61,541 nt of DNA from Octopus sinensis (lineage: Eukaryota). The position numbers and the translations under genes were made by a program. The stretch's first letter is position 1. Every line of letters starts with the position of its first letter. The stretch covers positions 1 to 61,541 of the forward strand of contig NW_021832259.1 of NCBI RefSeq assembly GCF_006345805.1, in the 5' to 3' direction. This document shows positions 1-61,541 of the stretch, piece after piece. Under the pieces are notes generated by a model that was not told the origin of the DNA, searched no databases, and saw only the letters and a program-made list of their open reading frames with translations.

Positions 1-39
<39 letters not shown>

Positions 40-40
40 C

Positions 41-268
41 GGCGGCGAGCTGGCAGAATTGTTAGCACGCCGGGCGAAATGCTTAGCGGTATTTCGTCTG
101 TGTTACGTTCTGAGTTCGAATTCCGCCGAGGTCGACTTGGCCTTTCATCCTTTCGGGGTCAATAAATTAAGTACCAGCTTCGCACTGGGGTCGATGTAAT
201 CGACTTAATCCGTTTGTCTGTTCTTGTTTGTCCCCTTTATGTTTAGCCCCTTGTTGGCAATAAAGAAA
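41..268 (+). mobile_element. tRNA-derived SINE, family 1 (ggcggcgagctggcagaat... head)
   Basis: A-box-like TGGCAGAATTG and B-box-like GAGTTCGAATTCC, then a conserved body and A-rich end; many related copies in the window. Confidence 0.85.
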
Positions 269-454
269 AAATATATATATACATATATATATATGCCTGT
301 GTTTGTGTGTGTGTGTGTATTGGGGGTAGTGGACCGAAAAGCAATGTGGCATTTCATGTAATAAGCTCAAATCAGCATAAAACATATCGTAAATATATGT
401 ATTCATTCAAAATATTATCGCCATTGTTAGCAATAACATTTTCCCACTTCGAAA

Positions 455-890
455 GGCCAGTCATTTAGATCGATCCCAATACACAAGTGGCACTTAATTC
501 ATCGACTCCGAAAGGATGAAAGGCAAAGTCGACCTCTGCGGAATTTGAACTCAGAACGTAAAGACAGACGAAATAGCTATTTCATTACTACCCACAAGGG
601 GCTAAACATAGAGGGGATTAACAAGGACAGACAAAGGGATTAAGTCGATTGTATCGACCCCAGTGCATAACTGGTACTTAATTTATCGACCCCGAAAGGA
701 TGAAAGGCAAAGACAATCTCGGCGGAATTTGAACTCAGAACATAAAGACAGACGTGCGAAGCATTTCGCCCGGCGTGCTATCGTTTCGGTCAGCTCACCA
801 CTTTATTTTGTACCTTTGAACGTAACGGCAGACGAAATACGGCTAAGCATTTCGCCCGGCGTGCTAAGGTTTCTACCAACTCGCCGCCTT
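455..890 (-). mobile_element. SINE family 1, tandem partial copies
   Basis: Reverse complement of the family-1 body repeated about twice, plus head fragments. Confidence 0.8.
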
Positions 891-921
891 AAATTTGAAA
901 TTATTATTGATGCAGTATCAA

Positions 922-1125
922 GGCAGAATCGTTAGCACTCAGGACAAAATGCTTAGCAGTATATCGCCTGTCGCTAAGTTCAAATTCCGCCGAAGTCGAT
1001 TTTGCCTTTCGTCGTTTCGAGGTCGATAAACCAGGTACCTATGAAATCCTGAGATCGTTGTAATCGATTAGTCTCCTTCACCGCGAATTTCAGGCCTTGT
1101 GCCTTTAGTAGAAAAGATTATTAGT
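922..1125 (+). mobile_element. Diverged SINE family 1-like copy
   Basis: ggcagaatcgttagcac...gttcaaattccgccgaagtcga similarity to 41-268. Confidence 0.7.
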
Positions 1126-1340
1126 GCAGTACCGGACTTCAACAGCGGTTATTTTTTTTAATTGGCTAATTTTGAATTTTGCAGTTTGATTGTAGTTTGC
1201 CGCGCAGCTGCTTTCTTTCGGTTTTTGTGACGTACACGTCGCACGGTACCAGTTTCAGCATGACTGTGCTAGTGTACAAGTAACCCTCTCACAGATACGT
1301 GTTTATTTGTGTGAATTTATTATAATCTTCATTCGTAACC

Positions 1341-1950
1341 ATGTCGAAAAGATCGGAAGAAATGCATTTTGCTAATCAAAAAGCGAAATGGGAACACTTA
1401 GCATTCAGTGTTACTACGTGAGCAGAATTACTCAAGGGACTCGATAAAGATGCCTCAGGGTGGCTTTTGGTGAGGAATATGGGGTCTGTATGTCTGCTAT
1501 TTATGATATCGATAAACCGAAAGAACACATAAGTTCTACGGTGACATTGACTCATATGTCTAAATTAATGGACAAACTTTATACAGGTCGAAGGGAACTG
1601 AGGTGGACAGATCGTTGCTTGAGTGGACCAGGTAGCGTCGATGTGGACAGAACATTTCTTGAGTGGACCAAACAGCGTCGGAATGAAAAATGTTCACTTA
1701 CTCTTTCCAGTACAATGGGCAAAACTAATTTTTTTCACGACGAATTAAAATTGACAATTCCACCCGAATATTCACCTGGGTGGTTCAACAGAATTAAACA
1801 AACTCTACGAAGCTGCAGAAGGGTAATTAAATGAATTTGCTAAACTGGTTTCTGGTACAGGACACTCCTTCTCCTGAACGAGTGTATAATGCAGATAAAG
1901 CTTCCTTATTCGGGCATGGCATACCAAGGAAAATGTTAATTTTCACGCTA
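1341..1950 (+). pseudogene. Degenerate pogo/Tigger (Jerky/CENP-B-like) transposase fragment
   Basis: EEYGV.MSAIYDI (CENP-B N-terminal HTH), VDRTFLEWTKQRR...YSPGWFNRIK (HTH_Tnp_Tc5-like) and PERVYNAD at the DDE_1 start; stops and frameshifts. Confidence 0.75.
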
Positions 1951-2049
1951 TAAACATTATATACTTGATACGTAGTACAGTATAATACATTTTAAGAATT
2001 TTATGTGGACTGGTAAATCCTTTCCACTGGAAGCACAAGGTCACAAATT

Positions 2050-2407
2050 TGGGGAAAGGGATTAAGTCAATTACATCGACCCCAGTGTGTAACTGGTACT
2101 AATTTTATCGACTCTGAAAGGCAAAATCGACCTCGGTGGAATTTGAACTCAGAACGTAAAGACAGACGAAATACCTATTTCTATACTACCCACAAGGGGC
2201 TAAACACAGAGGGGACAAACAAGGAGAGACAAACGTATTAAGTCGATTATATCGACTCCAGTGCGTAACTGGTACTTATTTAATCGACCCCGAAAGAATG
2301 AAAAGCAAAGTCGACCTCGGCGGAATTTGAACTCAGAACGTAACGGCAGACGAAATACGGTTACGCATTTCGCCCGGCGTGCTAACGTTTCTGCCAGCTC
2401 GCCGCCT
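2050..2407 (-). mobile_element. SINE family 1 with duplicated 3' module
   Basis: Reverse-complement head at ~2330-2407 preceded by two body modules. Confidence 0.8.
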
Positions 2408-2568
2408 GAAATAAATACCAGCTAGAACCTGCTTTAAAAGTATATCTGATAAATACAATTTTTTTTTCGTCGAAAACCGACAAATCCAAAATTTCAGAAC
2501 GCTTCCAATCCTAAGTTTGCCGGATATATTGTTCCGGATCTTGATAAAATTTTTTTCACTACAGTTGC

Positions 2569-2583
2569 TGTGTGTGTGTGTGT

Positions 2584-2638
<55 letters not shown>

Positions 2639-2690
2639 GTGTGTGTTGTGTGTGTGTGTCGTGTGCGTGTGTGTATGTTTGTGTGTGTTT
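2569..2690. repeat. (GT)n microsatellite
   Basis: Seen directly. Confidence 0.95.
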
Positions 2691-3206
2691 ATAAGTACAA
2701 ATTATATTGCGGAAAGAAAATTAATACTGGGTCAAAGAATCCCCCCCCCCAAAAAAAAAAACAGGGTACACCAACTCCACCACCCCAAAAAGAGGTGTGC
2801 TGAGACCGATTAAAACATGACATTCTACTTAGTATATAGAATATGATACACAAGAATGGTAAGGCCCTCAAGTATAGTTCGGTATGATGAAAAATTATTT
2901 AACGCACTGAAAAATTAAAAACTTTATATTGTTGTTGTTGCTTAGCCCAAACTCCTCACTGATGGGGGTCAATCTATCTTACGATGAAAGGTATTCCCAT
3001 TTTTTTCTTTCTAAATATTTATATCTAGAACCATATAATTTATAATTCTCCTTTTTAAGACGGTAGCGTGTGATTTCAAGATTTAACTGATAATTTTAAC
3101 TTCAAAAGTTTCACATGATTCCAGGTTCAATCCCACTGCTTACCACTTGCAATCCCACGAGCTTACCAAAGCCTTGTGAGTGGATTTGGCTAACAGAAAC
3201 TGAAAG

Positions 3207-3819
3207 GCGGCGAGCTGGCAAAAACGTTAGCGCGCCAGGCGAAACGCCTAGCGGTATTTCGGCTGCCGTTACGTTGTGAGTTCAAATTCCACCGAGGTCG
3301 ACTTTGCCTTTCATCCTTTCGGGGTCGATAAATTAAGTACCAGTTACGCACTGGGGTCGATGTAATCGACTTAATACCTATGTCTGTCCTTGTTTGTCCC
3401 CTCTGTGTTTAGCCCCTTGTGGGTAATAATGAAATAGGTATTTCGTCTGCCGCTACGTTGTGTTCAAATTCCGCCGAGGTCGACTTTGCCTTTCATCCTT
3501 TCGGGGTCGATTAAATAAGTACCAGTTACGCACTGGGGTCGATATAATCGACTTAATCCGTTTGCCTGTCCTTGTTTGTCCTCTCTGTGTTTAGCCCCTT
3601 GTGGGTTGCAAAGAAATAGGTATTTCGTCTGCCGCTATGTTCTGAGTTCAAATTCCGCCGAGGTCGACTTTGCCTTTCATCCTCTCGAGGTCAATAAATT
3701 AAGTAGCAGTTACGCTCTGGGGTCGATGCAATCGACTTAATCCCTGTGTCTGTCTTTGTTTGTCTCTCTATGTTTAGCCCCTTGTGGGCTAAACATAGAG
3801 GGGACAAACACAAGAAATA
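3207..3819 (+). mobile_element. SINE family 1 multimer (head plus three ~180-bp modules) inserted into a family-2 SINE
   Basis: 12-bp direct repeat agaaactgaaag at 3195-3206 and 3820-3831; the host SINE resumes as ...gaagcccgtcg. Confidence 0.8.
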
Positions 3820-4439
3820 AGAAACTGAAAGAAGCCCGTCGAATGTGTTTGTGTGTCATTGTATATATGTTTGTCCCCCAACCATCATTTGACAACAGCT
3901 GTTAGTGTGTTTACTTCTCCGTAACTTAGCGGTTCGCATAAGAGATCGATAGAATTAGTACTACGCTTTGCAAATAAAAAATTGAAAAGAAAATTATATT
4001 TTTCTCAAATTATTATTTTCTTTTATATTTACTTTTATATTTTTTCAGATGAATCTAATTTCCCAAAAGCATCGATGATGTCCGTTTTCCTTCCGGCCCT
4101 TGTACTGGGAACTTTCATGCAAACCCACGGATCTGCTTGAATAGTAATAAAGAGGGAACATCCCGTCCTTATGACCAATGAAGTGAATGCTTAAATGCTA
4201 CCAAGTCTTTTTTTCTTGTTATTTCAAATATTTAACAACATTTTAGTCTAACCAATATCAGAGCATGCCTCGTCTATGCAAAAGAACTGAATGGGTTGCG
4301 GCAGCTGGAAACAGGGAGCCAGTTGTAATGAAAATTGGATTGTAACATAGTAAGGTGTACGACATATAAATCTCAAATAAGCATTAGAAATCTTGTCCTC
4401 CCCTACCATTCAAATGCACACACACACGCACACACACTC

Positions 4440-4991
4440 ACACGATGCAGTACCAGGCAGTGACTCTAATGGCTTCTGATCTTAAGTGATTGGAAGTGTT
4501 ATCATGTACATTGTTTTGTCTTGGTATAAAAGATGGGGCTACAGCAAATATTCTGCTCAGTATCACAGATTTGCTTGTCAGTTGTTTGACCTTAACCAGT
4601 TGAGCATGTCCCTTAGTAGCTGACGATGCGTGCATCCCTGATCACGAGCAGAAGTGGTGGGGGAGCATCATAGCCACATGTTGAAAGCAATTCTCTGGGG
4701 TTTGGATAATTCACCTTTGGAAACATGGGTGTTTCGTTCAAGATCCTTAAACAGCCCTTATTCAGGGACTTTTTGAACGGGATGGGCTACTCAACCTGAA
4801 GAAAATTCTGACTACGCCCCACCTGCAAGGTCATGCGCTGCTATTCTTGATATGAGATCATGTCACGCACATATTGTTGTGATGCATGTGCTTGGTGTAC
4901 CCTTATCAGACGGGTAGTCATGATGGGTATACTGGGCTACGTATATTTTTACCCCAGTGTCACTTTGATGGCATGCACTGCTCTCTCACTC

Positions 4992-5027
<36 letters not shown>
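4440..5027 (+). mobile_element. Unclassified ~550-bp interspersed repeat with (AAT)n tail
   Basis: Non-coding body ending in (AAT)n at 4992-5027; part of its 5' region (4459-4500) recurs inverted at 5028-5069. Confidence 0.5.
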
Positions 5028-5034
<7 letters not shown>

Positions 5035-5068
5035 CCAATCAGTTAAGATCAGCAGCCATGAGAGCCAC

Positions 5069-5104
<36 letters not shown>

Positions 5105-6660
5105 TACTTTTTTTTCTTCTTCTTTCAAATTTGCTATCATTTCTTGCCGAGTGTCTTCCTAGGGCAAAGAAACTCATAGTATACATTGGTAGGCCATTAA
5201 ACCAAACTCAGTAGTTCGTTCATTTTTTTATTATTTTTTTTTTTTTAAGTTAAATTAAAATACATGAGCAGCAACAGTTCTCACATCGACAATGCTCTTC
5301 TCAATACGTGTGATGTACCAATTAAGACAATCTTTTCCACTTCTTGCAGGGATGGTAAGCCAGGGATCATTCTCATAATTTTCGGTTCCCTTCTTGATCA
5401 TTCCTAGTGCTCCTACGATCACTGGTATTGTAACCGCCTTGAGATGCCACATTTTCTCAATTTCAATGAGTAGGTCTTTATATTTTCTGAGCTTGTCAAA
5501 CTCTTTCGCTGAGATATTATGATCACAGGGGATGCTCATGTCGATCAATAAGCAAACTTTATTGTTTTGGTCTTTCACAACAATATCTGGTTTATTGGCC
5601 TTGATGGTTCGGTCTGTATGTACTGGAAAGTCCCACAGAATGGTTACATTTTCTCCTTCAGTTACAGCCTCAGGGTGGTGATTATACCACTTGTCGGCAG
5701 TTTTGATATTGTAATGCCGACTTATTAGCCAGTGGAGATATTGGCCAACTCTATCATGTCTTAATTTATACTCCACTGGTGCTAAGACTTTACATCCAGA
5801 GATTAGGTGGTTCACTGTTTCAATCATGTCGTTGCAGAATCGGCATTTTGGGTCTGCTCCATTTTTCATCACATTGGCCTGGTAGTTCCGAGTTAATAGG
5901 CTTTGATCTTGAGCAGCCAGGATGAAACCTTCGCTCTCTGCTTTTAGCCCTGAGCTCCGTAGCCACTGATGGGTTTGCTTCTGGTCAACATCAGCTTGTT
6001 TGCTGCGGGTCACATATTTGCCGTGCAGAGGTTTCTCCTCCCACCTATCAGCCAATTGCTCGTGCGCTTTTTTCATTGCCATCATTTTCACCTTCTTTGC
6101 AACAATAGTTGTTCAGTTTGGGTATCCTGCACGAGATCAATAGCAAATTTTTTGCTTTCCTTTATGATAGAATGAAGCTTCTTTCGTCTCTCGTGATTTT
6201 CCACGAGCTTTAGCATCCAGTCATTCGATATTTCGAGATATTTGGCCAGTCCAATTGTGGTTGTTTTGTAAGCTAGTTCAAATTGGATCAGGCCTCGACC
6301 TCCTTGGGCTCTGGGAAGGTAAAGGCGATCTACGTCTGCTTTAGGGTGGTGCATCCTATTACAACTCAGCAGCTTGCGTATTTTCCTATCTATATTCTTT
6401 ACTTCACTCATATTCCAGTTCAACACATTGTAGCTATAAGTAACAACTGGAACTGCTAAGGAATTTATAGCTAACACCTTGTTACGTGCATTTAGTTCAG
6501 ATTTCAGGACTGCACGAACTCTCCTGATTTTCTCTTTCATGCTTGCATGCTGAATACCAGAGCCTTCATTTATCCCTAAATATTTGTATGTTTGTTCTTG
6601 CTCAAGCTCTCTTATGACTGTGTCAACATCTAACACGACTGAATTTGTGGTCTTCTTGTG
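5105..6660 (-). mobile_element. R4/Dong-like RLE non-LTR retrotransposon, 3' part (copy 1)
   Basis: TYKYLG, RMHHPKADVDRLYLPRAQGGRGL, CRFC..ETVNHLISGC (CCHC), RHD.V and KPDIVV..IDMSIP..K..KY (PD-(D/E)xK RLE); (TAA)n-type tail at 5070-5105. Confidence 0.9.
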
Positions 6661-7860
6661 GTTTTCTTTGTCTATTTCTTTTGCGTTTAGTCTAGTCCAG
6701 TATTTACCATGAAGGGGCTTTTCTTGCCATCGTTTTATCATGGTTCGTTGCTGTTCTATTTTTAGTTTGGATTTCATTTGTTTTATAGCTTTTGTTGTTT
6801 CTTTATCTTCTTCTTCTTCTTCTTCTTCTTCTTCTTCTCTTCTTCTTCTTCTTCTTCTTCTTCTTCTTCTTCTTCTTCTTCTTCTTCTTCTTCTTCTCTT
6901 CTTCTTCTTCTTCTTCTCTTCTTCTTCATATTTATTAGGTGTTATGATTTCTTGTTTGTATTTGTCAGCTTCCTTAAATACTGAGAACAGTTTTTGTTTT
7001 GCTCGTGTTTTGCCGCTATTTGTATCAGTTTTCCTTCCTTCTGAAGTAGATATTTTTGCAGTCCTATGGTGGTTATTTTATAGTAGTTTTCCAGTTGTAT
7101 AAGGCCTCTACCACCTTCTATACGTTGTATATATAGTCTTTCTATGTCAGATTTTGGGTGATGCATCCTAGATCCTGTCATTATTTTTCTTGTTTTCCTA
7201 TCTATTTTGGTCAGTTCATTTAGTGTCCAGTTAAGGATATTGTAGCTGTAACTTATAACTGGGACAGCTAAAGTGTTAATACCTATTATCTTGTTTTTAG
7301 CATTGAGCTCTGTTTTTAGTATTGATCTAACTCGTCTATAATATTCTTTTTTATTTTCTCTTTCATTTGTGTGTGTTGTGTCTTATCTAGTTCATGGATT
7401 CCTAAGTATTTGTAAGTTTGGCTTTGGTCTAATTCTTTTATTTCATTGGTTTTATCTAGTGTGATGTTGCTACTCTTAACTAGTTTTCCTCTTTTCATGG
7501 TTACTTTGGCGCATTTTTCTAATCCAAATTTCATATCTATTTCTTTGGTAAATCCATGAACTGTCTTTAATAGTGTTTCCAGCTGTTTGTCATTCGCAGC
7601 GTATAGTTTTAGGTCATCCATATATAAAAGGTGGCTGATCGTTTTGCCGTAATATTTATATCCTCATCCAGTTCTATTTAGCATATCAGATAGAGGTGAC
7701 AGTGCCAAGCAGAAAAGGAGTGGAGAAAGCGTGTCTCCCTGGAATATTCCTCTTCTAATGGGGATGTCTTTGGTTTTCATGAGTCCCTCTTTTGTTTGGA
7801 GGTGTAGCACTGTTTGCCATTTATTCATAGAGTGCCCTATGAATTTTATAATTGTATTTA
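6661..7860 (-). mobile_element. R4/Dong-like RT fragment (copy 2) with an internal (GAA)n expansion
   Basis: RRGIFQGDTLSPLLF, HLLYMDDLKLYA, FGLEKCAK and HHPKSDIERLY..GGRGL; frameshifts. Confidence 0.88.
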
Positions 7861-7883
7861 TTATTATTATTATTATATTATTA

Positions 7884-7962
<79 letters not shown>

Positions 7963-8045
7963 ATTATTATTATTATTATTATTATTATATTATTATTATT
8001 ATCATCATCATCATCATCATCATCATCATTATTATTATTATTATT
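7857..8045. repeat. (TAT)n/(CAT)n compound microsatellite
   Basis: Seen directly. Confidence 0.95.
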
Positions 8046-9072
8046 GCAATTTTTATCCCCTCTACTCCTTTCTTTCTCTCTCTCTCTCTCTCTCCTGCGC
8101 GCGCGCGTGTGTGTGCGTGTGTGTGTGAATAGGAGTTATTTGATAAAAGATATCAGAAGAAGAATGGTAAAACGCGAAATTACGTGTGTATTAAAATTGG
8201 ATAAGCAAGGAAATAATAAGTTTCTTTTTCAGTAAAACCAGAAATTTGTTGAAAAGGACATTTGGTGTGTCACATGACCATATGTAGAAAGAAATAAAGA
8301 AAGAAATATACGCATGCCTATACAGTGTTTTGAGTTTTCTCTATTATTTTTCCTTTGTGTGTGTGTCGTTGTTGTCTGTTATTGAACCACAATTCCGCTG
8401 TGACTGAGAACACCTCTGATCATATGAACAGTAACAATCACGCCATTTTTGCAGACATAGCGCATCATATCTAGAACTGAATTATCCAACGGATCTGTTT
8501 TGCTGAGGTGGTAAGATGGTATTTGATGGATATTTTATAGGGGCTCAGTATTTATTTTCGCTTTCTGATGAGCACAAAGAAAGCTGCACTTGGCTGTCCA
8601 GTTTCATTTGGAAGCTTTAGGTACAAGGGCATGACATCTCCACAATAAAATGAAAAATTGTCCTGTAGATTATGTACATATAGACTTTTCTCTGAGTTTT
8701 CTTGTAATAGAGCAGTATTTCACAGGGCTTATTTCAATAAATTACCTCGAAAAACAGCGTCTGAGGAATTGAGGTGATAACTCTTTGGCGAATGGAAGTT
8801 AATTATTTACATAAATACTAAAGCTTTATACCTTTCAGCAATTTATACTCGTTGCATGCAGCAATTTTCATTACATGACCTGGTTCGTCCAACTCAGAAC
8901 TAAACTTCACGAAGACTAACAATGACCCAGTTTTTAAGTCACATGTGACTAAACATTCACTTATGTGATCGATTAAACATGTGTTCGAGTGTTCCCATCA
9001 AACTCAGAGTAAAGACCGTATAACACAGTAACTGTCTAACTGTAACACACACGCACGCCTACACACACACAC

Positions 9073-9113
<41 letters not shown>

Positions 9114-9159
9114 TAATAATAATAATAATAAATAATAATAATAATAATAATAATAATAC

Positions 9160-11025
9160 ACCGGGGATCGTTTAAGATGTAAGAAGGAAAAAACAGAGCT
9201 CCGAAATCTATCCACAAACATCGAAAACAAGGACATCGTATGGAGCCAAAGATTTACTAACAAAGGATTTGACTGTATCCGAGTAAGTAATACTAATTGA
9301 AATTTATAACTATTTTCGAAACGAAATGACGTATTTTGACTCGATATCATCTCCACCTCTAACACAACACATGTAAACATGCGTGGTACATTACGATCCA
9401 TCAACAGATCATCCCCGACCCCAAACACCATGTACAAAGGAACTACGAAGAAATTAAATGCCACCGATATTATTCAACCCAAGAATAACAATCGAACGGT
9501 ACGTACTTTCAACTTACAACACAAAATGTACGAAAAACTACACGTGCAAAACAATGTGACAATAGAAATGAACGGGCCGGTACCCTACGAAAATGACGAC
9601 CGTCAAAATAATGGGCCGGACGTTGTTCCTCATGTCCCGCAAATAAAACCCAAAAGATATAAATGGACACGTGAGGAATACATTTCTATCTTACACGCAT
9701 ACTTCACAGCAGTGCTCTACCCAAAAAATGAAAACACAACAACACATACATATAAAATATGGAAGGAAAATAACATAAATATAGACTTGGATACAGCAAT
9801 GAACCCTAATAAATTAGCTAACGTACGAAGATACATTCTCAACGCAAAAAAAATATCAGAAATAGAAATAGAACATCTAAAAGAAAAAATACACCAGGAA
9901 AATGTAGATAGAAGCCACACAACAATGCCCAATAATATAAACACTGAAACAGTAAAACACGAAGACAAACGTAACATTCCCAACAAACACGATGTAAACA
10001 ACGAAGGGGAGCCTAATGATTATGATAATATAAAAAATAAAATAATCAAAGAACTGAAAACCACAGAGCTCAAAATGGACCACCGACCATACCTCCCAAG
10101 AATCAAAATAGACGAAATAACAACACCAATTATAAACAGCATAAACCTAGCCGTCACGGAACTAATAGCCACTGAAACAAAAAGCGATATCACTGAGCTA
10201 AATGACTTAGTATACGCAGCAGCAACTGCAGCCACAAAAGAAACTGGATACTCACTCAAACCCATCCAAACAGGAGTACCACCACCCAAACAAACTCTGT
10301 GGATAAATAACATCCAAAACAAAATACAAAGATGAGAAAAGATCTGTCGATTCTTAATGAAATCAGCAGACAATCAACGCTACTGAGCAACAAAAAGAAA
10401 ACAAAAATACTCCGCAAATATAACATCACAGAAAAAGATTTACCTGAGATAAAAGAAAAGCTGAAGCAAGATATCCTTGCCAAGCACAAAGGATCCGCCG
10501 GTACGAGAAACGCCAGCGTTTCTTTGAACAAAACAAAAAGTTCAACTCCAACACCAAAAAGTTCTACCAAGAACTTGGCAAAAATAAAATAGAAATCACT
10601 GCAGCACCAACGGCAGAAGAAGTGGAAGAATTCTGGAAAGAAATATGGTCGGCGAACGAACAGCCAAAAAAAGGAGTATCAAAATAACAAACTCGGCATC
10701 TGAACAACTTTGGACCCCCATAACAACTGAAGAGGTCACCCAGGCACTGCAAAGACTAAGCAACTGGAAGGCACCTGGGCATGACAAGATCCCCAACTTC
10801 TGGTTGAAATATCTAACAGGAATGCACAAAAAGCTGGCTGAAAACTCTAACAACATACTAGCAGAGCCAGAGACAATGCCTGAATGGCTCACGAAGGGGA
10901 AAACCATCTTAATTCCCAAATCAAATGGGACAGCAAAACCAGAAAACTACAGACCAATAACCTGTCTCCCTACAATGTTCAAGGCATTTACTGTAGTGAT
11001 ATCGCAAAGGTTGAGCAGGCACCTG
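9160..11025 (+). mobile_element. R4/Dong-like element, 5' half (N-terminal region to RT domain 2), truncated by RTE sequence
   Basis: RYKWTREE..(R4-type N-terminus), RPYLPRIK, NWKAPGHDKIPNFWLK and PENYRPITCLPT; preceded by (AAT)n at ~9074-9158. Confidence 0.85.
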
Positions 11026-14000
11026 TTTATGCGACGCTCTTGGCGTGTGTATAGCGTCCAAGCCTCACTTCCATACAGTAGAGTGCTAAGTACACATGCC
11101 TGGTAGATCTTCATTTTCGTGGTCTTGGTCAGCTTATTGTTGTCTCAAGCCCGTTTGGAGAGTTGGGCCATCGCAGCAGCTGCCTTGCCAAAGCGTATAT
11201 TGAGCTCAGCGTCGAGGGATGGGTTGTAGGTAACGGTAGAGCCCAGATAGGTAAACTTCTCCACCTCTTGTAATCTGTGGTCTCCAATATGTATGTTTGG
11301 GATGTCCGATGTAGCCTGACCCATGATGTTGGTCTTCTTAAGGCTGATAGCTAAGCCAAAGTCGTTACATGCTTGCTCAAAACAGTTAATGAGCCTTTGG
11401 AGGGCTTCTTCTGTGTGTGATACCAGAGCCGCATCATCAGCAAATAGCATCTCCTTGATCAGGACGTTTCTGATTTTGGTCTTGGCACGCAGGCGCGAGA
11501 GATTGAACAGTTTCCCGTCACTTCTACTGTACAGAAACACTCCATCATCTGATGTCTGAAAGGCATGTGAGAGTAAGAGCGAGAAGAAGATGCCAAACAA
11601 TGTAGGAGCGAGGACACAACCTTGCTTTACCCCGTTTTTTATTTGGAAGGCGGCTGATGTTGAACCGTTGTGCTGTATGGTGCCTTGCATGTCATCATGG
11701 AAAGACTTGATGATCCTCAGCAGCTTTGGTGGACATCCGATTTTTTAGAGCAGGGTGAAGAGGCCTGTTCTGCTTACCGAGTCAAAGGTCTTTGTTAGAT
11801 CAATGAAGGTCATATATAATGGCATTCTCTGCTCTCTGGACTTCTCCTGAAGTTGGCGTATGGAGAATATCATATCGATAGTTGATCTGCTTCTTCTAAA
11901 GCCACACTGCGATTCCGGATAGATTCGAGAAGCAAGTAGTTGTAGCCTGGCCAGGATAACGCGGGCAAAGGTCTTTCCAACAGTGCTTAGAAGAGATATT
12001 CTACGGTAATTGTTACAATCACCACGGTCCCCTTTGTTTTTGTAAAGCGTAATGATGTTAGCATCCCGCATATCCTGAGGGACTGTACCCTCTTCCCAGC
12101 ACTGACACAGAAGCTCATGAAGGTGCCGAAGCAGGATGGTGTTTTTGCCGGCTTTGATGATCTCTGAGGGGATGCCGTCTTTTCCCGGAGCCTTGTTTCT
12201 TGCTAGGGAGTCAACAGCCTTGGTGAGCTCTGCTATAGATGGCGGACTGTCAAGTTCGCACATGACTGGCAAGATCTTGACACTCTCGACTACAGCCTCA
12301 GCCACTGTAGTCTCCCGTGAGTAGAGATCCTGGTAGTGCTACACCCATCTATCCATTTGCTTGCTTTGATCCCTGGTGAGATCTCCAGTAGTTGATTTCA
12401 GAGGGGCTGACTTGGTTGCGGATGGACCGAGGGCCTTCTTCAAACCGGCATACATCCCACGGGTGTCGCCACTGTCAGCAGCTGACAGATTTCCTGCCAA
12501 TACATATTTGCACAGCGTCTGGCTGTCAGTTGGGTTTTATTTCGTGCCTTTCTGAGTTCTTCGAGACTTTGTAGAAGAGTCACTCTTGGATTGCATCAGA
12601 GCTGCACGCTTTGCTTCGATAACTGGCTCCAGCTCTGAGAGCCCAGCATTGTACCAGTCTTTCTCTCATGCCGAACGTATCTATTGATGTCGTATACAAA
12701 GCTTCCGTGATATAGTTCCACCTACTTTCAGCAGAGGAGGTTGGGCAGCCACCTAGGGCAACCTTGATAGAAGCAGCAAAACATTTTCGCAGTGTAGGGT
12801 CCGAGGTTCTGGCAGTGTTAATGCGTGGTCGGCCCACTTTCTTGGAGCGATGGACTTTTTTAGGTAGAATCCTCACCCTACTTCTAATTAGGGAGTCGTC
12901 CGTGTCACAATCCGCGCTGTGGTAACTGCGGGTCAATAGAGTAGAATTCAGGAAGGATCTCCGTGTAATGATGAGATCCAGCTGATGCCAGTGGTGAGAT
13001 CTTGGATGTCTCCAAGATGTCTTGTGGGATGGCTTGTTGGTAAAGAATGTGTTTGTGATGCACAGGTTGTGGTATGTGCGGAATTCGAGTAGTCTCTGAC
13101 CATTGTCATTCATGTTGCCAATACCAAAGTGTCCAACACAAATGGGCCACGAATCATGGTCAGATCTCACGCGAGCGTTAAAATCCCCTAGAAGGTAGAT
13201 ATTTTCAGTCGTTGGTATATTTAATGTGACACAGTTGAGATCTTTGTAGAACTGGTCCTTGGTCTCCTCTGAGCTGTAGAGAGTGGGAGCATAGATGCTG
13301 AGTAGATGTACTGAGTCAGAAGAAGTCGAGAGGCGCAGTGAGAGGATACACTCAGTGCCTCCTGATGGTGGTTCTATTGAGGAGAGTAGTGAGTTTCTCA
13401 CTGCAAAGCCAACGCCATGTTGACGAGGTTCTTCTGGATCTCTTCCCTGCCAAAAGAAGGTGAAATCCTGCTCTTTGAGTTTGCCGTTTGAGGGAAGTCT
13501 TGTCTCCTGTAGCCCAGCAATGTCTATGTTGAGCCTCTTTAGTTCACGGTCAATGATGCCGTTTTCCTTGTGTCTTCAACCCTAAGTAGATCATCAGATA
13601 TTCCAGGGCACATGGTCCTGACATTCCAGCTTGCCAACTGCAGGACTGGTGTTTTCTTGACTTTTAGTTGTTTGCCTGGTGCAGAGGTTGCAGGCCGCTT
13701 TTCAAGTCATACTCTTAGCTCCAAGCACCCAATGAAGCAGGCGGCCTGTGGCGGGTCAGCACCTTATTAACTGGGGGCTGCCCAGCTTGAGGTGGGCAGT
13801 AGCTAACCAATAGGACACGGAGGTCCCTCCCACCGTCAGAGGTAACCCGTAGCGCCCATATTTTACGCCAATCTGAATGGACTTATCACTCGTGACTGTT
13901 ACCTCCCGTGTTGTTTCTGCAGCTTTTTACAGCAGCACTGAAGTGTCCTCTCCAGTTTTGCGCAGGCCTGGGCTAGAGATAAGAAAGTCCTGGGTAGCCT

Positions 14001-14260
14001 AATCGTCAGGTTTTCTCTCTCGACCTTGCTGATGTAGTCCAAAGGAGTGCAGTGCATTACGTTTGGCACCAGCTTGGTTGCAGGAGCTGCCGGAAGAGTG
14101 TCGAGTCGAACGCTAGACCGCCTTCGGGGCTCCACTCCGGATTTCTTTGAAGGTTGTCTCCTTTCTGTAACCCTGGATAGGGGCCCATACCGGGTACTGC
14201 CAGCCGGAGCAAGCTGAGCCCGGAACTCGTGTCAGGCAGGGTCGTCACTCCCTGAAGTAG
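11026..14260 (-). mobile_element. RTE-BovB-like LINE (5'UTR, APE and RT), 3'-truncated and frameshifted
   Basis: ASWNVRTM, SIYAPT, LLGDFNARV, SADCDTD (APE); KAPGKDGIP, ESQCGFR, FIDLTKTFDSV, GVKQGCVLAPTLF, MLFADDAAL (RT). Confidence 0.93.
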
Positions 14261-14750
14261 TGAAGAAGTTCGCTACCCACTACCTTTACAAGTAATGTTA
14301 AATTATTATTAGATTTTTCATTCTTTTTCCTACGTTTATTTTATGTTTATTTTCAACCACTGATATCCATCATCATCAGAAGCAGCAGCAGTTGTAGTAA
14401 CAGCAGCAATATCACTATCAGCAGTAGCAGAGGCAGTGGTAATAGCAGTAGTAATGGCAGCAGCAACAGCAGCAGCAGCTTTTTGCTTCTCTTCGTTTCA
14501 TAGGGACAAGGGAGGGGGGAAGGAGAGAGAATAGAGAGATATCCGGTATTGGTGGGCGGGAGCACAGCGAACAAGGGTCAGTCGGAATTTAGGGACGGTC
14601 AGAATTTAAGCAGAGCGGGGAGAAGTGAGTAATTTACTTAACGAACATATATATATACTCACACATATATATATACTCACATACACACACATGTATATAC
14701 ACATATATACACACACATATGCACATATATACACACACATATATATACAT

Positions 14751-14840
<90 letters not shown>

Positions 14841-15244
14841 CTGAATGATGTACCTACTATGGATGCTGTCCAAAAGCTAAAAACTAGTAAAAGAATATAT
14901 CACACATAAACACATATATAATATCTATTTGTATCGGTGTATATATACACACACACACATGATTAAAAACTAAAGAATATGAAAACTAAAAGAATATATC
15001 ACACACATTTTATTTGATTTGTGTAAAAAAATCATATACATTATTCTAAGAAATAATTTATTTACTTTCTTTAAAAGATTCTTTTATTTTATTCTGTAAA
15101 ATCAACTCATTTGCATACGCGCAAGTCGTTGTAGGATCGACTACTTACGACTAGCTAGCGCGTGTGCGCGCACCGGGTCCAGTTTTCGCTAATAGTACCG
15201 AGATATCCTTCTCATGAGAAAAGAGTTGCATGCAAAGGAAAAAG

Positions 15245-16119
15245 AAAGTTAATAGTCTATAGTTGTGCACAGAAACTGGGTGCAAGCATGCTAGAGCTAG
15301 TTGTACATATGTATTGCATTGTTCTTTGAGTTAATTTCATCACATGTCTTTGCTATGTCAATTGATGTTGTTTTCCATTTGACTTAAAACTTTTCCGCGT
15401 CTACACAGACACCACACGAAAACAATAGGTGTCACAGTGATATATCCTTTTTCTACAGTCGGCCGGAATGAAGAAGTGACAATGCCACCTTCACATTCTC
15501 TATTGTCAGCATCGAGCATCGACAATTGGTGACAGACCGACGTTATTAGAATACATCAACCACAACGATACAACTGGTTACCCACAACAACCCTGCCACA
15601 GTTGCTGACCCCCGAGCAACAGAACTGCAGTCTTCGTTACCTTATCCATTACATTTGGTGAGCTCGACTTCAAAGACTTACTGCTTCAGCATCGCATGAA
15701 CTCTTAAAAAACAATTACAGTCCGTGCCAGTCGCATCAACTAGAATTATAGGACACGAACTTTCACGACGCATAGTTTTCAGTTCCATCGTCACACGCCC
15801 AAAACAACATGAAGTCGCCGACTCAATGGACACACACCAATTACATTCCACATGTACTGCAACCCGATGCACAGATACACGAGGGAAACAGTTGCCATAC
15901 ATAAATGCAACACTTAGGACAGCTACCCAACCAAGAGAACTAACCTTTTCTCACTTTTCAGCATAGACTTTTCACACAGGACATTACCAATCAGGTTTTG
16001 TCACTTTTCGTTACACATTTTGTACTGTTTGTTCCTTTTGCTGCACAACACAGTGTTTACACATGCGTATATGCATGCTTGCACCCAGTTTCTGTGCACA
16101 TCTATAGACTATTAACTTT
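15245..16119. mobile_element. 875-bp non-autonomous element bounded by 47-bp inverted repeats (MITE-like)
   Basis: 15245-15291 and 16073-16119 are reverse complements with 1 mismatch; no recognisable ORF inside. Confidence 0.65.
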
Positions 16120-16127
16120 ACACACAT

Positions 16128-17165
16128 ACATCATCATCATCATCATCGTTTAACGTCCGCTTTCCATGCTAGCATGGGTTGGACGATTTTGACTGATGGC
16201 TGGCAAGCCAGATGGCTGCACCAGGCTCCAATCTTGATCCGGCAGAGTTTCTACAGCTGGATGCCCTTCCTAACGCCACCACTCCGAGAGGTGTAGTGGG
16301 TGCTTTTTATGTACCACTGGCACGGGGCCAGTTAGGCAGTACTGGCAATGACCTTGATCGAATCTTTTTACACGTGCCACTGGCACAGGTGCCAGTGAAG
16401 CGACGTTGGTAATGATCACGCTCGAATGGTGCCCTTTTACGTACCACGGGCATGGAAGCTAGTTGGCTGCTCTGGCAACGATCATGCTCGGATGGTGCTC
16501 TTGGCACCTACTAGTACAGGCATAAGTGCCAGTAAGGCGACGCTGGTAACGATCATACTCGAATAGCCGCTCTGTCAACGATAACACTCGTATGGTGCTC
16601 TTTGCACCCCGCTAGCACGAATGCCAGTCATCGAATTGATTTTGATTTTGATTTCACTTGCCTCAACAGGTCTTTGTAAGCAGAGTTTAGTGACCAAAGA
16701 AGGAAAAGGTACGCATAAGCGGGCTGGTTACGCTCCTGACATAGGCCACAGGTTATGGTCTCATTTGGCTTGCCGCGTCTTCTCGAGCACAGCATATTTC
16801 CAAAAGTCTCGGTTGCTAGTCATTTCCTTGGTAAGGCCTAATGTCCGGAGGTTGTGCTTCACCACTTCATCCCAGGTCTTCCTGGGTCTACCTCTACACA
16901 GGTTCCCTCAACTGCTAGGGTGTGGCACTTTTTCACGCAGCTATCCTCATCCATTCTTGCCACATGACCATACCAGCGCAGTCGTCTCTCTTGCACCACC
17001 ACATCTAATGCTTCTTAGGTGCAACTTTTCTCTCAAGGTACTTACACTCTGTTGAGTATGCACACTGACATTACACACCCTTCAGGTCATACTGGCTTCA
17101 TTCCGTGCGAGCTTACGTATGTCATCGGCAGTCACAGCCCATGTTTCACTGCCGTGTAGCATGGG
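16128..17165 (-). mobile_element. RTE-clade (RTE-X-like) LINE 3' fragment with (GAT)n tail
   Basis: MLHGSETWAV..., RLRWYGHVARMDEDSCVKK, GRPRKTWDEVV; (CAT)n at 16128-16147 on the + strand. Confidence 0.8.
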
Positions 17166-17580
17166 TTCGTATACATATATATGACAATTTTCCAAGGACA
17201 ATGGTTTAAAATCAAACTTGTTTTATTTTATTTATTTATTTTTTTTTTAGTTTCAGCACAGAGCTGCGGCCATGCTGATGCCACCGCCGTTTTATATTTA
17301 TTCTTTTATTATATTTATTCTTTATTATATTTATTTTTTTTTAATTTTTTACATGCATGCATATATAATACATATGTATATTACACATGCTCATATGTGC
17401 ATGCATGTACATATACACTAATATACATAACACACAGCACATAACACAGCTACACTCATAATATACATCTACACATACGTACATACATATCAAACAATGT
17501 ACGCTCGTACGGTTATATATAACTGTATATATGTATTTTAGTACCATGCATTTCAGCATTTATGCATGGATTACTACATG

Positions 17581-17613
<33 letters not shown>

Positions 17614-17616
<3 letters not shown>

Positions 17617-20600
17617 GGTTTTAGAATGGTACTCCTGAGTGGAATCTGGATGTTACCCCATTCGGATTTTCGGTTAAGAGTGGGTTTGTATTCTTGTATA
17701 CAGACAGATTTAGTGACCTGTCTCAGCATTGCATCAGAGGGATGTGTGGATAAGATGTTTAACTTAAGTCTCACTAAGGAGCCCTTGTGCACCTACAGCA
17801 TGCTGATAGAAGATGAGTTTGGTTTCTTTTCAATGTAGTTGTCCAGGTGTTCTTTGAACCTATCATTGATACTCCTAGAAGTTTCACCTATGTATGACTC
17901 TGGGTTAGTCTCGCAAGCTCCTTCTTGGCACAGTGCTCTGGCATAGTTGTGCAATCCTTCTTGGCACAGTGTTCTTGGTTTTACAGTTCATATTGGGTTG
18001 TGGAACAACTGCACAATTATTTTGACGTGGGAATCTATCGAAAGGATATGATCTACATAATACAGATTGATAGTCCTACCTGTCTTTTCTACAACCTTGA
18101 TCTTAAGGCCAGTTATGTGTAGGATTTCCTTGAATGCCTTACATAATTCGTTCTTAGGTGTGGCATCAACAAACATTACACTAGGAAATCTCTTGTTATA
18201 CCAAGTATTGGTCTTATTCTTTTCTTGGTGTCCCTCTCTAACCTATTCCAGAACTTGTTGCGGTATAGGAACCATACACTGGTTTTCGTCATCACTTAGA
18301 ATGTGTTTGAATCTTGTTTTTTGTTCCTTTGTACACTCTGATTCTGTCATATTGTGTGTATCCGGGGCGTTGCATTCGGAATATGAATTGTTGGATGTGT
18401 TGTCGTTCTTGTGGTTGGCATAGTGGAGATATACATTCCTCATTAATCTAACTAAGTCTGCCACCAGGATGTTGAGCTTGTTAGTACTCGACATCGTTGA
18501 GTTACTACGGATTACCAGTGGATTAGCCATAGGTTTACAAGAGTGTGAGTAGAGTAAACAGGATTTAACAGTTCCGTTAACCATAGTATTTTCTATCCAC
18601 AGCTCAGTATCTAGGACAGGTAATCTGTTACTGGGGTGTTTAGAGGGGCAGTCTACGGTAACTTTTATACTGCTATGGATAGAGTTAGCCATGTGTTGTA
18701 TAGCTGTCATCACCTGTTCTTCATTTAGTAGAGATTCTATCTCTGTGTCTGTATTATTATTACATTTCACGACAATGTTATGTCGTCAATGCATCGAGAG
18801 TACATAGCTAAGTGGCTGTTACAGGTCGCTAGGCACTGTTTAAACTGTCTGTCCCACCATGCAATGAAGAGGTTTGCAACATCACCGACGATCCCTACTC
18901 CAATAGCACCACTTTCGTCTGTTTATACAGTTTTTGTTAAACTTAAAAATATGGGTTTTAAGTATAGTTCTAAGGCTGACACCGATAGCATGTGCAATAG
19001 TAGTTCTGATGTCGTGTGGATCTGAAGGTGAGTAGTCTGCCTCATCCAAACCTGTCAGCGTTCACATTGGGTCTTTTTGTATGTTGAGGTAATGGTAGGT
19101 GGTCTTCCTCGTTTGTTACAGGTAGGACAAGCATATAGAAGATTATTGTGTGACAGATACTCATTGGTACAAGTCAGAGCCAGGAAGAACCCTAGTTCAT
19201 ATATGTCCACATTTTTAAATCATATTGCTCTCACTAATTATCTTTATACATTTTTCGACAGCAAAGTATATGTCAATGGAAGGATATAGTGATACCACAT
19301 CCATGATACCTACGATGTGGTCTCTGAGGTCACACGTGTTGTTGCATTCGCGGATCCTGCTAAGGAGGTCTTCAGTACTATCACGTAAATCTGCAGATAA
19401 CTCTATTAAGGGTCGTATGAATGTGAGAGAAAATATGATATTTGTGGTTGTTTGCATTGTTGGTACCACAAACTGGTCGGGTAGGTGGCCAAGTATACGA
19501 TCCATGTGGATCTTATGATCTTTTCGAAGGCCATATAGGGGTGGGATTTCATTGTTGGTAGTTATGAAATTGTTCGCTGTGCATTTCTCAGAGTGGAGAA
19601 TGATACTCCACATCCCCATGTGAGCATTGAGGACTTTTCGTTTTCAATGTACTCGAGTGTTGTTGTTTTGTTATTGTTGTGTGATGTGTGGTTGCATGTT
19701 CGAAATGTAATTAGATAAGTTGTCAAACAGACATTCTAACTGATTTGTCAGTCGGGAAGCATACATCTCTCTATTTTTGATACGATTTTTAATGTTAAGG
19801 CCTTTCTTAATTTTGGTGTCAAGATCATGGGTCTTATTTTTGTTTGTTGGTGTTTATGCCTTTGGGTGTAATTAGAGAAAGCTGACAGGAGAGTTTGGAT
19901 TTAGTAAGGGTAAACTTTGCTTCTAAAGCAGCGTCTGCGTAGGGGGGGCATGCATACTGTTTTGTTGAATGGTAAGTTGGTAGGGCAGACCCTTTTCATG
20001 TCAAACGACATATGTCACGTTTGTCATAGAAACGACGTATGGAATGGGTATTGCCAGATATGTCATGAATGTCAGGATTTTGGTTGCGGTTAAAGTGTGT
20101 TCTCCATCTAAGTTTGTAAAGCTTTTCTCAATGTCTGATAGTATTGATATCTTGCTAACCTTATTATATGTGGTGAACTTTGGAGTGAGTTCTAGGGCAG
20201 CGAGTCATCTGTATCCAGTTGTACTCCTCCGTACACTCGTACGTTTCTTGTTAGTTGGTCATCATCTACGGGTTTGTCATTCATAGAAATTCCATCAATC
20301 GATTCAGTCATGTCAAACTGTTTAGTTGTTGGGTGGTTGTATGGTAGTTGTAACGTCCATGCTAGTTTCTTTTCAAAGTGTTGTACGCACCTGTCTCATA
20401 TGGAGTTACATTCACGACGAGTAGTAGTTCTTTTATTGTTTCATTTCTTGATTATTAAGTAAGTTCTTCACTTTAGCGAGGGCCTCTCGCTTTTCATTTT
20501 CTTTAGTGGCTAGGTGTATATATAGTTTGGACTTCAGGTTCATAATTACGATATGTTTTAGTTTCGACACTTGTCCTTTCATCAGGTTTAGTGTTTCGAC

Positions 20601-20700
20601 CATTTTGTAAATCCTTTTTGGGTAAACCTTCAGTGAGATGCAGTGTCTAATGAAATGAAATGAAGCTGTTGCTAGCTGTTATTTTTCTCAAGCAACAAGT
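17614..20700 (-). mobile_element. Penelope-like element (RT and GIY-YIG), degenerate
   Basis: PPLYGLRKDHK, DVVSLYPSID, GIVGDVANLF, YSRCIDD, LPVLDTELW and C-terminal YIGETSRSINDRFKEH...PTLNRKSEWG. Confidence 0.88.
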
Positions 20701-20846
20701 AACGGCTTTCCTGAGAGCCTGGCTCAATCTTTCGAATTACGGAGAAGTACTTGCATAGCGAGTGACTTGATCTGAGCATGGAAGGTGCTTATAAGCCATT
20801 TAAGAAACACACAAAAACTGTTAGATTCACTTTAACATTGATTTAA

Positions 20847-20895
20847 TTGGCAAAATATTTTCGTCGCTTTGAGACTGCGACTTCTTCACTGACAA
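20847..20895 (-). ncRNA. Degenerate or variant minimal hammerhead-like motif upstream of the Penelope ORF
   Basis: Minus strand: ttgtca-GTGAAGA-a-gtcgc/gcgac-GAAA-(palindrome aaaatatttt)-tgccaa; core C3 is replaced by G. Confidence 0.35.
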
Positions 20896-21239
20896 AATTT
20901 GTGCTGCATCTGAGAAAGTAACAGTTAGTTCATGATATATATGTGTGTATGTATGTATGTGTATGTATGTATGTATGTATGTATTTATGTATGATGTATG
21001 TATGTATGTATGTATGTGCGTATGCATGTATATGTGTACATGTATGTGCACATTCATGTGTGCATGCTATACACATGTATGTATGTACTTATGTACTTAC
21101 GTATGTGAGTATTTAGGAGAAATAGACGTGTCAGTGTGTGTGTACATGTGTATGTACTTGTGAATGTATGTTTATGTAATATGTGTCAGTTCAATTTGTA
21201 TACTTGACTGTTACCTTGTCACTCGCTATGCAAGTACAT

Positions 21240-21326
<87 letters not shown>

Positions 21327-23029
21327 GCCCTTTGTAAAGAATTAGCAAACTGAGCTGTTTTGCAATAAAGGCTTGAATGGATTGAGAGCCATATGATAAA
21401 CTGGTGAAGGAGCATGGATTTAAACTCTGCCTTCTTAGTTGCTCATTGGTGAAATAGCATAAAAAATATTGTTTATGGTTAAGATTTCTTAATTAATATC
21501 AGTTTCTATATTAGTGTATGCATCTTTAGTGAAATGATGATGAACTCTCTTACAATATGACTATGTGAATTGCTGAAATTATGATATATTGTAAATTTCA
21601 CGAATATTTGAATGACAGGAAAGCTATCCTGTTTCCTAACATGCAGATTTATTTTTCCAAGATATTTGATTAATTGGTCATGTTTGTAAAACAGGGGAAT
21701 GCCTCAAATTTTAGAGGAAGTGGTTAATTGATTAAATTGATCTTATTACTTGACTTGCACTTTTTTTATCAACCATGAAAGGAAGAGAAACAAAGTTAGC
21801 CTCAACAGGATTTGAAACTAGAACATAAAGAGCTGGTAGAAATAGTGGAAGGTATTTTGCCAACACTAACAATTGTGCCTCTCCACCATCTTAAGTTTAA
21901 TAGAATAAAATCTGTGAATGAATTTTTATGAATTTCTTGTGTAGTTTTAATGAAAGTTGGTCTCACATTGCTTGCATTTATATCTTTCCTGAGACATGTA
22001 AAAGTTTCCATTTGCATAATGCTTGGCTGTAATATAAATGGTTTAGAGAAAGAATTGCTAGTTGTCACTTCAAATAAAAGAGTAGTGAACTGATATTAAA
22101 GCCAAAATTTTCCTTTCGCTACTATTATGATGTTTTTCTTTTTACTTTCAGGGTTAAAAAAATGAATGATTACACTTATGGGTTTACATGCGAGACTGTT
22201 GTTTATCTTATATCCTTCTATATGTTGGATATACAAAATTCACGAAGCGGGGATAGACACAACTGTCTTCACACAACACCACTTCAGATTACTCTACTAA
22301 ACACAATACTCCAATAAATACAAACTCTGAACAACGTCAACAACTTCCATGAACTCTCAATGACTTCTGACTCTCTTTGTCTCAACCAATATGCTAGTTT
22401 TTGTTATAAGAGTTTTGCTAGTCCATTCATCCAATCCCATAGGGGTGCCAATGACTCTCACCACAACAGTTTATACATGTAGACTTTTCTTTATACATGT
22501 GGATTTTACCAAACAAGTAGCCCCATGCGAAACTTCACCTGTAAGTACATAATTTTCTGTTAATTTAAGTTTTCTGTTAGTTAACCATAGCTGTTTGTAA
22601 ATTGAACACAATGTTTCTCTGTGTATATTGAACAATTTCATAAGACATATATGTTTGCAAATGTAAAATATGTTTGTTTCCCAATACCATGGTTTAGGGT
22701 CTAGTTCTACCGTGTGGCATTTTGGGCAAGAGTCTTCGACAATAGGTAGGGATCAACAAATGCATTTTTAGTAAAAGTGGTTGATGGGAACTATATGAAG
22801 TTATTGCATGTGTGTGATGTATATTATAGGGTAACTGTTGACAAAAAGTGCAAAATACTCATTGAAAAATCAAATAATTTAGAGTAATGTCAAGAAGGGA
22901 TGTGGAATGGATAGTGAAAGGTCTGGCTTGGAAGGTGTCCCACAGTATTGCAGCCTGGGCCTATGTGTCATCTTGCTACTGCAAGAGAGTACAGACCATT
23001 GAATGTTTGTGAAATATTGGCATCTAAGA

Positions 23030-23330
23030 TTATGAACTCTTTGGATTTACTGATTACCTTGATGTCAGTGAGATTGCCATTGTCAAACAAGAGATTTGTT
23101 ACCTTAGTAAGTGTCTACCCTCCAACCATGTGTTCCTCTGAAGAGAAAAAAGAAATATTTTATCTTTCATGAAAAAAGCTTCTGTGCAGTGTTCTTTCTG
23201 CTTTATAAAATCTTCATACTTGTGATTTCAGAGATAAAAAAATTTGGGATATAATTGGGAAACATGAAGCCAGAAAATGCAATAGTAATGGCTTGTTTAG
23301 TACTGCAAATGTGTTCGATTTTTGCATATA
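23030..23330 (+). pseudogene. Old RTE-BovB APE endonuclease remnant
   Basis: LMSVRLPLSNKRFVTLVSVYPPTM..EEKKEIFY and IIGKHEARKCNSNG. Confidence 0.65.
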
Positions 23331-23944
23331 CTGGGTAACTGTCAATCTCCTAGTGTGGAGCATGCTGTATTTGAGCACCAAATATGTGGGATATTTATGT
23401 GATCAAGATGAAAGGCAATTAGGTCTCTCATTAATTTCTGTTGGTGAGTTGGCCTGAGGAAAAAATAGGCAACAAATTGAAATTAAGGCATGAAAGTCAT
23501 TAGAGACACTTAGAGGATCTAGATCAAATTAGAGAAAGGTGAAAACATCACTAAGGTTTTGATGGAAAAAATTGTTTCATGTTGGAATGAGTGAATTTGA
23601 ATGAATGTCAATAAAATCTTGTGTGCATGAAAAGCTTGAGAGAGATTTTTGAAAAGGTCTTAATATTAATGTTTCCATTGTTTTTGCTTCAAAAACTACA
23701 TAGACATGACAGAATTAAATAGACATCCTTATAATTGTTAAAATTTATTTTAAATTATTTATTAATTATTACTGTGAATATCTAATATTTAGTAGACAGG
23801 CTCCTTGCATTTTTGAATGCAAGGACCCTAGCAGGCATGCTACTGATCTGATGAATATTCTCTTCATGGTTTTTGCCAAGTTTCTTGCAGTAATATCAAA
23901 AGATCTGGCTTTAAGGATGCTTTCTTTTCTTTTTAGGAAGTATC

Positions 23945-24560
23945 CCATCCATCATGCCTCAGAGGTGTTCAGTAGGGTTCATATCTGGTGATTGGCTTAG
24001 CTATGGAAGCTTTTTAATGCCATTCTCTTCCAACCAATCCTGGGTCTTTTAGTTTGCAAGAAAGCCCTATCTTCCATAAATAGTGTTATTTAATTAATCA
24101 TTTTCCCCTGGAGGTTATAGGAAGAAGATTTTTCTATAATATGGACACATATTTATCTGAGTTTATGTATCCCTCACACTCCACCATTTCTGATTGACTA
24201 TTGCTCCAAACTGCTCTCCAGACCATCACATGTTTCATTGTTGGCTGCAATATATTCACGTGAAAATATTGGTGACTGATTCTCCAGACCCACATTCGAC
24301 CAGTGTCAGAAAATACAGCAAATCTGGATTCATCAGAGAATTTGACAGTGTCCCAAAGTGCTAGTGACCTCTCTACCATCTCACTTGTCCAATCTTTTCT
24401 CCATTTGATATTTGCTGGTCGAAGAGTGTCTTCTTTCTTGCTGCTCTGCCATAATAGCCAATTTGCGGAGATAACTGACAGCTATTCTGGGACTGACATC
24501 AACTTATTCTGCTATATTGGAGGCCTTGCAATGAGGATTATCTTACACACTTCTCTTAAG
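23945..24560 (-). pseudogene. Tc1-family transposase remnant
   Basis: YYGRAARKK.LLRPANIK.RKDW, W..V.FSDESRF, VMVW and SQSPDMNPTEHL; frameshifts. Confidence 0.8.
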
Positions 24561-25624
24561 AAAGCAAAGTGTTCTGTCAGAGGGCCTTAGTCTACCTGGG
24601 TAAGGTGATATGGACTACTTTCCCGTTTAGTGAATTGAAAAATTACTCTATTTACTGTGTAGAAAGTGGAATCACAAGTTTTCTGTGGTTTTAGGCTAAG
24701 TCAGCCTTGAAATAGGCGCAGCATATGACCTCTTTGTAAATTGGACATTTTTAAGGTTCTTTTGTACATGGCATGTTAAACAGTTACATATAGAACCTGA
24801 AACATATAAATGTCAATTAATAAAAAAAAATATAAACCTCTTCAAGTTTATAATAACAATGTGTTAATGGGTATCTATTTACTTTTGTCATGTTTGTGTA
24901 CAAATGTATCATTTGTTACAACTGCACTTTGAAAGAAAAAGAAAACTTTAGTAGAAAATTAGCATTAGCTACGACAATGTTTACCCAACTATTAAATCTT
25001 ATATTTTTCAAACTCATGCTAGGATGGAAAAATGAACGTAGGTATGAGACTTATTTTTACACATGTATTGATGCATATAAAACATGAAATTATGTTGTCT
25101 ACATACTTAAATACTTGCAATTAATTCATTGTAAGAACATAGAATTTTGACAGGTTTTCTTGAGTTGTTGCTCATCTACAATAATCTGATAAGTTTGAGG
25201 TTATTGTTGGTTGCATAAGATTGTCATTGAATTTCTCTCGACAGAAATATCTAATCATTTTATCCATACTAGCATGGGTTTGTGTGTCATGTTGTATCTG
25301 TTTCAGTTTAATTCCCTCTGCATAGTTTTCTTTTTTTGTGTTTATGCAATATGGTACTTTCATAAAATACAGTTGTCTCTTGCCTTTACAGTAGTTCTGT
25401 TTCTTAGTTCACTTTGCACAATTTTGCTCATTTTCCTCTATTGTTTTTTTTGTTTTACAAATATATAGAAGTAGTACTTGCTTCAGTTTCTCATTATATT
25501 TTGTTAAATATTTTTGAATTTGAAATATTAAAATTGATTTCACTGGAAATGAAAATTCAATCTATAAAATTAACTTTAACTAGATGTTCAGCATAAATGC
25601 AAAAGTTTTACAAAAAGAATTGTC

Positions 25625-25790
25625 TCATCATCATCATCATTAATGTCATTATCTACGCTGGCTTGGTTGGACAGTTTCATCAGGGCTGGTAAGCTGAGGG
25701 TCTGCAGCAGACTCCAGTCTTGATTTGTCATTGTTTCTATGGCTGGATGCCCTTCTTAACATCAAGCACTCCATGAGTGTTGAGGGCAGG
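25625..25790 (-). mobile_element. Diverged RTE-tail/(GAT)n repeat
   Basis: Similar to 16128-16290 (ggttggac...ggctggatgcccttc). Confidence 0.55.
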
Positions 25791-26480
25791 GGTTTGTGAA
25801 AAAAATTAATTGATGGGAAATTAATTACAATATATTGTCTTCTAAGGCACAGCATGTCATGAAAGGTGTCAGTCATTAGTCATTGCCTTTATAAGTTCCA
25901 ACAATCAAAGATCATGCATTACCACCTTGTCCAATGCCTTATGTCTACTTCTCCTGCCATGTAGCATAGTTGTCTGCACAGGTATAATAAATCTGGCTTT
26001 CACTCTGAAGGAGAGACCCTTAGTTACCAAACAGAGGAAGGAGCTCTCTGAATTTGCTCAGCCTATTTTTATTCTTGCAGCCACACTCTTAGTTCATCCA
26101 CTTCTGCTACTGACTTTGTTGCCAACAATCTTTATCGTACTCCTCTGGCATTTGATGAAGCCCATTTTCTGGCATTTTTAGCTTTTACTGTACATTATGC
26201 ACCTTCCACATACAAAAATATTTTCCAGTTTACCTTCCTCTCATATTGCTACACCTATTATGTGTTATACAGAGTACATCTACCTACCTGTTTCCTTCAT
26301 ATTGAGGATGGCCATGTACCTGAAGGGCTTTACGATTTATCTGGTTTCCTACTTACTAAGACTTTGGGTTAGGGTTGGGTAGGTTAATTCTGTGACCTTT
26401 CAATTCTAGACCTTGCTTCCGTACGCAAAATTTGTTCTCTAGTTCTGGTAGTGATTTAGCTATAAGAAGCAGCTCATTAG

Positions 26481-28391
26481 TAAATAAGTGTGAAAACTCT
26501 TTGCTTTCACAAACACTTTATGTACACAGATTGAAGCAATGAAAACAAAGGTCCTCGGTATACCTGAAACGTGAAGGAAAAATTTGGATAATGAAACTAA
26601 TAATGTATGGCTAATTGAATGTAATGTAATAAATGATAATATATGAGTGTTCAGTTGTCATCCTCTAAGCCCTCCCCAATTCCTTTGAGAGAAGCAAAGA
26701 AAACTAATAATATGTATTAAATGATTAACGAAAATAATAATTAGTGCAAGAGACCCTTAATCAATATTGACGGTGTGTGACGATCAAGGAGCAACGTGTC
26801 AGTTGTGCATCAGGCTTTTGTGTCAGTCTTTGCGAGTCTGGCAGAGCGACAAACGGGACAATTGCTGGATGGAGGATAAACTGCATCAGGCAAGGGTCAC
26901 TTTTGGAAAGCCGGGGTTTCAAGGGGTATTGGGGTATGACCACTTGTGGTAAAGGTGGGGTAAGTTGGCGTGGCTCGGTGGGTAGGCGGTGAGATGCATT
27001 TCTGGTCATGGTAATTTTGGAATCGGGAAGTGGGCATTGGTGTTGCAGCTGCATGAGGTGCTGTTAAAGTCGGTTGAGAAGGTAGTCTCATCACTGGTGT
27101 TGGCATAGGGAACGCATGTGGTCCAGACACCATGAGCAGTGGGCCATGAGGAAGAAGCAGTAGATACTTCCAGAGGAATTTTGGCCTGATCCATCCACTT
27201 CAACATGTACAGATCGAAATGACGTACATCTAATGGCACCAGTTTTCCCCCCATTTGTAGGATTGGGTCAAACTTGGCTCTGGATTAGGACATAGTTCGA
27301 AAGAAGTGAGCATGTGTGTTTTGACAACCGTTCAGTAGCACTCATGTTGTGTTTACGCAGGTCTTCTTTTCAATAAGTCATAGTTTCATGGCATGTGGAA
27401 TGTAGCTTGTACTTGCCGGAATGGATGGGAATAAAGTATTGTATAGGGCTGCCAAAGATGCACATGGCTGGGGACAAGTGTTTGTCCCAGTCAGGTGTAT
27501 TTCTTTATTGTAGCATTGTGCACTGGAAACTGTCAGTGTTAAGGAAGCCATTGGTGTCAGTGTTGTCTGTAACGAGGCGCTTTATTGTCTCAATACCGAC
27601 TTTGGCTCGGCAGTTGTCATGGGGAAATGCAATGGCAGTGATTCTCCCCAATTGTGGAAGAAGGTACAATGTCAGCTCATAGCTGATAGGGCAGTGTTAA
27701 GTGCCTGTGCACCATTCGATGCTCCTTTAAGATGGTTTTCCAGACCTGTTAGGACATACCACCATTGTCTGTCACCAAGTGACAGATGTACCAATGGGAA
27801 TAGGCTTTATAACTCCAAGTGGAACATTCCGGTCAAGATCTGCTTTTAATTCCTCTTGCCAATGAACCAGGACTGGTATGGGCGTATGGTGGGCGACTGG
27901 TTTAGCATTAAGCGAATCGGTTGGTCAGAGAATTGCCGATGGTTGCAGACGTTGAATGTGCTGGAGCTGTAGTATTGTAGCAGCTACTTCCTCAGGCGAC
28001 AACGTTTTTCCTCAGTGGCTGGGAATGGTAGTGTAGTTGGAGGAGGGGGTTGTATTTGTTGTAGGTGGCAGGTGCATACATTCTGTGTCATTGTTGCAGA
28101 TGATCGATGAGGCTTGTCAGTACTCTCTCCCATGGATTGTTTACAGGCCAACTATGGCACAATCAGGTGCAGGACAGGGTACGTTGGTCATACTGACTCG
28201 CTTTTTGTCATAAATAAGTCTGACGAATGTTTGCTTTCACCAATATTTTACGCAGTCTGAAGCAATGAGTAAAGGGTCTTCAGTATACCTGAAATGTGAA
28301 GGGAAAGATGATGGATAATAAAATGAATAATATATGGCGAATTGAATGTAATGTAATAAATTGTAATATATGTGTGTTTAGTTGTAATCCT
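26481..28391 (-). mobile_element. Internally deleted Ty3/Gypsy LTR retrotransposon with diverged ~185-bp direct repeats (putative LTRs)
   Basis: Gag start MTNVPCPAPDC (ATG at 28191), LPFPATEEN, KPVAHHTPIPVLVHWQEE..LGVIKP (RT N-terminus), [33 protein letters not shown] (integrase); purine tract 26670-26686 on the minus strand. Confidence 0.75.
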
Positions 28392-29289
28392 GTAATCAGC
28401 ATAGAGGAGTTGCTAGGTCTGCCTGTTTTATATATCTGTTATTACCTGAATGATTATGATACCAACAAAAGTCAAGTACATAGGTTTATACTTGGTTAGG
28501 TACTTCTCCTGGGGTTTCTTACCAGAAATATATCATGACTGGTGTTTCTTCCTGATACAAAACCAAATTGCATCTCATCTAGATTAAGTCTTTTCCTAAT
28601 TAGTTGGGCTATGATCCTCTCCTTTCAGTTTCATCTGAAGAAATTAGTGCCAGTGCAAGCACTTTTTTTTAAAGCACACATCAAGCATATGTTAACATAT
28701 TAGCAATGAGAAAGCGCTCTAATCGATGTCTACCTGTATACATACATATATGCAGGGTAGCCATGTACTTTCTCTACAGCGACACACCTCTGCCTGTCTC
28801 TCTATCATACTACAGGTTAGGATGAAGCCACCTCTCTCACTACTAGCAGTCCACTCATCCTTGAAATTTACTTTTTAATTTTACTAGTGTCAGTGTTACC
28901 AAAACTTTTCTCAGACATAGAAACCATGTGAAAACAGACATTAGAGTACGTGTAGTAATTCATCTCAGATAGTGTGAAATAGTCCAACCCATGACAACAT
29001 GAAAAACGAATGTTAAATGATGATGACACACATACCGTTAATTGTATTTCTTATATTAATTTCAATAATTAATTTGTTTCTATATTATAATAAAAACAAT
29101 TGATTTCGCATGAGAATGATTAGTTTGATGACTTGTGGAAGCAATGTACTGTGTAAATGTAAGGACAACTGTATTTATTAAACAAGTGTATTTCATGATT
29201 CGACACATAGATAAAACTTGACTTTCAAATGTTGGTTGATATTTTGCTTGTTGTTTGCATATCATGCCTTGTATTATAGATCCCAAATG

Positions 29290-30050
29290 GCCAAGGTAAG
29301 TGGTCTTTCTTATTTTGGTGTGGGTTTGCTGTTAGGATTGGTTTTCAGAGTTTAGTCTATATTAGGGTCAGCTTGAGGATTTGTGAAGGTTTTTTAGAGA
29401 GAATAGTCAAGGAGATCAAAGTTTGAACTAGGGGTTGGGATTTGGGGGTGATGAGGAGAGTAGAGATTGAACAGGTTTATTTATAGTGTTTATGACTGTT
29501 TTATATCGGGTTTAGCATTGAAAAGCAGGGATGGGGGCTGGGTGCTTGGATAAGATGCGGATGTCAGGTTGATCCAAGTTATCTCCATGGTGGTCTTTGG
29601 CATGTTGGTAGAGTATAGAAGACTGTTTTCTGTCGTCAAGTTGTCTTAAATGTTCATTGTCCGTTCCGCAATGCTCTTAGACGTCTCCTCTATGTACATC
29701 ATGTTCATGTCCTTACAAGCACTTCTATGCATCTTATATTGTAAACTACATTTCGAGTTCTACAGTTAATACCAGGGCTAATTCTACATACCATGCAGTT
29801 ATCAATTGTGCATATGGTATTCTTAAACGGGCATGTCCTTCATAATTGTGACCTGACGGAGTTCCTTGGCTTTTCAACAATTTTAATGTTGAGTTTGTTC
29901 TCTTTCAGAGCTTTTCTAAATCTACGTGCTAGTTCTCCATGGGCTCTGGCCTCTACTAATATCACCCCTTGAATTTTTACTAGTGAGTGTGTATTTAATA
30001 ATAAGGCACTAAAAGGAAAGACTATCCCCAGACACAACAGAATATACACT
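29290..30050 (-). mobile_element. Penelope-like 3' fragment (thumb/linker and GIY-YIG remnant)
   Basis: VEARAHGELARRFRKALKENKLNIKIVEKP parallels FVDATPKNELCKAFKEIL..KIKVVEKTG of the 17.6-20.7 kb element; YIEETSKSIAER and SSILYQHAKDHH. Confidence 0.7.
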
Positions 30051-30251
30051 GTTTTCGCTAATTACTCTTTCACTCACTTTTGCTACTTTCAGTTATTTGA
30101 CTGCGGCCATGTTGGAGCACCGCCTTCAGTCAAACAAATAGAGCCCAGGACCTATTCTCTTTTGCCGAACCGTTAGTTACGGGTGCGTGAAAACAGCAGC
30201 ATCATTTGTCAAGCGATGTTCGATGGATAAAGAGGCATACAAACGTATATG

Positions 30252-30337
<86 letters not shown>

Positions 30338-30512
30338 ACACATACGATGGGCTTCATTTAGTTTCCGTCTACGAAATCTATTCACAAGGCTTTGGTCACC
30401 CCGAGGCCATAGTTGAAGACACTTGTCCAAGGTTCCACGCAGTGGGACTGAACCCAGAACACTGCGGTTCGTAAGCAAGCTACTTATCACAAAGCCGCTT
30501 CTACGCCTAGCA

Positions 30513-30571
<59 letters not shown>

Positions 30572-30659
30572 AAACTGAAATGCGAAAAGTTTATTTGTTA
30601 GTTGTCTGGAACGGTTTAAAGACCACTACATCCCATCGGATTGACTCCAAAATTTACGG

Positions 30660-31398
30660 TTCGTGAGCAATCATTCTCACAGAAATGCGTGCACAAACAG
30701 ACACAGAATGTCATGGTTTAAAGGTCAACATGTTTAAAACATAAATAGCTACGAGTTTGCGTATATGCATGTATCTATGTGCATGAGTGCGGACGTGTGT
30801 TTTCAGAATGTCACAGTTTTAAGCTCAACATATTTAAAACAAATAGGTACGAGATTGCGTCTTTGCATGTATCTATATTCGTGGGTGCGGACGTGTGAGT
30901 GTTTGTGCGTGTGTGAGCACAGTCCACCTATACCCAAGGTGGTTGCATTGTCTTATAAGAACCGGCCGTGAAAGTTACGGACCACATTAATGAACTCATT
31001 TGCATACAAACAATTAGGGCTCACCTTGAAATTGCGCGGTTAACAAACAGTAGTGTCTGAATGGGAATTAGCTTGCTTACCTAACAAATGTTTCCGAGTT
31101 CAGTCCCACTGGGTGGCATGTTGGGAAAATGTCTTCTACTATAGTCTCAGGCCGGCCAAAGCCTTCTGAGTGGATTTGGGAGACGGAAACTAAAAGAAGA
31201 CTGTCGTATATATATATATATATATGTAGCAGTAAGAGTGGCTGTGGTATGTAGCTTCCTTTCCAAACACGGTGTTTCTGGTTCAGTCGAACTACTTGGT
31301 CCATAGGCAAGTGTCTTCCAATATAGCCTCGGACAGACCAACGTTTCTGAGTAGATTTGGTATACGGAAACAGAAAGTAGCCCGTCGTATATAGATAG

Positions 31399-31441
<43 letters not shown>

Positions 31442-31450
31442 ATATATATA

Positions 31451-31491
<41 letters not shown>

Positions 31492-33279
31492 TATACATAG
31501 GTATATATTGACAGATATATGTATATACACATAGATATTTAAACATATATGGGATGGCCATAATGGGACATCCGACCCACTAGAGAGAGCAGTTAAACTC
31601 CAATAAATCGTAAAAGTCTGTCATGTTCGAATAATATATTCGAAAGTTACTTCCTCTTGCTCATTATAATTTATTAAAAGTAATATAATTATATGTAAGG
31701 AAAGTAACTCTGGAAGATGTTATCTAGTTATCTCCCTTCCGAGAGTTAATTGCCCCGCGTATTAACTTTTTATTGTAAACTTATAATATTCAAGGGAAGT
31801 AACTGTAGAAGATACTTTGTAGTTATCTCCCTTATGTAGTTATCGTAATATAGACTTTGTCGCTCGTAGACTCTTTCAGTTATTTCACTGTGACCATGGT
31901 GGAGCACCGCCTCTAGTCAAGCAAATCAACCCCAGGAATTATTCTTTGTATGCCTATTACTTAATGTATAGGTCTCTTTTGCAGAACCGATAAGTTACGG
32001 GGACGTAATGTTCGATGTACTGATTTAGTAGGTATTTATTTATTGTAATAATTTCAATTATCATAAATTATGGGCTAGGAAAAATACTAGAAACTTTTTT
32101 GATAGACCTATTGGGGCTCCTTGTGTGTGTGGGACTGTTTTTATTTATGTGAGTGTTGGTATTTTCATTTCAGTGTTTGTGTGTGAGTGTTTTTATTTCT
32201 GTGTGCGCGAGTGTGTGAGCGACTGAGTGTTTCTATTTGTTTGTGTGAGCGACTGAGTGTTTCTATTTGTTTGTGTGTGTGCGACACTTACAACTACAAC
32301 AAACACATTGACCATTTCTAAGATACCCACATTTGAAATCACAAATACTAAATCAAAATAAGTTCAATTATTGCACCTTTAGTGACTTGAGATGTTGTTA
32401 TTTTTCCCATGTGTCGTCAATGTATTAATTTCACAAGTGGACGATAGAAATTCTCATACTGGCGTGGAGGGAGATGATATTCTAACTGCGAGTGCAAAGC
32501 ACCCAATGCCCCTTTACATTCTTAATAAATTGTATGTTTGTGCTAGTTAGGGTTAGGGTTTTATGTGTGAATGTGTAACTGCGTTTTCATTTCTGTGTGT
32601 GGGTGCGTATGTTTGTGTGTGACTATTTTCATTTCTATTTGTGTGTGTGCATGGGTAGGTATGTAACTGTTTTCATTTCAGTGTTTGTGTTTGTGTGAAT
32701 GTTTTTATTTCTGTGTATACGTGTGTGTGAGCGTCTGTTTGTATGCGACAATTACAGCTACAACAAACACTTTAAACATCTCTAAGATACCCACATTTGC
32801 AGATCCCCAAGTTCTAAATGAAAAGAAGTTCGATTTATTGCACCTTTAGCGACTTCAGATTTGCGAGTGTTAATCACCCCGTATCTACATACCTGGATCG
32901 GCCATAATTGGCCTCATTCGGAGATCTATCGGGTGTGGAATATTTATGGCTATAGAAGTTAACTTGTTACAGGTTTTGTTTATGGCTTAACTTTTGTAGA
33001 TTTTGGGAAGTCCATAGATGTTACTGGCTTTGCAGTGAAATCTAGTCAAGCAATTTGTCTCCTTTTTGGTTAAACCGTGTTGGAACTGGTGGATAAGAGT
33101 AGACAGTTTGGTCATTATCTTCGATTGACTGTAGTTGTTGATGCTTTTAACCGATACAGGTGTGTTTGACTCCCTGTATTTTAGCGGTTCGGCAAAAGAG
33201 AACAAGTTACAATAAATACTAGGCTTACAAAGAATATGTGCTGCGGACGATGTGATCGATTATTAAAGGCGGCGCTCCA

Positions 33280-33366
<87 letters not shown>

Positions 33367-33900
33367 ATTATATATACACATACATATATACGTATATATA
33401 CCCACACACACATATATATAATCTAAAACAAAAAAGAAACTTGATTATGTCCGAAGAGTAGTACTAGATAACATTATTACTTTATATATTTGTGGGGTGT
33501 AGTGAAATGTAAATGATCAGCTAGTCAATGTTTATTTGTTAAAGGTACCAGCAGATTACTTGGATGTGTACGTGTCTCTGTTGGTGTGCGCATGGTCGTG
33601 TCTCCTTTCGCTGGCGCGTAAAACGACCACACCTATTACAGAAATTACGATATGAAACGAATTATATGACATTTAGGAGATATTTTCAGCTATCCCCCTA
33701 GTGAACAGGTTATAGACTTTTGTCGCTATTTACTCTTTTACTCTCATTTACTTGTTTCAATCATTTAACTGGCCATGCTGAAACAACACCTTCAGTCGAG
33801 CATATCGACCTCAGGACTTATTCTTTGTAGGCCTAGTTCTTATTCTAACAGTCTCTTTCGCTGAACCTCTAAGTTATGGGGTCCTAGACATATACACACA
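30660..33900 (+). repeat. Local segmental duplication, copy 1 (empty allele of the ribozyme-array site)
   Basis: Colinear similarity to 35155-35918 plus 39465-41900, with shared SINE junctions. Confidence 0.85.
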
Positions 33901-36079
33901 TGTATATAAAAGTACGTAGTCGCACACACAGAAATGGAAATACACAGATCTAACCCAGTTCATATTCCTTTGGCATTTAAACTTAAATATAAAAATGAAT
34001 CTCAAACCAAGGAAAGTAACTCCCTCTACATCCCTACTTGACAAGAGTTACATCCGTTGATTGATACTAATACAATTTAACATTAGATACGTAAATAGTG
34101 TTTGAATAATAATAGGCTGGAATGGATTAGGGTTAGGTTTAGGTTTAGAAGACAATTGGACAAGATGAGAGGCAGTGGGAATGAAACTGAAACCATGTGG
34201 TTCGTAGGTAAACTACTTACCACAGCCATTCCTGCGACAATATTCATATATATGACGGGCTTCTTTCAGTTTCCCTCTACCAACCCTACTCAGAATACAT
34301 TGGTCGGCCCGGGGGTATAGTTGAATACACTTGCCGAAGGTGCCACGCTGTTGGATTGAACCCAGCACATTGAGGTTGGTGAGCAAACACTCTCACACAC
34401 ATGCGCGAGCGCAAACAGACACAGAGATGAAAGCACACATATTGGCTGACCCACACGCTCATACAATTTCTTGAGAGTGTCACGGTTTTAAGGTCAACAT
34501 ATTTAAAACATGAAATAGCTTTGCATGTATCTATGTGCATGAGTGCGGAAGTGTGGGTATTTGTGCGTGTGTGAGCACAGTCCACACATACCCAAGGTGG
34601 TCGCATCGGCTAATGTGACCCAACCGTGAAAGTCTGTTTCACCCAGACATACACATACAGATATACGTGTATATACCCACGCACGTATATGTAGTGTTTA
34701 AAACAAAAAAGAAACTGTAAGGGATGGAACGGGAGTTCTTTCCGTTTTATTAAGAAAACTTGCATCTGTATATGTGATAGTACATGCGTGCATTCTCGTG
34801 TGCCCTTCGAGTGCGAACAAACACACACACACGCACACATTTAAACATATATACGATGGTATTTATTCAGTTTCCTTCCACTAGATCCAATCACAAGGAT
34901 TAGGTCGGCCTTGGGGTACAGTAGTAGACAATTGCATAAGATGACAGGCAGTGGGAGTGAACACCAAACCATGTGATTCGCAAGCGAACTACTTACAACA
35001 TAGCCATTGCTACGCCGATATTCATATATACGACGGGCTTCTTTCAGTTTCCCTCTACCAACTGCACTCAGAATACTTTGGTCGGCCCAAGGCTATAGTT
35101 GAATACACTTACCGAAGGTGCAACGCTGTTGGTTTGAACTCATCGCATTGCGTTTCGTAAGCAATCATTCTCACAGAAATGCGCGCGCAAACAGACACAG
35201 AATGTCACGGTTTAAAGGTCAACATGTTTAAAACATAAATAGCTACGAGTTTGCGTATATGCATGTCTCTATGTGCATGAGTGCGGACGTGTGTTTCCAG
35301 AATGTCGCAGTTTTAAGCTCAACATATTTAAAACATAAATAGGTACGAGATTGCGTCTTTGCATGTATCTATATTCGTGGGTTCGGACGTGTAGGTGTTT
35401 GTGCGTGTGTGAGCACAGACCACCTATACCCAAGCTGGTTGCATTGTCTTATGGGAACCAGCCGTGAAAGTTCCGGACCCCATTAATGAACTCATTTGCA
35501 TACAAACAATTAGGGCTCACCTTGAAATTGTCCGGTTAACAAACAGTAGTGTCTGAATGGGAATTAGCTTGCTTACCTAACAAATGTTTCCGAGTTCAGT
35601 CCCACTGGGTGGCATGTTGGGAAAATGTCTTCTACTATAGTCTCAGTCCGGCCAAAGCCTTCCGAGTGGATTTGGGAGACGGAAACTAAAAGAAGACTGT
35701 CGTATATATATATATGTAGCAGTAAGAGTGGCTGTGGTATGTAGCTTCCTTTCCAAACACGGTGATTCTGGTCAGTCCAACTACGTGGACCCATGGGCAA
35801 GTCTCTTCCAATATAGCTTCGGACAGACCAACATTTCTGAGTAGATTTGGTATACGGAAACAGAAAGTAGCCCGTCGTATATAGATAGGTGTATATATAT
35901 ATGTATATAATATGTATACCAATTAAGGACTGAACACGAAAAGGTGGACAGTCAACATGCTAGATATAGACGTCAAATCGCCATTCTCCACAAAGATTTT
36001 GTTCTCAAATAAAAATAAAATTCAGCACGACCTAAAGCAATGGATGAGACAAAAGAAAAATACTAAATGGAATAATTAC

Positions 36080-36139
36080 CTACGTACTGCAGTTTCAGCT
36101 ATTAATATCACAAGGATATCTGTAACTTCATCAGCGTAG
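36080..36139 (-). ncRNA. Minimal type-I hammerhead ribozyme (unit 1)
   Basis: Reverse complement is CTACG-CTGATGA-AGTTA..TAGCT-GAAA-C-TGCA-G-TA-CGTAG. Confidence 0.88.
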
Positions 36140-36586
36140 TTTGTTATGAGCATAATATGCTGTACTAGATGAAAAACGGTACCGGAGTCCCGCATGCAAA
36201 AAGTACAACCTATTACGTTCGGATGTATCTTTCGAATGCCTCTACTTTTGGCGCGCTGATAATCGAAAAACTAGCCTGCAGTTAATAAATTAGCAGCAGT
36301 CAATTTATCGGTTTGAGAACATATATTTCATATTTAAAAATTAAGGGTAGAAATTGATATTAGTCAATTAAAACCAGTGGTCTAGCACATTAAAAAGAAT
36401 CCGAAGATTAAAATATTTATATATACCAATTAAGGACTGAACACGAAAAGGTGGACAGTCAACATGCTAGATATAGACGTCAAATCGCCATTCTCCACAA
36501 AGATTTTGTTCTCAAATAAAAATAAAATTCAGCACGACCTAAAGCAATGGATGAGACAAAAGAAAAATACTAAATGGAATAATTAC

Positions 36587-36646
36587 CTACGTACTGCAGT
36601 TTCAGCTATTAATATCACAAGGATATCTGTAACTTCATCAGCGTAG
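36587..36646 (-). ncRNA. Minimal type-I hammerhead ribozyme (unit 2)
   Basis: Same 60-nt motif. Confidence 0.88.
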
Positions 36647-37094
36647 TTGTTGTTATGAGCATAATATGCTGTACTAGATGAAAAACGGTACCGGAGTCCC
36701 GCATGCAAAAAGTACAACCTATTACGTTCGGATGTATCTTCGAATGCCTCTACTTTTGGCGCGCTGATAATCAAAAAACTAGCCTGCAGTTAATAAATTA
36801 GCAGCAGTCAATTTATCGGTTTGAGAACATATATTTCATATTTAAAAATTAAGGGTAGAAATTGATATTAGTCAATTAAAACCAGTGGTCTAGCACATTA
36901 AAAAGAATCCGAAGATTAAAATATTTATATATACCAATTAAGGACTGAACACAAAAAGGTGGACAGTCAACATGCTAGATATAGACGTCAAATCGCCATT
37001 CTCCACAAAGATTTTGTTCTCAAATAAAAATAAAATTCAGCACGACCTAAAGCAATGGATGAGACAAAAGAAAAATACTAAATGGAATAATTAC

Positions 37095-37154
37095 CTACGT
37101 ACTGCAGTTTCAGCTATTAATATCACAAGGATATCTGTAACTTCATCAGCGTAG
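37095..37154 (-). ncRNA. Minimal type-I hammerhead ribozyme (unit 3)
   Basis: Same 60-nt motif. Confidence 0.88.
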
Positions 37155-37607
37155 TTTGTTATGAGCATAATATGCTGTACTAGATGAAAAACGGTACCGG
37201 AGTCCCGCATGCAAAAAGTACAACCTATTACGTTCGGATGTATCTTTCGAATGCCTCTACTTTTGGCGCGCTGATAATCGAAAAACTAGCCTGCAGTTAA
37301 TAATAGCAGCAGTCAATTTATCGGTTTGAGAACATATATTTCATATTAAAAATATTTAAAAATTAAGGGTAGTAGAATTGATATTAGTCAATTAAAACCA
37401 GTGGTCTAGCACATTAAAAAGAATCCGAAGATTAAAATATTTATATATACAATTAAGGACTGAACACGAAAAGGGGACAGTCAACATGCTAGATATAGAC
37501 GTCAAATCGCCATTCTCCACAAAGATTTTGTTCTCAAATAAAAATAAAATTCAGCACGACCTAAAGCAATGGATGAGACAAAAGAAAAATACTAAATGGA
37601 ATAATAC

Positions 37608-37667
37608 CTACGTACTGCAGTTTCAGCTATTAATATCACAAGGATATCTGTAACTTCATCAGCGTAG
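37608..37667 (-). ncRNA. Minimal type-I hammerhead ribozyme (unit 4)
   Basis: Same 60-nt motif. Confidence 0.88.
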
Positions 37668-38115
37668 TTTGTTATGAGCATAATATGCTGTACTAGATGA
37701 AAAACGGTACCGGAGTCCCGCATGCAAAAAGTACAACCTATTACGTTCGGATGTATCTTTCGAATGCCTCTACTTTTGGCGCGCTGATAATCGAAAAACT
37801 AGCCTGCAGTTAATAAATTAGCAGCAGTCACAATTATCGGTTTGAGAACATATATTTCATATTTAAAAATTAAGGGTAGAAATTGATATTAGTCAATTAA
37901 AACCAGTGGTCTAGCACATTAAAAAGAATCCGAAGATAAAAATATTATTTATATACAATTAAGGACTGAACACGAAAAGGTGGACAGTCAACATGCTAGA
38001 TATAGACGTCAAATCGCCATTCTCCACAAAGATTTTGTTCTCAAATAAAAATAAAATTCAGCACGACCTAAAGCAATGGATGAGACAAAAGAAAAATACT
38101 AAATGGAATAATTAC

Positions 38116-38175
38116 CTACGTACTGCAGTTTCAGCTATTAATATCACAAGGATATCTGTAACTTCATCAGCGTAG
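38116..38175 (-). ncRNA. Minimal type-I hammerhead ribozyme (unit 5)
   Basis: Same 60-nt motif. Confidence 0.88.
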
Positions 38176-38811
38176 TTTGTTATGAGCATAATATGCTGTA
38201 CTAGATGAAAAACGGTACCGGAGTCCCGCATGCAAAAAGTACAACCTATTACGTTCGGATGTATCTTTCGAATGCCTCTACTTTTGGCGCGCTGATAATC
38301 GAAAAACTAGCCTGCAGTTAATAAATTAGCAGCAGTCAATCAGGTTTGAGAACATATATTTCATATTTAAAAATTAAGGGTAGAAATTGATATTAGTCAA
38401 TAAAACCAGTGGTCTAGCACATTAAAAAGAATCCGAAGATTAAAATATTTATATATACCAATTAAGGACTGAACACGAAAAGGTGGACAGTCAACATGCT
38501 AGATATAGACGTCAAATCGCCATTCTCCACAAAGATTTTGTTCTCAAATAAAAATAAAATTCAGCACGACCTAAAGCAATGGATGAGACAAAAGAAAAAT
38601 ACTACCCTTAATTTTTAAATATGAAATATATGTTCTCAAACCGATAAATTGACTGCTGCTAATTTATTAACTGCAGGCTAGTTTTTCGATTATCAGCGCG
38701 CCAAAAGTAGAGGCATTCGAAAGATACATCCGAACGTAATAGTTGTACTTTTTGCATGCGGGACTCCGGTACCGTTTTTCATCTAGTACAGCATATTATG
38801 CTCATAACAAA

Positions 38812-38871
38812 CTACGCTGATGAAGTTACAGATATCCTTGTGATATTAATAGCTGAAACTGCAGTACGTAG
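38812..38871 (+). ncRNA. Minimal type-I hammerhead ribozyme (inverted unit 1)
   Basis: Stem I 38812-16/38867-71; CUGAUGA 38817-23; stem II 38824-54; GAAA 38855-58; GUA cleavage triplet 38864-66. Confidence 0.9.
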
Positions 38872-39315
38872 GTAATATTCCATTTAGTATTTTTCTTTTG
38901 TCTCATCCATTGCTTTAGGTCGTGCTGAATTTTATTTTTATTTGAGAACAAAATCTTTGTGGAGAATGGCGATTTGACGTCTATATCTAGCATGTTGACT
39001 GTCCACCTTTTCGTGTTCAGTCCTTAATTGGTATATATAAATATTTTAATCTTCGGATTCTTTTAATGTGCTAGACCACTGGTTTTAATTGACTAATATC
39101 AATTTCTACCCTTAATTTTTAAATATGAAATATATGTTCTCAAACCGATAAATTGACTGCTGCTAATTTATTAACTGCAGGCTAGTTTTTCGATTATCAG
39201 CGCGCCAAAAGTAGAGGCATTCGAAAGATACATCCGAACGTAATAGGTTGTACTTTTTGCATGCGGGACTCCGGTACCGTTTTTCATCTAGTACAAATAT
39301 TATGCTCATAACAAA

Positions 39316-39375
39316 CTACGCTGATGAAGTTACAGATATCCTTGTGATATTAATAGCTGAAACTGCAGTACGTAG
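39316..39375 (+). ncRNA. Minimal type-I hammerhead ribozyme (inverted unit 2)
   Basis: Same motif; predicted cleavage after position 39370. Confidence 0.9.
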
Positions 39376-39485
39376 GTAATTATTCCATTTAGTATTTTTC
39401 TTTTGTCTCATCCATTGCTTTAGGTCGTGCTGAATTTTATTTTTATTTGAGAACAAAATCTTTGGTATATAATATGTATATATAT

Positions 39486-39520
<35 letters not shown>

Positions 39521-40150
39521 TATATATTGACAGATTTATGTATATACATTTAGATATTTAAACATATAACGGATGGCCATAATGGGACATCCGACTCATT
39601 AGAGAGCAGTTAAACTCCAATAAATCGTAAAAGTCTGTCATGTCTGAATAAATTTTCGAGAGTTATTTCCCCTGCATATTATAATTTAAATAAAAGTAGT
39701 ATAATTATATGTAAGGAAAGTAACTCTGGAAGATGTTATCTAGTTATCTCCCTTCGGAGAGTTAATTTCCCTAACTAATCTTTTATTATTGTTATATTTT
39801 AATACTTAAGGGAAGTAACTGTAGAAGATACTTTGTAGTTATTTCCCTTAAGTATGTAGTTATCGTAATATAGACTTTGTCGCTCGTAGACTCTTTCAGT
39901 TATTTCACTGTGACCATGGTGGAGCACCGCCTTTAGTGAAGCAAATCAACATCAGCAATTGTTCTTTGTATGCCTATTACTTAACGTATAGGTCTCATTT
40001 GCAGAAACGATAAGTTACGTGGATGTAATGTTCGATTTACTGATTTAGTAGGTATTTATTTACTGTAAGAACTTCAATTATCATAAATTATGGGCTAGGA
40101 AAAATACTAGAAACTATTTTGATATACTTATTGTGTGTGGTACATTTCAG

Positions 40151-40186
<36 letters not shown>

Positions 40187-41494
40187 AGTGCTTTTTTTTC
40201 TGTGTGCGCGAGTGTGTGAGCGACTGAGTGTTTCTATTTGTTTGTGTGTGTGCGACACTTACAAATGCAGCAAGCACTTTGACCATTTCTAAGATACCCA
40301 CATTTGAGATCACTAACTACTAAATCAAAATAAGTTCAATTTATTGCACCTTTAGTGACTTGAGATGTTGCTCATATTTTTCCCATGTGTCGACAATGTA
40401 TTAATTTCACAAGTGGACGAAAGAAATTCTCATACTGGCGTGGAGGGAGATGATATTCTAACTGCGAGTGCAAAGCACCCAATGCCCCTTTACATTCTGA
40501 ATAAATTGTATGTTTGTGCTAGTTAGGGTTAGGGTTTTATGTGTGAGTGTGTAACTGCGTTTTCATTTGTGTGTGTGGGTGCGTGTGTGTGTGTGTGTGT
40601 GTGTGTTTGTGCGTATGTTAGTGTGTGAGAGTTTGGATGTGTTACCGTATTTTCCATTTCTATTTGTGTGTGTCTGTGTTTGTGCATGTGTAGGTATGTA
40701 ACTGTTTTCATTTCTGTGTTTGTCCGCGTGTTTGAGTGTGTGAATATGTAGCTGTATTTTCATTTGTGTTTGTCTTTGTGCGTATGTGAGTGTTTTTGTG
40801 AGAATTTTTTTTTCAGTGTTTATGTGCGTGGGACTTTTTATATGTGTGTGTGTATTGGTATTTTCATTTCAGTGTTTGTTTTTATGTGAATGTTTTTATT
40901 TCTGTGTGTACGTGTGTGTAAGCGACTGTTTTTATTCGTTTGTGTGTGTGCGACAATTACAGCTACAACAAACACTTTAAGCATCTCTAAGATACCCACA
41001 TTTGCAGATCCCTAAGTTCTAAATGAAAAGAAGTTCAATTTATTGCACCTTTAGCGAATTCAGATTTGCGAGTGTTAAGCACCCAATGCCTCCCGTATCT
41101 ACATACCTGGATTGGCCATAATTGGCCTCATTCGGATATCTCTCGGGTGTGGAATATTTATGACTATAGAAGTTAACTTGTTACAGGTTTTGTTTATGGC
41201 TCAACATTTGTAGATTTTGGGAAGTTCACAGATGTTACTGGCTTTGCAGTGAAATCTAGTCAAGCAATTTGTCTCCTTTTTTGTTAAACCGTGTTGGAAC
41301 TGGTGGATAAGAGTAGACAGTTTGGTCATTATCTTCGATTGACTGTAGTTGTTGATGCTTTTAACCGATACAGGTGTGTTTTACTCCCTGTATTTTAGCG
41401 GTTCCGCAAAAGTGAACATGTTAAAATAAATACTAGGCTTACAAAGAAGTGCTGCGGACGATGTGATCGATTAAAGGCGGCGCGCTCTAGTATC

Positions 41495-41546
<52 letters not shown>

Positions 41547-42207
41547 CTTACAGATATACGTGTATATACCTACATACGCATATATACTATATAAAACAAA
41601 AAAGGAAACTTGATTATGTCATCATTACATATATTACTTTATTACAGATATTACAACATGACACGTATTATATGACGTTAGAGAAGTAACTCAAGGAGAT
41701 ATTTTCTGCTATCTCCCCAGTGAACAGGTCATGAACTTTACTCGTTATTTACTCTTTTACTCTCATTCACTTGTTTCAGTCATTTGACTGTGGCCATGTT
41801 GGAGCAAGACCTTTAGTCGAGCATATCGACCCCAGGACTTATTCATTGTAGGCCTAGTGCTTATTCTATCAGTCTCTTTCGCTGAACCTCTATGTTATGG
41901 GGACGTAAACAGACTAGCAACCGTTGTGTAGCAATGTTTGGGGACAAACAGACATACACGCACACACACACACACACACGTACACATATATAAACATATA
42001 TATGACTGCATTTTTCCAGTTTCCTTCCACCATATCCAATCACAAGGCATTGGTCGGCTCGGGTCTATAGTAGATTTTTCAAACGATGCTGGTGTGTGGT
42101 TTTCCTCCTGTATTTCAGCGGCTCGGCAGAAGAGAATAAGTTAAAATAAATACTAGGCTTAGAAAGAATAAGTGCTGCTGACGATGTGCTCGAAGAAGAT
42201 TGATTGG

Positions 42208-42263
<56 letters not shown>

Positions 42264-42305
42264 ATATATATAGATCAGATATATATATATATGTATATAT
42301 AGATC

Positions 42306-42371
<66 letters not shown>

Positions 42372-42424
42372 TATATGTGTGTATATATATAGATCAGATA
42401 TATATATATATGTATATATAGATC

Positions 42425-42459
<35 letters not shown>

Positions 42460-42949
42460 TGTGTATATATATAGATCAGATATATATATATGTATATATA
42501 TAGATCAGATATATATATATATTATATAGATCAGATATATATATAGATCAGATGTATATATATATAATATATATATATAGAAACATGTATATACATATAG
42601 ATATTTATATCTATGTGGTGTATGTTTCGATGTCCCCAAAACCGCTTGACACCCAATCAACTTATCCGTTCGGGAAAAGAAGACCAACAGAATAAATACT
42701 AGACTGACGCGTAGATAAAAGTCCTAGTGTCGATTTGCTCAAGAAAAGTATGTACTCCAGCATGGGCGCAGGGAATTGACTAAACCAGGAAAAGAGTACA
42801 AGTAAATGTAAGGGAAGTAACTGTGGAAGATTTTGTAGTCATCACCCTTTCTAGAGTTACTCCCTTGTATATTATTAGTTGTTAATTTATAATATGCACG
42901 GTAAGTAACTCTACAAAGGAAGATAACTCCGAAATCTTCCAGAGTTACT

Positions 42950-43480
42950 TCCAATACATGTGTTGGTGTACGTGAAACTGTTTTTATTCGTGTGTGAGTG
43001 TCGGTTTTCATTTCAGTGTTTGTGTGATTGTTTTTATTTCTGTGTGTATGTGCCTATGTGCGTTTTTATTCGTTTGTGTGTGTGCGATATTTTCAGCTAC
43101 AACAAACACTCTAAGCATCTCCAAGATACCCACATTTGCAAATCACTAGCTGCTAAATGAAAAGAAGTTCAATTTATTGCGACTTCAGATTTGCGATTGT
43201 TAAGCACCCAATGCTCCCTGTATTTACATACCTAGTACTGGCTTTGCAGTGAAATCTAGTCAAGCAATTTGTCTCCTTTTTTGTTAAATCTTGTTGGAAA
43301 TGGTGGATAAGAGTAGACAGTTTGGTCATTATCTTCGATTGACTGTAGTTGTTAATGTTTTAACCGATGTTTTACTCCCTGTATTTTAGCGGTTCGGCGA
43401 AAGAGAACAAGTTAGAATAAATACTATGCTTACAACGAAAGTGCTGCGGACGATGTGCTCGACTAAAGGCAGCGCTTCAG

Positions 43481-43541
<61 letters not shown>

Positions 43542-44180
43542 ATTACATACATATTTACATAGATATACGTGTATATACCCACATACGCATATATACTATC
43601 TAAAACAAAAGAGAAACTTGATTATGTCATTATTACTTTATTACAGATATAACATGAAACGTATTATATGACGTTAGAGAAGTAACTCAAGGAGATATTT
43701 TCTGCTATCTCCCTAGTGAACAGGTCATAGACTTTTCTCGTTATTTACTCTTTTACTCTCATTTACTTGTTTCAGTCATTTGACATTGGCCATGTTGCAG
43801 CACCACCTTTAGTCGAGCATATCGACCCCAGGACTTATTCTTTGTAGGCCTAGTACTTATTCTATCAGTCTCTTTCGCTGAACCTCTAAGTTATGGGGAC
43901 GTAAACAGACTAGCATCCGTTGTGTAGCAATGTTTGGGGACAAACAGACACACGCACACATATATAAACATATATATGACTGGAGTTTTCCAGTTTCCTT
44001 CCACCAAATCCAATCACAAGGCTTTGGTCGGCTTGGGGCTATAGTAGATTTTTCAAATGATGCTGGTGTGTTTTCCTCCCTGTATTTCAGCGGCTCGGCA
44101 GAAAAGAATATGTTAGAATAAATACTAGGCTTAGAAAGAATAAGTGCTGCTGACGATGTGCTCGGAAGAAGATAGATTGG
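42950..44180 (+). repeat. Third diverged copy of the duplicated block (matches ~40850-42210)
   Basis: Shared modules: cagctacaacaaacact...gatacccacatttgc, ttgattatgtcatt, and SINE junctions. Confidence 0.8.
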
Positions 44181-44229
44181 TATCTATATATATATATATA
44201 TATGTTTATAAAGATATATCAGATATATA

Positions 44230-45970
44230 TAAACTTAGATAGAATTAGATATGTTTCGACCAAAGATTGGTCGAGGCCATGTCTAACTTAATAGCACCAC
44301 CTGATAGGATTATTCGAATCCTGTTAAGTCAAGTTTTGTTCAAGTAGTGAGTTCTTGTTGGGTGAGTTGTATCCAATTATGGGTGGCTTATCTGGTATTC
44401 TTTGAAGGAATCTATCCAGACTCTGTTTAAACTTGATGGGATCCTTTTCCTCTTTGATCTCTCTCGGGACAATGTTAAATAGGGCAGGGCCTTGTGAGAA
44501 AAGAAATTATGTTGCAGTGTACATGTATGTTGTGATCTTGTATTGGGCAGGGGACGTATAGCCCGTGGTCCAAGTCTTGGATGAACCTGAAGCTAATGTT
44601 TAGGTCGTTTGGGCATAGTTGGCGGCATATTTTCCACATCGTACAAATGATGTACCGCTCACGGCAACGCTGGAGGGAGTAAAATTTCAAGGCTTTAAGG
44701 CGATCCCAATAATCGAGAGCAGCCAGTTTAGTGAGTGCCCGCTGGGGTGACTCAATTCTGGAGATGTTTTGTCTTGTGTGAGGAGACCACAGTGGGCAGC
44801 AGTATTCAAGGTGTGGCCGTACAAAGGAGGAAAAAAGTGGTATGATGACACCTTGTTCCCTGGACCGGAAAGTTCTTAAGATCCAGGAACTCATCCTACG
44901 AGCTATATCGACCTTCTTGTTGATGTGTGCACTCCAACTGAGATCGTCATCAACAATTACACCCAGGTCTCTGACATTGTTAGAAGCTGTGAGCGGTTCC
45001 TCTGAAGGACGAGAGTATGGCTGTTTTAGTGAGGAGTTTCTTCCAAAATGCATCAGCTCAAATTTTCCTCGTTCAGTTGCATTTTGTTTCTTGTTGCCCA
45101 TTCACTCACAGCATATAGATGAGACTGGAGTTGAGTTCGGTCTGCTTCTTCATTGACGATTTGGTGGAGCTTGGTGTCATCAGCAAATATTTTCACTTTG
45201 CAGTAATGTACGACACTGGAAAGGTCGTTTATGTTGATTATGAAGAGTAGCGGACCCAAGACAGTCCCCTGGGGGACACCGCTGGTGACTTTTGCTGGGC
45301 TTGAGTGGACTCCATCAACTACAACATGTGTTCTATTCGCCAGGAAATACTTAATCCAGTGTAGAACTTTTCCACGGATTCCAACGTTTGCCAATTTTGA
45401 GAGTAGGATGTTATGGCCTACCCTGTCGAACGCTTTACTGAAGTGAAGATATATGACGTCAGAGTTCGAACCTGTTCCCAAGGCTTTGAGTACATCTTCA
45501 ATGTGGTGTAAGAGCTGTATTAGACAGTCCCTGCCACAGCGAAAGCCATGCTGATTTGCATTTAGGAGTTTCTGAGTCTCCAGGAAGTCAGCCATCCTTG
45601 ATCTTAACACTCTTTCAAACACCTTGATGATGTGGGAGGTGAGTGAGATTGGGCGATAGTTGAGTGCGAGGGATCTGTTTCCCTGTTTGAAAACCGGGAT
45701 GACTGACTGGGATAGAAACTGTTTTGGTATATAACGAATTTCTCTAGAGGTTGGTCAGTGGGACTGCAAGTTGGTGTTTACATTCCTTCAGGAGACTAGC
45801 GGGGAATCTATCAGGGCCTACAGCAGAGTAGTATTTGAGCCCATTTATTGCTGCTACGATGTCAGTGGGAGTGAAGGTTATGTCTGCAATTTTGTGTTGG
45901 GAGTCAACTTCATTCGCTTCTCTTACGTCAATATCAGTGGGAACACTAAAGACAGCAGTATTGTTTCTGC
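44230..45970 (-). mobile_element. CR1-clade LINE ORF2 3' part (RT)
   Basis: NYRPISLTS, NQHGFR, IYL.FSKAFDRV, SGVPQGTVLGPLLF, KIFADDTKL, VRDLGV, RPHLEYCC and YSLQR.RER. Confidence 0.92.
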
Positions 45971-46582
45971 AATATATACATATAGAGAGAAACATGTATA
46001 TACATATAGATATTTATATATATGTATATGTGTGTATGTTTCGGTGTCCCCAAAACCGCTTGACAACCAATGCCGGTGTTTTTTACACTCCATTAACTTA
46101 TCCGTTCGGGAAAAGAAGACCAACAGAATTAATACTAGACTGACGCAGATAAAAGTCCGAGTGTCGATTTGCTCTAGAAAAAGCTGTGCTCCAGCATTGG
46201 CACAGTGAAATGACTAAAGAAGTAAAAGTGTATGCGTTACGTCTGAACATTATATTGTAGAGTTAATTAGCTTCCATAATACATTTGATGATAGTCGTTA
46301 TGTAATTAAATGTAAGGGAGGTAACTTTTGAAGATTTTTTAGTTATCTCCCTTTCTAGAGTTACTCCCCTTGAACATTACAAGTTAGTAATGCATAATAG
46401 TAATTTAATTTGATCTAAGGGAGGGAACGCTGGAAGATTTTTACAGTTATCTCCCTTCCTAGCGTTAGTCCCATTGCATTTTATTATTAAATTATAATAT
46501 TCAAGGGAAGTAACTCTAGAAAGGGAAATAGGTACAAAAATTCTCCAGAGTTACTTCCCTTACATGTAATTTCATTACGATT
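45282..46582 (-). repeat. Left arm of the ~1.3-kb inverted duplication
   Basis: Reverse complement of 48017-49333 (CR1 fragment, SINE fragment and hairpin array). Confidence 0.88.
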
Positions 46583-46775
46583 TGGGTTAGGGGTTGGGTA
46601 AGGGTTAGGGTTGGGGTAGGGGTTAGGGTTGGGGTAGGGGATAGGGTTAGGGTTTAGGTTAGGGTTTAGGGTTAGGGTTGGGTTAGGGTTGGGTTAGGGT
46701 TAGGGTTTAGGGTTACGTTTAGGGGTTAGGGTTTAGGGTTAGGGGTTAGGGTTTAGGGTTAGGGTGAGGGTTAGT
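46583..46775 (+). repeat. Degenerate telomeric array (TTAGGG/TTTAGGG/TTGGG)n
   Basis: Seen directly; followed by three 18-bp gtctcgggaattggtggg-like units and a further ggttagggg patch at ~46970-46995. Confidence 0.85.
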
Positions 46776-47937
46776 CTCGGGAATTGGTGGGGTCTCGGGA
46801 ATTGGTGGGGTCTCCGGAATTGGGTGGGCACAGGAAGGGGTCTCGCTTGTCACAGGGATGAGGGGCTCACATGGTCAGGGGTTTGGGTTAGTCTCTAGAA
46901 GTGGGGGTCAACAGATGGGGTCTCGGGTGGTCACAGAAGTGGTCTCGGGGGGTCAGTGTTACAGAAGGGGTTCGGGTTAGGGGTTAGGGGTAGAGTTTCC
47001 ATTGAAATACTCTTTCTTTGCTTCAAATAATTTGAAAAATATAAAATTTCTGCTTATTTTTCATACATCACGAGAGTGTTTAAGGAATCCTTGTCGTTAT
47101 GGTGCCATATGTCAGAATTCCTAGGTTCCTACCGTTGTGCGGCAAACCAGAATTCGATTACATCGACCCCAGCGCGTAACTGGTACTTATTTAATCGACC
47201 CCGGTAGGACCCCTCGGCGGAATTTGAACTCACATTGTACCTTGATAACCTTGTACCAATATGTCTTGTTGAGAAATAATATAACACACGCACACACATA
47301 TAAACACACGCATGACAATACATAAAGACATTCTTTCTGTTTAATGTGTTTATATGTACATATACATAAGAATATGAACTCACTCGTGAATAGTGAATTG
47401 ATTTCAATCTTTCTAAATTAGAATTCAATAAAGGAAGCCATATACGAATCAATGTATAATAAACTATTGACACTCGCACTTGTCGCCAGTATAAATATAT
47501 AGACTGTGTTTTTTTATTATATATACATCGACACAATACACACACGTATGAGTATACATTCTGTTTCACTTTTTTGTTTCAGGAACATAAATTTTATTCA
47601 TTTTTCTTTGTTTTTTTAAAATCCATTATGTAATTTTACTCGGATTTATAAAGATATAAATAACAATGTCTTATAGTTTTCTTGTTTCTTAGCTATATTT
47701 TTTATATTTCTCTCTTGAAATAGTTTCTTTGTTATGTTTATAACAACACACATCTTTTATATTATTATTAATATTGTTACGGTTGTTGCATTTATTTCCT
47801 ATTGTTGCGTATTGCGCAGCTATTTTTTTAGGAGTTGATACAACTGAACTGAAAATTGATGACAAGTCTACCTGATGCTTTACGAATGGTTCAAATGCGA
47901 CCCAGAAACACGCAACATAAAATGCAGCTCTTGAAGA

Positions 47938-48016
47938 ACCCTTAACCCTAACCTTAAACACTAACCCTAAACACTTAACCTTAAACCCTAACCACAACCG
48001 TAACCCTAAACCCTAA
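47938..48016 (-). repeat. Degenerate (CCCTAA)n-like array in the opposite orientation
   Basis: ccttaaccctaaccttaaacactaaccctaa...aaccctaaaccctaa. Confidence 0.75.
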
Positions 48017-49333
48017 TTGTAATGTAATAACATGTAAGGGAAGTAACTCTGGAAAATTTTGTACCTGTTGCCTTTTGCAGAGTTACTTCCCTTGAATATT
48101 ATAATTTAATAATACGTAAAAGTAAAGTTATTAGATGTAAGGGAGGTAACTCTGGAAGATTTTTAAAAAATTATTTCTCTTTCTAGAGTTACTCCCCCTT
48201 GTATATTATTATTAATTAAATATGCAAGGTAAGTAACTCTACGAAGGAAGATAACTTTAAAATCTTCCAGAGTTACTTCCCTTACATCTAATTAAATTAC
48301 TATTATCTATTGTTAAATTATAATATTCAAGGGGAGATAACTAAAAATCTTCAAAAGTTACCTCCCTTACATTTAGTTACATGACAACTATCATCAAAAT
48401 GTATTATGGATCCTAATTAACTCTACAATACAATGTTCAGACGTAACGCATACACTTTTACTCTTTTCCTTGTTTAGTCATTTCACTGTGCCAATGCTGG
48501 AGCACAGCCTTTTCTAGAGCAAATCGACACTAAGACTTTTATCTACGTCAGTCTAGTATTAATTCTGTTGGTCTTCTTTTCCCGAACGGATAAGTTAATG
48601 GAGTGTAAAAAACACCGGCATTGGTTGTCCAGCGGTTTTGGGGACACCGAAACATACACACATATGCATATATATAAATATCTATATGTATATACATGTT
48701 TCTCTCTATATATATATTGCAGACATAACCTTCACTCCCACTGGCATCGTAGCAGCAATAAATGAGGTCAAATACTACTCTGCCGTAGGCCCTGATAGAT
48801 TCCCCGTTAGTCTCCCGAAGGAATGTAAACACCAACTTGCTGTCCCACTGACCAACCTATGGAGGAATTCATTAGATGCAGGTTATATACCAAAACAGTT
48901 TCTATCCCAGTCAATCATCCCGGTTTTCAAACAGGGAAACGGATCCCTCGCACTCAACTATCGCCAATCTCACTCACCTCCCACATCATCAAAGTGTTTG
49001 AAAGAGTGTTAAGATCAAGGATGGCTGACTTCCTGGAGACCCAAAACTACTAAATGCAAATCAGCATGGCTTTCGCTGTGGCAGGGACTGTCTAACACAG
49101 CTCTTACACCACATTGAAGATGTACTCAAAGCCTTGGGAACAGGTTCGAACTCTGATGTCATATATCTTGACTTCAGTAATGCGTTCGACAGGGTAGACC
49201 ATAATATCCTACTCTCAAAATTGGCAAATGTTGGAATCCGTGGAAAAGTTCTACACTGGATTAAGTATTTCCTGGCGAAAAGAACACATGTTGTAGTTGA
49301 TGGAGTCCACTCAAGCCCAGCAAAAGTCACCAG
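48017..49333 (+). repeat. Right arm of the inverted duplication, including a CR1 RT fragment at ~48716-49333
   Basis: ADITFTPT..AVGPDRFP..NY...SLTSHIIKVFERV..PAKVTS; close match to the left arm with a few indels. Confidence 0.88.
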
Positions 49334-49425
49334 TAATAATTTGAATTCGCCTTAAATGGTCCCTTTACATACTGAATACTTGGTGAAATTGATTAATAAT
49401 TAATTAATTTTACCCTCAATTGTTG

Positions 49426-49470
<45 letters not shown>

Positions 49471-50450
49471 CAGTTACGCAATGGCGTCGATATAATCGCC
49501 TTAATCCGTATGTCTGTCTTTGTTTGTGCCCTCTGTGTTTAGCCTGTTATGGGTAGTAAAGAAATAGGTATTTCGGCTGCCGCTGCGCTCTGAGTTCAAA
49601 TTCCGCCGAGGTCGACTTTGCCTGCTATTTCTAGCATATGGATATCCTTCTTGAAGGCCTGATCGATTTGCTTGACTAAATGCGGTGCTCCAGCATGGCC
49701 ACAATTAAATGACTGAAACAAGTAAAATAAAAGAACATATATATATATATTGTTTTGATTTTCCTTGTTTCAGTCATTTGACTGTGGCCATGCTGGAGCA
49801 CCGCATTTAGTCGAGCAAATCAATCCCAGACATTATCTTTAAGCCTAGCGGTTCTTGTCAAGCGATATTGGAGGGTGAGGGGAAACAGACACACACACTC
49901 ACACACACATATATGTATACATTTATATACGATGGGCTTCTTTCAGTTTCCATCTACCAAATCTATTCATACATACACACACACAAACACAGACACACAT
50001 GTGTGTTTTCATTTCTGTGTCTGCGTGCGCGCGAATTTCCAGTTCATTGTTTGTGCGTGTGTGTGTGTGTGCGCGCGCGCTAGTGTATGCGTGTGGGCGC
50101 GTGTGTGTGGGTGTGTAACTGTGTATTTTCATTTGTGTGTGTGTGTGTTTGTCCGTATGTGTGTGTGCGTGTGTGAGTGTGAGTGTGTCTGAGTATTTTC
50201 ATTTCTGTGTGTGTTTATGACTGGTTTTAATTATGTGTGCGTGTGTATTTTCGTTTCTGTGTGTGAGTGTTTCAGTGTGTAACTGCATTTTCAATTTTGT
50301 GCATGAATGTGTGTGAGTGTTTGTGTGTGTGTCGTTACGCACGCACGCACTGGTGTCGAAAGGCACAAACGCACACATACACACACGCAATTGAAAATAC
50401 AGTCACACACGCACAGACACGCACACACACACACACACACGCACGCTCGC

Positions 50451-50485
<35 letters not shown>

Positions 50486-50756
50486 CAAAAACACACACAC
50501 GCACACACACACATATATATATATATTTCAAAATAGAAAATTACCCATTAACAGGTAATTTTACATGCTAGAAATAGTAGCCAAACTTTGCCACGATCCT
50601 TCATTTTCTAGCAAATTTTCAAGTCCATGAAAAATAAAAACCTTTATCTTGTTAATATCTTGTTAAATATATACAACTACATATATATATATATACACAC
50701 ACACCAACAATTATATATATACATACTATATATATATAATATATATATATATATAT

Positions 50757-50801
<45 letters not shown>

Positions 50802-50849
50802 TACAAGATGAGAAAATGGAGAAATACATCTAAATCAATTATCAGATAA

Positions 50850-51695
50850 CTAGCAGAATTGCCCGGCGTTGCTCGGGGCTGAATTGCTTGAAAGTACTGT
50901 TAATGATTGCACTGAATTATGATGATTATTCAGGCAAATATTGAAATAAGCTTACGGTGGGAGATAAGGACTTAACGCCAAACGTGTGCCATTGCATTGT
51001 TTTGGGGGAACCAAATTTCTGATGAGCATTATAGGGGCACTAACTTTAAGTTTGAGGAAAGTGTGGTGGTAGTCCGGGGTGCTCAAAGGAATTGAGTACC
51101 TCTATTGGATAGTTGATGACGTCCTCTGGGTCAGGAGTTGTATTGATAGACTGATATACATCGACTTCCCCAGGAATGAGTTTTAGCATTCATCATTAAT
51201 ATGGTGAACAGTTTTATTCCTCGGGGCCAGTATAGCCTTTTTGCCAATCCAATCCATATTCTGATAATTAGCTTGTAAATCTGGGAACACTGCATCTCTG
51301 AGATCAGAAGGCGTCTTAACATGGTACAAATGGAATCGATGGCAATATTACCATTTTCATCCCCTGGTATTTTGCCTTCGCCAAGTGCAAGGAGAAGTGT
51401 GAGGAAATGCTGGTGATGTGATATTACGTCGCATATGAGCACGCATATTGGTGTGAAGTTTGAGAGTTACTTCCGTTTATTTTAAAAAATATGCATTAAA
51501 ATGGAAAAAATGATGGTAAATTATTTGTAAAATCATAGAAGACTCTCGTAGACGCGCGCTAATACCCAGAAGGGCTCGATATGAATCACGACTATAAGAT
51601 ACCCGGTTTTGGTTAAACTGCATCGCAAAATGTGGGAGTAGTTAGGAATCTAAATCGGAGTAGACAGACACACAACCTTTCTTTTATATATAAAT
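50850..51695 (-). mobile_element. Non-autonomous Helitron retaining a Pif1 helicase fragment
   Basis: 3' end ccgagcaacgccggg..CTAG|T on the minus strand; internal NMRAHM..LLALGEG..DLRDAVFPDL..AILAPRN..NSFEHPGLPPH homologous to ~59430-59930. Confidence 0.8.
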
Positions 51696-51711
51696 ACATA
51701 CATACACACAC

Positions 51712-51743
<32 letters not shown>

Positions 51744-52437
51744 ACATGCATACATATATACATATAAACCGAGTAAAAAATTTCAGTTATCTCTCTCTTT
51801 CACACATTACTCTCTCTGTCTCTTCACACACACTAACAGAAGCACTTCACTTACACAACATACTGTCTGTCTCCCACACTCCATCAAACACACACACACA
51901 CACCACATGTACATCAATGAGTCCCATGCACGGTAACTTCAAAGGAACTTCCCTCGTTCATACAATCGCTTTCTCTTAGTCTCTTTCGCTCTCATTACTT
52001 ATGTAAAAAATAAAAGTTTTTTCTATGTGTGTAAAGAGGAAGTGGGAGGCAGAGTGAAAGAATCACTCACTACAGTAAGTCAATTACTTTCATTTTATTC
52101 GTTGCCCACTGTGTGTGTGCGTTTGCGTGTGGTGTAAACCAGACTAAGAAAAGCATTTGACCACACACCAGAATGTGAGTTTTCTGTAAATTTTGCTTAA
52201 TTGGAGTTTAAATTTTAAAAACTGGACTGGCATGACGCGATGCATTGTACTCTTAAAATTGCTAGGTAAATTGTAATTGAAGAAATCCTATATGTAGATT
52301 TCTATAACTCCCAAAGGGAGGCAGATAAAATCTGCCTTTTATAATAAGAGATACTTTATTAAACCCTATATCAATTTGTATATATATATACATATATATA
52401 TATTATATATATATTATATATATATATAATATATATA

Positions 52438-53050
52438 GGGGGGGGCAAAGGAAAATGATTGCGTCTCTCATAGCCTCTCCTCTCCAGGTGTAATGATCGC
52501 TGGAGAACTTCTACCTGGCTGCGCCTTGCGGAAAGTTCTTGCTTATGGCCTCTCCTGCACTACTGTGTCCACAGCAGCACCTTCACGCGGTACCCCCTGT
52601 TCTCACTGAGCCTGCTGTGTGGCGCGACCGGGTGCTTGGCGGTATAACCGGGTGGGCAGACTCGGCTCGTTAGCCTTGGTTGACAGCCAGTCTAGGAGAA
52701 GGAAAACTCTGACTCCAAACCCTCGCTCCGCTGCCTTGCGGATGCTCTTGGGACAGGGAAAGGCTATGGGAGTAAACCCAGACAGAAAATCCGGAGTGGA
52801 GCCCTGAAGGCGGTAGGGTGTCGAATCTCGACCCTTTTCCGACAACTCCTGCAGCCAACCAGACTCCAAACGTACTGCACTGCATTCCTTTGGATTATGT
52901 CTGGGGGCCCGAGAGGGAGATTCTGGTGTCTGGGCAGCCCAGTGTCTTCGTTCCTACCGCCCAGGCTTGCGCCATGGAGAAACTACTCCATCGATGGAAC
53001 AAGCTGAGATGGCAGTTACGAGTTTTAAGCCAGGGTGAATTGGCGTAATC
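52438..53050 (+). mobile_element. RTE-type 5'UTR fragment (related to 13860-14240) starting at a G-run
   Basis: Shared blocks aaatccggagtggagccc, ccaaacgta.tgcactgca.tcctttgga, cccaggc.tgcgc and ttggcgtaa. Confidence 0.7.
52440..52619 (+). ncRNA. Candidate HDV/CPEB3-like self-cleaving ribozyme
   Basis: P1 GGGGGGC/ACCCCCT, P2 CACAGCAG/CTGCTGTG, P3 ACC/GGT, L3 TTCACGC; long J1/2; P4 minimal or absent. Confidence 0.5.
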
Positions 53051-53078
53051 CCGTACATACATACATACATACATACAC

Positions 53079-53130
<52 letters not shown>

Positions 53131-53169
53131 ACACACACACATACACACATACACACATACATACATACA

Positions 53170-53200
<31 letters not shown>

Positions 53201-53500
53201 GTATGTATATTTCAAAATAGAAAAATTACCCTTTAACATGCAATTTAAATGCTAGATATAGCAGCAAAGATGCTACGATCCATTATTTTCTGGCAAATTT
53301 TGAAGTCCATGAAAAATAAAGACCTTTATCTTTTTCTATATGTATATATATATCATCTACATATATATATATATATACACACACACTCATATGTATAGAT
53401 ATATAGATATATAGATATATAAATATATATATATATAATATATATATATATATTATATATATATATATATTATAATATACATAAAAATATAAATATATAA

Positions 53501-53544
<44 letters not shown>

Positions 53545-53570
53545 TGTATATATATACACATATATATATA

Positions 53571-53860
53571 GGCGCAGGAGTGGCTGTGTGGTAAGTAGCT
53601 CGTCTACCAACCACATGGTGCGGGTTCAGTCCCACTGAGTGTGTATTTGTGTGTCTGTGTTGTCCCCTAGCATTGCTTGACAACCGATGCTGGTGTGCTA
53701 TTTCCCCGATCGGCAAGAGAGAAGAGAGAGACCGAGAATAAGTACTGGGATTGCAAAAGAATAAGTCCCGGGGTCGAGTTGCTCGACTAATGGCGGTGCT
53801 CCAGCATGGCCGCAGTCAAATGACTGAAACAAGTAAAAGAAAGAATAAAAGAATATATAT
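53571..53860 (+). mobile_element. tRNA-derived SINE, family 2 (ggcgcaggagtggctgtgtggtaag head); representative copy
   Basis: A-box TGGCTGTGTGG and B-box GGTTCAGTCCC; related pieces at ~30050-30510, 31085-31390, 34250-34380, 35020-35160, 41750-41960, 43740-44160, 60855-61065 and 61470-61541. Confidence 0.8.
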
Positions 53861-55539
53861 ATGTACCAGTTCGCACTAGGGTCGATGTAATCGACTTAAT
53901 GCCTTTGTCTGTCCTGTTTGTCCCCTCTATGTTTAGCCCTTGTGGGTAGTAAATATATAGATATATAGATATTTCAAAATAGAAAATACGCTTTAACAGG
54001 TAATTTCTACATGCTAGAAGTAGCAGCAAAATCTTGGCACGATCCATTATTTTCTGGCAAATTATGAAGTCCCGCAGAGATGTATGTATATGTGCATGTA
54101 CTAGTATTAATACATACATTTTATAACTTATTTACGTGTATATATACACGCGTTAGCATATATGTATATCTACTATACACCACACACCACCACACACAGA
54201 TATATATATATATATAATATATTATATATATATATATATCTCTATATATAAACGGCAGTTTGTCTGTGCGTGCTTCTGTGTGTCTGTTTTCTCGTACCCT
54301 CACCCTGACCACGGCTTTCAACCGTTTCTGATGAAACTTGACACACACATAGCCCAATGTCATAATTCAAAACTAACGAAGCGAAAATTTTGAAAAGTTC
54401 CCCCAGTTCTGAAAGAAATTGATAAATTCGACATGGGGTCGAGAATCATAAACATGAACCACAGACTGTCTAGGGGACGCAACTCGAGAATCTAAGCTTT
54501 TTTTATGCAACGCATTATCTATGGTAGTTTTCACAACTTGCAATCGATTTTCACCAAACTCATGGTGAAGCTTAATGTTACCCTAAGAAACTCAATTCTG
54601 ACGTTAGTTTTCCATGCAATACCTTACCATCAGAAACAATCGATAAAATCATGCCATTTTGGGAAATCGCGTTCAAATTCAAGATGACATATTTTCGACA
54701 ATATCTTTCACAAATTGGCAGGAATCTTTTTTTTTTTCACAACGAGCATCATGTCTGCTCCAAGGAGCTATATAGCCCTTTTTATTCCAATAGGATACAT
54801 TTTGAAAAAATCGGTTAATTTAATCATATGTGGCACACATAGCAAACAAATTTGTGTATTAAACACAAACCAGACTGTCTAGGGGACGCAACTTGACCTT
54901 TTTAGCTATCGATAATTCGATCCAACCAATTCCTACCAGGAAGAAATTACATTCGAGACTTTACCCCCAACACCGCCACTTCTGCTAATAGCTGCTGCAG
55001 CCGCAAGTTATTCGAATACTTTTTGGGTTTAAACTTTCTTTATAACTACCACCCCAAACGTTTTACCTTCAATTTTTGACGTACCCTAACGGTCCTCGGA
55101 CGCTACTTGCAAACTCTTGGTTTATTATAAACCACTTTTGTCGTGTGCATCAAAAAACTTTTCCTTTCGTTTGTTCAGTTTGATCACTTTTGACTTTTTC
55201 GTTGTTGTCACTCACATTGCTGCCAGCTTTTTGGCCGTTTTTGTACATTTTTATACATTTTCGGATACTTACCCCACGAGCTCCTTTTATTACACCTTTA
55301 CCAAACACATTGCTATCCACAAAATACTTACCCCACGTGTTCCTTTTTATTACACCTTTGCCAAACACATTGCTATCCACCAAAATGCCACCCAAAGAAG
55401 AGAAGGACCCTCCTCAGCCCTCGGACGGCCAAGGCATCGGCTGCTAGGGCTAGAAGGGCACGCGAGACCCACGAGGAAACCGCCTTGCGCCTCTCGCAAA
55501 CAGCTTCCCGTTATGCCGCTGCTCAGGCATCTGAAACTA

Positions 55540-58500
55540 CTAGCGACCGTTCTACCCGACTTGCAAGGGTCGCAGCGTACAGATCTTCCCTCCGCTCGAG
55601 GTTGACGAAAGAGCAACAGTCCAGCCAAAACATGCGGGCTTCTTACTGTGCTTCCATCCGCAGAGCTCGCGAGAACCCCGAACAAAGGGCCATTGGAATG
55701 CGGCTAACGCCACTAGCACTGCCAGGACACGATCTGTCGAAACCTCACAGCAGAGGAGAACTCGCCAAGATGCTGACGCCGCAAACAAAGCCATGGCCAA
55801 AAGCTGCCGAAACACCTCAACAGAGATGAGAGCTCGCCAAGCTGCTAACGCCGCAAACACAGCCAGGGCTCGATCTGCCGAAACTCCACACCAACGGACT
55901 ATTCGGACATCCAGACATGCCATTAACACTGCTTCTGCTAGGGCTTCAGAGGGTGCTGAGGCGAGAGCTGAAAGGCTTTCAAGGGATGCCACTGCTACCG
56001 CTGTCGCACGTGCATCTGAATCTGCTGAGGCACGGTGCACTCGACTTGAGAGTATCAACAAACGTCGGGATATCATTCGTGGTGTACGTACCCCTTCCCC
56101 GCTTTCTGGTTGTCACTAGCATTCAACTACGACGCCACAATTAACTTCCCCTTGCGTGACGACATCAAGATAGGGTCAATGACAATTGTATGCCAGTTTT
56201 GCAAAGCCAAGAAATGGCCCGGAGAGCCACCTGGTTTGTGCTGCTCTGGTGGCAAAGTGGACCTGCCACCCCTACGGGAACCACCTCAACCACTGAAGGA
56301 TCTCGCGGCGGGTTTAACCCTCGAATCGTCACAATTCCTTGAAATAATTCGAAAGTACAACTGCTCATTCCAAATGACCTCTTTCGGGGCCAAAATTCCT
56401 CCCAGAGAAGGCTGGATGCCTACTTTCAAAGTGCAGGGACAGGTCTACCATCTTATTGGGTCACTTCTGCCAGACGAGATTCAGCAGTTCTTTCCTCCAA
56501 ATATACTTCATTGCCGACTACAACCACCAGGTTGATGCACGCCTTGGAATAATACCGGGTACAAGCTATGTTCCCCGCAAAGACATTCTTCTCCGTCTCC
56601 AAACCATGCTTCATGATATCAACAGCTACGTCTGCAGCTTCAGATATGCCTTGGACAGTGCTCCTTCTCCAAACTTCACCGTTGTCATTGACCTGATAAA
56701 CGACCCCACGGGGAGCACGAACGCCGTTTCAACGCACCTGCGTGCAACGAAATTGCCGCAGTTATACACGGAGAGCAACACAACAGCCGTGACATAATCA
56801 TCTCCTCCCGTGGTAACAACCTACACAGGATCAGCGAGACTCACAGATCTTATGACGCGCTTCAGTATCCATTGCTTTTCCCTTATGGGGAAGACGGCTA
56901 CCACTTCGGAATTCCTTTACGGCAGCCCTCCAATCAAACTACTGCGGCATCAAAGACGGTTTCCTGCAGGGCGTTCTACTCATACCGGTTCATGGTCAGG
57001 GAGGGTGAGTTCAACTTATTGCCCCGTTGTCGTCAGCTATTCAACCAGTTCGCCGTCGACATGGCCGCAAAAATGGAATCGGAAAGGCTGCTATACATTA
57101 AACTTAATCAGACCAAACTTCGCTCCGACTCCTACATTCATCTCCGTGACGGTTTGCAACAAGAAAATGACCCTCGCAACATCGGCAAGCCATGCATTCT
57201 ACCCTCCACCTTCACGGGAGGACCGCGATATATGCGTGAAAGGACCAAGACGCCTTGACCTACGTGCGCATTTACGGCCGGCCGGACCTCTTTATCACCT
57301 ACACGTGCAATCCCAGCTGCGACGAAATCACTCGCGAAATCCTCCCGGTCAATCTCACACCCATCGACACGACATCGTTGCTAGGGTTTTCCGTCTGAAT
57401 TTGGGCAAAATGAGGATTTGATAGTTAAGGGTCAGATTTTCGGGCATGTCAGGTGCCACATGTTTTCGGTCGAGTGGCAAAAGAAGGGCTTGCCACATGC
57501 TCACATCTTAATTTTGCTCACTCATAAAATCGAGACTAATGACATTGACAAATTCATTTCCGCCGAGATTCCTGACCCCGATGAGGACCCCGGACTCTAC
57601 GAAATTGTCCGCACTACCATGGTACACGGGCCCTGTGGACCAAATTACGCCAACACACCATGCTACAAAAACGGATTAGCCTGCTCAAAGGGATTCCCTA
57701 AACGGTTCACTTTGGAGACTCAAACAGGCGGCGATGGGTATCCGCTGTACAAACGAAGGAGTCCAGCCAATGGAGGCCGCACGATTACGGTTGGGCGACA
57801 TCAAGTGGACAACAGCTACATTGTCCCCTACTGTCCTCTCCTGTCGAAGATATTCAAAGCCCACGTCAACGTTGAGTTCTGCAGCTCCATCAGGTCAATA
57901 CAATATGTCTGCAAATATATCAACAAAGGCAGCGATGCTGCCATGTTCAGCATCCAGAGGACCACCAGTCGCGACGAAGTGTCCAACTACTTGGCTGGCC
58001 GGTACCTCAGCAGCAACGAAGCGTTTTGGCGCATTTACGGCTTCCCGCTCCATCAGAGACACCCGGCTGTGGTGCAGCTTGCTGTACACTTGGAAAATGG
58101 ACAGCGGATTTACTTCACAGAGCAAAGTGCTGTGCAGATAGCCACCAGCCCTAAAGACACAACGTTGACTGGTTTCTTCAAATTATGCCAACGTGATGAC
58201 TTCGCTCGAACGCTTTTGTACCCACAGGTCCCATCGTACTTCGTGTGGTCTAAAAACACCTGGGTTCGACGGAAATCCGGCAAAAACGTCGAAAGCTTCC
58301 CAGGCGTCAAGTTTGACTCCTGCCTGGGTCGAGTTTACAACATCCCGCCAAACCAGCAAGAATGCTTCTACCTCCGTCTCCTTCTACATGAGGTCACTGG
58401 TCCAACAGGTTTCGCCAATATACGTACCGTCAATGGGGTTCTGTGCGACACCTTCAGGGAAGCATGTATGAGACTTGGCCTTCTAGAGGATGACTCCCAG

Positions 58501-60251
58501 TGGGACGCCACGATGGCAGAGGGTGCTTTACTGCAAACGCATTCGGCCCTACGACATCTTTTCGCAATCCTTCTTCAAAAATGTCAGCTTAGTGATCCAC
58601 TAAGTCTCTGGATGAAATACAGGGATGACATGTCGCACGACTTCTTACGTACGGCTCAGCAACACTGCCCTTCCGCCGAGATCACGTTCACCAACTTCAT
58701 TTACAATTTTGCGCTCATTCAACTCGAAGACGCTGTCATCGATATGGGTGGGTCTGCTTTAACAGAGTACGGCCTTCCGCCACCCACACGTGAACACGCC
58801 AATGTTATGTCTGCTGAATTGTTACGCGAAACTTCCTACTGCATTGAGGAACTGCACCAGTACGTCCAAGATAATGAACCACGGCTGCTTCCAGACCAGC
58901 GCATAGCCTACAACACCATCGTAGACTCTGTCAGACAGCAACGTGGGGGAATTTTCTTCCTTGATGCACCCGGCGGCACAGGCAAAACCTTCGTCACTAA
59001 ACTAATTCTGGCAGAGGTCAGACGCAACACGGACATTGCCCTGGCTGTAGCTTCCTCTGGTATCGCGGCCACGTTGCTTCCGGGTGGCAGAACCGCCCAC
59101 TCTGCCTTCAGACTCCCGCTCGATCTGGCAAAGTCCGAGTCACCTATCTGCAACATCGCCAAGAACTCAGAACAGGCCGACATTCTTCGCAGATGCAAAC
59201 TCATCGTATGGGACGAGTGCACTATGGCACACAAAGGCGCCCTTGAGGCACTGGACAGGTCCTGCAAGACATCAGAGACTCTACGGCCCCCATGGGAGGA
59301 TTAACTTTACTTCTTTCAGGAGACTTCAGGCAGACTCTACCTGTTATTCCAAAAGGAACCCGTGCCGATGCCGTGCGCGCGCTTGCCTTAAGTCGTCAGC
59401 TCTTTGGGCACATGTGCGGCCCTTGCACCTCCAAACTAACATGCGCGCGCAGTTAATTGGTGACAGCGGATCCGCTGCATTCTCCAGGGACCTCTTATCG
59501 CTCGGAAAAATAGGATGCTGTCTGATGCGGATGGCTACGTTCAATTGGACTCACTTTGCACCATTGTCGACACCCCTGCTAGCCTCCGGGACGCTGCCTT
59601 CCACGACCTACAAAACAATTTACGCGACCTAAAATGGCTGGCAGGCAGAGCTATTCTCGCACCAAAAATACAACCGTCAACTCCATCAATATCCAGCTAC
59701 TTGAAGCTATTCCTGGTGATGTCCACGTCTACAAATCTATAGATAGGACAGCAGACCCCGCCCAGCTTGCCGATTATCCTGTTGAATTCCTGAATTCACT
59801 TGAACCGCCAGGCCTGCCACCACACATCCTGAAGTTAAAAGTCGGTGCGCCCATTATGCTCATCAGGAATTTGGTTCCACCTAAACAGTGCAACGGCACA
59901 CGTTTGGTTGTGAAACATTTGGCACCACATTTAATAACGGCCACAATACTTACCGGTTGTGGGAAGGGAGAGGACGTCTTCATTCCGGAGGATGCACCTT
60001 CAACCGTCGGGCGCTGACCTACCAATCCACTTCAGGCGTTCTCAGTTTCCTGTTAAACTCTGCTTCGCAATGTCCATCAATAAATCCCAAGGCCAAACGC
60101 TACAAGTCGCTGGGTTACATTGGGGCGAACAGTGCTTCGCCCACGGTCAACTCTACGTGGGCTGTTCACGCGTTGGGAGGCGCAATGATGTTTTCATGTT
60201 TGCCCCAAACGGACAGCTAGGAACATCGTATATACAGAAGTATTCCAGTGA
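55540..60251 (+). pseudogene. RepHel (Rep/HUH endonuclease and Pif1 helicase) reading frame broken by about 10 or more frameshifts
   Basis: C..C..KKW.GEP..LCCSGG, QGQVYH, LFPYGEDG, ILPSTFTGGPRYM, PDLF/TCNP, VEWQKKGLPHAHIL, YVCKYINKG, DAPGGTGKT, WDECTM, GDFRQ, CNGTRL, FAMSINKSQGQT, HGQLYV and RNIVYTEVFQ*. Confidence 0.9.
57418..59304 (+). CDS. Largest uninterrupted RepHel segment (628 aa): HUH motif 2, motif 3 YxxKY and Pif1 Walker A/B
   Basis: ORF track translation. Confidence 0.85.
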   Translation: MIVKGQIFGHVRCHMFSVEWQKKGLPHAHILILLTHKIETNDIDKFISAEIPDPDEDPGLYEIVRTTMVHGPCGPNYANTPCYKNGLACSKGFPKRFTLETQTGGDGYPLYKRRSPANGGRTITVGRHQVDNSYIVPYCPLLSKIFKAHVNVEFCSSIRSIQYVCKYINKGSDAAMFSIQRTTSRDEVSNYLAGRYLSSNEAFWRIYGFPLHQRHPAVVQLAVHLENGQRIYFTEQSAVQIATSPKDTTLTGFFKLCQRDDFARTLLYPQVPSYFVWSKNTWVRRKSGKNVESFPGVKFDSCLGRVYNIPPNQQECFYLRLLLHEVTGPTGFANIRTVNGVLCDTFREACMRLGLLEDDSQWDATMAEGALLQTHSALRHLFAILLQKCQLSDPLSLWMKYRDDMSHDFLRTAQQHCPSAEITFTNFIYNFALIQLEDAVIDMGGSALTEYGLPPPTREHANVMSAELLRETSYCIEELHQYVQDNEPRLLPDQRIAYNTIVDSVRQQRGGIFFLDAPGGTGKTFVTKLILAEVRRNTDIALAVASSGIAATLLPGGRTAHSAFRLPLDLAKSESPICNIAKNSEQADILRRCKLIVWDECTMAHKGALEALDRSCKTSETLRPPWED

Positions 60252-61082
60252 AGACAAGACATTGCAACGTCCACATGCACCTTCGTTCCCTGGAGGAAAG
60301 GACTACATTGGGATTAGTCGTTGCCTACTAGGGGCTCTTACATACCGGGCAACGCCGGGCTATGCTGCTAGTATATATATATATATGTGTGTGTGTGTGT
60401 TGAGTTTGTATATATGTATGAATGTGTGTATGTAGCAGTATCTATCTATCTAACTATCTATCAATCTATATCCATATATATATATGCGATAATTGTACGT
60501 GCATTGTATTGTGTGTAAGCAATTATCATGCACATCAATCTATATATACATTTATACATACATACAAACAAGTTATGCATACATAATATTGTGCATACAC
60601 ATACACATACACACACACACATATATATTATAATACACACACATGCATAAATTGCACATGTTTAGAAAACACATTCAACACCGGCGTAGTGTAGATGTAT
60701 GTATGAATGTATGTATTCTTAGAAATATTTACATATTACCACACGTTTATATATATGTACACACATATGTACATACATATCTATATCGTATATATATATA
60801 TATATAGAACACACATACGTAAATACATATCTATAGGTAGTATATATTACTCTTTACTCTTTACTTGTTTAAGTCATTTGACTACGGCCAAGCTGGAGCA
60901 CCGCCTTAGTCGAAAAACTCGACCCCGGACTTATTCTTTGTAAGCTTAGTACTTATTCTATCGGTCTTTTTGCCGAACCGCTAAGTGACGGGGACGTAAA
61001 CACACCAGATCGGTCGCGTCGAGCAATGTTAGGGGGACAAACACAGACACACAAACACACACCACACACATATATATACATA

Positions 61083-61465
61083 CTAGCAGTATCGCCCGGC
61101 GGTTTGCTCAGGTTTCTAAGGGAAATAACTATAAAGATTTTTAGAGAGTTATAGCCAAAAAATAGCAAAAAATGGAAAACAAATGATGGTAAATTTTTTT
61201 TGACAGTTAAAAATGGTGGAGTTGCGCCCTAGAAGGTCTGGTGGTTTGGGTTTCTGAAATTCGACCCCATGTCGAATTTATCGATCTTTTCAGAACTGGG
61301 GGAACTTTTCAAAATTTTCGCTGCGTTAGTTTTGAATTATGACATTGGGCTATGTGTGTGTCAAGTTCATCAGAATCGGTTGAAAAGCCGTGGTCAGAGT
61401 GAGGGTACGAGAAAAACAGACACACAGAAAACGCACAGACAAACTGCCGTTTATATAGAGAGAGA
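61083..61465 (-). mobile_element. Short (383-bp) non-autonomous Helitron sharing its 5' end with the 54239 element
   Basis: First ~200 bp match 54241-54440 (tctatata..aaacggcagtttgtctgtgcg...gacatggggtcga); 3' end gagcaaaccgccgggcgatactgCTAG|T. Confidence 0.85.
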
Positions 61466-61541
61466 TATACGACAGGTTCTTTCAGTTTCCGCTACCAAAT
61501 CCACTCACAAGGCATTGGTCGGCCGGGGCTATAGCAGAAGA

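What the first reader, a model, noticed from the sequence alone, without database searches (positions are those of the whole stretch)
35919..39464. Tandem ~507-bp units each encoding a minimal type-I hammerhead ribozyme: a candidate cephalopod retrozyme/circRNA system
Seen: all seven copies of this 60-nt segment read CUACG-CUGAUGA-[AGUUA cag AUAUC cuugu GAUAU uaa UAGCU]-GAAA-C-UGCA-G-UA|CGUAG on the ribozyme strand. The core is intact, with a 5-bp stem I and a two-part stem II. Helix III is a single C-G pair beside the conserved A-U pair, closed by a palindromic loop (CUGCAG), and the cleavage site is GUA. Established: this minimal type-I architecture with a palindromic helix III is typical of Penelope-like elements and of metazoan non-LTR retrozymes. 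In those systems adjacent ribozymes cleave as dimers and release monomer RNAs that circularise. Inference: a multimeric transcript would be processed into ~507-nt linear and circular monomers. That is longer than the animal retrozyme monomers I recall (roughly 150-450 nt), and I know of no description of this particular unit. The recurring 60-aa ORF lies antisense to the ribozyme and is probably incidental.
Basis: partly seen in the sequence, partly recalled or inferred. Interest (0 to 1): 0.95.

Follow-up and report, generated by a model that had tools for sequence, protein, structure and literature searches.

The report
Hammerhead-ribozyme repeat inserted in octopus-like genome
A 3.5-kb block of ~507-bp repeats, each carrying an intact-looking minimal hammerhead ribozyme motif, was inserted into a TA microsatellite of an octopus-like genome in the way Penelope-like retroelements insert; it is a new member of the known animal "retrozyme" class, not a new kind of system.

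Summary
The 60-nt motif occurs exactly seven times and nowhere else in the window, spaced 503-513 bp apart. It has a complete hammerhead core, a 5-bp stem I, a two-part stem II and an 8-nt palindrome (ACUGCAGU) at helix III.

One correction: the array is not a simple tandem. Five ribozymes lie on the minus strand (35919-38604). Two lie on the plus strand in a head-to-head inverted arm (38605-39464).

A paralogous segment in the same window is an empty site. It shows that the whole 3546-bp block is an insertion into a (TA)n microsatellite, flanked by a 16-nt direct repeat. Tandem copies, an inverted 5'-truncated copy and a (TA)n target are the published footprint of Penelope-like element (PLE) integration.

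The unit has 34% GC and no conserved ORF. Its ribozyme strand folds better than shuffles (z = -4.2). A PLE remnant lies in the window, and the best protein matches are to Octopus vulgaris.

Caveats:
- Rfam hammerhead models do not detect the motif.
- The 10.1-11.1 pair is A-U, not G-C.
- The seven copies are identical, so there is no covariation.
- No homologous units could be retrieved.
- Cleavage and circles are untested.

A ~507-nt monomer is within the known range.

Verdict: new member of a known kind; moderate interest.

The parts
35919..39464 (.). Whole inserted block (3546 bp) of ~507-bp hammerhead-bearing units, about 7 unit lengths in two arms
   Evidence: Unit homology and spacing. 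It is absent from the paralogous empty site.
35919..38604 (-). Sense arm. In unit coordinates (1 = C1.1 after the cleavage site) it reads [20..507] + 4 full units + [1..166]. It holds 5 ribozymes and its 3' end is at 35919.
   Evidence: Alignment of units; motif positions.
38605..39464 (+). Inverted, 5'-truncated arm. It reads [~244..507] + [1..504] + [1..94], holds 2 ribozymes and has its 3' end at 39464.
   Evidence: Inverted repeats I1-I25; alignment.
38602..38604 (.). Head-to-head junction of the two arms, with 3-nt microhomology (CTA) shared by both arms
   Evidence: Read from the sequence against the unit consensus.
36080..36139 (-). Hammerhead motif copy 1; predicted cleavage between 36085 (A17) and 36084 (C1.1)
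36587..36646 (-). Hammerhead motif copy 2; predicted cleavage 36592|36591
37095..37154 (-). Hammerhead motif copy 3; predicted cleavage 37100|37099
37608..37667 (-). Hammerhead motif copy 4; predicted cleavage 37613|37612
38116..38175 (-). Hammerhead motif copy 5; predicted cleavage 38121|38120
38812..38871 (+). Hammerhead motif copy 6 (inverted arm); predicted cleavage 38866|38867
39316..39375 (+). Hammerhead motif copy 7 (inverted arm); predicted cleavage 39370|39371
35903..35918 (.). Left copy of the 16-nt flanking direct repeat GTATATAATATGTATA (probable target-site duplication)
   Evidence: The repeat abuts the block exactly; shifting the boundaries by 1-4 nt destroys it.
39465..39480 (.). 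Right copy of the 16-nt flanking direct repeat
31400..31500 (.). Empty site: an imperfect (TA)n microsatellite in the paralogous segment 30654-33338. That segment is colinear with both flanks of the block.
   Evidence: Left flank 35148-35918 matches 30654-31429 at 94%. Right flank 39518-40248 matches 31499-32247 at 87%, with further colinear blocks as far as 41546/33338. Alignments.
35957..36139 (+). Recurring 60-aa ORF antisense to the ribozyme, present intact in 4 units; judged incidental
   Evidence: No exact copy, no homologue and no Pfam family.
17574..21047 (-). Degenerate Penelope-like element remnant (RT, then C-terminal GIY-YIG, plus a pLTR-like piece at 20779-21047). It is context, not part of the array: it shows PLEs in this genome.
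   Evidence: Frame-1 translation. Weak GIY-YIG hit, E = 1e-3. Homologues are 700-870 aa; two of five scanned gave one weak sub-threshold Pfam hit each, to RVT_1 in one and to a C-terminal GIY-YIG in another. 83.7% nucleotide identity over 3.2 kb to O. vulgaris OX597820.1. No similarity to the 507-bp unit and no hammerhead core found.

Best explanation
The block is a young insertion of a non-autonomous, non-coding retroelement of the animal non-LTR retrozyme / PLE-associated hammerhead-repeat class, in an octopus-like cephalopod genome. Each ~507-bp unit carries one minimal type-I hammerhead.

Proposed mechanism:
1. Unit-internal transcription of the ribozyme strand gives multimeric RNA (inferred).
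2. A lone motif has only a 2-bp helix III and is predicted to misfold. The 8-nt palindrome ACUGCAGU of two neighbouring motifs pairs to build a double hammerhead (fold prediction shown; activity inferred).
3. [quoted passage not shown]
4. A host RtcB-type ligase circularises them (inferred from PMC7229834).
5. A PLE reverse transcriptase and GIY-YIG endonuclease nicks a (TA)n target and copies a circular or multimeric template. This yields a multimeric cDNA, with a second inverted cDNA primed from the other nick. The result is the observed tandem arm, the inverted 5'-truncated arm and the 16-nt duplication. The footprint is shown; the enzyme is inferred.
For: - Motif: the full core is present (C3 U4 G5 A6 U7 G8 A9, G12 A13 A14, A15.1-U16.1, A17). 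Watson-Crick pairs adjoin the core in all three helices, in 7 of 7 copies and nowhere else in the window. The chance rate is about 5e-4 per unit.
- Dimer model: the monomer MFE keeps stems I and II but not the active helix III (-12.7 against -5.3 kcal/mol for the hammerhead fold). Cofolding two copies forms the 8-bp intermolecular helix III, at -37.5 against 2 x -14.3 kcal/mol. This matches published dimer-dependent type-I and PLE hammerheads.
- Structured RNA: the ribozyme-strand monomer has MFE z = -4.2 linear and -4.1 circular. The antisense strand gives -1.8 and -2.1.
- Mobility: there is an empty-site paralogue in the same window. A 16-nt exact repeat abuts both ends; the null in TA-rich tracts is 1.5% for non-pure-TA repeats and 7% overall. 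Unit copies differ by only about 20 small events over 3.5 kb, while the flanking paralogues differ by 5-13%, so the insertion is younger than the duplication.
- PLE footprint: partial tandems, an adjacent inverted 5'-truncated copy and a (TA)n target bias are described for PLEs in PMC8557442. All three are seen here. One end also carries a 72-nt extension relative to the other, reminiscent of the one-sided PLE 'tail'.
- Retrozyme traits: GC is 34%. There is no conserved ORF. No LTR is present, and PBS/PPT motifs were not searched for. The flanking repeat is longer than 4 bp.
- PLEs exist in this genome.
Against: - Rfam hammerhead covariance models give no hit, even at E<=10 on a 96-nt slice.
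- The 10.1-11.1 pair is A-U. PLE minimal hammerheads characteristically have a bulged nucleotide followed by G10.1-C11.1.
- Nearest-neighbour folding offers alternative pairings that sequester the core.
- All copies are identical in the motif. With about 20 variant events, zero in the motif is expected about 8% of the time, so there is no conservation or covariation signal.
- No homologous unit could be retrieved from any reachable collection.
- The PLE remnant in the window shares no sequence with the unit and shows no hammerhead.
- PLE-type minimal hammerheads cleave poorly in vitro.
- The head-to-head layout means no single transcript carries all seven ribozymes in sense.
- No promoter has been identified.
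Confidence: 0.72

Rival explanations
1. PLE-derived or satellite-like repeat whose hammerhead motif is a relic or has a role other than producing circles. The DNA architecture is real, but the RNA is not efficiently cleaved or circularised, so there is no retrozyme life cycle.
For: Metazoan PLE minimal hammerheads showed low or undetectable cleavage in vitro, and their role is called unknown. The 10.1-11.1 pair is atypical (A-U), stem II is long and interrupted, and no loop-loop tertiary contacts can be recognised. Rfam gives no hit. There is no expression evidence.
Against: The core is perfect and the palindromic helix III favours dimer formation. The ribozyme strand is specifically more structured than shuffles. 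The multimeric insertion is what a rolling-circle or multimer template would give.
Confidence: 0.2
2. Ordinary tandem repeat in which a hammerhead-like string arose by chance.
For: Seven identical copies are a single evolutionary instance. A relaxed descriptor is expected to hit on the order of a thousand times by chance in a genome of a few gigabases (rate). There is no covariation.
Against: The chance rate per unit is about 5e-4 for a much weaker descriptor than the observed motif. The motif sits in a repeat that also shows the independent PLE-type insertion footprint and strand-specific excess structure.
Confidence: 0.04
3. The inverted arm (38605-39464) is an assembly artefact, such as a fold-back chimeric long read, and the true locus is a simple tandem array.
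For: Differences between units are mostly 1-nt indels typical of long-read error. PLE-type structures are known to trouble assemblies.
Against: The inverted arm carries its own variants. It abuts the right copy of the 16-nt repeat and then continues colinearly with the paralogue for about 2 kb. The junction has a 3-nt microhomology, as expected of a biological joint.
Confidence: 0.04

Closest known systems
Metazoan non-LTR retrozymes (coral, mussel, axolotl; Cervera & de la Pena 2020, PMC7229834)
   Same: Tandem low-GC non-coding units, each with a type-I hammerhead. The weak palindromic helix III implies dimer-dependent cleavage, as in axolotl. The monomer is predicted to be highly self-paired. 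The flanking duplication is longer than 4 bp.
   Different: The ribozyme is of the minimal PLE type: 5-bp stem I, a long interrupted stem II and no recognisable loop 1/loop 2 contacts. It is not the canonical 6-bp/4-bp type. At ~507 nt the monomer exceeds the 170-400 nt circles studied there. The host is a cephalopod. RNA forms have not been examined.
Minimal hammerheads in pseudo-LTRs of Penelope-like elements (Cervera & de la Pena 2014, PMC4209133; Craig et al. 2021, PMC8557442)
   Same: Short stem I, long stem II and a small palindromic helix III. The insertion architecture is shared: partial tandems, an inverted 5'-truncated copy and a (TA)n target.
   Different: The unit contains no RT/GIY-YIG ORF, so it is non-autonomous. 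The 10.1-11.1 pair is A-U rather than a bulged nucleotide plus G-C. There is no detectable sequence similarity to the PLE remnant in the window.
pDo500 satellite of Dolichopoda cave crickets (PMC2837043)
   Same: Repeat unit of about 500 bp with one embedded hammerhead. Multimeric transcripts are processed to monomers, and a double-hammerhead model has been proposed.
   Different: pDo500 is an abundant, slowly evolving satellite with demonstrated cleavage and compensatory changes across 12 species. Here only one 7-unit insertion is in hand, and it carries a clear transposition footprint.
Vertebrate non-LTR retrozymes as non-autonomous PLE derivatives (Li, Clavereau & Pollet 2026, bioRxiv 10.64898/2026.07.22.740005)
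   Same: Tandem hammerhead repeats co-occur with PLEs. Consensus lengths are 51-972 bp, and most families have at most 7 repeat units.
   Different: That link rests on co-occurrence and pLTR phylogeny in vertebrates. Here the link rests on the integration footprint at a single invertebrate locus.

Membership tests
Hammerhead ribozyme, type I | Conserved core C3 U4 G5 A6 N7 G8 A9 / G12 A13 A14 / A15.1-U16.1 / H17 | tested here: met
   All positions are present in 7 of 7 copies, with cleavage triplet GUA. The criteria are those of PMC3088659.
Hammerhead ribozyme, type I | Three helices with standard pairs directly adjoining the core; helix I open, helices II and III closed | tested here: met
   C1.1-G2.1, A10.1-U11.1 and A15.1-U16.1 all pair. 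Stem I is 5 bp, stem II is 5 + 5 bp and helix III is 2 bp plus a UGCA loop.
Hammerhead ribozyme, type I | Match to a curated Rfam hammerhead covariance model | tested here: not met
   No hit at gathering score, none at E<=10 on 3.8 kb, and none at E<=10 on a 96-nt slice. The likely reason is the 31-nt stem II and the minimal helix III, but that was not tested.
Hammerhead ribozyme, type I | Covariation or conservation of stems and core among homologues | tested here: inconclusive
   The seven copies are identical. Zero of about 20 variant events fall in the motif, P about 0.08. No homologues were retrievable.
Hammerhead ribozyme, type I | Site-specific self-cleavage | not testable with these tools
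   Needs in-vitro transcription of monomer and dimer constructs.
PLE-type minimal hammerhead (PMC4209133) | Short stem I (4-5 bp), enlarged stem II, and a palindromic 15.2-16.2 pair and loop 3 | tested here: met
   Stem I is 5 bp, stem II has 10-11 pairs, and ACUGCAGU is an 8-nt palindrome.
PLE-type minimal hammerhead (PMC4209133) | Extra nucleotide between A9 and 10.1, followed by a G10.1-C11.1 pair | tested here: not met
   The sequence reads A9-A-G...C-U-G12. The extra A is matched by a U, giving A10.1-U11.1 then G-C.
Metazoan non-LTR retrozyme (PMC7229834) | [quoted passage not shown] | tested here: met
   Units of 503-513 bp. GC is 34%. The ORFs have no homologues. There are no terminal direct repeats other than the units themselves. 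PBS and PPT motifs were not searched for.
Metazoan non-LTR retrozyme (PMC7229834) | Evidence of transposition, with a target-site duplication longer than 4 bp when present | tested here: met
   Empty-site paralogue plus a 16-nt flanking repeat. Caveat: the target is a microsatellite, and the null probability is 1.5-7%.
Metazoan non-LTR retrozyme (PMC7229834) | Predicted stable, self-paired monomer RNA | tested here: met
   z = -4.2 linear and -4.1 circular on the ribozyme strand; 58% of bases paired.
Metazoan non-LTR retrozyme (PMC7229834) | Expression as linear and circular monomer RNA | not testable with these tools
   No transcriptome search was possible. The protein-based route to transcript contigs found nothing.
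Penelope-like element (autonomous) | ORF encoding a reverse transcriptase plus a GIY-YIG endonuclease | tested here: not met
   The unit has no ORF over 70 codons and no Pfam or homologue hits. The array is therefore at most a non-autonomous dependant.
Penelope-like element (insertion footprint, PMC8557442) | Partial tandems, an adjacent inverted 5'-truncated copy, and a microsatellite (TA)n target | tested here: met
   compared with the description.
Penelope-like element (derivation) | Sequence similarity of the unit to the pLTR or 3' end of an autonomous PLE of the same genome | tested here: inconclusive
   There is no similarity to the only PLE remnant in the window, nor to about 45 kb of O. 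vulgaris DNA around two PLE genes. The rest of the genome could not be searched.

The most novel reading that the evidence does not exclude
This is a recently active cephalopod retrozyme family that produces ~507-nt circular RNAs. On that reading, the locus preserves an unusually clean integration footprint: an empty-site paralogue, a 16-nt duplication, a five-unit arm and an inverted 1.7-unit arm joined by microhomology. That footprint would show directly that a multimeric cDNA, copied from a circular or multimeric retrozyme RNA, was installed by PLE-type double priming at a (TA)n target. It would be locus-level mechanistic evidence for the retrozyme-PLE dependency, which so far rests on co-occurrence and phylogeny. 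The head-to-head arms could also make read-through transcripts fold into an ~860-bp hairpin that feeds small-RNA silencing.
Probability: 0.35. Interest if true: 0.55.

Novelty: new member of a known kind. Interest (0 to 1): 0.38.

Why it matters
Hammerhead-bearing tandem repeats that make abundant circular RNAs are known from corals, mussels, insects, amphibians and fishes. I found no description of them in cephalopods in the paper library. This would extend the class to a lineage known for unusual RNA biology.

The locus also offers a rare filled-site/empty-site pair in which a retrozyme multimer shows the tandem-plus-inverted, (TA)n-targeted footprint of Penelope-like elements. That supports the current hypothesis that animal retrozymes are non-autonomous passengers of PLEs.

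It does not reveal a new kind of system. None of the RNA steps has been shown.

Tried and rejected
- Rfam: scanned at gathering score on the whole window, at E<=10 on 35800-39600, and at E<=10 on a 96-nt slice. No hammerhead or other ribozyme appeared on either strand; the only hit was a spurious snoRNA at E = 3.4.
- TRF missed the array because its maximum period is 500.
- Metagenome and viral collection scans with the core pattern gave 141 loci. All were chance matches, and none resembled the unit.
- Exact look-ups of the 60-aa ORF and nine other window ORFs were all absent from the collection.
- A homology search with all open segments of the unit in six frames gave no hit; Pfam gave none. 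The protein-coding reading is rejected, and this route to homologous units or transcripts is closed.
- A sensitive BLAST of the unit against the rest of the window found no solo copies or fragments.
- About 45 kb of O. vulgaris DNA around two PLE genes contained no unit copy.
- No hammerhead core was found in the PLE remnant or its O. vulgaris relative.
- ARAGORN found no tRNA-like part.
- Conservation of the motif within the array is not significant, P about 0.08.
- The claim that ~507 nt is longer than known monomers is rejected on the literature.

Full report
**Observation**

The pattern CTGATGA-N(20-45)-GAAACTGCAGTA occurs exactly seven times in the 61.5-kb window, against none in 100 shuffles. 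All seven 60-mers are identical: CTACG CTGATGA AGTTA-CAG-ATATC-CTTGT-GATAT-TAA-TAGCT GAAA C-TGCA-G TA CGTAG. Spacing is 503-513 bp. TRF missed the array only because its period limit is 500.

Five motifs are on the minus strand (36080-38175). Two are on the plus strand (38812-39375). The two arms are joined head to head at 38604/38605.

**Is it a hammerhead?**

By the criteria used in comparative surveys (core C3 U4 G5 A6 N7 G8 A9, G12 A13 A14, A15.1-U16.1, H17, and standard pairs next to the core in all three stems; PMC3088659), the motif qualifies:
- Stem I is 5 bp (CUACG/CGUAG, with C1.1-G2.1).
- Stem II is AGUUA/UAGCU plus AUAUC/GAUAU.
- Helix III is A-U and C-G closing UGCA.
- The cleavage triplet is GUA.

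A relaxed descriptor of my own finds nothing else on either strand of the window. It hit 9 times in 17.4 Mb of dinucleotide shuffles, about 5e-4 per 507-bp unit. About 140 chance matches to the core pattern in metagenome and viral collections were also checked. None combines a stem I of 5 bp or more with a terminal stem II of 4 bp or more.

Three points weigh against it:
- Rfam's hammerhead models give no hit at any threshold tried.
- The 10.1-11.1 pair is A-U. PLE minimal hammerheads typically have a bulged base followed by G-C.
- Nearest-neighbour folding finds competing pairings that involve core bases.

The short stem I, long stem II and small palindromic helix III are the traits reported for PLE-type minimal hammerheads.

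**Dimer model**

The isolated motif prefers a fold without the active helix III: -12.7 kcal/mol against -5.3 for the hammerhead fold. Two copies cofold with an 8-bp intermolecular ACUGCAGU helix III, at -37.5 against 2 x -14.3 kcal/mol. Dimer-dependent cleavage is documented for newt and axolotl retrozymes and proposed for PLE motifs. PLE minimal motifs cleaved only weakly in vitro.

**The unit as an RNA**

Cleavage-to-cleavage monomers are 507, 508, 513, 508 and 504 nt. GC is 34%. The ribozyme strand folds with z = -4.2 linear and -4.1 circular against dinucleotide shuffles. The antisense strand gives -1.8 and -2.1.

The 60-aa ORF is antisense to the ribozyme. It is absent from the protein collection. 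None of the unit's open segments in any frame has a homologue or a Pfam family. No tRNA-like or other Rfam element is present.

**It is an insertion**

The window contains a paralogous segment. The left flank 35148-35918 matches 30654-31429 at 94%. The right flank 39518-40248 matches 31499-32247 at 87%. Colinear blocks continue to 41546/33338.

In that paralogue the site is empty and consists of an imperfect (TA)n tract.

The block is bounded by an exact 16-nt direct repeat, GTATATAATATGTATA (35903-35918 and 39465-39480). The repeat disappears if the boundaries are shifted by 1-4 nt. Random position pairs in TA-rich tracts of the window give an abutting repeat of 16 nt or more in 7% of trials, and in 1.5% if pure TA repeats are excluded. 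It is therefore a probable target-site duplication, not a certain one.

Units differ by about 20 small events, mostly 1-nt indels. The flanking paralogues differ by 5-13%. The insertion is therefore younger than the duplication.

**Architecture**

Unit coordinates are numbered so that 1 is C1.1 after the cleavage site.
- The minus-strand arm reads [20..507], four full units, then [1..166].
- The plus-strand arm reads [~244..507], [1..504], then [1..94].
- Both outer ends are 3' ends of the ribozyme-sense strand, 166 and 94 nt past a cleavage site.
- The inner 5' ends meet at a 3-nt microhomology, CTA.

Partial tandems, an inverted 5'-truncated copy adjacent to the 5' end, a one-sided terminal extension and a (TA)n target bias are the published characteristics of PLE insertions (PMC8557442). 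Two cDNAs primed from the two nicks of one target on a multimeric or circular template would produce this layout. That step is inference.

**Genomic context and taxon**

A degenerate PLE lies at 17574-21047 on the minus strand.
- Its frame is nearly continuous from RT-like motifs to a GIY-YIG-like motif (Pfam GIY-YIG E = 1e-3).
- Its homologues are 700-870-aa proteins. Two of five scanned gave one weak sub-threshold Pfam hit each, one to RVT_1 and one to a C-terminal GIY-YIG.
- Named hits are Octopus vulgaris proteins. The remnant is 83.7% identical over 3.2 kb to O. vulgaris OX597820.1.

This supports a cephalopod (octopod-like) origin and the presence of PLEs. The remnant has no similarity to the unit and no hammerhead core, so it is not shown to be the partner.

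**Comparison with known systems**

The element fits the metazoan non-LTR retrozyme definition on every sequence-level criterion tested, but it has a PLE-type ribozyme rather than a canonical one.

A monomer of ~507 nt is not exceptional. pDo500 units are about 500 bp, and retrozyme consensus lengths of 51-972 bp are reported, with most families reaching at most seven units.

No paper in the library describes retrozymes in cephalopods.

**Verdict**

This is a real feature and a new member of a known kind. The sequence-level anatomy and the transposition footprint are shown. Cleavage, monomer release, circularisation and PLE dependence are inferred. Interest is moderate, 0.38.

Noticed in passing
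window 30654-33338 vs 35148-41546; also 41236-42200 vs 43236-44173: Segmental duplication of a repeat-rich segment at 87-95% identity. One copy carries the ribozyme array and the other is empty. A further partial copy lies at 88% identity.
   Followed up: partly
window 17574-21047 (-): Degenerate Penelope-like element: RT motifs, a weak GIY-YIG hit, several stops, and a pLTR-like piece at 20779-21047 that matches the 3' side of its O. vulgaris relative (L143 13881-14146). No hammerhead core was found.
   Followed up: partly
window 46584-46774 and 47937-48016: Interstitial telomere-type repeats in opposite orientation, (GGGTTA)~31 and (AACCCT)~12, bracket about 1.1 kb. They lie next to LINE-like RT ORFs at 44475-45622 (RVT_1 E = 8e-22).
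   Followed up: no
window 56110-60435 (+): Helitron-like Rep/PIF1-helicase ORFs (PIF1 E = 1e-38, Helitron_like_N) broken into several frames, in a region of about 50% GC that stands out from the 34-43% background.
   Followed up: no
window 3253-3788: 2.9 tandem copies of a 182-bp unit at 89% identity that looks like a SINE-type repeat.
   Followed up: no
window 5255-6777 (-) and 10645-13401: LINE-type remnants. One carries a weak, sub-threshold zf-RVT hit (E = 4e-4), and one ORF at 11745-12305 (-) matches RVT_1 (E = 1.5e-12). They are on opposite strands and are fragmented.
   Followed up: no
L142 (O. vulgaris OX597831.1) 1331-1400 (+): Solo hammerhead-like motif with the same architecture but an unrelated sequence: CTAG CTGATGA, a 43-nt stem II, GAAA, the palindrome ACCTAGGT and cleavage triplet GUC. 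It lies 8.6 kb from a PLE gene. It suggests that PLE-type minimal hammerheads are present in octopus genomes.
   Followed up: partly
L142 4997-5605 and 9136-9744: A 609-nt inverted repeat, 100% complementary, just upstream of a PLE gene in O. vulgaris. This may be another PLE-type inverted insertion structure.
   Followed up: no
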